Shown here piece by piece: positions 1 to 64,000 of a stretch of 64,000 nt of DNA. The position numbers and the translations under genes are program-made. The DNA comes from Lingula anatina (taxonomy: Eukaryota; Animalia; Brachiopoda), in contig CM120646.1 in NCBI GenBank assembly GCA_051362555.1, positions 4,774,001-4,838,000 of the forward strand, in the 5' to 3' direction. The notes below the pieces were generated by a model, which saw only the letters and a list, made by a program, of their open reading frames with translations, made no database searches and was not told the DNA's origin. Positions within the stretch are counted from its first letter, which is position 1. Each line of letters begins with the position of its first letter.

Positions 1-2324
1 TACGTGTCTAGTAATAAATAAATAAATTAATAAATTGATTAATTAATAAAAATAAATACATCGTTTTGTGGAATGTGTACGTGCAAGAAATATTTGGATT
101 GCATTTGAAAACTGGTGGAACATTCCGAATAATGCCATACACTTCAGAAAAAATGAAAAAAACTATAATGTACGGGTGTCTGTCAAGCGACCAGCGCGTA
201 AAAGCTTTAAATTTCTGTATTATTGTGGCTAAACAATTCATAAACAAAAATTCAGAAAATCCATCAGTCTATGATTTTGAACTGTTTCTGCATTTTCTTA
301 GCCAGAAGAAGAAAATAGAAAAATACATTGCTATAAAGACAGGAAAAGAAGATAGGTTTAATACAAAATGGAAACTCATTCCTACCATAACGTGTTAAAA
401 ATTTCACCTCTAGTACGCTATAGTTGCCGTTATGTAGTTCACAACAAGCATGTATACGTGTAGTATGTATGGATGAATGAGTGAGTGAAAGTATGTCTAT
501 ATATTTATGTTCTCATTTATTTATCTGCATTTAATTACGGTAATTATTATCAGTATTTTATGCATTTAATCTTTGATTATCTATCTAAATATTTCATTAT
601 ATATGTTATAGTTGCCGATATGTAGCTCACAACAAGCGACAAGCGACATCAATACGCGTAGTATGCATGGATGGATGAGTGAGTGAGAGTATTTCTATAT
701 ATCTACGCTCTTTTTATTTATCTATAAGTATTTAATTACCGTAATTATCATCAGCATTGTTTTACATGCATTCAATCTTTGATTATCTGTTTAAATATTT
801 CATTATGTATGTATATTTTCTTTTTTTTTTCTTTGAGTGAATAAACGCATAAAAAAAATTAATAAAATAAATTAATGAAGAAGAATTATCCATAACCAAA
901 CTCCACGTGTCCAGCGTTGTGTGCGATATAAATTTAAGATAAGAGCTTAAATTCTAAAATATATAATCTGAAACTGCCAATTAAACACTTTAAAATTCAG
1001 AACTTAAACATTCCAAGCAAAACCGCCAGTTACTGCGACATTAACATTTAGCGGTAAGGAAGTTTTTTCATAAACTTTTCAATCAAACCAAGGGTGTTGA
1101 AACGCCTTGGACAGTTCAATAGTGGTTCCTTCTGATGACAAATAAAATATTTTCTCGAGTAACTCTGATAACGCTTTTAATACTTAATCTAAAGCAAACA
1201 ATTTAGCCAATTTTAGCCGATTTGGCAAGTATTTTAGACTAAGCACCCCAACTAGATAATGGAAAGGATATATATCATTGTGTATGTACACGTACAAAGA
1301 ACTTACCATCAGGGATATCCAGACCCTCAGGACCAAGCCTCATGCACATAACCTTTTTATAGATGTTCTTCTGCTTGGCCTTTTCAAGCATTTTACTACA
1401 CATGTCGAAGGCATGGAGGTTGTGGAAACCACGCTTTGTCAGCTAGAATATACAACATGTAAATATTTAACTCATTTCCCCTGCCCAAACTGTGTGGACT
1501 ACTTTGGTTAAAAGGTGAGTCAAAGGGTATTTATCATCCCTGCCCAGGATAGAAGAATATGCAGACAATTAAACAAAGTGTACCGACGCGGTTGCATTTT
1601 TGCTGGCGGTTAACGTGGAGCCAGTATTAACGTGAGTACTAATAGATGATAACTGGTATACCGTGATGATACCAAGTGTGCTTAAATATAAAGATATGTT
1701 AAGATGTAACTAACTCAGCGACATACTAATCACCTCTATGCCCCCTAAACCGGTTCCGCAGGCGGCCTCCAAAATAAGCGCATCTTTGTTGTTCTTTAAG
1801 CATTTTTCTAATTCGGCTGCACAGACACTTGGTTGAGTGTAGTTTAGAGTAACCATATCCTAGGAAGATTTAAACATATATGTCCAATGATAATATCAGT
1901 ATCATACCAAAGCATATTCCTATCAAATAGTTTAATTGATAAATATATTTTTCACGTTATTCATATATGTACCCGCCAAGCTCAGAGTAACCCATTTTTC
2001 TGACAATCGAAGTGATTGCTATAAAGTGGATGATCTGAGATTGGATTAAGTTTTTTGTCTCTCTATTAAAAAGATTTATCTAAAGAAACAGGAAATAAAA
2101 TGGAGTCTCGAAGAAATTAATATTGATCCAATGCAACAATCTGCAGCTCTCAAGGTCGATGGGTAAGCAAAGTATTATCAAAACCAAATCACGTAACATT
2201 TCAACTTTACCTTATCATATTCTTCTGCCCATTTTGCGTAAACTTTTTCCACTCCTTCGCTATCGATACCAGGTTTCTCAAGCTCGTTCAAAATTGGTAG
2301 AGACTGCTCCACTTGCTTGGCCAT
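1..2324 (-). CDS. METTL27: METTL27/WBSCR27-like class I SAM methyltransferase, copy 1 (3' part outside window)
   Basis: Exons 2324-2211, 1859-1734, 1442-1307 and 7-1 (truncated), all with GT-AG boundaries and consistent phases. Translation begins MAKQVEQSLPILNELEKPGIDSEGVEKVYAKWAEEYDKDMVTLNY and includes motif I ILEAACGTG and AFDMCSKMLEKAKQKNIY. Confidence 0.85.
58..858 (+). mobile_element. 5'-truncated L1/Tx1-type LINE 3' end in intron 3 of methyltransferase copy 1
   Basis: ORF 66-398 resembles the ORF2 C-terminus (NFCIIVAKQFI...IEKYIA...FNTKWK). It is followed by a 3'UTR with a ~190-bp tandem duplication (~417-605 and ~608-815) and an A-tail near 851. AATTAATAAAA occurs on both flanks, and the segment is absent from the paralogous introns. 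Confidence 0.7.
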
Positions 2325-3500
2325 ATTTTTCTTCACGCGTTGAGGTTTGTTGTATTATGCTCTTTCAAACCTGCGTAAGCATTATGTATTGAACAAATGT
2401 AGGGCACAACGTGTGCATTCGACTCACGTACATATCGGTAGCTGTCTGCTCCAATGTGTGCACACATGTATAACTCCGGTTCACTAAGCATAACTCTTAA
2501 TAAAAAACTACATAAAAAATACATACATGAATGTGTTACCACGAAAACACCGTACATTCACCCTTAACTTTTATGCCACAAACACACATACTTATTATTA
2601 TTATTATTATATTCATACCCACCTCATCAAAACAACGAACGTCTACAAACGTGAATCATATTAGACTCCCTTTTGTCGAGGTGACTTTATTTAAGAAAAG
2701 ATAATTCTGCGTAGATTGGTAGTTCATGTGATTGCGATTGGGAGGGGGGACAGTATGTTTTGATACAATGGAAAGTAATGTTGTAGGTGAGATTGAGCTA
2801 CTCAGAATGTGCTTTCAAGCTATATAATAAGGCTAGGGTATTGAACAAATTCTAAGTGTATGAATTGCTTCCTGCTGAACGTATCTGAAGACATTTAAAG
2901 CCTTAAAACATATACTGTCAGATGAATGGCCTTAATCAATATCAGAAAAAATAATCGTAGACACTGTTCCCTGTTCAGGCTCAGTAGTCAGCCATCTTGA
3001 CACAATTTTAAAATAACGCGGGTCACGTACGGCTCGATAGTCTCGTGGCATCCGGAAATTGAGTCAATTAACGAAAACGCATTTGAATGTTTGCTTTTTC
3101 TAAAATGCAGAGTTAGGGCGAGTGGCAGATAAAGAAGTAAAAAAAAAAAAACGGTTAGTAAGGGGGGGGGGCGTTTGTTCTTGGGAAATTAAATTTATTA
3201 GATATGAGTTATGAGGCTTAGAAGACTTTAATTTTTTCAGATCGATTTCCATCTTCCTTCCACCATAAAGTCACGCCTTGAGAAAAAAGGGTGTATACTA
3301 GATTGTTATAGTGTAAGAATGTAGGAGAAAATATTAGCAACTCCATCCTTTAAATCTTAAACCTTTCAGTTATAAAAAATATGGAAAGAAAATTTGAAAT
3401 TGATTGATTTTTTACCGAATTCAAAATCTTAACATCTACCCCATGACCACCCAATGCTATTAAACAGTCAAATAATTTTGATCGTAATTTATCGGCAAAT

Positions 3501-3545
<45 letters not shown>

Positions 3546-4165
3546 ATATACTGTTTTAAGTAAACAAAGTCGCCACTCCAATGTCCATTCACTCGGCTCA
3601 AGTTGCATTTGCCTAATGTCTTCGATAATGCAGAATAGAGCTACACTGTGAACATAGCATTCACTTTCATCGAGTAAAACAGATATTTGTGCAAGACGTG
3701 ACCAATCTGTTGTATCATTCTGGTAACATTGAAAAATATCTGGTGTGAGCCGGTACCCTTGCTGTGTCATATACCGTATATGGGTTTTTATTGCAGGTAT
3801 GTATATATAACTTTTAAAGATTAACTCAAATTATACAAAAGCAAATAGGCCAGCTGTCTCTTATACACGTACATACGCCATATATACATGTAGAACCCTG
3901 TAGAATCTCCCTAGTTCCTAGAATTGTAAGCAGTTAAATATGAACTAGTTTAAAGTTGATGCTAAATTCCGTTGATAATAATTGCTTTTCCAAATTAAGT
4001 ACTTAATAGGAAGCACATTTAAGTTTGACTGTGAGGGGCAGAAAAAATAGCCGCGAGAATATTCCCATAGTTCACCATCTGCTTTTTGCGCTCATGACTA
4101 ACGTAGTTAAAGTAGGTGGGGACCACAGCTCCACCTCACCCCACCCCCACCTTTCCAAGACAACA

Positions 4166-7100
4166 TTACTTCACTTGAAACGCGTATTGCATTCCATCAA
4201 GACTGTTAAACGCGTTCTCCGCCTTTCGTCTGGTCAACGTGACCCAGCGTCCTGCCATGAGGAAGTCATCTATTAACTCATCCCAGCTCTTGCCTCCATA
4301 TTCACTGCCATTTATGTATTTAACAATGGTGTCCATAACCACGTAACCACCTGAAAGATAAAATAACTGAACAGCCATGGTTTCCCTTTTTGCAAATAGT
4401 TTTCCATTTTGATTATTAAAAAAGGGCTTTTTTTAAATTTGTCATCAGGTAATATGAATGTATTTCCAAATTGTACAATTGTTCTTGCTCGGTGTATATT
4501 TTTCTAGGGCGATATGATAATACTTTAAAAAAGGACGATGCATAATGTGTGCAACGCATTAATTATTTTGACTATGTACCTGTATAAAAAGGTACATTAG
4601 AAAACGTTTTTTTTTAAATAAAAATTTCTATATTCCAAAGTGGCGGCACTACTACATCCCCCAATCTCTATCTTTTCCAGAAGCTTTCACTCTCACTTAC
4701 TGCCTTCGAGGAAGCAACGGAAAACGAGGTGACAAAAATCATTCTAGATCCAAGAGGACATCATGCCCACTTTATCCTATACCGTCAACACTGCTCTCCC
4801 AGATTCTCCCTGCAATTATTGGTCTCATAACTCATATTGTAAACATTTGTTTTAGAACCGGGGATTTCCCCGAGTTGTTTAAACCTGCAATTATCCGTCC
4901 ATTATTGAAAAAGCCTAAACTAAATGCAAAACTTTTGCAAAAATACGTTATATATTTCTGTCTAAAGTGGTAGAGCGTGTGATCGCTGCAAGATTGTTCA
5001 GTCACTTAGATGCAAACAACATGGTAGAGAAAATGCAGTCGGTATACAAGGTGAACCACAACACCGAGTCAGCACTCCTTAGAATTTAAAATGATTTGCT
5101 CTGTGCTGTCGACAGTCAAACTACTGTTTCACTTGTTCCCTCGCATTCGACACTGTGGATCATTAGAAACTGTTGGGATAAAATATACAGCACTGCATCT
5201 TCTCCGTTCTTACCTTAATACAATAAGTATGCATGGACGGAGATTAGCTCAACATGTTTTTGGTGTTCCACAAGGCAGTGTGTTAGGACCACTCATATTC
5301 TGTATTTATACATTATCGCTTGGGGCAATCCTTCGTTTTCACGAGATCGGTTATCACATATATGCTGATGACTCTCAGCTTTACACATTCTGCAATATGA
5401 GATACCCTGAAACATCGGTTTCTAAAATAACTAACTGTATTTCTCACCTGAGGGGTGGATAATAAGAAAATAACTGACGAGGAAACTGAATTCCTAGTAA
5501 TATCTCAACCACACGATAGGAACATTGCCCGCAGTCTTAGCATGTCTATAGGTGCCACCGTTGTACAAGTCTCATCTCACGCAAAAAACCTGGGAGTCCA
5601 TTTTGACAGTACATTGTCCATGGACAGGCAAATTTCTTACGTATCCGAAACGTGCATGTTCAATATTAGAAACATTGGTTACTTACGAAAACATCTGACT
5701 GATTCTACTCCAGCAGCAGTTATACATACCCTAGTTACATCAAGACTTGACTACTGCAACTCCCTTTTTATATGGATCTTTGGAGGAAGAAAGCAAACGG
5801 CTGCAGCGTGCACAGAACATATCTGCTCGCCTACTGACCCGCACTCCAAAAGGCAACCACATCACCCCGTTTTAATAATGTTGCACTGGCTTCCTGTGCT
5901 AGCACGCAGTTTATTTAAACATTTAACATTTGCACATGCAGTATTTTACAAACTTGCACTCTCTTATTTAAATGAGCTAGTTTCGCACTATATACCAGCA
6001 CGAAATCTTACTGGGTCTTTCATACAGGTACGGTACCTAGTCAAAATAATCAATGCGTTGTACACATTACGTATCGTCCTTTTTTAAATTATTATCATAT
6101 CGCCCTAGAAAAATGTGTCATAAAATGAGACAAAGTGAATGTCGCCTTCACCTACCTGGTTTGACAATACGAATGAATTCTGCAAAGCAACTTCCATTCA
6201 TATGAGCATCACCTACCGCTCCTGTCATCATGACAGCATCGTACGTGTCTGGTAATAAATAGACAAAGAGTATTATAAAAAAAAAGAGTTCTCCACGGTG
6301 CCGGTGTTGTGTACGAGATAGACTTATGATAAGAGCTACATTATCAAATGTTTCATTTTAAATTGCCAATTAAACATGTTTAATTTGAAAAACACGGAAT
6401 ACTATTGCCAATTATTGGGACATTATATAACATTTAGCGGTAAGGATTTTTCATAAATCCTTTAAAAAACCAAAGGTAGAAAAATTTTAATGACAAATAA
6501 AATGTTTTTGAGGTTTTGTAAATGGTATGATTGTTAGACTTAAGTACTTAATAGGTATCACACTTTTTATACTTAAGTTGAAGTTTACAACTGAGTATGT
6601 CAATTGTATTAAGTATGTTTTTTATATATATTTACGAAGCTTGAATGAGTAGTTAATCTGGATATAATGTTTTGAATACTTCGCAAATACTTCATTATTA
6701 CATTACATTTTGATTCCATCTTTAAATGCGGCCACCAAATAAATTGGTAGGCCTATTTAGGCTATTAACAAAACAATGTTTTTGTCAAGAACTACATGTA
6801 TCAGAGACACATCTATGTGTGTATGTTTTTGTAAAATTCTATAAATTGGCAAACATTTTGCAATTGGAAGTTTGTCAAAACGAAGTACATGTAATTCTCC
6901 AGGTATTGTTTCACCATGGTAACGGCTATCACATTGTAACATTTGTCACCTTTAGCCGATTTGGCCATTATTTTACACTAAGCCCCCAGCTAGAGAGAAA
7001 AGGAAACACATAATATTGTGGTACATAATATGCAAGGTACATACCATCAGGGATATCCAGTCCCTCTGGACCAAGTCTAATACACATCACCTTTTTATAG

Positions 7101-8057
7101 ACATTCTTCTGCTTCGCCTTTTCAAGCATTTTACTACACATGTCGAAGGCATGGAGGTTGTGGAAACCACGCTTTGTCAACTAGAACATAAAACATGTAG
7201 ATATTTTAACTTTATTTCCCTTCCACCGGTAAAACGTGTGTCAAAAGGCATTTATCATCTCTGCCTAGTATTGAAGAATATGCTTATCATGAACCAAAGA
7301 AAACTGGATATAAGTGTACAAAAGCAGTGCCAACGTATCTGTCAGTTTTAACATTAAAATGTTCAGCCAGTATTAACGTGAGTACTAACAAATAGTAATC
7401 CATATACCCCTAACTCAGACATATTAATCACCTCTATGCCCCCTAAACCAGTTCCGCAGGCGACATCCAAAATAATTGCGTCTTTGTTATCCTTTAAGCA
7501 TTTTTCTATTTCGGCTGCGCCGACACTTGGTTGAGTGTACTTTAGAGTTACCATATCCTAGAAAGATTTAAACATATATGTCCAAAGTTAATAACAGCAT
7601 CATACCAAAGCATATTAACATCAAATGGTTTTATTGATAAATATATTTTTCATATTGTACCCCAAATTCAGGGTAACAATTCAGGGTGACAAACGAGGTT
7701 ATTGCTTTTAATTTACTTAGTAGATTATCTGAGCTTAGATTAAGGCACATGTAGTTTTTTTGTCTCTATTAAAAAAGTATTTATCAAAAGAAACAAGAAA
7801 TAGAATGGGATGTCGAAAAAATAGTATTGATCCAGTGGGGAAGGACAAGAATTTGATGAAAGGGTACGACAATCTGCAACCTTCAACGTCGATAGGTGAA
7901 CAAATTATTATCAAAACCGGATCACGTATCATTTCACCATTACCTTATCATATTCATGGGCCCATTTTGCGTAAACTTTTTCCACTCCCTCACTGTCGAT
8001 GCCTGGCTTCCCAAGCTCACCCAAGATTGGTAGAGACTGCTCCACTTGCTTGGCCAT
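4166..8057 (-). CDS. METTL27: METTL27/WBSCR27-like methyltransferase, copy 2 (217 aa, 5 exons)
   Basis: Exons 8057-7944, 7557-7432, 7180-7045, 6248-6156 and 4350-4166 give a 654-nt open frame. Motifs IILDVACGTG and DTYDAV...EFIRIVKPGGYVV are present. Confidence 0.9.
4498..6114. repeat. ~90-bp inverted repeat pair (4498-4585 / 6022-6114) bracketing the LINE fragment
   Basis: The left arm ATTTTTCTAGGGCGATATGATAAT...AAAAAAGGACGAT...CAACGCATT...ATTATTTTGACTA...GTACCTGTAT matches the reverse complement of 6022-6114 with scattered mismatches. Confidence 0.9.
4620..6010 (+). mobile_element. Degenerate L2/CR1-group LINE reverse transcriptase fragment in intron 4 of copy 2
   Basis: Frameshifted RT motifs: FKPAIIRPLLKKP, SKVVERVIAARL, GVPQGSVLGPLIF, YHIYADDSQLY, KNLGVHFD, TSRLDYCNSL, LHWLPV. 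Confidence 0.9.
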
Positions 8058-8062
8058 ATTTT

Positions 8063-8595
8063 AATATACAGACACTGTTACTGTCTGTATACATTCTGAT
8101 TGGTCTGTCTGTCCGCGTCGTCGCCGACACTGTCGCTGTCTGACACATGACGTTTGCCCATTAGTTCCAAACGGTATTTTGTTTTAAATCAGCATGATTG
8201 ATTTTTACATTTACGGTAATGATTAATGCTTTTTGCACAATTTTGGTGACGTTCGTCCCATAACAGCCAAACCGTATTTTTGTTTTACTTTAAATTTACC
8301 AAGTAGCTTTGTTTGGTAAAATCAGCATTATCTGTGTACATTTACGGTAATTATTCTGCTTTTATTATGTGTGAAATTTTCATTTTTCACACATTAGCAT
8401 TCTAAGTGGCTTTATACGACATAGGATTGAATCACTGGCTAGTTTTTCAATGTCCATATAAACTGGTACAAAATGAAAGAGGGCAAGGATAATCATGCTA
8501 TTTTAGAGCATTATGTAACAGCTAGTGAATCAAAACTGGCCGAAACATTATTTTGTGTACTTTTTACTATGTTATGTCTGTTATGTGCTGCCTAG
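8063..8595 (+). mobile_element. Helentron-associated (HINE/DINE-1-like) non-autonomous element
   Basis: 5' hairpin TATACAGACA-ctgttac-TGTCTGTATA (8065-8091), then a GTCT/GTCC microsatellite, internal ~100-bp tandem repeats, and a CTAG end in a T-rich site. Absent from copies 1 and 3. Confidence 0.6.
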
Positions 8596-8875
8596 TTCTT
8601 GTGTTAAGGTTTGTCGTATTATTCTGATTATAAAATCTGCGTAAGCGTTATGTGCTGTACAAATGTAGGACACAACCTGTGCATTCACCTCAGGTATACA
8701 GCCGTCTGCACCTTTGTGTGCATAACCTTGGCTACTACAGATGACTGTTAAAAAACTAGTGTGTGTATGCATGAAAACACTTTTAAGTTAAAACACTCAG
8801 CCTTAAAAACTGTATGCCACAAACACACCTGTTTTATTATTATTGCAATGTTCTGCTTCAACACACTCGGGTGCA

Positions 8876-8925
<50 letters not shown>

Positions 8926-9619
8926 GTTGTTGTTGTTGTTGTTATTTTTATTATTATTATTAATATTATTATTTATATTCACTCCCACCCCATCAAAACA
9001 AAAAAAGACTGCAAATCTGAGAAATATTTGACCTCCTTAGGTGAACGTGACTTGAAGAAAAAATAAATATTGTGTCACGTGATCAGGGGGTAAAATGTGT
9101 TGTGACATTGGATTGTATTGTAGTAGGTGAGATTGAGCTACTCAGGAAGATCAAATAAATGTGTTTTCAAGCCATATATAAGAGTGTTCCAAGCCAAGAT
9201 TTTAAACGCATTCAAAGTGCAAGAATCGCTTCTCCTTAAACTTATTAAAGGACAATTAAAACATAGACTGTGGCATGATATCGCACAAAAGAATCTTAGC
9301 CACCGTCTTCTGTTCAACCTTGGAAAATGTTTTTGATGACTTTTAAGGTTTTAATTTTTTTTTTCAGATTGATTTCGAAATATTTCAATTTTTTCTTCCA
9401 CCTTGAAGTCACTCTTGGAAAAAAAAAACAAATAGTGTAATAAACAAACAGAGGCAAGCATATTATCATTTATCCCTAATCCGTGTGTATCTATATATAT
9501 ATATTTATCAATTTTACCCGCTTTGGAATCTACAAATCTGCATCATGACCGCCACAAGCTGCTAAACAGTCAAAATAATTACACGTTATTTCTCAGAAAA
9601 TCATCTTTCCACTAAGGAC

Positions 9620-10960
9620 ATTCATGCAATGCATTCACTTATATAAAATGACAAGTGTGGAGTGTATGGATAGCCAACATTAATTGTCCTCTCAAGAATT
9701 TTCTACCAATTACCAATTACCAGTGTAATTTTTGCCTCCATGATCCTTCATTTCTGTAATGTTGCATCCCCATTTGTATATTTAAATTGATGATGTATTT
9801 GTTAACTTAATTGCGACAATAATGAAGGATTCTTAAATGGGTGCAACTATATGGAAGGAACACTTTCCATGAACAAGCGAATACTAGTACCCGGTATACG
9901 CAAGTCTGCAGTATGTAACATAAGAATTAGACACAATTTGTCGTCACCAATGGGACTCTGTCGCAGCTACAGCCACGGAGTCTTTGTTTATTGTAGCTCT
10001 CTTTTATATGGATTTCCCAAAAACAGCTAAAAAGACTACAGTGTATTCAAAGCATTTCTTCTAGTTTATTCACTCTTACATCTATGGTCAATCATTTCAC
10101 ACCGATTATAAAAGAATTGCATTGGCTGAGACGTCAAGCCGGGGTTATATTTAACTTCTTATAGCTTTTGTCCCTGATGCTTTTTACAAAGTGCTACCAA
10201 CTTACTGAAACGTTTTAGTTGTCCATTATGCTCCTATTAGTAATCTGAGACCAGCTATAAACTGTTACTGAAGCTTAAATTTTATGGAGACATCTCTTTT
10301 AAGTCAGCTGGTCAGGTGGAATGGAAAAGGCTACCAATTGAATTTTGTTCAATTGAATCAGCTGGTAAAAAAAGAGTTTAATCCTTATCTTTTCAGAAAA
10401 TTCCATTTTTGATTATCTTACTTTTAATTGGATTTTAAGCTTTTTTTATTTTTACATATCGTGGTAATTTTGTTATCAAGCACTTGTAAACTCTACTGAA
10501 CAACTGATCATTTTAAATGGATTTAAGAACTAAACTAAATGTAATAATTACAATGATAATATATTTTTAATAAGCGCACTATACATCGTCTCAGTGCTGT
10601 TTACAAATAAAATTATCAAAATTACAAATAATATATGAATACTAAAAATGTGGTGAATAAAACAATTAAAATAATTAATGCTGTTTATAATACTAATAAT
10701 CTAAATGATAAATCTTTTATGATAAAATGAGAAAATATATAATTTCAATTGGTAAAATAAATTGACGTTCTGTGTAAATAAGATTGTTTTAAAGTGTTTT
10801 AAAAACCTCAACACTATCAGTAGTCCGAATGTGTGAGGCATGTTCATTAAGAGGGTGCTGCAATTGAAAATACCCAGTGGCCGTAGGTTTTTGGATGTTT
10901 TTTGTTGTCATTCCTGTTTAAGCAAAGAGAAGAGGATCTGGTGGGCCTGGTTAGATTGGC
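9620..10960 (-). mobile_element. Highly degraded LINE remnants between methyltransferase copies 2 and 3
   Basis: Sequence is absent from the other repeat units. Minus-strand fragments loosely resemble RT motifs and an L2-type C-terminus (PHTFGL..FKTL). There is no long ORF. Confidence 0.35.
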
Positions 10961-11851
10961 GGAACTTGGGTTTGGTATAGAGTTAAATATAAAGGCATAA
11001 TATCATTATTATTATTGTTATAAATAGAAGTAGTAGTAGTACTAGTAGTAATGCTACGATTATTAATTTTTACATATAACTCTAATTGAGGAAAAAAAAA
11101 GGTTTCTAATTTCAAAGTTCAATTAATTCAACAGTTTTAAAGAAACTGTAATATTATGTAGGATATTCTTTTAAAAAGTGATATTTTTAATCAATGCTCA
11201 ATAGTCGAATACTCTATCTTAGTATTGCCAATTTTTCAATGATTTCACTTTAACATTTGAATTTTTCGGGAAATAAATGTTTCTCCCTTCTATGCAAATT
11301 TCCAATGCAAGGGGCCATGAAATGGTGAAGATACTGAATGTCAAATAATAGTGACTTTTTTAAACGCCTGATACACGATGCCTTACATTTACATCGTAAC
11401 ATGAACAACACTGTAAAGTAAATAAATAAAATGAAAATAAAAAGAAAGGGACCAGTGAGGCAAATATAACCTTCAAGGATTGACCAAAACTATACTAAAA
11501 CCGAATAGACTGTCATTCATAAACAATGCAAAATAAATTGTGCACGCACTATACATGTACATGCATGTAGAATCTTGTAGAACCTTTCCCGATTCCTAGA
11601 AGCAAATGTAAATGTAAATGTAAATTACTTTAAAGTTGATGCTAAATTTAGTTAGTAAGAATTGTTTTCCAAAGTAGTTTATATGTATAAGTTTTAATAG
11701 TTTGTTAGTGTGTTTGTATGGGGGTGTCTAACGATTAAGAAGAAACAGCAAGTAGCCACGAGAATATTCCCATAGCTTTCCTCCTGCTTTTTGTGCTCAT
11801 AGCTGACGTGGTTGGGATCCCCCCCCCCCCCCCCCCCAGACCTCATTCACT

Positions 11852-14800
11852 TCACTGCACTTGAAACGCGTATTGAGTTCCGACCAGACTGTTAAACGTG
11901 TTCTCCACCGGTCGTCTGGTCACCGTCACCCAGCGTCCGGCCATCAGATGGTCGTCAATTAATTCATCCCAGCTCCTGCCTTCATATTCATTGCCGAGTA
12001 GGTATTTACAAATGGTGTCGATCACCACGTATCCACCTGAAGGATACAAAAAACTGAACATCCATGGTTTTCTTGTTTTTGAAATATCTTTCCATTTTCT
12101 TTTTTAAAAAGGGGCTTTTTTATTTTGGCATCAGGTTATAGTACATATAAGTTGTCACTAAGATTTGTCAATAGATAGTAGTGAAATAGATTTGATAGGG
12201 CTTACTTTGGAGAAAAATAAGGGTGGAATTTTAAAAATATTGAAAAAAAGTTTTCTAAGGAACATGTATGATGTGGTAGATGGTTTTATATGTATTAGCT
12301 GTATATTTCCAAGGAAACAAATGATTGGAGATGATAGTATCCATATTATGAGAAAGTAAGTAGGACGCTTACCGGTGTATTTTTCTCCAATATATGCAAC
12401 CTGGCATTTCTTTAAAAAATTTAATCAAACTATACATTTGGAAATACATTTGGTCGCATTCAGTGTGGAAGCAAATACCCCTGGGTCTTGCTTATGAAAT
12501 AATCAGTCAATTGATTGCTGTTATGTTACACGATGCACATGTACAGGTAGGTTAATTCACAATAGTCGAGTGGCTTCCCTCCTCCATTTCTCCATCTTGC
12601 TCAGCTGACATGCCAATGTGGCAAACGTCAAACTGCCTTCTTTTTTACCTGATATTATACTATGTCATAAAACGGACAAAGTGACCTACCTGGTTTAACA
12701 ATACGAATGAATTCTGCAAAGCACCTTCCATCCATATGACCAGGAGCTACCGCTCCTGTCATTATGACCGCATCGTATGTGTCTAGTAATAAATAAATAG
12801 ATAAATAAACGAAGATTTATCCATAACCGTTCCCAGTGTTGCGTACGATAAATACTTAAAAGTCATAATAACTCTTCGTTTTGGCCAAAAATTGGATTTT
12901 CCTGGAAAAAACGGCAATTTTCCCGTACTTTTTTTGTTAAAATCGATTTTAACTGACGAAGCCCTCTCTGACATTGCATAGTCACTGGTGACCTACTTAA
13001 AACCGCGGGAAAAGCAGACAACAACAACACTAGGCCTATATAACAATAATATAAGATTCATGAGATATATTCGTCTTTTTGTTAAAAAAATGCATTTATA
13101 TCCACAATGTGTGCCATTCTGGGCTTTTCGTTATCCGACGCACTGTACAAAAACTCGCAACTTACGTCTGCGTCTGCATCAACGCGTTTCGCGCCATGTT
13201 ATTTTGGTCTCGAATGAACGCGAGAATCCGCGTGACACCCTTACGTCATTAGCAAAGGATGCCTTGACGACCGGGAAGAAAGGCATCGAAAGCCCTATTG
13301 ACAAGCACAGATTTTAGTTTTACTACAATAACGGCCGTTTTAGTGGTAAAATACAATAGAAAATATTTCCATGCGTTGTTTACAGTGTATTTCTTGCGGA
13401 ATTTTGAATCTCAAAGGAAGAGTTATTATTGCTTTAATTTAAGATTTTATCTTAAGATAGAGCTTAAATTCTAAAATGTATCATCTGAAATTGTCAGTTT
13501 AATATTGTTTTCATCGATATATAGTGTCAATGTATTTTTTAGTTTTGTAAATGATATGATTGCAAAACTTGAGTGATAACTCTAATTACGTTATTAATTC
13601 TTACGCTGAAGTTTACAATCGAGAATGTCAATTGTATTGAGTATTCCTTTTTGTTAATTCACGAAGACTGAATGAGTATTTAAGTTGATTATATTTGACA
13701 ATCAGTTTCCTTTCTTGCAAACACTTCATTGTTACATTATATTTTATTCCATCTGCAAATGCAGTGACACAATAAATATTAAGACTATTTAACAGGGGTT
13801 TCTTGTCAAAAAAAAAAAAACGTGTCTTAGACACATCTATGTGTGTATGTTTTTATACAATCCAATAAATTGACGATCATCTTTCAATGGGAGATTTGTC
13901 CAAATTAACTACATGTAATACTCCAGAGCGCTTTAAAGATATAATGTTTCAGCATGGTGACAGGTAACAAAATTTGACGCCTTTTGCCCATTTAGCCATT
14001 ATTTGCATTAAGTCTCTAGCTGGTATCAGAAGAAAATATATATTAGAATGTGAACATATGAAAAAATACTTACCATCAGGAATATCCAGCACCTTAGGAC
14101 CAAGACTCATACACATCACCTTTTTATAGATATTCTTCTGCTTGGCCTTTTCAAGCATTTTACTACATCTGTCGAAGGCATGGAGGTTGTAGAAACCACG
14201 CTTTGTCAGCTACAACATATAACATGTAGACAATTTTAACTCTGTTTCCCTGCTCAAACTGTGACGAACACTTTGGTCAAACTTGTGTCAAAAGTATCAT
14301 TAAAATATAATGTATCATTTCTGTCCAGTATCAAACGATATGCTGGTCAGGAACCAAAGAAATCTGGATATATGTTGATGAGTGTACAGTAATAACGTGA
14401 ATATGAACTTATAATAAACCGTATAATATATTGATAACCTGTCTGCTAAAATGCACCCTGAGCTTCAAGTTACACGATGAAGATAGGCTATAGTGAAGAG
14501 GTTAGTGTCAAGTTATCTCTGAAGCTCAGGGTGCTAAAATGTGGAGATACACTGCATTTCTGACTCAGACAAACAGATACAATCATCACCTCTATGCCCC
14601 CTAAACCGGTTCCGCAGGCGGCATCCAGAATAAGGGCGTCTTTGTTGTCCTTTAAGCAGTTTTCCATTTCGGATGCGCTGACACTTGGTTGAGTGTAGTT
14701 TAGAGTAATCATATCCTAGAAAAATTTAAACATATTCCCAAGTATAATAACAGTATCAAACCAAAGCATATTCATACCAAATAGTTTAATTGATAAATAT

Positions 14801-15182
14801 ATTTTTCATGTTGTACCCTAAACTCAGGGTAACACTTTTTTCTGACAAACGAGGTTACTGTTTTTAAGTGGATTATCTGAGGTTGGATTCTACTGAAAAT
14901 CATTTATCTAAAAAAAAAAAACAAGAGATAAAATGGGATGTTGAAAAAACATTTAACCAGTGAGGAAGGGCAAAAGTTTGTTAATACACTACGACAATAG
15001 CTAACCTTCAACGTCCATGGGTAAGCAAAGTATTACTAAAACCAAATCACGCAACATTTCACTTTTACCTTATCATATTCTTCTGCCCATTTTGTGTAAA
15101 CCTTGTCCACTCCCTCGCTGTCGGTACCTTGTTTCTCAAGCTCATCCAAGATTGGTAGAGACTGCTCCACTTGCCTGGCCAT
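11852..15182 (-). CDS. METTL27: METTL27/WBSCR27-like methyltransferase, copy 3 (217 aa, 5 exons)
   Basis: Exons 15182-15069, 14715-14590, 14209-14074, 12782-12690 and 12036-11852 have the same lengths as in copy 2. Motif ILDAACGTG is present. Confidence 0.9.
12860..13433. mobile_element. TTAA-flanked MITE (Kolobok/piggyBac-type) in intron 3 of copy 3
   Basis: Imperfect TIRs AAGTCATAATAACTCTTCGTTT / AAAGGAAGAGTTATTATTGCT, with TTAA on both sides. Absent from the paralogous introns. Confidence 0.7.
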
Positions 15183-15461
15183 ATTTTTCTCCGTGTGTTT
15201 ACGTTATAAAATCTGCGTAAGCATTATGCATAGTACAAATATAGGTCACAATCTGTGCATTCAACTCACGTACACAGCTGTCCGCTCCTTTGTGTGTATA
15301 ACCTTGGATACTACAGAGATTGTTCAAAAAACATTTAACACTCAGCCTTGAAAACTGTATGCCACAAAACACACCTGTTTTATTATTATTGCAATGTACA
15401 GCTTCAACCCACTCGAGTGCAATATTATCAACAAATAATAATAATAATAATAATAATAATA

Positions 15462-15493
<32 letters not shown>

Positions 15494-15811
15494 CACTCCT
15501 ACCCCATCAAAACAACAAACGTCTGCAAAACTGAAAAACATTGGACATTCTTAGGCTTAGGTGGTTTATCTAAGAAAACATATATTGGGTCGCGTGACCA
15601 CGGGGTAAAATGTGTTGTGGCATCGGATGGTATTGTGGTAGGTGAGATTGAGCTACTCTGTAAAATCAAATAAATGTGTTTTCAAACCATATATTAAAGA
15701 GATCCAAGCCAGGATTTTGAACACATTCAAAGTGTAAAAATTGTTCTTGTTGAACTTACCTGAGGACAGTTAAAACATGTACTGTCAGATGAATGGCTTT
15801 AATCGATAACC

Positions 15812-16040
15812 ATACACCCCATTTCCATAGATTTTTAGATCGATCTATCCCTGTGGGGAGTCTCACTAGATTACTGTCAGCTTGGCCGGCTTAAGCGTCT
15901 GTCCCGCCTACTAAAAGCTGTAAGGGAGTAATTAACTATGGTGCCCGCTCGGCTGACTGCAATTTAGCGTGAACCCCCAGGGAGTGAGGTCGATCTAAAT
16001 CTTAATCTTTAGATCGATCTAAATCTCTGGGAAAGCATCC
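15812..16040. mobile_element. Palindromic MITE upstream of copy 3
   Basis: TTTCCATAGATTTTTAGATCGATCT and AGATCGATCTAAATCTCTGGGAAA form inverted ends, with further internal inverted segments. Not present in the equivalent flank of copy 1. Confidence 0.65.
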
Positions 16041-16903
16041 ATAGTCACCGTTCTCTGTTCTTCGGTTGTCAGCCATCTTGACAGCTTGAAAATAACGCAG
16101 ATCACGGCACGATAGTCCCGCGATATCCGACAGTCGAGTGAATGGAATGAAAGAGGTGACTGAATAACAAGCGCTTGATCTTTTGCTTTATCTAAAATTG
16201 TTACAGAGTTAGGATGATTGACAGAAAAAGAAGGTTAAGTTGGGGGAAAGTCGTTTGCCCCTAGAAAATTGGTAAGATATGATTTTTTGGGCGGAAGGCT
16301 TAAAAGGCTTTAATTTTTCAGAGTGATTTCGAAATATTTTCATTCTTTCTTCCACCTTTAAGCTACGCCCTCAGAACAAAGCGAGTATAATCGATTGTTA
16401 TATCGTAAGAATGTAGGAGAATTTATTAGCACCTCCATCCTGGAAATCTCAAACCTTTTAAGTAAAACAATAAATATGGAAGGAGAACTTTATATTTATT
16501 GATTTTTTTACCAAATTTGTAATCTTAACATCTACATGTACCTCATGACCACTATTAAACAGTCAAATAATTTCGCTCGTTATTCATCGGCAAACCAAAG
16601 AAAAGAGGAACTTTACTGTTTTAAGTAAACAAAGTCGCCACCCCAATGTCCGTTCACTCTGCTCAAATTGCATTTGCCTAACGTTTTCAATAATGCAGAA
16701 TCAAGCAGCTCACGCTGAACATAAAGCATTCGATTTAATCGAGTTACACAAATATTTGCGCAAGACGTGGCCAATCCGTTGTATCGTTTTAGCAACATTG
16801 TAAAGTATCTGGTGTGAGTGGGTGCCCTTGCCGTGTCAAATATCTCGTAATGACCAAAGATACTCTCTGCCTGTCGGCCACCTAGCGTGTTGGTTTTGAA
16901 GTA

Positions 16904-17094
16904 CAGTAGACTCCGCATAATTGGGACATTTTGGGGACCTGGGAATTGTTTGAATTACTTACTGAAAGAAACCAGTTAGGCATTGTTTATATCAATTTCT
17001 TCAGGGTAATTATTAGTATTTCAGAAAAAATTATACCACATGAATTATTCAAGATAAACAGTCATTCGAGTTCTAAGGTGACGAGGGTCTACTG
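16904..17094. mobile_element. Tc1/mariner (pogo/Tigger-like) MITE
   Basis: TA|CAGTAGACTC ... GGGTCTACTG|TA ends with a TA target duplication. Confidence 0.6.
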
Positions 17095-18754
17095 TAGGTA
17101 GCGTAGTAGACAACATCATAATTTTAGATGTATATAAATTTATTCCATATATAAATATATTTGTTCACAGAAAGCTAGTTGAATGCATCAGTCTAGAGAA
17201 ATAGAAAATTCTACAATAGGAAACTCCCCTAGACTTGTGGAAATTGTCAACTGTCTGCGGTGTTATGAACTAAGAATGAAAAAAAATCATATTACTCTAT
17301 CAGTTTATTAAGTGTTCCGCATAGTAAGAAGAAAAAGGGGGTTTGATCACACTCCAAGTGACGGTGTTTAGCATTTCTGACGTAAAAGTTTCTGAAAAAA
17401 ATCTTACTAAAACTAAAATAAATGTTAGCGAAAATAAAATTTGATATTTTAAGTCAAAGTCTGTATCAGTGTAAAAAAAAAAAGAAAAAGAAAATAGCAT
17501 TATTATTCTTACTTCTTTTGCAACTTTTTAATCACTCAAAAAATTCTACATGCATGAATATTGGAGGACAAGAAAATTCAATACAAGTGAACAATTGAGT
17601 CATAATTATTTCCCGGTAGATTGTCTCCGACCATGCGCTCCGTGTCGTTACAAAAAAGTAAAGTATGTAGTTTTACATTAATCCTGAAGGTAGCAAAACG
17701 CATTTTCCCTCCGGCACCCTCGGATTAAAAAGCAATAATATGTAAATGTTGAGCAAATCTGTTGAAAGTCAGCAGCGCATGACGGAAATCATCACCGTGT
17801 GATTTAAACATGTGTATTTAAGCAAACATTAGCAGAATAGGATGTGCATGGACTGATTTGGAAAACTAAATCGCCAGAACTCACATTTTGGTTTTGCTAA
17901 AATGTCCCTTTAGCTGGGAGTTTAACATAGGTAAACACTACGGTACTTGGTACGCTCACTGCAAACTATTTCCCTTAAGCGTTTTACCCAAATAATCAAA
18001 ATAATAATTTTATAACAAAAAGACACCTGTATTGTTTAACAACAACATAATTAATTGTATTGACTTATCATGTAAAAACGAATACAGTCCAGCAGATGCA
18101 ATGACTTATACATTTATTAGTCTATATGTACATACCACACAAAAAAAGTGTTCCATGCCTTGGTTCAAATAAATGCCCGCTATAACATTGGATACATATA
18201 TTCATTGTCATCATCTAGGAACAGAGAAATTAAATTAAAAGCTTACTTAAAGAAATTAGAGCTTAATTAAAAAATTCAAATCGTAAAAAATGATGAAACC
18301 CTCCAATAAAAGAGCAGTGTGGACAAAAATGTACCGGCCACATATTAACAGTGGCTAACTGGTGGTCACGGTGATCCATGCACGTGCAGCTTGACCTGCT
18401 GTGACCTTTATCAGCTAGTCTTGCGTGACAAATGTCCACAAATATCCCTGTAATCAAACTTTGTCCATGAAGAAATGATACTCTCCGTGCAATAGAGAAA
18501 CGCGTTCGAGATTAAAGAATGGAAGACTGTTATAAATTCGAAGGATCCAATTTTCATTTCATGAAGACCGGATTTCACCCATTCGAGCCTCAGAGGTACA
18601 TCTTCTTAAGGAAGCCACCCGTTGAGCAGCGCCGCATTCCAGCGTTAGATCCAGCGCCTAGACACCGCGCGGTAACAGCGTAGAAACCACTGGGTGATTC
18701 ACCATCTTTCTTCCTTACCACTAGTACCGCTATTACCCGGCTATCGCGACATCA

Positions 18755-21700
18755 ATGGACGACTGCAGCGTGTTCGAGACAAGCGCCGGGCAACCGTCTG
18801 TCGTCTCCCCTGTGACTGTCACCAACGCCACACAGAGCGTTGACACGGGCGTAGGTGAGCATTTGCTATTTAAATCTTGAACTAGGCAAGGAGAATGACG
18901 CAAATGTTTTGAATATAATTATAAATATTATTATGTGACGCTCTGTTATAATGCGCTCTACCCCGAGGTGTTGATTTGGTCCAGTTTGTGCTGCAGTTCA
19001 TTAAGTTTTTTGAAAATGCTGCGGTGAAAGTCAATCTTAACTGGGGGAGTTTGCAAACGCCATCACTAGAATACGCCGTGGGGTCGACTGAGGTTGTTGA
19101 ATTTCTGTTTACAGGTACAAGGTTATTAGTAAATAATCAACGTTTAAGTCAGCATTCCGTCAGCATTTAGAGATTTTATAAAAAAATAATGATCTTCTTA
19201 TAAAGCATCGTTTGAAATTCTTGTCCGTTGCAGTTTTATTGTTTGTACACATACGTGACAGAATCTCCAGCAGGAGAAAATTTTCAAAGGAACTCTAACA
19301 AAATGTTTTCATGCAGCGTTCACCCTCTTAAGGAGAATTTTATTCATCGAAAATAAAAAACAGTTTAACTGTGTGCAATTATTCCCAATGCCACTTTACC
19401 GAAATGTAACAAATTTTCAAAATAAGAGATTTATCTAAATAGTTTATCTAAATATTTATCTAAATATTTTTAATAATAATTCTAAATAAATTATGATTAT
19501 TACTTGCATGTTTTCATAAAATATAAAGTGGCATGACTTCATAGTTTTGTTTTTCACGTCAACTCCAAAGTTAGAATTTCCGGAATAATTCTTATCATAT
19601 ATTTGTGATTAAAAAGTAAAAGAATTGACTCATATAAATGTTTTAAGCTGGCCCAGCTACAGCATAACAAGGCTCGAGTTTAAGCGTGTCAACAAAAATC
19701 AAATAGTTTATGAATAATGTATTAACATGGGCATAATCGGGTTAAGACTTTTTCGAAAGATATATATAAGAAATATTTTTTATGTATGGAGTCTGAACAA
19801 ATTCCATACTGACTAATAAAATTTTCAATAAAATAAATAAATGAAAATGAATAAGTGACTGCATACAAATTTTGTAGTGAATAATATTGCAATTAAATTT
19901 GCCTGGTGACATCGACTATTTTCTTAACGGTCACCCACTATCAATTTCAGAACGTTCCGTTCTTCACTAGGCCACGGTTGAGAGAAATATGATGCGTGAG
20001 TTTGCGTTTGTTATCTAAATACTGTACTTATAACAAAAGAAAAAGAAAAAGAAAAATGAAACACGTCCGTGTGGACATTTTTCACAGACAATTTCATAAT
20101 TTATTTAAAAGTAATTATGTCAGTGACAGTTATTTTTTACTGTGAAAATGAAAAATGTCAATATTCATATAAAAGTCTATGAACGCTTGATACTTTGACA
20201 GTTTTGTTCTGAGTTTCAGTTGTGTACTGTAAATACTATGTGCAGTTACATATGCACCCAAATGTAGAAAACTTTCCATTATTGATTCTCTGAAAAAACA
20301 ATATATGTGATTTTACTCTAAATTGAAGGTATCACGAGCAAAAAGTAGGTTATGCCTTGTTTTAGAATAAGAAAAAAATCACCAAAAAAGGAGAGAAGAA
20401 AGAACGATAAGAGAAAAAGAGAAGAAAAATTAAAAACTCAAACGTGAACGCAAAATAATATTCGATAACATACATATAAAAAAAACAGTTTGTTATCAAT
20501 TTCTCTTCATATCCCATTTTCATAAGATGTGCATTTTCAAGGATATTGCTATTCAGGCTTTGACATTTTAACCGTAATTTTCAAATGAAAAATATAAATG
20601 TAATATTTTCGCCCCTTTGTTTATTTTATTAATGATTTAGACAAATATCCGTAGTGTATTTTTTGGTTTGAAACTCGATAAAAGTGTTGAGATAATCGTT
20701 GAAAGCAATTAAACTTTTTGTTACTCCAAGAAAATTAATTAAAATATGTCTCTAAGTTCACACATAGATTGTCTTGAACTTCACGATGTTTTCAAAATAA
20801 CACTGGTCGGGACTCCTCATTCAATTAGCATTGGGCACAGGTGAGCTTAATAAAATTATACAAGAGTAGTGTAACGTTTAAACGTATTAAAAAACCATCT
20901 CCTTTATTTATGAATTGTCCTCATTTAAACAAATCAGTGTATGTTTCTCGTGAGTTATCAAGGGCTCCATTAAATACCTATCATCACACAGGATTGACTA
21001 TGTTAATCTTAACACTGCGCTCTATGAAATAGTTTCGCACTCATAAAATTATCATTATATACTTTAGATTGACCGCATGGTAATTTGTTGTGTTTTATTA
21101 CATATAGGCTTATTATTATTCGTGTGAGAGCAATCCTGTTACGTCCTTTTTTCCTAAAAGTGACTCCAATATCTGCACTAAAACACCAAAGATAACTCGA
21201 GGTCAACAATGATTTCGCGTCCTCTTTCTAATTAAAAATCGGTCCTCGGGCCCTTCCTTTCATCGTGTTTTCCTTGTAAACCACCTCTTCTGAATATTGA
21301 ACTACTTATTAGCATTTTGTTATGAAATTATGAGCGGGCGTGACGGCCAGAATAGACAGGTGGTTTGTGAACTACAATAGTGAAAAGAGGATTTATTTGT
21401 TCATACATAAAAATAGGATAAAGATTTATAATCGCGTTGTGCGGGCTAGGTGTATAGAGTCTTTATATTATTATATTATATTGTGCTCGTCAGTGCTAGG
21501 GAGGAATATGAGAGTAATTCCTTCAATGAATTATAAAAATTGACAATATTATATACCTTTAAGGTAAAACATTTTTCAGTTAAAAATCTGAAAATATAAA
21601 TATTCATACCAAACAATCATCCAGCAGCAAATTATGTTCATAAACCCCGTAACATTTGAATCAAAAAAGTCTAACATCTAGAAAAGATTACATTTGTAAT

Positions 21701-24700
21701 TTCGTTTACTAGGATTTTATTGAAACGGATTTAAGGCGCAGGATTCAAGTGACAGACCTGATAGAAATTGAGGTTTATCGTAAATAATAATAATAATAAT
21801 AATAATAAATCATGCAAGGGGTTCCCCTATCATCAAACACAAGAACGTCCCCAGGTAAGAGGCAACTTAACCTGGTGCTAAGTTAAACTGTGTTTCGAAA
21901 GACAGATAAAATATGAAAATGTTCTTCAGATGCACGTCTTTAAAATGCCTTTTGACCTCATATAAACTACCTTTATTTTTGCGTGGCTGACACCAAAGTC
22001 ACTTCAATAACTATGGATTGATACGACCTAGAGAAAATATTAAGGTCCCATCTTGGCTCTATGTTAAATAAGCATTGAGGTGGCTCTGTTATTTCAAATT
22101 ATGTCCCAAAATGTCGTGCCCGCTGGCCCTAGAACAGCAATGGTGTGCGTCAGAATCATGTTGACTTTACTGCAGGATTAAATAGAGCGTGCTCTGTCTC
22201 GCGCTCGCCATGCCCGCTGGGTTTAAACAATGAAAAACACCTCTAATTGAATCTGATACCAACTTGAAAGGCTCAAGTGTTGCGGGTTAAATTCATGCAA
22301 TATTAGACAGGTAAAACAGAGAAATAGCCCAGAAGCCTGTAAGTCTTTGAAGTCGACCTCGAACTGTGTAAAATGAAAATAACATTCACCAAATTAAAGA
22401 AAAGTCCCTTTCCTTTCGTCTCGCTAGACATTTGTTTGGAATAATTGTTCCATGTCATATTGGAAGGTTATTCACAATGATAATTTCATGAAGCGTTTAA
22501 TACGTGGTGGATTTATATACAGCGTGTTACAGTAGGACGGTTTACAATCTCACTGGTACATTTTGCGTTCCCTAAATTTACAAGGACATCTGCAGTGGGA
22601 GAATTCTGTTGTCATTTAGCTGCATATATTTTATATGTTCAATTTCTAGCTGCGTATATGCTCACGGGCATTTAGTGGCGCCAAAATATCCCTCAATTAC
22701 CCAATTAGTGCCTTCCCTATATTACTGAACCTAAACCTCATTTAAACAGCACCAGAAAGACATAAGATTAACATATAGCATGTCCTTAACAGATTGATCG
22801 TGTATTTGTGTATTTTCCTGTATGTTCCCAATAGACTTTTGAAACCCTGGAAGTATCGCTTGGAAGGACCACAAGAGGAGTACTCGACATTGGAAAATAA
22901 GGAAAAAAGCTGAATTACCGTTTTTTATGATATTCGAAAAATTTTGATACCTATTTCGTTCTTCATGCGAAACTCTATATTTCAAAATAAGAAAATTATA
23001 TATTAGTATGAACATATGGATCAAAACAAACAAATCAAAGTAAATATACAGAGAAACTAGAGTCGAAACTAAAATTATATTCTGAACTTGGATCTTGTAG
23101 ACAAGTATTTTTTTTAGTTAAATAAGAATATCCAGTATGTTTCACAAAAATAAAAAATAGTTAATTAAATAAATAAAATAAACTAATTATAAATAAAAGA
23201 AACTAAGTTCGACTGCTGTTATATTCTATTGAACTACTACATACAAACAAATCTAAACGTTTTTCCTAAAACTTAAGATCAAGGTGCGACATAAGCTCTT
23301 TTCTAAACGGGAGCAGGGAAGCGTAAAGCAGGGATTTGTTTCACAATGCAACCCGAAATATGATGTAGACTTTTAGACCAAAAAAGGGTGTTCCTCTTAT
23401 AAATATATACTATCTTACTTAAGTAAAGTATTTAGTTTGAAATATTATTCTGCCTGCTCATAACGCAGGCGCAATATTTCAATTGAGTGGACCACGCATG
23501 CGCCACTGCTTTATCTTGGGCCAAAATAGACTAACATTTGGTCAAAAAGTTCAGGGCAATTTTTTCAAACAGACCCCGAGGTATCCTACATTCGCATGGC
23601 CATACAGTCCGCTGAGAAAGAGTTATGTCTGCCTTGAGTAGGACATTTGAGGTCTGCTCTATTCCTAATTCATTGGGCTCATCCACGACCTTAACAACAT
23701 TACGGTTTTACAGTCAGGTAGTAATGGCCCGAGATGTTGAAGCAGGTGTTCGTGCTCGTTAAGTCAATGGAGGCATTATGTAGAGGTGCTCGTTTAAAGA
23801 ACTTTGTCACAGCTGAGAATGTATTTAAGTCTGACGGAAATGCCTGAGCGCAAATCACCATACTTGTCTAAGCCTACCTGGACTATTGCGTGAATTGGCG
23901 AACATTTATGAAAAGTTGCATGTTATGGAAACGCAAATGCTTCTATTAGCTAAATGTTTAAAGACTCAAGATTCAAAATCCCTTAAAACAATATGTAACA
24001 TGTTTACATAAGTGACTAAAATTTTAATATTGATTATATTTGTGGACAAAGCTTGTTTCTTTAAAGCCGTAAAATCTGTTCATAGTAAATGACAGGTGTG
24101 TCTTTATCAAGTAAAACATTAGTTATTCAATTTCTTGAATTATGAGGAATCCAATTTGTTGTGTCGATAACATACCAATGATACATATTTTGATAGTTTT
24201 ACATTTATACAAAATAGTACTGCTAGAAGCGTTTCGCCTCCGTTTCATTGAATAAACTTTGTTTTAACAAAAATTTAAAAAAAATGATACCTTATGTCTC
24301 TCTTAATCATACAAAAAAGTGGATGTGTAATGCCTTATCTCTTTTTTTAAACAGGTAAGACATCAACATCGTTCATAAGAATTATACAAGTTAAACGTTA
24401 AATTAAATATTGTTGTAAGAGATTCATTTTTGAAGAATATTAACGAAAATTAAACTGTTCCGTTGCACGAATATTTTCACATCTGATGCTAAAGATGTGA
24501 TTAACTGTTTTCCTTTCGGATCTCTTAAAGTTTATTTTATTTCAATACAGGTCCCAATTCTTTATCCCTCAACGTATAGATTCACTGATTACAAACGCTG
24601 GCCTCGTCTTTAACTGATTTATGTCACCACATTAACCACCCAGGGCATCAGGGACAATCATTTCCCCTTTAATGTGCACAAAATTTGTAAAAGGATTATT

Positions 24701-27700
24701 CATGAATTAAAAGCTGCGTTTCTGGCATGTTAACACGGTGGAATTTTAATATGAAGAGCAGTTCAGTGGCATTAAAAACACCGCTCGTTTTTTCCCCAGA
24801 CGTCATGCTTGGCTGGTAATGGTGCAGTTATTGACCTATTTTACTGCCCTGGGGTTTACACACAACACCTGTGTCAGATATTATTATTAATAATAAAAGA
24901 AAACAAAATCATGAATTGAAATTTTAGAAAGAAAAAGTGGAAAAGGGAGAATACCTTAAGGCCAAATAGTGAAGGGGGGAAATATCAGTAAGTAACATAT
25001 ATCTGGACCATGTGACTAAGTGCTATTGGAATTAATAACAGTAATTTTCTTTTAATTTCAGACCGATGGCCAGACTTATCCCCCGACATTGGAAAACATA
25101 TAACAGATATAGGGAATAGCACTTGTGGGAAAGGCGCTGGATTTATCTCTAGTAAGAATATGCCGTAAACACGTCGTAACATTAAGACAGTTATTATTAA
25201 AATAAATAAAACGGCATTTAATTTTAGATGTAAACTTTTTACATCTGTGTATTTGATTTGAGAGTTTTAATTCAATAAGCCACAAGGAGTAACATAATGT
25301 TGTATGTGTAACAGTTCTTTTCAAAACTTAACTTTACCTTCATATCTAGCAAAACATTATTTACAAAAGCGAGGAATGTATATAAATGTATATTAATATC
25401 AAATTATATTAAGGCGAAAAGGGTCCAAAACAAGCACCGATACGACCGCATTCAACCCCTCTTACTCTGAAATGGTAAGCCACTTTTGTTTATGCGTCTA
25501 CCTTTATTCTTGTTATACAAGGAGATCATTAAAGCTGGGGACTCAGTCATGAATTTCAATATAACGAACTACTAGTATATCTTAGCTATTGCGGTTAAGT
25601 TCGTCAGTTTAAACAGTTATGTCGTGATTATAAATTCGGCTCAGAATACACATTTATGAACATAAGTATATCATCTTTTCCGGGCACTATCTACATGCAC
25701 ATGAAAGTCAGCTAGTCGTTCCTCAATCAAAAGCACAGCCATCAGAACCCTATGACATATACAAGGAAAAATCTGGGCTCCGTATCTCGAAAGGTTCGCT
25801 ATGTTGCGCACGTGCGTTAGTGTCTCGATTCCATAACCGATTCTATTTCGAGATACGGGGCCATGGAATCGAGACACTTGCGCACGTGCGCAACATAGCG
25901 AACCTTTCGAGATACGGAGCCCTGACCCAACAACTGATAATAATGAAACCGGTGTTCACGTTCACTGTTTCAGGCTGGACGAAAACTACGAGGTAGCAAT
26001 CGGGGTCTGTATTCCCAGAAATCAGCTGTACTTACATTACCTGGACTTCTGCGACAAGAACAGGTCTCAGCCAGTTAATGCCGCAAGTTTTGGAAAGGTA
26101 CAGGCGTTCTCCTTTCAATTCTTTCTCAGACATAATCCCAGGAGCATCTATGAACAGCACCACAAAAATGAAAATTATCTAACACAAGCCGAAATATTTT
26201 CGTACCGTCAGCTTACGGCCAACCTGGGCGAAGGCCTTCATCAGACTGATGTGAGTAGATGTCCACACAAATTGACCGCTAGGTGGTATAGCGACCAAGA
26301 CCCTCTTATAAATGTCAGGTAGATCGATCCCCGTCTCTATTCATGGGTGGCTGGTGATGACTGATGTTGATAGCCTCTCGTATCTTACGCGGGATGTCGG
26401 ATGACCCAGATTCAAGGATCTTGGTTAAATTCCAGTCGATACTGGTCGATCTACCTGACATTTATAAGAGGGTCCTGGCCGCTATACCACCTAGCGGTCA
26501 GTTTGTGTGGACATCCACTCACATCAGTCTGATGAAGGCCTTCGTCCAGGTTGGCCGTAAGCTAACGGTACGGAAATATATCGGCTTGTGTTAGATAATT
26601 ATCATTAATGATCCAACTACCAAGCTAATGAACATTTTTGCTCAGTAGAAAAATGGTTTTCTAAAATAATTATGTTATCAATGTATCAAAAAACATATCA
26701 ATGGTTTTAGGTTTTTTCTCTTCTAGTACAAGCTCGATATTTATTTTTTACATTTTTTTAAGGTTTTTATTTTATTTTATATTATTTTTAAGATCGCCAG
26801 TTAAACAGCGTTCTGCTGGTATATTTTCAGATAATCCGACAACAGTTTCCATCAATTACCACCAGACGTCTCGGTACACGTGGACAATCCAAGTGAGGAT
26901 GAACAATGTAGAAAGAATATAAAATAATTCTTTACACAGATAGTTACATGTTCCTTTAATATATATTTTATTAAATATACATCTGGATTTTATGAGGTCA
27001 AAATATATAGCGACGACGACGTTGTGTTCTCCTCCTCTTGTGAACTGGTGCCAAGGCTGCAGCGTGCATTAATTAAGCTGGCTGCCTTATTTAACTTGTG
27101 TACGACGAATGCTTATCAATGCAAGCAGAACATATTTAATGAAATCGAATTTTGTTTTCTAAAGCAAGTTCTTAAGTGTAATGTTAAGGAAATTGCAGAA
27201 TATGTGCAGTGCACTTGCTAACAAATAGGAGCATATGACTTACATAAAACCCCAAAGATACCATGGATGTTAAGCCTCAGTATTCTGCCTCTATTTGCTG
27301 ATTTTCTTTTCATGTTCTGTTACAGATACCATTACTATGGGGTTGGGGTCAAAGAGTCATCCCCGTATTATGACATCATATACTCCAAAAATGGGATGGA
27401 CAGGTAACAAACGTTATTCATTCTGCTTTGTCATGTTTTCTCATAGAAACCAAGTATGTTTTGTTTTAATGGTTGTTAAAATTGTTTGCCCTTTTAATTT
27501 TGCTTTTTGAAGTTAAAAAAAAATGTTTTGTCAGCCCAATCGTTTTTAGGAATGCCTAACGTGTCCTCTTTATTATTTAAGTGCAAATACGTTTTTAGGC
27601 TCATTAGCAAATCAAATGATTACCAAAGCTTTCTTAGAATAGTTCAGCTCTGATTTTATTATTATCAGTTATTTATTTGCAGCAAAGATGACTCTAAGAC

Positions 27701-30700
27701 GGACACCGCGAAGCCGGTAACGTATTTTTTTTTCAATTGGCGCTTTGTATATTTGCTTAATTTAAAACCACCGTTATTTCAAACACAAATCTTTGACAAA
27801 TGGACATCCATAGAAATTAATACAGACATAAAATTTTGCATACAACTCAGATATGAATTTATATAAATATTATACGAGTCTTATTTCAAGATACACTGTA
27901 CCTGTATCTATGCAAATGATATGTAAATGATACAAATGAGCGTAAATTAAAATCATATTATCACAGAAATGATATGTTTATATTTTTTATATTTAAAGCA
28001 TATAGTTTATTCCCCTCGCTCTAAACTGGGGACACTTCTGCCGGAATTTCCAGAGGTGAAAGATATTAAACTCCCACCGGATATACCGCAAGAAAAGGTG
28101 AGGGAATTAAAAGCGCCGATGGCTGCCATCTTCACAATATTAGCCATTTATTCTGAATAGACTTTTGAAGAATGCATCCTATCCAAATTCCTTCTTTTGA
28201 CTTATAAATTTTGTCAAAATAATTTTTGGTACAATTGGGTCGGTTACTTAAATGCTAATAAATCATAACGTTAAAGTAAGAACTAAGCAATTTATTTGCC
28301 ATGTGTTCTTTATGAAAAATAAAAGTCGGTTCACAAAACGTTACGATACCTAGAATATTCCTGTGTTACAATGTTATAACAATAATAATGATTAATAAAT
28401 GGTTGAATGGCCCATATTGGAAATTAAAGAACTTGTCTACAAGTACAGCTCAGATGTTTTGCTTCAATGTTGGTAAAAAGCGACACAAATAATGAGGCAA
28501 ATAAGTCAAATTTATGCAAATACTACACAACATGTTTGCGACACCAGCGTAATTCATATGCTCACATTGTTGTGGAATGACCCAAATGCAGCATTCGCCA
28601 TTTTAACAGGTGATAACATTTGTCATGATGTACCGCACCCACTGTCAACGGATTCTGGACACAGTGATTCGCGCCAACTTCGACGAGGTTCAGAACTTCC
28701 TGCTCTACTTCTGGCAGGGCATGCCTTCCCATATCATCCCCATACTGGGAAGCCAGACGCTGGTCAGCCTTGTGGGAGTCTGTGACGCCATATTATACAA
28801 GGCCATAGCGAGTGTTCTTATCCCGACCATTCTGCAGTCGTTGCCAGACAGGTACAACTCATTCTGTTTAAGTTTTCTGGACCATTTTGGTTTTACTCAT
28901 TGGCGGTTTGAACAGAGTTCACTCATTTAAATGTTGGTTATTTTTTTATGTCTTTGTTAAGTGTTATGATTGTAAATTACTGCTGTGAGTTGGGGCTAGT
29001 ATAATATTTAGGACAATATTATTATAAATGCTCTTAAATACATAACCATGCATGTATTCTTTTCTAGTCTTACTCAAGATATTAGAAAGTTTGCAAAGCA
29101 GCTCATAGCATGGACACATAGTGCATTGGAAACATTGCCAGAAAACCTTTGCTCTATGAAACTGAACAGTAAGCTGCACTTAACATTATAGCTTGTAATA
29201 ATGTAAATGTGCATACATTTATTGAATATTTATGCCTTTTAGTAACAACCATGGCAGAAATAAATATAAGAGACATTACACTTTTAGACAGCAAGAAGAA
29301 AAAATATTAAAGCACATTTCATAGAAATATGACAGATCATGGAAGTACATGTAATCGCTGTCCTTGAAAAGAAAATATTTTTTATTTTCTGTTATTTCTT
29401 CCAAATTCCAGATACATCCTTAAATTTAAACCGCATATACTTCTTTGCTCTCATTATAGTCGCCAATCGTTTTGCTCACGTGTTACGGAGACAGACGGCA
29501 CTAAACCATTTGTGCCAAGCAGCACGTGGTGTCGCTGAATGTGGTGACGTCACCGACCAGATGCTCGATGATTGGAGGACTATAGATATCCAGAGCGTGA
29601 TAAAACAGACTCTTTACACGTTAGACAAATACAGGAGTGCCACAGCGGAGATGATGTTGCAATGTAAGTTGATAACATGTTCTTTATATAAAAATATCAC
29701 GTTTTTAAAAAGTTCATAATGTGATATATATGTACCTGTAGTTTGCTTTGTAGAGGGTGTTTGGAAGCGCACATTAATCAATAATATCGAAATTGAGCAT
29801 GATTACCTAAATGTAGTATATATTAGTATTATTGATACCAATCTTCAATTTTATCCCTATTTTTTTTGAAGCTCATATCATGCTCGATCTGAGCGCTCAA
29901 AGTGATGATTTATAGGTGAGGTAGGGCGGTCAGTCAAAAGTTGACATATCAAATTATTATTCTTTTATATATCTAAATTGCGTTATTGTAAAAGAAAGAA
30001 ACTTGTAAGGGTCTACGAGATGTTGGAATGCACTTCAATGCGTAACACATATAATTTCTGTCAGTTTTCATCTAGTTACCCAGGAATTTGAAGATCTAAT
30101 GGAGAACCAAGGTACACTAGAGTCCTACGCAGAATGGTTGGATAGCCTCATCAATACATGTGTGATAACGGTGAGGCATATAAAAAAATTGTATTCATAA
30201 AAATGTTATAAAATTAAGAATCTGTTGCACATAATTCTATAATTGTTATACTAAAAATTGTGTAACTCGGATAACCAAAGGGTGGGAATGTGTTTGAAAA
30301 TATTATCCTCTCTTTCATAAAACATCCATGGCACGGGAAGGTTGCTACAAATACAATATTATATTTTCTGGATTAATAATGAGGTTTCCACCATTCTAAT
30401 GAAATATGACAGATGTGCAGAAGGAATAATGGAATAGGTAAACATTAGATCTTTTGCAATATACTGCACATTTCTATCGACGGTTAAAAGTAGAATTTCA
30501 TTTTAGCCGAGTTTCAAGAGTTCTAACAGCCTAAAGAAATGTGCCAGACAGTTCTTATTATTGTGGTCGTGTTTCGGAACTCGAGTTATAAGAGATATGA
30601 CCCTGCACAGTGCGCCCAGTTTCGGTGAGTATATCGAAATATTTTGGAACATTTCACAATATTGAAACCATTTCTGGATACGTATTGAGACAATGACACA

Positions 30701-33700
30701 ATGATACCCTGCGCGAGGCATTCCAACAGACACGGCAGTTTCATCTTCTCGTCATCTTTATGGACATTGTTAAATTGAGATCTGTATTGTAATGTCGTAT
30801 ATCTGAATCTTAGCATTGGTAGGAAATGCGTACATTTCTCTTAAATGAATAAACGATAATCTTCATAAACGTGTCTCAATATATCCATGCACGTATAAAA
30901 GTTGCAAAAAATACCCATAACTCCTTTGACCCATAGAATACTTATGTTACTTTTATTTCAATCACAAATCTTATTACGGTCACAATGACTTAAACTACAC
31001 GGTGTTTATATCCCTGTATTATATCATTCACCTGTGTATGACGCACAAGTTGTTGGTTGGCTTAACGACATTACTGGTATTTACGGCTACTATAATATTA
31101 CGGAATGACGCTTCTTAAGAACCACAAAGGTTCCATCAAGGTACCATCTGTGTTTTATTAATACTAAACCGCGTATCGATATTTAGTTAAATATTCCAAC
31201 AAACATAAGTCTTTATAGAATAATATATTTTCTTGATAGAAGCATAAAGACGTACAATGTATGGGATTATACGGTTTTGGTTTTATATTGTACAATCAGG
31301 GTCCTTCCATCTACTTCACCTTATGTTTGACGACTATGTGATGTTCAAGTTGGAAATGCTACACAGAGACGAGGAGACAAGGAAACTTGCACAGTCCATC
31401 AAGGGCGAGACAGTCACGGGTATGGTTATAAGCATACATGTAATTGACAAATTGTAATAGTTGAGATTCGTAGCTACTGTAAGTATGGGGTTCATGGCGT
31501 TACGCATATGGTACCATTGTTACTTTGGCATCATTCCACAGCTGGAATATGTGCTTGCATTGTTAAACCTACGAAAATTAGGATCACAAGTTTAAACTTT
31601 CACTTTCACTTTCTACACAAAACGGAAGCTATACTTCACAGAGATTCAATAATGTGTAGAAAGGGAAAAGTTTAAACGTATGATCATTATCAATAGACTT
31701 CGCAGATTAATTTCCATCAGTCTACGGAAACGATGAACGTACATTTAGCCATAGTCATGCAACTGTTATTTTGACATAATTTCAGTTAAAGGGGGGCAGT
31801 TGCATTACTTTTCAACAACGTACGCGTTGGTGTGAATCGACGAAGAGAATGCCAGTACATATCTCACATAAATAAATACATACGTATCCTTATTTCATTT
31901 CAGATAAAGAAGATGACTGTGTCTTCCCAGATGCTTCCCTGCTTAGACAATCTACAGTGGCAGAGTCTGCTGTAACAGGACAGGACAAAGACTGCCATGG
32001 AAGTGTCACAGACGTGAACAGAAACAGTGTCATAACAAGTGCTGTCCAAAAGGCATCCATCCAGGAAGATCTAATTCTAGGTCAAGGTCAAAGTCAAAGG
32101 GGAAGCCAGGTTCATTGTCAAGGTCAGAGTCAGCGTGGCGTCCAACTGCATGAGCAACAGCTATCTACAACAGACAATAGAAATTATTATTACAGAAAAG
32201 GCCATAGCATTAGGCCAGCTCATCAAAACAGACATTTTTCGGATTCTGCGATTACTCAGGGAAAACAGAGATCCAGCAACCTAAGCGGTTTTGCCGAAAC
32301 ACCAACTGCGGCAACAGGAAGGAAAAATATCCAAGCGGCTGCTACAAGCAGTGATAACCAGCGTCAAAACGAATCTGCATTACAGACCTCCGTTGTTGAC
32401 TATAGTGGTGCTTCATCTGGTCAAGGAAGTTCAACTACCGGTATTTATGACAATAACAGTACTAGTGACAGCTCTTCGAACCCTCAGTTACCGCGCCAGT
32501 TTAAGCGGCCCCACATGTTTGCAGCGTCTTTTCCCACCAAACGCCGCGCCACAAGGTGAGATTTTATTAGACATTTTTTTTTATAGAACTGCGTCAGATC
32601 ATTATCCAGTAGTCAAAGTGCACACTCTGAAATTTTATGCAGCAAATTTCTTTGAAAAAGAAGTGCAAAAAAGTATTCTATAACACTTATTTTACATTTT
32701 GTTTCTATTTTATAGTTTGAATCAATCCATCTACAACTACGGCGACTACCCTAGTGTAGGGGGGCAGTCATCGGGCTCTCAAAGTTTTCAAAGACCCCAC
32801 ATGTCCTCCTCGTTAAACCAAGGGCTTGTAGGCGCGGTATGCCAGCAGGAGATGTACGATATGTTTGGAGAAAACCAAGTAAGTCAGTATTGTGCATCGT
32901 CTGCATCTAACAACATCACAGCTAGAATAAGAATGAAATTCAATAGCTTTTGTTTTAAATAGATATATTATATAAGTGATGCTTATAAACATTTCACATC
33001 AATTATATCCACCTAGTAAGTCAATTTTCTAGCAAGTTTCACGAGTTAATAAAATAAATCCATGGATATTCAGAGAAAGAACATGGTACAAGTATGTGAT
33101 ACATATACAGTAGCTGCCTGGTGTACAGGTGAAATTTTTCCCGGAGTGGTTATCATTCACATCACAAACACAACAAAATGTGAATACTGTATCAATTTCA
33201 ATTAAACCATCTTTATTAGCTGCAATGTGAGAGGCAGGCCGGCTCGGGACCACCTTTAACCAGCCCAGAAGATGCCCCAAACCACATGCAAAGCGCCGAC
33301 AGTCCAAACCAAGCACCATTCTCGGCTACGACAACGTGGGGATATTGTAATGATGGGAGAGTAGTTTCCACACCACTACAGGCCATGTAAGTACATGTGG
33401 GGTTTAGTTACACAGAATGTACTATCACCTTTTTTTAACATTATTTAACATTTCTACTACTGGCATCAACCTCAAATTCAGTGGTTCATTGAACCGCAAC
33501 ATGGCATTTCTTTTGTGAGGTAATAGTCTTTTTTTTACTTACGTAGGAGCATGATGACATCGTACGTCCCGTCGCACCCACGTGAATATGCGTACGGTCA
33601 GCCCCAGTTCCCTCAACACGTGGCATCCAACAGTTTCAGCCATCCTCAGCAGCAGAACCAGATGAACTTTCAAAGGTCGCCTGGGGTCACAAACCAGAGC

Positions 33701-33844
33701 GACATCTATCATTATGGTCCCGATGTATACGGCAACAGCGTGCAGTTCCAGAAAAATCAAGAGCAAGGATTTGATAGTATGGAGAAAACGAGTGGCGTGA
33801 ACGAAATGGCTAGTTATCAAATCGGAAATGCATTCAACAGATGA
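18755..33844 (+). CDS. RFX4: RFX4 winged-helix transcription factor (18 predicted coding exons)
   Basis: Exons 18755-18854, 25062-25151, 25414-25474, 25974-26097, 26831-26892, 27326-27403, 27683-27716, 27999-28097, 28610-28851, 29068-29168, 29460-29663, 30076-30170, 30507-30624, 31300-31419, 31904-32555, 32716-32878, 33220-33386 and 33547-33844 splice in phase. DNA-binding domain [36 protein letters not shown]...[32 protein letters not shown]; RFX4-type [15 protein letters not shown] and [26 protein letters not shown]. The first two exons are less certain. Confidence 0.93.
25776..25921. mobile_element. 146-bp palindromic PIF/Harbinger-type MITE in an RFX4 intron
   Basis: ~60-bp near-perfect TIRs starting GGCTCCGTATCTCGAAAGGTTCGCTATGTTGCGCACGTGCG, with CTG on both sides as a 3-bp target duplication. 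Confidence 0.85.
26167..26606 (-). mobile_element. 5'-truncated Penelope-like retroelement with inverted pseudo-LTRs
   Basis: ~160-bp inverted arms (26167-26329 / 26446-26606). The spacer translates on the minus strand as [38 protein letters not shown], resembling the Penelope GIY-YIG C-terminus. Each arm carries CTGATGA-AGGCC...GGCC-GTAA. Confidence 0.85.
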
Positions 33845-34747
33845 TGGCTTGGTTGCAGCCACCTGAAATGGCGCAAATGCTTAAAATTGTAAAGTCTAAT
33901 TTTGTATGTCAAAAGATAACGAGCTGATTTTAGATGAATTATGAGACTTTAATTGTTATATAATTGTATTACGTGATAATGTTACTGGTACATTGGGACT
34001 ATAGAATTATTTTTGTTCATAATAACCAAGGGCAGGTCTACATTGGCAAGGCAATTATGTGTAACCATATGTGTTCAGTAATTCTTCAGTATTTCAAGAA
34101 ATGAATTGGAAAATATTGTTAAATAATATAGAATATATGTAACAACGTGGTTAACGGCAGCTATATCATGTATCTTTTTTACTTTACCGATACATCATCA
34201 TGCATATTATGCTTTTATATATATTTTCTGTATTATTATACTATTTTTTTTTCTTATTTAATGTATAACCTAATTACAAGTGTCGGTTTCATTCCCCCTG
34301 TTTTTGTACCAATATAACTGACTGAATATGATATACAGGGTACAAATTAATCTCGTAAGAGGTTATGTTTTTTAGAGTAACATTTGTTTGTTGTTAAATT
34401 GAATTTGTCAAAGTACAACACTATGTGTTGGCATAACAGTCCAGTATTTAATATATTTGTGGGTATACATTATAGTGTTTGGGATATTGTACTTCGTTTC
34501 CTCTATATTCCTCCTGTGATAAAGCCAAAGCTGATACCAAAAGATACTTAGACGGCAAAAGTAAAGGTGTATCCAACACCATTCCAAATGTTCATTAAAT
34601 ATTTTCATTAAGTAACCAAAACATATTATATTCGTTGTTAAAACTTCACACATGTATCCTGTTGATTTACTGTTAAATAAAGATATGATAATATTGAACA
34701 CATAAAATTATTCCTTCGACCTTGCGATGTTGTATCATCGATGTTCG

Positions 34748-34784
<37 letters not shown>

Positions 34785-34957
34785 ATTTCCTTTTCTCTCT
34801 TTCGTTAGATTTCAAATTTTCATTTGCAAGAATGCAGAAATGCAGGATATGACCAGAAAGTTCCTCCTCATAAGTAACAAGAGCATACAAAAAAAAAAAA
34901 AAAAAAAAAAAACTCTGTAAGTCTCTGTTCCCTTCGTTGTGGTTTCAGTTAATTGCC

Positions 34958-37900
34958 CTAATTGATCATGCCGTGCCTGGGATCAGAGAAGTCTTGATAC
35001 CCTGGAATTTAATTCATAATCATCTATATTATATCACGTGTCATATATATATATACACACACTGGACAATAGAAGTGTCACCCCTACTGAACCAATACTA
35101 TGGGGGAGATAAATGACTGTGGAATGATATGCTCCTGGTATCATTTTATTAACATTAAATTTCACAAAAAAAGCACAAAATGAGAACAAAATATACATTC
35201 TACCAAAATATGCAGTTCAAGCCCAAAATTAGTACTTAGTGGCATAGCCACGTGACCTAATAATAGGTGCCAGTCTACGAGGCAAGGATTCATGTAATTG
35301 TCTGATGCGTTTAGGGCTTATGCTGGCCCAAGCATGAAACACTGAAAATAACACAGTTTCTCTGCTGGTTAGACGGGCATTTGTCAAAAGTTTTGACATA
35401 TCATTCCACACATTTTCTATTATGTTTACATCCGGACTCTGGGCAGGTCACATCACCCTGCGAATGTCCTGTTGGTCAAACCAATCATCAACTGCTCTGA
35501 GCCTGTGACAAGGGGCATTTTCATCCTGGTGAACAAATGGATAATTCCTGTCACCAAACATGTTAGTAATAGATGGTAACAAGCCTGACTCCAAAACATC
35601 GATATATTTCTAGTGATTCATGTTTCCATCAACCACTATCAATTCGCCCACGCCATGGATGCTGATGCAGCCCCACACCATGATGAATATGCTGCTCCGG
35701 GTTCGAAAATTCAGTGCATGTGGTTCAAATGCTTTACCAGCAGTTCGCCAGCATCGTACCCGTCTGTCATGAGAGGTCAGACCAAAGCGACACTCATCAG
35801 AAAAAAATATATAGGACCAATTGTCATGGACTGTCCAGTTCCAGATCCTGTTGACCCTAGTTCAATCTAAGTTGCCTGTTTTGTAACGATATAAGAGGTT
35901 TCAGTCTTGCTACCCTGCTTTACACTCTATGAGCATGTAACCGACGCCTAGCAATTTTCACAGACACGTTCTTATGTGTGAAATTGTTCCACTGTGTTGT
36001 CAACTGACAAGCAGTGTCGAACTTTGACAACCTGGACATCAAAATCAGTCGTCGGTCTTCACGGCCATTTTTTTTTCTTGGACGACCCATCAGAGGCAAT
36101 TTGTCTCTTGATCCAGTGTTTCTATACCGAGACCAGACCCTCTGCACGGTTCTGACTGAACAATTCAATTGTATCGATATTCTGACATTTCTTATATTCC
36201 GCCTCTTCAGGTTAATAACTTGCACCTATAACCGTTAGATAATTGCCTGTATCTTGCCATATTGGAGGAAGACAGGAATAACATTTGCTGTACATGTACA
36301 AGACCAACAATACAATTCCATGGTATAGCGGTTTTATACTCATTAGTCACATTATAAGTAGACCAGGTATTATAAGTACCCAAGATCTGCCTACTTTTAT
36401 TACTCTGAGTTAGGGGGTGACACTTCTTTTGTCCAGTGTGTGTATATGTTCTGTTATTGTTGCCTTTTATTTGTTATGACTATTTTATTTGTTATGACTT
36501 AGGTTCAATTTTGAAAACTAAGAGATGTTATATATTATTAGGGGTGGGCAAATGACAAAAATTTTTTAAAACAGGTGGATTCTATGGCCATTTTTGCTGC
36601 TGAACAAAAATCTGACAATATTTTTTACCAAAGCTAAAGATTTATATTGGTATCTGCTATTTGTTTGTGAAAAAAGGCGGGAAATGGCTTTTTGGCCATA
36701 TTTTCACAGTAAAGTACATAAAAATGATGTGTAATATGTCTTTCTATATGTTTTGAGGGTTGCTGAGTTCAAATATGAGCATATTCAAGACATTGGCAAT
36801 ATTGTTAGGGTGACATCTGTAAAAATATGTTATTTAAAACAAACATATACATAAAATAAACACTTCGAGCCTAAGATAAATATAAATAATGGCCATTATG
36901 TACATACTGAATTCATGGATTACAGTTTGGTATAAAAACAATGCTGAAAATACCTTCATGGATGTGTACCAACAAATTTTATGCTGTATAATTTTCCTTT
37001 TCTTCAGAACAGGTAAAACTTTGTCAGGTGACATCAACCTCTTACAACCTCTAAGCTCTTGACCTTGGAATAGTACTTAGTTTCAGTTGTGTAGTTTAAG
37101 AGTATCTCACCACAACCATGAAAGCATCAACAAGAAATACACTAAGACCAGAAGGCACTGTAAAGCCCCCTGTCACACTTATTTGGAATCTGAAGTAATC
37201 AAGCAGAATGAGCCATAATGAAGAATTTTCAAAATTCGCGCCACATTCGTTGGGTAATATCAAATTGACCTTAATTCAAGCAAGAATACGTCAGAATGCG
37301 CTTCGAACCCACCTGGAATGATTCGTGCACATTTCAGTTGTATTGTATAGCTCTCAAATGCAGCTCGAATGTAGTTGGAACACATTAGGAATATTGTTAA
37401 TGCTAATGCCGTTCACCCTAAATATAGTGAGAATATTTAGAATGCACTTCAAATGCCATACAAGTGTGGTTTCATTGTTGGCTGAATCCCAGCCTGCAAT
37501 CAAGATGCATTCGAGTTGCATTCCTGCTCATTGGAGGCACAATGTGGAACATTCTGACAAGATTTGAAGCACCTTGCCATTTCGGTTCTCCCAAAATGTT
37601 TCGAATGCTGTTGGAATTTCGTAAGAATTTTAAGAATGCGCTCATAGTGCAGTTAGAATACACTTGAATGCCATTCGATATTTTTCCACTTGGAATGCAC
37701 TTTGAAAGTTTTGAGAATGAGCAAAACATTTTAACAGGACGCAAGAATGGACCCAAACATTTAGAATGCGCTTAGAATTTTAAGATACTTCAAATATCCA
37801 GGAACAAACAAGAAATTTTTATTCCGACTACATTCTAGCTCATTCCGCCTCTAGTGTGACTAGGTTATAAATGAAGACAATAAGGATATTGTCACCGTTC

Positions 37901-40900
37901 ACCCAAAACTCCTTATTTACTGCCTTACATACATTCTTTTCGGTGATAAATAAATTTTCAGTGTTTTAGTGATTACATTAATTAACATTTACACATGTCA
38001 TCTTACGGGTGATGGTATAATTGCAGTTTGGGGGTAAAAACTGAAAAATCGGATTCTCAAATGTCTGTTTTACCTGAACACCCGTGATCACTATTTCAAA
38101 GCCAATTTAATGACACCATTTAGTACCCAAAAACCCTGCCAGCGATTTTTTAAAGCCTTAGTTCAGATTTGATCGTTGATAAAGCAAAATAATACCTTTG
38201 TTTTTAGAAGATCGGTCATTACGGACTCATGACTCCATAACAAAAGCATTTAAACCATAACGTTGGCATGGGATTGTAACTCATGCCTTTGTGGTCCATT
38301 GGCCATTCCTTGTGACAAAATCTTGTTCAGGGATGAAGTTAAGCCCCATATGCATTGCTAACTAATCTCAAAAATGAAAGCTGTTAAATAGATGATTAAA
38401 GCTTTGAGTTGCTTATGCTTATACATTGCAACGAAAAAATATAAACGCCGTTATTTCATATTTTCAAGAGTTTTTTCATTGTTTCAAAGCAGCACAAAGA
38501 CAGATACATTATTGAATAATAAGATGCAGGAAAAAACTTATTTTCAGTATCTGGATGGTAATAAAGAGTAACAATATCCTTAATGCTCTGCTACTGAGTG
38601 TTCTACTGTAAATATTCCCATATGTAACTAACATTATGCTATTCTATATGTCAAAACTTTTCAGTTTCATGTGATCCTTGAACAACACTGGCCATATTTG
38701 TTGTATTATTGTTTTTCCTAATTTAAAAGCCACAGTTGTATATAAACATTTGTATTTATGTACACAGAAATGGTGATTTTGGGGTGATTTTTACCTCAAA
38801 ATGACAAAAAATCCTCTTTTTAACCCAAAATGAAGTGACCCAACCAAAATGATGTATCTATTTATGCTCATTGATCATGAAATCATATGGTTAGACATAT
38901 AAAAAGCCATGTTTGAACTGATATTTAAAGATTTACATGAGAAATATGTGATTTGAGGGAGCGTTTGGTTGCCATTTTGAAAAATCACCTGATACCAATA
39001 TCAGATGTAATTTAAAATGAAAATACTTATTAGATTTGTATTCAGCAGCCAAAATGGCCATAGAATCCACTTGTCTGAAATTAAATTTCTCAAAAAAGCC
39101 TTCATTTGCCCACCCCTAATATTATAACTTACCAATTTTGTGGTAGTTCTTCTTTATATACCAGTAGAAGAAGGCGACCAGTGCAATCAGGGCCAGCACG
39201 GTGCCTATACTGCCCAAAACCACCACCACTGTCCACCTCTGTCCTGAAATAAAGGCAATTTTATCCAGAAACATAATTTTGATTTTGTCCTACCCTCTTG
39301 ACACACATAAGACCATACCGAAAATTAGTACAAAATGGACAAATGAACGGTAATATTTTTTGCATTATTTTGTGTTTGTTCAAATTCTCATTCAGACAAG
39401 TTTTTTCATCTAGATATGGCAAACACATTCGGAAACCTTGACAATAAGTGGGCAACTGCGGGCTACCACTTCTGCAATAATTATGACTGATAATAACTTG
39501 TTCTATACCAAAAAAAAAAAAAAAAAAACATGCCCTATGACAATAATATAGCGATTTAGTTTGTTTCCAAAGGACATGCGTTGCAAATATAAAACCCAGA
39601 ATAATAACCATGACAGATGAATGGGAAATATATGGGACGAATTCCTGCACCAGTCATACAACAAACCGTGTGCTAAAACCCTTACTAACCTCTTTTTTGT
39701 GCCTCCTCGCACGACACCTCCTCGTTATTGTATGGACACACTGGAAACAACAATTACCATTTTAACGCTATGAATCCGTTTATACACTGTCAATGCTTTA
39801 TATCACAATTATAAATCAGTATTGCAGGGTTAAGTAAAAAAAATAAGCTCCAGGTGTTATTTAAAAAGTATTTATTGACTTGTCCGAGAAAATGATTAGC
39901 CTTCTATGGTTTGCAGACACTTTACAGACGGTCATAAATGTACGTAGTTAAGTATACCTTCGTTGTAAACAATATGGAACCCTTGCCCAGTTGAGTTTTT
40001 ACTGACGAATAACATAGCTACCCTGTTTGCCTTGGCGTGAAAGTCACTTGGAGGGGAGGCTGGAAAATAATATCGTCTACGACTTTTTTAAATTCGACAC
40101 TTGAATAAAGAGTCGAACAAGTATACTGACAGGGACTTCGATGGAATAACTTCCGGTATACATTATTTTTTATACAAAGAAAAACAACAAATGTGATTAT
40201 TTTTTTAAATAAACATATTTTAGTTATTTACTGTAAGTTCTTTTATGTAAGAATCCGTATGTTTTTATCTAAAATACTCTTAAATTTTTTGTCGTAAAGC
40301 TCTTAAATTTTTCATTTATCTATTCCTAGTAATTGATTTCTTAAGTAATTGTACATGTTTCATGTATATGTAAAGTCTTCTGAACATGTTATAAAGTATT
40401 TTAGACTCAAAATAAATTTATTATTATTATTATGAAATTATTCACGTATGCATACATGAATGAATAAAGCATTGAATACGTGTAAAAGAGACTGAATCGG
40501 TTTTACAAGAAGAGCCGCACGGTAACAGATACACATTTTGTTATCATTTTTAGGTTGTAAATAATTTGCGTAATTATGATTTATACAGTCGACAGTATTA
40601 ATAATGACTTTGTTAAACATTCCGGGCGATGGAAAAAAAGAAACTACTTGGATATGGACGTATTACCTGATGAGTAAACAACTTCATCCTGCTCAGTGCT
40701 CGCCATAAAAAGAAGAGATCCATTGCCTAAGTTAAAAGCCTTGAAATATATATAAATCAATTCTTTTACACTTTGCACCTCAAAGGATTTTTAAGCTTGA
40801 ATGAAACAATGAAATATATAATATGAACACTGGACAACCAGATTAAAATATATAACATTTTGATTAATTTAAAGATAGTTCAATTCAAGTTTCTCTATTG

Positions 40901-42301
40901 ATAGTTATACAGCTCCCATAAAGGTGAAAATTTTATCTTCATGTATCACTATATATTTGCTTGCAAAAACGGAAAGTATTCTGAAATTTGGTGAGAGAGA
41001 GAGAGAGAGAGAGAGTATGTGTGTGTGTGTATGTGTGTGTGTGTGCGCGCGCGCGCGCGAGTGCAAGTTTGTGTTTGTGTGGGGGTGGAGGCACAGATAT
41101 AGAAAGAGAGGGGGGAGAGAGAGTGTGTGTAAGAGAATGTTAGTGCTCTATTTTAGGCTTACCTTGAACTTTACTGTAATCTTTCCATTGTCATATTTTG
41201 TGTGTATAGCATAGTTCAAAGCCATGTTAGCGGGGTAATTCGCCGGCCATGCTGGAGAGAAGATGGAACCCTCAGCAGCCGTCAGGATCGTAGTACCTAA
41301 ACAGGGATTTTTCACTTTATTCCAACAACTCGAGAAACAGTGATATTAAAATTTACATGCCAGTGTTCAACATTCCAGGTCGGTTATTTCAGTATATCTA
41401 ATATAATAACTGCAACGATTTCACTACGCTTAAAACGATAAACAATAAATATATATACTTAAAAAGTTTTGAAATTAAAAAAAAAATATCAAAAGACAAT
41501 AGCTGCCATTTTTGATATGGCAAATTTTGAAACAAACTGCAATATTTTTTACTCCAATCATTATTGTGGCAATATTTTCTTCAGGTTGAACATTAGCACC
41601 AAGAACTTAATATAAATGTTACAGTTATTATATGATACCTTCCATTTCCTCGGATGTTTTTGTTGTAAAATTGGCAAATGATGAATTACGTCTTTCCTTC
41701 AGAGACCTTGTAAGATCGATCTGTAAGATATAAAGTACTGTGCCCATATTATAATTACGATACCGAGACATAGATCATTTGTCGAGTAATACAGTATACC
41801 ATTGGGAAAACACTTGCTCACAAAACAATCTGCTTCTTTCGACTGTTTTTATTTATTTATTTATTTATTTATTTGCAAAGGAGCAAAAGCAAGCAAAGGT
41901 GGTAAAAATACATTTGTCTGGTAGATATCTTACCCACCCTCAAAGCTGGTTTATCCATGAGTTCCATTGTGGAGACACCAATGGGGATGGAAGAATCGTC
42001 TTTGTAATCACCAAGCACGTAACCTCGTCCGTCTCTTATCTGAAGCAGAATACAATCTATTTTCGCCCCATATGTCTAGATCTATCCTTGCGACTACGGC
42101 AATATTAACAGATTTTAAAATCGCCATAAGCATGAAAATATTCAAATTAACAATACGACTAATTAAAATGTTATTTATTTTTCGTTTGAAGCAATGAAGA
42201 GATAACACAAAATCCACAGAGGGTATACAACCAGTAATAATATAATGGATATTCTAGAATTTGTATACGTGCGTTGTATAAAATATATGAAAAGGGTCAT
42301 T

Positions 42302-42365
<64 letters not shown>

Positions 42366-43341
42366 TGTTAAAATAAAGTTGTACAGTACACAGAAGGTGT
42401 AAAGGCGTGCACCGTAGCCCCAAAACTGACTAAATTGACAACACTGGTCACGTGGTCTCTAATAAGTACATTTCCGGATCTAGGTGCCCGGGGGAGGGGG
42501 GGGAGTGAGGGTACCTGCAGTTTGGTGATATCAGCGGGGACTGTCCTAAACATAAGTACCATCCCCCGGACAGTTTCGTTGTTGGTGGAACACTCTAGGA
42601 AAAAAGTGCACGAGGTTTCTGAAAAAAAAACTAAAATATTAAATGTTAAGAAAATTAGGCCATAGGAGAACCAGTTACACTATGAGGCAGTAAATAAATA
42701 TTTAAAACGGGTTCTATTAACACCTTTCAGCCATACTATATATATATTATAATTGTCAAGGTGAAATGTTTTTAACACACGTTAAGTTAATTGAACCACT
42801 TCTTGTTAAAATAAATCCATCAGTTCGGTAAGTTTTTAAGAACGAAAAGATGCGTTAGGGGAGGGGGCATTAACAACAGTTTTCGACCACTATCGACACA
42901 AACGACACTTAGTGAAGACTGAATAGATTACCATTTAGACCTTTTTGGTGAGTACCTGAAATCGTGGATTTCCACTGTGTAAATGGGAGGGTGGGTACAT
43001 TGTAAAGTCACTACAGGAATATTCAATAGCTTACAGAGATTTAAATGTATCTTCTGGTTGTGTTGGAGCATCCCCTCCTTACACTTTTTATCCAACTCTG
43101 TTATAAATACAGGAGGCGGACACGACTTACAGGAATGTTCCTGCTAACTTCGCTTGTGATTTTATATTAATATTTACCCCCTAACCCACCCACTCAAAGT
43201 TATCCTACCGGACCTTCTATCTCATACATACCATTGGAGGGAATAGTGATGTTACCAGCGTCATAGAACGTCTCATTACATATGGCTGAGGCGGGAATAC
43301 TGGCTGAAAACACAATATACATGTACTGTGATATATACCTG

Positions 43342-43375
<34 letters not shown>

Positions 43376-43504
43376 TGCTGGATCAAGGATAATGACATCA
43401 TGAAAAATTCTGTAAATAGTAGAACGGATTAAAACTGGGTACTTACTTTTAAGTAAGACAAGCGTCATGCATACGCAATATACCGTTCCTTTAAACCCCG
43501 CCAT
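34958..43504 (-). CDS. CUB-domain type I membrane protein, paralogue A (11 exons)
   Basis: Signal-peptide exon MAGFKGTVYCVCMTLVLL; CUB motifs AEGSIFSPAWPANYPAN, ITVKFKAFNL and GQGFHIVY; TM exon ~39131-39243 (VVVVLGSIGTVLALIALVAFFYWYI); last exon GYQDFSDPRHGMIN*. The exons splice in phase and no stops were seen. Confidence 0.8.
35056..36442 (-). mobile_element. Tc1-family DNA transposon with a defective transposase, in the last intron of paralogue A
   Basis: TIRs CACACACTGGACAA(T/A)AGAAGTGTCACCCC with TA flanks. The transposase (~36260-35229) has FSDE, MVWGC, QDENAPCH, SPDVNIIENVW and LPRRL..II.SRGYATKY, plus frameshifts and a stop. Confidence 0.93.
36539..39118. mobile_element. Non-autonomous TIR DNA transposon (hAT-like ends)
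   Basis: TIR TAGGGGTGGGCAAATGA plus a subterminal inverted block (GTGGATTCTATGGCCATTTT..GCTGCTGAA). ATATTAT is duplicated on the flanks, and the empty site is visible in paralogue B near 44485. No transposase ORF. Confidence 0.8.
37164..37866. mobile_element. Nested MITE (Harbinger-like ends)
   Basis: Ends GCCCCCTGTCACACT / AGTGTGACTAGGT; the interior is rich in GAAT/ATTC units, unlike the flanks. Confidence 0.6.
42306..42362. repeat. (TA)n microsatellite; others include (GA)n at ~48827-48867 and (TAA)n at ~8878, ~15434 and ~45200
   Basis: Read directly from the sequence. Confidence 0.95.
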
Positions 43505-44170
43505 ATTGCTGACACAAGATAAAACTAACAAGAGGGGTAGGCAAGGACGAATTCAAGGATCTTATCTGTTACTGTCGTTGATTTAGGGCATGCCAGGTAG
43601 AAATCAGGGTTCATTGATAAACGCAGTTTATTATTACCCATTGAGCGATTATTAACCATAAGTTAAGCAGATGTTAAGCAGGACTTACTAGGACATGCCG
43701 TCTAACGTGTGTTCACTTCGACTTAAGTGTAAATACCATTAACTAAATAAAAACGGCTCAAAGCTACGTCCATCAAAACGGACTGGGCATAAAATAAAAG
43801 AATGATGAATAAGTAATAAGTAAATTAGAAAGGCACTGGGATACGCCTGTCAAGGCAGCTAAATATCATTATTATAAATCGGTTAATTAAGTAATGAATG
43901 GTTCGCCTTAGATCGCCTAATGTCGTTTTTTAATAGGTAAACTCCCGGCCGACAGCTTTGGAAGTATTATACAGGGCCCTGCCCGGGAACTGCGTTTTAC
44001 TTTCATACAGTGGTAGAGCGTGCAAGTGAACATCCCAACCCCCACTGGTATATGTACTGATTATTGATGAAGGTATTGAATTTTTAACTTTATTATGTGT
44101 TAGTAGGTAACAAGAGCACGCATAAAAGTCTCTGAAAGTCTCTGTTCCTGTGGTTGCAGTATAAATTGCT

Positions 44171-45199
44171 CTAATTAACCAGGCCATGCCTTGGGTCAGA
44201 GAAGTCCTGGTAACCTGGAATTGAATATGATAATTAGTTAAAGCGCACATATATATCACTTTTTTCCATTCTTATTTTAAATACTTGTGCCAAAAGTTGG
44301 TTTGATACAATTGTACAGATGAGCAATTAAATATGACTGTGGCGAAGATCACGCAGTAACAAAATCATTCAGATATCATCATGTGTTTCTACAACGGAAT
44401 GCAAATGCCCTAAGTTCTGGCGTGTATGTATAGACCCTTTTAAGTTCAATTTGTAAAACCGCCAGTCACGCCGTGTGCGATGTTGTACTATAACTTACCA
44501 ATTTTGTGGTAGTTCTTCTTTATATACCAGTAGAAGAAGGCGACCAGTGCAATCAGGGCCAGCACGGTGCCTATACTGCCCAGAACCACCACCACTGCCC
44601 GCCTCTGTCCTGAAATAAAAAGAAGATAGGCGCAATTAAACGATATGGCAACACATATCTCTAGAGTCTATTTAAGTCTTATTGAATAGTTTATATATAT
44701 TTAAATCACTAAGACCATGGCAGTTAGTATAGATAATAATTTGTTACCATGCCACGCACATAACAATAAAAAGCGACCCGTGTTGCCCGTTTTCTTGGTA
44801 TGAATGGGACTGTGAATGCTTGTAGTAATTTCGGATGGAGGAGACATTAAGACACTATTTCAATTGATATATGCACTTACTGAAATTCTCATGTTTTCAT
44901 TTAGATATGGCAAATGTATAGGGGAAGATTGACAATTCGTGGGCATCTACCGGTGCGGACTTTTCAGCATGGAGTGACTTGCGAAATGCTAGACTAGTCT
45001 CCAAGCAACTATGGCAGATAAATGGTCGGTGGCTGAAATATATGGGATGAATTCCTGCACCAGTCATACAACAAACCGTGTTCTAAAACCCTTACTAACC
45101 TCTTCTGTCCGCCTCCTCGCACGACACCTCCTCGTTATTGTATGGGCACACTGGAGACAAAAAAAATAAATAAATAAAAACAACAACAACAACAACAAC

Positions 45200-45236
<37 letters not shown>

Positions 45237-48118
45237 TAAGCGATATTTTTCAAAGTTATCAATTTACCGTCGATGTTTTATGTTTTATATATTATTTCGT
45301 ATGGGGTTAAGTTAAAAAAACCAAACGCCCAGTGTGTTATTTATGTAGTATCCATCGACTTACGCGAGAAAACGAATTTCTGGCCCCGATTTGCAATGAT
45401 TTTACATGAACCATATGCGGTACATCGTACCTTCGTTGTAATCAAGATGGAATCCTTGACCCGTTTGGTTTCCACTGAAGAAAGTCACAGCTACCTTGTT
45501 TGACTTGGCGTGGTAGTCACTTGGAAGAGAAACTGGAAAACAGTGTTGTGTAAGCGTTTTTAAATCCGACACTTGAATATCTGGTAAAGGGTCAAATAAG
45601 TATATTGACAGGGGCTCCGATGGAATTACTAACGGTCTGCGATTTTTGTTCACAGAAAAAAAAACGGAATCAAACGTAGAACACATCAGTGAATGAGTGC
45701 AGAAGCAGTGAATGAGTGTAAAGGAAAATGTATCAGTACATGTATATAGAAAGGGCCGCACAATTTTAGATATGCATTTTAATGTGAAAAATAAATTGCC
45801 TATTTACACGTTTTTTAAGTCTGCGATTACCTATTCAGGTATTTCGTATATGATAAAATAGCTACGAAACGGAGGACTTATTACCTGATAATTCACCACT
45901 AGAGTAAGTAACGGAGTCCTGGTCACTACTTCCCATTAGAAATATAGATCCTCTGGACAAGTTAAAAGTCTAAAGAAATCAAATAGTTATTGCTTTTACC
46001 ATAAGGGGTCATCTTCTTTCATCATCATTTTCACAAGTGTACAAACCGTACGCCGAGGGAGGGGGTTAAATCTCTCTGTAAGCTTTTGAAAAATAACAAA
46101 AATTATATTCCAAATTGCTATCAAATGTAATATATATTTTTTCTTTTCATCCTGTACCCTCTAAAGGGAGTTCAGGAAAAAGTCTCCCCGTTGTAGACTT
46201 AGGAAAATGATGAAAAAAAGATTACCCCTTAACACTTCAAGAGGTACTTATGATAAAATGACTCTGTTAAAATTTACGATACGAACACTGGACTTCCAGA
46301 CATAGAATAAATGACACAAACCAGTTGCAAAGGGAAAATTTCAGCCAGTATTCCCGCCTCAGCTACAGCTACTATAAAATGAAAGTGATATGTTGCGCTG
46401 TCTGTTTGCTTACAAAAGCAAAAAGTCATATGAAATCTGGTATGTGTGTGTTTGTGTATGTGAGAGAGAGAGAGAGAGAGAGAGAGAATGTATGTGCTGC
46501 ATCATAAGGCATACCTTGAACTTCACTATAATTTTCCCATTGTCATACTTAGTGCGTATGTTATAGAACACCGTGATGTTAGCGGGATAATTCGCCGGCC
46601 AGGCTGGGGAGAAGATGGAGCCCTCAGCAGCCGTCAAGTGCGTAGGACCTAAGCAGGGATATTTCATTTAATTCCACAATTTACGAAACAGTTAAATTGA
46701 ATTTCACGTGCCTTCATTCAACTCTCGAAAACTGTTATATCAATATATCTAATAGTAAAAGCAATTGCAAAGGTTTCACGGCGCTTACAAACATAATTAA
46801 TAATATTTCTAAACTAAGCACCTGTATTAGAAGTATTGGACGAAATAGAAAGAAAATGACTCTTCTTCAGTGCGGTGAATTTTAAAGCATACTACAATGT
46901 CTTGAATTCAATCACCCTTTTTTTTTATTACATTCTTTCAGCCTGAAAACTGAACATACAAGTATTGGTAAAACCTGGCATAAACACCTTGAAACTAATA
47001 TAAAAGTTACAGTTATTATATAACACCTTATACCTTCCATTTCCGATAATGTTTTTGTTGTAAAAGTGGCAAATGATGATTTACTGCTTTGTTTCAGAGA
47101 CTTTGTCAGATCGATCTATAAATAATAAAAAGTGAGAAAATCAAGCTTAGGGTGTGTGTGCATATTATAATAGTCGATGTCAACGCATAGACCATATGTC
47201 GAACACTAAAATGTCATCAAACAAACGGTCACTCACAGAAGAAAGTTTCAACTGATTTTCATTTAAATTTTGGTGGAGTTAAAACAAACAGAGCTGACAA
47301 GCAACATACAACTATTTTTCTTGCAAATGTCTTACTCACCCTCAAAGCGGGTTTATCTGTGACATCCAGTGTGGAGACACCAATGGGGAGGGAAGAATTG
47401 TCTTTGTAATCGCTGAGCACATGACCTCGTCTGTCTCTTATCTGTAGCGAAAAGCAAGCTGGCGTACTAACACCTCTGTTTCTGCATCACCAAAATGTAA
47501 TATACCGGGTATTCTTCATACAATACCGATAATGCAACATGCTGGCTATTTTTCCCATATTTCCCACATTTCTATTCTTTTGATTTCTTCAGTATTGACA
47601 GATTTCAAAATTATCACACGCATCAAAATATTAAGTAATTTAATTGTAATTAACGGGAACGCTGCCAGAAATGATATCGTACTTCGACTGAATCAACGCA
47701 AAGATTGCACAAAGGGTACAAAAAGTAATCACCCCAGACGCCTCCAGAAATGTGCACGTGCCCATTAAAGACTTCACACACACACGCACACACACACACA
47801 CGCACACACGCACATATATATATATGGTCAGTATTTTCCACATCGTCCCATCAGGAATAATAGACACGGGGCGCATTTTTTAACATCAGAGAACAGTTTT
47901 AACAAAAAGAAAATACACGTGTTGAAACAACACCCTGGTTTTGTTGTAACCGACCGGGGTGCAACAAGTCGCTGTTCTTTTTCTAAATTTTTTCCTTGTA
48001 TGTACCTGTGCAAATTTACTATTGAACTTATTTCTGAGGTCGTTATGCATAAAAGAATAGTTAGAAAGTTGTGCCCAACATTCTGACTTACGTATCGGGG
48101 CTTTAAACTATATGTATG

Positions 48119-48161
<43 letters not shown>

Positions 48162-48820
48162 TTATTTTATTTTTTTTTTTTTTTTTGGGGGGGGGTTACC
48201 TGTAGTGTGGTGATATCAGCGGGAACTGTCCCAAACATCAGTACCATCCCAGGGTCAGTTTGGTTGGTGGAACACTCCAAGAAGAAAGTGCACGACGTCT
48301 CTGGAAAACAATTCAATATAAGAAATGTTAAGAAAATAAGAACTAGAGGAACACCTGCTGTTACTATGCAGGCCCATAATAAATGTGTATTCAAAGCAAG
48401 TTCTATTTACACTTTTCAGGAATACTTGCTTCATAGTCCTCAGCTTAATATGTTTGTAAAAGTGACGTAGTGAAATTTTTGAATCACACTTAGAAGTACA
48501 AAACACTTAAAATAAGTTCATCAGTTTGGCAAATTGATTAGAACGTAAAGATGCATTACAGGGGAGGGCTAGGAGGAATTTCTCTTATAACATCGCGCGT
48601 GATTCTATATGAATGCACCCGCCCCCACTCACACACATGTATACATGTAGCTCATACGTACTGATTGTATACTATGCCTGTCTCGTACATACCATTAGAG
48701 GGAATAGTGATGTTACCAGCGTCATAGAATGTTTCATTACATATGGCTGAGGCAGGAACACTGGCTGAAACATAATATACATGTATTGTGATATATACCT
48801 GTATTTGCATATATATTAAG

Positions 48821-48869
<49 letters not shown>

Positions 48870-49004
48870 TTGGATCAAGAATAAAGTAGTATTTACATCA
48901 CGAGAGACTTTGTAAATAGTAAAACGAAATCAAAGGGGGTACTTACATTTAAGTAAGACAAGCGCTATGCAATATACATGTACCGTTCCCTTTAACCCCG
49001 CCAT
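44171..49004 (-). CDS. CUB-domain type I membrane protein, paralogue B (11 exons)
   Basis: Same exon structure as paralogue A. Segments include MAGLKGTVHVYCIALVLL, AEGSIFSPAWPANYPANITVFYNI, NKVAVTFFSGNQTGQGFHLDY, VCPYNNEEVSCEEADRRGQRR, the TM helix, and the tail KKNYHKIGYQDFSDPRHGLVN*. Confidence 0.82.
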
Positions 49005-49429
49005 ATTGCAGTCAACAGATAAAACTAACAAGAGGGGTAGGCAAGGACAAAGTCATACATCTTATCTGGTACTGTCGTTGATTTGGGGCATGTCAGGCAG
49101 AAATCAGGGTTTGTTGATAAACGCAGTTTATTATTACCTATTGAGAGATCATTTACCTTAAGTTAAGCAGGAGATATATGCGACGTACTACATGCCTTGA
49201 GTATACTTCGGATTATAAGTATAAATAGCCATTAATAAATAAAAGAGGTCCAGGTTCATTACTCCGCATTATGGTTGGTTGCATTTAAAACAAAGTGAAA
49301 AGCTTTCTGAAGCCGAGCGTACACGATCTTATCTACATGTACGTAGAATGATTTCAAGGCAAGCGCCCTAAGAAAAAGACAGACGGACAGAAGACGGATG
49401 TCAGACGGAAATGTTCCTCCCCATCTTAA

Positions 49430-50390
49430 TACTAAATCTCTGTCTGAATCAGCAACTAGAGCACTGGGTTTGATAATAGCAAAAGCAAAAAAGGTTGGTC
49501 AAATTAAATGGGATTCTCCACATACCAAAAATTGTTTAACAGTTGTGTAACTCCAATTTTAGAATACGGGTCAGGGGTTTGGAGATTTCCAGAAAGTGAA
49601 ACCTGTGAAAAAGCTATGTTCAATGCGTTAAGATACTATTTAGGAGTACACCTATTTACACCCAAAATTAGTCTGTATGGTGACTCAGGTTGGATACCTC
49701 TAAAATTTAATAGGTGGTTGAACATACTTAGACTTTGGAACATTTTAATACTTGCCCAAAATGATAGACTTGTGAAACAGATTTTTAAGAGGATTATAAA
49801 TTGGGGAAAAAACTGGTGCTCCGAGGTAAGAGAGATACTCAAATTCTGTAATATCGAAAGCCATTTTTCGAACAAACAAATTGTGGATATAGAATACATT
49901 AAAAAACTCTTTTATGAAAAATTTTAAATTAAATGGAAAAAAGACATTTTGAAATTTCCCAAACTTCGAACATATATGACATTTAAAAAAAGAATTGAAA
50001 ACTGAAAAATATTTACACCTAGATTTAAATAGAAAAGAAAAATCAATTTTTACTCAATTTCGGATGGGCATTTTGCCTCTGCATGTGGAAACTGGACGGT
50101 ATACAAATGCACCTTTAAATGAAAGAATATGCCAAGTAAAAAGACTTAGAAGATGAGAGTCATGTCTTACTTCGGTGCACTGCTTACAAAGAGGAAAGAT
50201 ATAACTGTTTTTTAAAGTTGGCGATCCAAAAAAATGATACCTCTATAGAAGATTTAATGGAAAAAGATTTGAGGCAGCTAGTAAAATTTGTAGGTAAGAT
50301 TTTTGATAAAATACAGGAACAATTGTACTCAACAGGTGTCTTATAAACCCGAAGGGCTAGGTGTTCAAAACACAAGACACGTAAATAAAT
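49430..50390 (+). mobile_element. 5'-truncated non-LTR retrotransposon (post-RT region, frameshifted)
   Basis: KLFNSCVTPILEYGSGVW, LYGDSGW, PKLRTY, QFRMGILPLHVETGRY...ERIC, and an AATAAA-rich end near 50385. Confidence 0.8.
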
Positions 50391-51150
50391 AACCCAGACC
50401 GCCAGGATTGGCGAGTCATGGAAATACTCTGAAACCCATTTAGAGCGACAGACTGTGTAATCTACTATCAATAGAATCACTGTTTGAATGCATTCTATCT
50501 AATCACACCGATAGGCCGCGGATTTAAGATAGGAAAGTTCGCGTGAATTTCAGGGCTCACTACAAACTGGTCAGTTGAAACTGTCGGAGAGTTGTAGCAC
50601 CCCAATGCAAAGCTGAGAGGAAAATACCTAGGGAGAATCTGATCATAAGTACACGTAAGTGTGAGATGGTTATTTTTTCCACAAAAGGGGGGCATTTCGA
50701 CCAAGTCTGGGCAATTCGTTATGGGCTACTGATAAGAGCATTTTATGGCCCGTTATTTTCAAAATGGTACCATCTCAAATTATAACCCTCATTAATATTA
50801 TCTGCAGAGTTCTGCTGTAGGTGCTGCGTTCTTCGTTTAAGTAAGAAGGTGTGAGTGTATGAACACCCGACCCCCATCGACTATCGAAGGAAGTATAGGG
50901 CCTACTTTCTTCTTTGTTACGTGTTAGTCAATCAGAAGTCTCTTGCTTTTCTTTCAGTCTGCGTCTAAAGCAGTACCAAAGACAGTAAAAATAACCCACG
51001 TGCATGCAAAGGGTCTTGATGGATATTACTGTTGCTGAAGGCAACGTTAAGATAAAAACCTTAAACTTTAAATCAAGGTAGAGATAAGCCTACTTTCAAA
51101 GCGTCTTCTAGCAGTATACGTCAAATGTCTTTCCAGGCAACATAGAACAT

Positions 51151-54100
51151 ATGGCTGACTTAACCCACGCAACGGAAAAAAGATTGGACCGAGGCTTCTC
51201 TGCAGAGGAGACTGCCATCCAGTTTCCACCGGACTGCGATCAAGAAGTTGTAGGCCCCGAGTTAAGCTGGACGCAGTATGCATCACAGTTCGTCATAAAT
51301 CAGGAAACTGGTGGAAAAGATTTTTTCAATGCCGCAATTCTGCCATTTTCAACGCCATCCACCATTGAAAATGCAGAGAAATTTTGGAGGTCTGTAATTT
51401 TTGACTGGGTCCGCTATATTCCTTTCCTTCGGATGATCGTAAGACCAAAAGTGGCCGGGCAAGAAAGCTGCGCTGAAGACTTCGTGCATGTTTTTCTGCC
51501 AGCTGACTGGGAAAATATAGACTTCCGAGTCATTGAAGATAAAGAACGATTCGAGACGGAGACTGAGGACCCGATGGATCTCAGAAAAGGCCCCCCTCTG
51601 CGAGTGCTACTCTGGGCAACTGGCCCCGACCGAGAGATTCGGCTCGTCATCAATGAAATCAATAGCGACAACGCGGGACTAGCGGTTCTCACCGACGCAT
51701 TTGGCAAAATCACCATGTTGAAACTGGGGAAGAAGATATCTGCACCAATCCCTCCAGTCAAAATGTGCGACTTTCCGAAAATTCTGAAGGACGCAGTCGC
51801 GGCCCGGGAGAGCAGTGACGCAGCGTTTTGGAAGAGCGTGGTGGAGTCCATGCCAAAAGATGGAGTGAAGTTGTCCATCTCTGCCCACTGTCCAGCCTCT
51901 GGACAATATTCCGGTCGAATTAGAAATGTCAGTAGGCAAATGACAGAGAAGCAGGTCAGCGGTATGGTGAAAATGACGGAAGATTATAATTCTACGTGCT
52001 TCAGGGTAAGGGTCCTTAATTTTTTCTAAGGTTAACACTGTCATAGGAATGTGCCCTCAAACTGCTCCAAAATTAATATTTTTTCTTCAATTGATTTGAA
52101 ACGATATCATTCTCTTGCGTAGGCAACACTTTTGTTTTACACACCTTTTACAAGAATTTGATATTTTCCTTAAAGATAATTACTAGCGTCTACCAGCTCC
52201 TGCTCCACTTGTACACAGGGGAGAGTGTTAACATCACCACCAATGTTGACGTCACTCGTTTCGTCCCCGAACTGAAAGGCGTTCTTACTAAACTTATCAA
52301 CGGAATATCCCTCTACGCTGACTTCAAAGAAACAGGCGGAGCCACGATCAAATATTTCTTGCAGAAGAACTCGTCAGTAATACAGCAATCTGTGGAACAC
52401 GGCTTGTACCCGGCGGACCGGATTCAGGCTCTCGTCGAGGCGCACATGACCGAAATTACACGGAAATACCCGAAGCACAAAATCAACCAAGAGCGAGTGG
52501 GGTTTTGGTCTTTCCGCAAGCAATTCGTCCAGAAGCAGGGGACAAATTTCCAATTCAAAGGTGAATTCAGAATTCAGTATTCGAAAAATGTAGTAAATTA
52601 AAATCCAAGTGGCATATCTTTTAATTTAAAATATTTTAAATTTTTCTTTGTGAAGACATATTCTTATATGGTCATTTTCCCTATTTATAATAGCTATATA
52701 CATGTAGGTCATGTGTGATCCATCCCCAGAAATGCACTGCATGACGTCACGCTTAGCCCACTGCGCATGCGTGCACTTTTAATGAGTTGCTAGATTGCCA
52801 TAGGAAAATGAATGGGTTCGCGATTCGTGGGTAATTCGTGATAATTGACAAACTAACGGCCTGACGCCGATAGACAGCAACGCTGTGCTATGCTTCAAGC
52901 AACTCCTGACCAAATATCGCTAGGCTTTTTAAAAATATTCTGTTGTACACACGTACTAAGAAGTTTGCCGTGTATTGCCTAGCCTACCCTCAGCAAAACG
53001 CACATATTTTCAGAAATAGTGATTTTAGACGGTAGATTCACTCAGAAACAAAGGCAAACTAATTCGTTGCCGATAGTACCAGCAGATAGCAGCACCATAC
53101 AGAGTCTGATTAAAAACTTTCGTGGCAATTGAAGAACTTTTACCACTGTACAATGGAGTCCAAAAAAAGCACTTGGCACAAATGTGAAACTGCCCAGTGC
53201 AAGGCCAAGAATTCAATCAGTTTTTTCAATCATATTATCAGATTCTACATAAATTGACTGACAATATCACTACTCAGTATTTAACTAATCTCTTAATCCA
53301 AAATTCCTATCATCATTTAATAATAATGCAAAATTCTTCTTTCAGATTGCTATTTATTTTAAATTTTAATGCTGCAACTGTTCCAAAATAATCTTGTAGT
53401 AAAGGAAAAATGCAAATAAGAAGTGGAAGACCAATTTTACCCCCATTATTCAATTATTTGAATATAAAAAGAATAAGATCACGATTTAACAAATTAAAAT
53501 AATCTTTCATGAACTATTTCATGAATAACATATTAAACAAAATTAAAGTTATAAATTAGTGGTAATGGCTTATTCTGGAATATATGACCTCTGCACAACA
53601 TCAGTACCTGACTTGGTACAGTATAGTTACTACTTGGATACAGAGTTAGATTTAATAATGTAACAATAAGAACAATATATATTACAATAAACTTCTCTGC
53701 ACATGTCAGACGCTTGTTACCATGAACTAACACTACTTGACAATGGGCTGAGCACTTATCACAGAGTCTGCGTGCGATGCCATTGTTGTGCTAGTTGTGC
53801 TGATTGGCTAGTTGAGTCACGTGAAGCCCTACTGTAGCGCCCTCGCGTATCGCGTGAATGCTGCGCATTTCTGGCCATGCGATGTATATCCAGATATATA
53901 ACTGAAGATAATTTATTAGAATTGATAAGATATTCGTAATATTTTAGCTAGATTTGTATCCAACAGATGCAAATTCTGCCGTTATTTCTAATTGCATGTG
54001 TTATTTAAATTTTGTTTTTCACACTGGACAAAGTTCTTTAAATACTCTGATGATTAAAAGAAGGATTGCCTCTCAATTTCAGGTTTAATTCTGAATACTC

Positions 54101-54333
54101 TAGAAACCATTATCGAGACGCAAATTCGATTCTACTACGACAAACGCAACCCCAACAACAGTTTCATCGTTTTCGAATTAAGCCAAGACGCCTTCAGCGA
54201 GGAAGAGGCTCACCAGATCAAAGAAGATTTCTTCAATCTCTTAGATTACGTGATTGATAATCCTGATGGGATAATTGCAGATATTCCTTGGGACGACATG
54301 GCACAGTATCGTAGTTCATGCAACACCAAGTGA
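51151..54333 (+). CDS. Stand-alone NRPS condensation-domain-like protein (CoA-dependent acyltransferase fold), 496 aa, 3 coding exons
   Basis: Exons 51151-52005, 52176-52560 and 54083-54333 give a 1491-nt open frame. C-domain hallmarks occur in order: LSWTQ (cf. LSxAQ), PFLRM (cf. PxLRT), PMDLRKGPPLRV (cf. PFDLxxGPLxR), INEINSDNAG (cf. xHHIxxDGxS), AFWK, YQLLLHLYTG, HGLYP, FSEEEA...LLDYVIDNPD. Confidence 0.8.
52694..53900. mobile_element. Putative non-autonomous DNA element in intron 2 of the condensation-domain gene
   Basis: Degenerate inverted ends ATATACAT...CCAGAAATGCACTGCAT / ATGCTGCGCATTTCTGG...ATGTATAT. GC-richer termini surround an AT-rich core. Confidence 0.4.
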
Positions 54334-56242
54334 AAAAAATGTTTAAATATCAGCAACGAGTATCTTCTTCTCTATTTTCTCCAAAATATCCGACCGCTTA
54401 ATCATATAAAATGGATGCACCAAAGGTATCGACAGAAACGGCTTTACAATCGAGTTCAACATATTAATTTTCATACATATGCAATTAGTGAAATTTTGTG
54501 AAAGGGGGAAATTAGCAAGTCATAATGACAATAGACAGAAACCACATGTAATTTTGAAGTAAAATGTTTGTTAAAACCATTTCAATGTTTCTCAAACAAT
54601 AAGAAAAAAGTCCGTCTTGCTGAGACGACAGTTGCTACTAATTTGACAATTTTATCAGATAATAATAATAATTATTGAATAAACTTTCTTAAATCAGGAA
54701 AAAAAAAACCAACCCCAATGAAAAAAGTGGTCGTTTTATTATTATTATTATTATTTATTTATTTTATTATTATTATTTTTTTTTTTTTGAAATTTAGCAA
54801 GATTTTATTCAAATATGGATGATAATTGAAATATTTTTAGGGAAATGTTGTATAAATATCATTATATATATGGAAAAATTACTGGGGACCTGTAGATTGT
54901 AATTCACAACGATGAAGACACAATTTCGGATAATTTATCTTTGACAACAAATTTTATTGTTCGATAACTGTTCATTTCCTCGAGGCCAACATCTATATCC
55001 AAGGTGACAACTGATACTGATATCCCTACAATTAACTCATTTGCTACTCAGCCATTACTAAACCAATATAAACATCGCTTCTGTGCTTTGAGAAGGAGTC
55101 AGAATAGTGAATCCCTTTTTTACCACATTGATACAAAGGCCTTGGACTATCCTTTTTGTTAACTGGTAACAGATAAAGCAATTACAAATGTAACTGTCCC
55201 TTGGATCAATCCAATTTCTCAACTATAAACACCAACGAACACATATAATGCAAAACCTATAGGAATAATAAATTTTACTTCCCAGAGAAACAGCGACTTG
55301 ACGATATAAATCTCTAAATATTTAAGACAACAACAACATATACTGTTTACAATAAACAGCTACACTAAATGTATTTATAACATATTAAAATGATCAACTT
55401 CTTTTTACATGGTACGTCACTATTAAAAGTTGGAGTGCTCTGCACTTAAGAAAAATTAGCTTTAAATACAAATCTAGCTATGTAATATCTATTTCTTGTC
55501 AGTGAAAATCTCGAGCATTCTTTCATGCAATCTACTGTCATTAATGCACAACAACGAACAAACATTTTTTTCTTATATTTTTTAACACGATCTAGACTAG
55601 TCTATTTGTTCTGTATATTTAGACAAAAGTCAATCGGATTGAATACAGTACAAGAATTAGGCACCTGCGCCCGTTTTACATTACGTCTACATACTAATAC
55701 ATCTGAATGAAAACATAAGTAGCCAGGTAAAGGTGACAAATGTACAGCCAACTATCTCAGTTTATATATTAAGGAAAAAATAAACTATACCTTGCAGAAC
55801 TGGGCCTGTAACTAAGCAAAATTTTCAGTGAAGGAAAAAACAAACAAACAAAAAAACAAAAAACAAACACGAAATGGGAATTCTTATTGGCCTTTTGTAA
55901 ATTGGTCAGCCAAAGTTAACGAATCCATCAAGTGACAACCATAGAGAGTACAACATGGGTAGTTTTTTTTAATATCTTGTTCATGGTTCTACAAGATGTT
56001 GAATTCAGGATTTTGGTGATGAGAATAACTTTGAAAACCACCCACAGTTCAACCGACACCCTGTAGGTATCCAGTCCGAAGATGTTCCAAGCAAAACATT
56101 GGTTTCATAAAAAATTCGTTCTGACACATAAGTGATTATCATCATCATCATCATCATCATCATAAAAACCTTTCCTTAATATGGATATTGTACTGTAAAG
56201 CCACTGGGTGTTCCACACCAACAGTTTATGAAGTTGATATTT

Positions 56243-56951
56243 TTATTTCTCGTAGCCAAAGAACCTTTGCGGCTGTCCAGGATAGCTGTATCTAGGCTGC
56301 CCTGCCTGAAATGAAAAAAAAACTTCTTAAAAAAAGGTCTACAAGCAAATGTCAATTTCATTATGAGCCAACAAATACATACATAAGGGTTATATTGTTC
56401 TATGTGGGCTGATCCAACTCCATGGGGACTCTCGCTGAATACAATCAGATTGCATTCTGCCGAGTCCCTGGGGAGTTGGATCAATCTAAGTACAACAATA
56501 ATTTCATTGGGAATGAGCCTTAAGATAAACTGATTTATTGTGCTGTACTCATATCCATTAAGCAGTATTTTGCCCACTGCAATTCCAAATATAATTCACT
56601 ATTTAGAGCAAGAATTCAAATGGTACAAGTACATGATGAATGGTTAATTAGCCACTCTACAATACAATGCACACTAAAACTTCTATTTTCAAGATCAAAT
56701 CTTCAGTGTTGTATAAACTGTAAAACTAACATTTTAACTGCCCTCTAGCTTATCAAAATATTATTTCTAAAGATGAACTCTGCACAGAAATTGAAAATGA
56801 AATTGAAAGGACAGAACTAAGATAATAATAATAATGATAATAATAATATCATCATCATCACCGCGAATAAAAAAAATTCAACATTTGTCACATAATTCAT
56901 TTCAATATTATCATAATGATCAATTTAAAAATTCACAGTTGTCACATCCCA

Positions 56952-56986
<35 letters not shown>

Positions 56987-59900
56987 TATCCAGACCATTG
57001 TTCACTTACAGGTTGTGAGGCAGGTGGCTGGTAAGTACTGGTGGTGGCCTGTGTTCTCACAGGATAGCCAGTCATTATACTCCCCTATGGAAACAAAAAA
57101 AGATACACCTCAACTTTGTGTATGTTCAAGCAAATGAATACTTGATAGATTAAAGTTAATATTATCACAATAATACAACTATACACCTAATTTTTAATAT
57201 TTCAGTATATAATCACACACATAAAATGATGATTTTTTCTAACTGGTGAAATATCTTAAGTTTCCTCCACAAATATCAGATATACGGCAAGTCTAAGGGT
57301 TACTTGAAAAATTGTTTCACAAAGAGTTAAAAGTTAGGACAGTCACAATATATTCAGTCCCATCCATATTAGGAGTACTCACCCTGGGTGGGGGTTGCTG
57401 AGGGGGGAGCTGCATCTGCTGCTGGATGACACCAGTACCCCTCATGGAGGACTAGAGGGGGAAAATAATGTTTTAATATAATAATAATTAATAATATAAA
57501 TAAACAAAATCTCTCACTGTATGACTCTGACTGAATAGAAATAACTTTCTAGAAGACATGAACATCTGGGTTGACACTCAAACAGCAATTTTAGCCACAT
57601 GGTAAACATATTCAAATTTATTTCATTGTTTAAAATCAATTCCATCACAAATGTAGTTCAAATTTCTGAATTGGATAAGCTAAGAGAACAGAGTTTTTTT
57701 GGTTAAGAACCAGATTTTATCCAGGACAAGCCCTGAGTAATACTGACCATCATCTTGTACTGATCCTTAGGAGATTTACTTCCCTCCACAGTGGGCTGTA
57801 ATTGACCTCGAGGTGACCCCAAGTGAGCTGCTGATGGACAACCAGAACAAAGTTTAATAATAATAATAATGATTTGTTAAGACTGCAATCCAGTAGGTTA
57901 AATATGTTCATAAAATGATAAGAACATTGCAAAAACAAGATGCTACATGTCTGAATGAAACTCAGTTAAAGGACTGGGTCTTTAGGAGCAAATCATTGGG
58001 AGAAAAAAAGTTATGCCACATAATAATAGTAATAGTATTAGTATGTCATCTTATAAGTTCTTGTTTACCTCAAACACATTTTTTGGAATGGGGTTCTTGT
58101 TTGGTGTTTGCTGGAGCTTTTAAAAGAACTAAGCCCGACTGGGACCTTTGTGTATTTCAAACACTTTTTTTCTAGTCATAAAAGTGTCTGATTTAGCAGA
58201 GGCTATATTGCTTTCAAGTCAGAACACAGAACACATAAAATTACTTGTACCCTACCTCCAATTCTAGGAATAGGATAGCTGGCATGCTGGGCTGGATATT
58301 CTCCAATCTTCTGCTGCTGATGCGCATAATGACTGGGATATGTACTGAAAGCTGATTGGCTGCCAGGATATTTGCCTGCTGGTGATTGGTTGGCCTGGAA
58401 CTTATTTGTCACCTGTGGTTGGCTGCTTGTGTAGTTGGATGCACCTTGGGTTGTTGAAGGAGGGGCAGGGAAACTGTGCCCTGATTGGCTGCTGTAGGCC
58501 ATGTGACCTTGAGGTGGATAACCTGCAGGCTCTGTTGGTGGGAAAAAAAATTCTGAAGCATATTAATCTTCTATAGACTACATTATAAATTAATTTGTAA
58601 TACAGAAAAATATATATTTTTTTTTTTGAGACAGAAATTTGTGATCCTAAAAATTTAGCCTTTAAAAACATTGTGGGTAGAAGAGGCCTGAACTGTATGC
58701 AACCCTGCAGACAATATACACATCAGAAAATATAGTAAAGTATATTGGGGAGAAAATAATATATAGAAGACTTTTGCCTTTCACCATCTGATTTTTCAAC
58801 GTATGCCCCAGAAGCCCAGTGCTCACTCTGATCTGTTGCCTGAGAGAGTCCCGATTTGGGAATAGCATTTCTTTTAACTAACAACAGGAAAATAATAATT
58901 AAAAAAAAAAAAAAAAAAAAAAAAAACTGACAGGCAAATACTCACTCTGCTCAGTAAACTGTGGGTGTTGTGGTTTAGGAGCAGCATAATTGGCCATGGC
59001 ATACTTCCTGGGGTCGGCAGTCACATAGGGACTGCTGGTATACATGGAGACTGGGGGAGGGGATGGACTCCTGGGCCTCTTCATACTCTGGAGGGAAAAA
59101 ACATACAACAGTGTTATAGTCTGGGCCTCTTCCAAATCTGGAGGGAGAAAATGTTATGACATTATTATATTCTAGGCCTTTTCATACTCTGGAGGGAGAA
59201 AGTATTAAAACTTGTTCTATCCTGGGCCTCCTCATACTCTGGAGGGAGAAAATGTATAATGTTGTTATATACTGGGCGTCTTCGTACTCTGGGGGGAAAC
59301 TGTTACGACATTGTTAAATTATGGGCCTCTTAATACTCTGGAGGGAAAAAATGAATAACTCTGTTAAAAGCTCACAAACAGTCATTGGGTGCATGATGTC
59401 TTAAATGGAATTCCTTAATATGGGATTTTATTATAGCTCCAGGAACTAATTGGCCCTGTTATAGTTGTCCGATGTCAAAGTGTTCAAATGTGAAATAAGT
59501 TCAGTACCGAACACTGCCTGCTGTGACAAATGAGGCTGTGTAAATAAAAGCCTCACTTAGTGTGACAAGAGAGTTAAAAAATATTTAGTTTCCTATATAT
59601 TTTTTTCTTTATATTTTACAAAAAAAAATCACTGAAATATTTTCTGGTCTTTAGGTGGTTGCCTAAAATGACAGGAAATTGTGAAATGTTCTGTATCAGT
59701 TACAATTTCAACAAAAAATTGTCCATCTTTGCTAACTGAACACATTCAAAACACACATAAAATGACAATTTAAACTGATTTACTGAATACTACATTTTCA
59801 TGAAAACATAACACGCATGACACGGCTTTTACCATCACCAAAACAACAGCTGATCTTGAAAGGTATTTAGTACCACATTACCCAAGACACTTTGTACCTA

Positions 59901-62900
59901 CAACAGCATTGCCTGGGGGTTTCAAACTATATTGCAACAGTTGTGATTTACAACACAATGATCAACACATTCTAATATGACCTTTCTTCTTTCAGATTGG
60001 CCTTACAGCATAATGTTCTCCAAGCAGCTTAGTTCACTCATGTACTGCCAGATAGACAGTGAAGTGCTATATTCTTTATTGTCATAGCTACACAGTAATT
60101 ATGACACAACATTATGACACAGCACTGCCTTCATAACCCAAGAGGGTGTAGGAACTGATCTGATGAGATCAAACAAGGATCTGAGAATATCTATACCAAA
60201 AAACATAGCACAGAAACAACCAATGTAAATAACGATTTTGCCTATAACATTTACCACTGTATCAACAATATCACAATACATATGAAAGACAAATGCTCCA
60301 CTTGATTGTGCTAGGTGTGACATGAATTGTGCTGGGTGAGACTGAACTTCAAGACAAGCCAGTTACTTACTGTCATCATGGTGGGCTGATGGGGTTTATA
60401 CATGGTACTGGGTCTCCCTGCTGATATCAGCTCACCCTGACGGAGCTGAATATTGAATTATAGATCATACACAACTGACAGTGTATGATCAGTAAAACAA
60501 TGTGGTAGTGTGTGTGTTTGCATGCGTACATGTTTGTATAGCGTGGGTCTGCTTTTAGGTATTGTGTCATGTTTAAAGTATGAAAATGTAAATCTCTTTT
60601 GAGGATACTTCACTAAGAAATTCTGTCAGTTTGTGTCTCTCTGCATGTGAAAGCCCATGCGCAAGTGCACACACAACCTAAAATCCATTACTTTCAGGTG
60701 TATCAAAGAAAATTTTCAAATTGGCATCATAGATTTTTCAATCAGTTCTAGTAAGTCTAGACTAGGAAATTGCAACTAAATGGTGATACACAGTGACAGG
60801 TTTAACTGGGTAAGATATTCTACTATGTGATGTGTGGTTTTAACTTCACATTGCATACAGCAGAACTTCAATTGCCACAGAAACTCCAGGAAATTACCTA
60901 GTTGGCACATATTTCAGGTCACTGCATTAGGAGTGACAAGTGGAATTGTGCTGGAATTGCCATATTATTTTTTTTTAACTTTTATCTTTTTTTATCAAAT
61001 ACACAATACCATAAAAGAATGAGTAATAAAGGTCTCTGCTAAAAAAAACCTTAAGAATCAACAAGTGATACTGACATCAAAAGCGACAGTTCCATACTTA
61101 CCGATATCATGGTAGGCTGCTGAGGCTTATACATGGTGGGTCTTCCTGCAGACATGGGGCCACCAGGAAAGGTGAAAATAGAAGGATGGCCTGACACAGG
61201 AATTGCTGAATGATGGTAGGAACCCAGGGGGATCATAGACTCGCTGCATTCAAAGAATTAAGGACAAAAATCATTTGACTGGAAAATCTTGATTAAGGCA
61301 AATAAAGTTATTATTTATTTATTTTTTTTTTATTTTTGCAAGTACAATTTACCAGCATCTGCAAAATTCTCAGAACTTCTTTTCTTTCTTGTACTAAATA
61401 CAATTTTCCAGCATCTGGAAAATTGTCAAAACTGACTAAAGACAATTAAAAACTAATATGCCTACACATATTATTTAGTGGCCAATTGGTTTTAACAAAA
61501 TACACAGTAAAAAGTATGGTTTTACGGAATGTCAAAGAAACACTGTATATTATACCTGACAGATACCCTAGCCCATTTAAGCATTTATAACTAGCATAAG
61601 GTAATCATGCATATTAGAATAGGTAGCATGAGTTGTTTATCAAAGTTGATAATAAGGCTATATTGAAGGACTGGTAATTCATAAAATATTAAAGTTAACA
61701 ATGTGATATAATATAAACAAAATACTTCAACATCAGGTCTATGACCATCACCTTTGCTCTTTCATCTGCTGTCTCCGCCGTGTCTCATCTTCGTGGATTG
61801 CCTTCTTCAGAAGAGAGAACAACTCGTGTTTTTCCTGCTTCAGAGCCTCAAGTTGACTCTCCATCTGAGAGATCTGAATAAAAGTAGTGTAGCAACCAAC
61901 TATTATCTTGTGTTCAAATGCTAATTAGGGTTACATCAAGAAAGAAAACCTAACTTTTTATTCAAGTAAAACAAAGTACCAATGACCCACAGAGTTTTCA
62001 TCTTATCAATGTGTGTTAAGAAAACAACAATTATTTTCAAATAAAACTTAAAAAATTTTACCAGCAGCCACAAGTTTCAAACAACAGCAATGGGAGTACA
62101 GATTGAGTCATGCAAACAGCAGGAGTTGAAGATTTTACAATTCTACTAACTAACTCTGTTTGAGGTATACAACAGTCTCAGCCTAATGGTTTTGTTTACA
62201 GTTAGTTTATATTTCAATATTATTGAATATTTTCATAAGTAAATCAAGATCTCAGAGGTCTGCACTTCCATAAATTTTATAAAAAATACATTATATGAGC
62301 TCCCTTTTGGACACCCACTGCCTTGTATTATCAATTCAGAGGGCTGTATTCTGGAAACTCGTTTAAAGAGACCCACTTCAGTAGAGTGACAATAGTCAGA
62401 AGGTTCAATAATCCAAACTTTGGACCAACAAATAAACTCTTTTATATATGTATATAAAAAAAACTGATAAAAATGTTTCAAGTTTTGGACCAGTGAACCT
62501 TGGAACCACTATACTATTAAAAAAACACCCCCTTTTGTTATGAGGAGCAGATGTTTGATGCCTGTGCTGTTCTACAATTGTGAATATGTCTCAAAACTAG
62601 ATATACTATACTTGTTCTTTTGTCTGCTCCAGGGTCAAGCTGTCTTCCTCCTCTTTCTTCTTTCTAGATTCTCTCTCTTTCCTAAGTCGTTCCTGCTCAG
62701 TCTCTTGTTCTTGCTCTGAAATTGCCATAGAGGGCTGACTTATAAACGTATCCTCAGTTTTCAAGCAATCGATCTTGACATGTACAGTGCATGAAGGCAA
62801 GGGTAGATTACTTTTCAGAGAGACTTTAGTTGAGAGACAAGCAAAAGAATGGAGAGCACCCTAAAGACATCTGAATAGCTAGCTGGACATCATTTTACAG

Positions 62901-63128
62901 ATATGCACAACTTTATGTTTCATACGTTTGTACATATAGCACACGTCGTATAAAATACGAGAGCTAACGCATGAAGCCATGATGACTTTTCGAGCTAAGT
63001 AAGACCGTGACACCAGCCAACATATAAATTTTACCTTGTTTCTTTTTCTCCCTCTGCTTCATGATGTGTTTCTTCAAGGCTTGGTACATGGCCCTGGTCA
63101 TCTTGGGCCTCTCTATCAGAGCAGGCAT
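56243..63128 (-). CDS. GPS2: G protein pathway suppressor 2 (NCoR/SMRT-HDAC3 complex subunit)
   Basis: N-terminus MPALIERPKMTRAMYQALKKHIMKQREKKKQ...SLTLEQTKEQISQMESQLEALKQEKHELFSLLKKAIHEDETRRR. Exons at 63128-63035, 62715-62612, ~61873-61752, 61243-61102, 60445-60371, ~59087-58946, ~58531-58255, ~57832-57748, ~57451-57383, ~57084-57010 and ~56305-56243 splice in phase. The tail is P/Q/S/Y-rich and ends QRFFGYEK*. Confidence 0.92.
59071..59370. repeat. Six ~50-bp tandem units spanning a GPS2 3' splice site
   Basis: Core CTGGGCCTCTTCATACTCTGGAGGGA(A/G)AAA, with variants, at about 59071, 59121, 59172, 59222, 59272 and 59321. Confidence 0.9.
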
Positions 63129-63689
63129 TCTGGAACTCTGATCAAATTATGGATACAAATTCCGGTCCTGAAAGCAAAACAACATGACTACGTTAGGTAG
63201 ATCACAATCCGCTAGGGGCGCTACAGTCGTAACTATCCACGGGCAGTGAAGTGTTAAACTGAAGTCGGCCTGCTGACAGTTCGCCTATGGAACCCCTTTT
63301 TTAAATCTCTCTTTTAGCGCTGCGTAAAAAAACTAATACAAGCCATTAACTAAATAAGTTGTAAATCAAAGAGTAAAATCCGGTCACATGATTTTCCCAT
63401 GTTGCAGTCTTTGACAAGTTTCGGTTCTGCTTGTTTTAAGTTTTGCCTCTACAAAATGCTAAAAAATTTCAGGTAAGTGCTGGTATCATCTTTTTGAAAT
63501 TTATATCCAGCAAAGTTTATGAAATTTGCTATATTATGTAGAAAAATCATGAAATTTGAAGGTTGCGAAGTATAGTTAATTTAATCCGCAATATTACATG
63601 ATGTGAAAATTACCACAGGGAAATAGCTCTGCCCTGATTAGTCACAGGCTATGTGAGCCAGACAATAGGCTGAGCACACAAAAGACGAA

Positions 63690-64000
63690 CAGGGTGCTCT
63701 GCTGCGACTGAGTGATCACTGCCAGACTTTACGAAAGGCCAAAAAATCTGTCAGACATTCGGTCTGACAAGCTTGAAAATTCTGTCAGACCGAAACAAAA
63801 TCTGTCAGACCGAAGTAAAATAATAGAAATACGAACCATTATTCTTGTTTTCATGTGTATTTTCTAATGTTTTAAATCACTGACATTAAATCAAATATTA
63901 AATTTTTGATATATGTTTGTAAAAAAGTAAAATAAGAAAGAAAAACAAACAAACAAGAAAATAGACAAAAAATTACTTGCATAACAAGTTGTTTTTTATT
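63690..64000. mobile_element. Possible left end of a hAT-like element running out of the window
   Basis: Starts CAGGGTGCTC and is followed by three TCTGTCAGAC repeats plus one inverted GTCTGACA. The other end is not visible. Confidence 0.35.

What the first reader, a model, noticed from the sequence alone, without database searches (positions are those of the whole stretch)
51151..54333. Intron-containing, free-standing NRPS condensation-domain gene in an animal genome
Seen: an intact 496-aa, three-exon gene carrying the ordered C-domain signatures from LSWTQ to LLDYVIDNPD. No adenylation, carrier or KS exons are recognisable nearby, and it sits between ordinary animal genes. The first coding exon is long (855 bp) and visibly more GC-rich than its surroundings. 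Known: C domains normally sit inside bacterial or fungal NRPS modules, and characterised animal examples (such as nematode PKS-1/NRPS-1) are few. Inference: this may be a domesticated trans-acting amide/ester-forming or product-release partner for an animal PKS/FAS, arising by horizontal transfer or by fission from an animal PKS-C gene. That would point to an undescribed animal secondary-metabolite pathway.
Basis: partly seen in the sequence, partly recalled or inferred. Interest (0 to 1): 0.85.

Follow-up and report, generated by a model that had tools for sequence, protein, structure and literature searches.

The report
Brachiopod's split-off polyketide condensation domain
A lamp-shell (brachiopod) gene encodes, on its own, a condensation domain that lacks the usual catalytic histidine; it likely split off from an animal polyketide synthase and, if it still works, would be a small handle on what these unexplained domains do in animals.

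Summary
The gene is real: three GT-AG exons, 496 aa, equal but for one residue to Lingula anatina XP_013411351.1, between CUB genes and GPS2. It is a full condensation (C) domain (Pfam 48 bits; structural Z 32.6). Bacterial C domains are only about 20% identical, and exon GC equals that of host exons, so recent bacterial transfer is unsupported. By eye, the closest sequences seen are the terminal C domains of mollusc KS-AT-DH-KR-ACP-C polyketide synthases (PMC10764717 supplements), which share motifs absent from 734 bacterial domains and also lack the catalytic histidine. Best reading: a C domain split from an animal PKS, likely acting in trans, as the His-less fungal LovB-type domain can. No KS, AT, A or carrier exon lies in the window. 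Expression is faint (about 3 read pairs in 2 of 7 runs; first splice inferred from depth); the 5' end, second splice, partner PKS and activity are untested. New variant of a known kind; interest 0.5.

The parts
51127..51137 (+). Splice acceptor 13 nt before the ATG, in frame (phase 1); likely end of a 5' UTR intron
   Evidence: Sequence. No in-frame upstream coding exon longer than 46 codons among the donor candidates listed for 50350-51100; no RNA reads there.
51151..52005 (+). Coding exon 1, residues 1-285: 37-aa leader, N-lobe and start of C-lobe
   Evidence: Matches P0001; sense reads at its 3' end in runs X2 and X3.
51640..51672 (+). Active-site strand: R164 and NEINSDN (168-174) in place of HHxxxDG; Asp173 kept
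   Evidence: Alignments; R164 found in 0 of 734 bacterial domains but seen by eye in both mollusc PKS C domains.
52006..52175 (+). Intron 1 (170 nt, phase 0)
   Evidence: GT..AG; depth arithmetic fits spliced reads in X2 and X3; not listed as a joint (needs 3 reads).
52176..52560 (+). Coding exon 2, residues 286-413; holds the block 327-364 (52299-52412) shared with mollusc PKS C domains
   Evidence: sense reads in X2, X3.
52561..54082 (+). Intron 2 (1522 nt, phase 1)
   Evidence: GT..AG and same junction as the public model; no read spans it.
52721..53879 (.). Repeat with 22-nt terminal inverted arms inside intron 2, likely a non-autonomous DNA transposon
   Evidence: Arms 82% complementary; reads with loose ends at 52720 and 53876-53883.
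54083..54333 (+). Coding exon 3, residues 414-496 and stop: last strands and helices of the C-lobe
   Evidence: Profile of bacterial C domains hits it at iE about 1e-8; Pfam E 0.048 alone; no sense reads on it in the 7 runs laid.
49250..50350 (+). Decayed repeat (LINE-like by recalled motifs) between the CUB gene and the C gene; boundaries approximate
   Evidence: Reads 90-95% alike from other copies in all 4 runs; no Pfam hit for two of its ORFs.

Best explanation
This is an intact three-exon Lingula gene for a lone condensation domain without the catalytic histidine, likely split off from the end of an animal iterative polyketide synthase (KS-AT-DH-KR-ACP-C) and predicted to work in trans on the carrier-bound chain of such a synthase. 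Shown: gene structure, C fold, loss of both histidines with the aspartate kept, absence of other synthase domains in the window, faint sense transcription. Inferred from by-eye comparison with two mollusc proteins: descent from the lophotrochozoan PKS-terminal C family, whose second-histidine position varies (Glu here, Cys and Lys in the molluscs) and so is probably not catalytic. Inferred by analogy with fungal LovB-type domains: the protein docks an acyl-ACP at its donor face, holds the chain in the cleft between the lobes and assists a late step (folding or cyclisation of the chain, or its release), rather than forming a peptide bond by histidine catalysis.
For: Fold and motif. Ancestry: residues 341-364 are 12 of 24 identical to the mollusc PKS C domain shown (bacterial mean 3.8, maximum 7 of 24 among 734); residues 327-364 are 15 of 38 identical to Siphonaria clade6-2 shown (bacterial mean 7.0, maximum 12); motifs FLP-x3-5-IDF, IQxxxxHGxxP, SxYQLL, KNSxxxxxSxExxLYP and WKxVV occur in 0 of 734 bacterial domains; both mollusc domains lack the second histidine and keep Asp and the Arg four places before the motif. 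Animal PKS-C genes exist in molluscs, lancelet and acorn worm. Trans action is feasible for a His-less PKS-terminal C: in ClaE the domain is essential, complements in trans, needs the Asp and not the Arg (PMC13492342 passages). Stand-alone status; in Siphonaria the carrier and C lie in one 6.8-kb exon and no such exon is in the window (longest ORF 305 codons). Long-kept reading frame across three exons at about 20% identity to bacterial relatives implies purifying selection (inference).
Against: The mollusc comparison is by eye, on two full sequences and part of a third, with blocks chosen after seeing the match; two blocks are not diagnostic (281-301: 10 of 21 versus 8 of 734 bacterial rows reaching 10 or more; 111-144: 12 of 34 versus bacterial maximum 11). 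No tree with animal sequences was built. No animal homolog came up in any search. No Lingula PKS partner was shown; no genome was held, and the cited supplements list only a Lingula FAS. Expression is very low: about 6 reads in 2 of 7 runs, none on exon 3 in sense or on the first 650 nt. The best structural matches are bacterial elongation C domains (Z 32.6), above the fungal MokA domain (Z 29.5), though the model was built on a bacterial alignment. The function of animal PKS C domains is itself unknown.
Confidence: 0.42

Rival explanations
1. Same origin, but the split domain no longer serves a PKS: it is a repurposed lipid-binding or scaffold protein, or a young relic of a partly deleted PKS-C gene that has not yet decayed.
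For: No catalytic His; very low RNA; no homolog in other species found; next to a tandem duplication and a repeat insertion; the window's Y345 replaces an Asp shared with one mollusc domain.
Against: All three exons are intact, the structural residues R94, D173, W227, R313, N327 and P364 are kept, and two introns lie inside a domain that has none in Siphonaria, which suggests a long history as a working gene.
Confidence: 0.25
2. A free-standing amide- or ester-forming acyltransferase of the VibH, OaaC or MxgH kind, using Glu169 or substrate positioning in place of histidine and acting on acyl-CoA or acyl-ACP plus a small acceptor.
For: Full C fold with VibH at Z 27.6 and RzmA starter C at Z 29.7; the His is not always essential, and ORF18 has HQxxxDM (PMC11546977 passages); C. 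elegans NRPS-1 C4 has an active-site Ser.
Against: Characterised free-standing enzymes keep the second His (over 99% of 127 FAA domains; essential in MxgH). The position is Glu, Cys and Lys in the three animal domains compared, unlike a conserved catalyst. No ligase, carrier or tailoring gene in the window.
Confidence: 0.16
3. The three exons are the 3' end of a longer PKS-C or NRPS gene whose upstream exons lie outside the window or are misassembled.
For: Strong in-frame acceptor at 51137; frame open from 51112; 5' end not covered by reads; the search for longer relatives covered only 869-2480 aa, short of the roughly 2,500-aa mollusc PKS-C.
Against: No synthase domain in 51 kb upstream; the intron would have to span the same-strand RFX gene and two CUB genes; the public model on a 447,671-nt contig starts at the same Met; the leader's likeness to the last carrier helix is not significant (shuffle p 0.39).
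Confidence: 0.11
4. An independent horizontal transfer of a bacterial LCL-type C domain into the brachiopod line, truncated at the C-A linker.
For: All database hits examined are bacterial or unnamed multimodular synthetases; it scores best on LCL-like profiles (70-83 bits versus DCL 25, E 9); the C-terminal tail faintly resembles the C-A linker (rank 14 of 483).
Against: Only 18-25% identity; longest branch of 116 rows (2.64) with no reliable sister; host-like GC; motifs shared with mollusc domains and absent from 734 bacterial ones. An ancient bacterial origin of the whole animal family is not excluded.
Confidence: 0.06

Closest known systems
Terminal C domains of mollusc PKSs, KS-AT-DH-KR-ACP-C (Lin et al. 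2024, PMC10764717; section 8 and parts of supplementary files 5 and 6 read)
   Same: Shared sequence motifs, no second histidine, Asp and upstream Arg kept, protein ends just after the domain (by eye).
   Different: There fused to the synthase and, in Siphonaria clade6-2, inside one intron-less 6.8-kb exon; here a separate gene with two introns. No function is given for them in what I read.
Fungal LovB/MokA/ClaE C-terminal condensation domain, HRxxxDG (PMC13492342, passages read)
   Same: PKS-terminal C without catalytic His; Asp kept; C fold (MokA 6ad3 Z 29.5, rmsd 2.9, 413 aligned); shown there to work when expressed separately.
   Different: Motif is NEINSDN; naturally fused in fungi; 13-14% identity; a shared role is analogy only.
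Free-standing bacterial C enzymes VibH, OaaC, MxgH (PMC11546977 and PMC13638107 passages; PMC13310621 abstract and section 8)
   Same: Single-domain protein with C fold (VibH Z 27.6, rmsd 3.4, 392 aligned).
   Different: They keep the second His and work with dedicated pathway partners; this gene lacks the His and has no such neighbours in the window.
Lancelet and acorn-worm PKS-ACP-(TE)-C-(A) gene models (PMC4604110 table passage) and nematode PKS-1/NRPS-1 (PMC8363725 passages)
   Same: Animal-encoded C domains tied to PKS assembly lines; nemamide genes are unclustered and use trans-acting enzymes.
   Different: All multidomain; sequences not compared here.

Membership tests
Condensation-domain superfamily (PF00668) | Profile match above the curated cut-off | tested here: met
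   48.1 bits versus 30.6, residues 132-480.
Condensation-domain superfamily (PF00668) | Two-lobed C fold over the whole domain | tested here: met
   TM 0.76-0.78; Foldseek E 1e-19; Z 32.6, rmsd 3.0, 423 aligned.
Canonical peptide-bond-forming C domains (LCL/DCL/starter) | HHxxxDG with catalytic second His | tested here: not met
   NEINSDN; His in 722 and Glu in 0 of 734 bacterial domains at that column.
Canonical peptide-bond-forming C domains (LCL/DCL/starter) | Embedded in a module with A and carrier domains | tested here: not met
   None in the 64-kb window; the 5' end of the transcript is not mapped.
Free-standing amide/ester-forming C enzymes (VibH, OaaC, MxgH) | Second His kept | tested here: not met
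Free-standing amide/ester-forming C enzymes (VibH, OaaC, MxgH) | Acyl transfer activity | not testable with these tools
   Needs an assay.
Lophotrochozoan PKS-terminal C domains | Sequence signature shared with mollusc PKS C domains and absent from bacterial ones | tested here: met
   By-eye counts 12 of 24 and 15 of 38 against bacterial maxima 7 and 12 among 734; five motifs in 0 of 734. Two other blocks were not diagnostic.
Lophotrochozoan PKS-terminal C domains | One clade in a tree | not testable with these tools
   No animal homolog was returned by any search; the tree holds bacterial rows and the query only.
Lophotrochozoan PKS-terminal C domains | Fused behind KS-AT-DH-KR-ACP | tested here: not met
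   No such exons in the window; this is the variant feature.
Fungal LovB-type C domains | HRxxxDG motif | tested here: not met
   NEINSDN; only the Asp agrees.
Fungal LovB-type C domains | Structurally closer to MokA/LovB C than to NRPS C | tested here: inconclusive
   MokA Z 29.5 versus LgrA 32.6, with a model built on bacterial rows.
Recent bacterium-to-animal transfers | Close bacterial relative or foreign base composition | tested here: not met
   18-25% identity; GC 41-49% like host exons; two introns.

The most novel reading that the evidence does not exclude
Lingula has turned the histidine-less terminal domain of an animal polyketide synthase into a separate, regulated gene that finishes or releases polyketides in trans: a natural split PKS/C system in an animal, and the founding free-standing member of a His-less C family across lophotrochozoan PKSs with its own, undescribed chemistry.
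Probability: 0.3. Interest if true: 0.75.

Novelty: new variant of a known kind. Interest (0 to 1): 0.5.

Why it matters
Lin et al. note that the off-loading mechanism is unknown for most TE-less animal FAS-like PKSs and give no role for the C domains on mollusc PKSs; the role of the His-less fungal LovB-type C domain is also unresolved. A natural 496-aa stand-alone version is far easier to express, crystallise and test against carrier-bound chains than a 2,500-aa synthase. Surveys that need A, T and C together or antiSMASH clusters would pass over it: a survey that included the Lingula genome lists 7 Phoronis loci and no Lingula locus. That the animal PKS C domains seen here all lack the catalytic histidine is itself a testable point that I did not find stated in the text I read.

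Tried and rejected
Single-sequence AlphaFold failed (pLDDT 32); repeated with an alignment. Homolog searches: exon 1 and whole protein at near lengths returned only the protein itself; longer proteins 869-2480 aa gave none at E 1, which is weak and misses PKS-sized proteins; the one exhaustive search used exon 1 only, leaving out the exon-2 block best shared with molluscs, so its lack of animal hits is not evidence of absence. Its hit P0116 is a flatworm pyrroline-5-carboxylate reductase, a chance match. The tblastn (125 of 125 hits inside the gene) did not test KS: the fetched set had no KS motif; covered afterwards by motif and Pfam scans. Carrier-helix remnant at the N-terminus: rejected (p 0.39). 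A GGH-containing ORF at 50579-50782 as a carrier relic: no profile or Pfam hit. Preference for N-terminal acyl-accepting bacterial C domains: not significant (p 0.18). FastTree placement: long branch, sister unreliable. PapA5 was not among the 50 structural rows shown; that does not exclude it. GC as a sign of transfer: rejected. Contamination: rejected (introns, animal neighbours, RNA reads). Supplement searches of two Lingula genome papers and a biomineral proteomics paper found no mention of the gene or PF00668. No complex was predicted, as no Lingula carrier sequence was at hand.

Full report
Observation. The three exons (51151-52005, 52176-52560, 54083-54333) have GT..AG borders and encode 496 aa, identical at 495 of 496 positions to P0001, which the protein collection names Lingula anatina LOC106174356, XP_013411351.1. 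Pfam Condensation scores 48.1 bits (cut-off 30.6) over residues 132-480. The ESM Atlas model matches C domains at TM 0.76-0.78 over 431-438 residues. An AlphaFold model on an alignment with 130 bacterial C domains reached pLDDT 76, pTM 0.79 and aligns to LgrA C at Z 32.6, rmsd 3.0, 423 residues, to the fungal MokA domain at Z 29.5 and to VibH at Z 27.6; the model leans on its bacterial alignment. The gene lies between two tandem CUB-type genes on the minus strand (duplicated blocks 39.1-43.75 kb and 44.5-49.24 kb; CUB hit) and GPS2 on the minus strand, with RFX further up. Contamination is excluded by introns, neighbours and reads.

The catalytic motif HHxxxDG reads NEINSDN. Among 734 bacterial C domains cut from the fetched proteins and loci, 722 have His and none Glu at the second position, and 733 keep the Asp that this protein also keeps. 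Of 143 columns at least 80% conserved in the bacterial alignment it keeps 42, mainly structural ones. The GC content of exon 1 (49.1%) is that of host exons (46.6-51.2% in 6 measured), so it is no sign of transfer; CpG observed/expected is 0.9-1.1 against 0.06 in a GPS2 exon, which by inference fits an unmethylated, narrowly expressed gene.

Is it free-standing? Profiles for A, T and AT domains and seven short PKS/NRPS motifs found nothing in six frames outside the gene; 0 of 72 plus-strand ORFs of 45 aa or more between 33.9 and 51.1 kb, and none of 33 further ORFs chosen from the rest of the window, matched a synthase family (105 ORFs given, not all 256 plus-strand ORFs). The longest ORF in the window is the gene's own first exon. 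The acceptor at 51137 is real and in frame, but the donor candidates listed upstream carry no in-frame stretch over 46 codons, and the leader's likeness to a carrier helix fails a shuffle test (p 0.39). A parent gene would need an intron across RFX on the same strand. A 5' UTR intron is the simpler reading. The database test is weak: the longer search covered 869-2480 aa only and no genome was held.

Expression. Seven of 9 listed runs were laid, 6 to 26 in 100 of each run read. Exons 1-2 have sense-side reads in 2 of 7: X2 about 4 reads, X3 about 2. No joint is listed, because 3 reads are needed, but the depths fit splicing: in X2 the bin 52112-52262 holds 177 bases against 174 expected for two reads spliced 52005 to 52176 and 302 for unspliced ones; in X3 one read stops within 3 bases of the donor. 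No read spans intron 2, none lies on exon 3 in sense, none upstream of 51810. Reads inside intron 2 belong to a repeat. Strand is read by comparison with GPS2, whose spliced reads lie on the other side.

Origin. Bacterial relatives are distant: 18-25% identity in the top 60 local matches, best on LCL-like profiles, and the longest branch of a 116-row tree with no reliable sister. Lin et al. 2024 (PMC10764717; passages, section 8, supplement searches, file 5 part 15 of 19 and file 6 part 25 of 32 read) report mollusc PKSs that end in a C domain, and a table in PMC4604110 lists lancelet and acorn-worm PKS-ACP-(TE)-C-(A) models. The two full mollusc C domains I could see were compared by eye. Residues 341-364 match the first at 12 of 24 (bacterial mean 3.8, maximum 7 of 734); residues 327-364 match Siphonaria clade6-2 at 15 of 38 (bacterial mean 7.0, maximum 12). 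Five motifs shared with one or other mollusc protein occur in 0 of 734 bacterial domains, and YQxLLHxxT in 2 of 734. Two blocks did not separate: 281-301 (10 of 21; 8 of 734 bacterial rows reach that) and 111-144 (12 of 34; bacterial maximum 11). The blocks were picked after seeing the match; the bacterial set, however, is enriched for best matches. Both mollusc domains also lack the second His (SCVVFD, HKAGFD), keep the Asp, and have Arg four places before the motif, as here (0 of 734 bacterial). In Siphonaria the carrier and C domains sit in one 6.8-kb exon, so the two Lingula introns are either later gains or were lost in the snail. I put descent from this family at about 0.8; no tree tests it.

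Mechanism. Because the second-His position is Glu, Cys or Lys in the three animal domains, it is probably not catalytic. The closest functional precedent is the fungal LovB-type domain: in ClaE it is essential, restores product when expressed separately, needs the Asp and tolerates loss of the Arg, and its role is unresolved (PMC13492342 passages). I therefore commit to a trans-acting helper of a Lingula PKS that binds acyl-ACP and assists a late folding, cyclisation or release step (0.42). Rivals: repurposed or relic copy (0.25); His-independent acyltransferase (0.16; free-standing enzymes keep the His, PMC13310621 section 8 and PMC13638107 passages, although exceptions exist, PMC11546977 passages); 3' end of a longer gene (0.11); independent bacterial transfer (0.06). 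No partner PKS, binding or activity was shown.

Prior description. Ten library searches listed no paper on this gene or on a free-standing animal PKS-type C domain; the library lacks most subscription papers. Suring et al. (PMC10531068; passages and supplement rows) screened the Lingula genome and list 7 Phoronis loci and none for Lingula. Supplement searches of PMC13121700, PMC4595640 and PMC13425148 found no mention. PMC11869996 and PMC12833800 (first fifth and passages), PMC8363725 and PMC11258130 (passages) give context on animal biosynthetic genes only. One scanned supplement of PMC10764717 (file 8) could not be read and most parts of files 5 and 6 were only searched. Earlier notes of this scan held no look-alike by sequence or place and none with all search words on this topic.

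Verdict. Observation confirmed; interpretation partly supported; a new variant (free-standing, His-less, intron-bearing) of a known but uncharacterised kind, the animal PKS-terminal C domain. Interest 0.5.

Noticed in passing
PMC10764717 supplementary files 5 and 6: Both full mollusc PKS-terminal C domains seen lack the catalytic second histidine and keep the aspartate; section 8 of the paper does not remark on it. The family may be His-less throughout.
   Followed up: partly
window 52721-53879: Repeat with 22-nt terminal inverted arms in intron 2; plus-strand reads at depth up to about 20 in run X5, mostly 90-99% alike with loose ends at both borders, so probably from other copies.
   Followed up: partly
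window 52353-52355: Codon 345 reads Tyr in the window and Asp in the public protein; one mollusc domain has Asp there. Allele or sequencing difference, not resolved.
   Followed up: no
window 39100-49250 (minus strand): Tandem duplication of a CUB-domain gene with a membrane-spanning-like exon; blocks 68-97% identical; almost no reads in the 4 runs.
   Followed up: partly
window 53600-55200: In run X4 reads from the GPS2 side extend antisense over exon 3 of the C gene, suggesting overlapping 3' ends.
   Followed up: no
window 59070-59366 (minus strand): A GPS2 intron holds several tandem copies of a splice acceptor plus exon start; reads joining 59088 to 59237 appear in X7.
   Followed up: no
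window 25800-33850: RFX-family transcription factor gene on the plus strand (Pfam RFX_DNA_binding and BCD_RFX).
   Followed up: no
window 4570-6090 and 35920-36225: Decayed reverse-transcriptase element (RVT_1) and a helix-turn-helix fragment that looks like a Tc1/mariner transposase piece (family name from recall).
   Followed up: no
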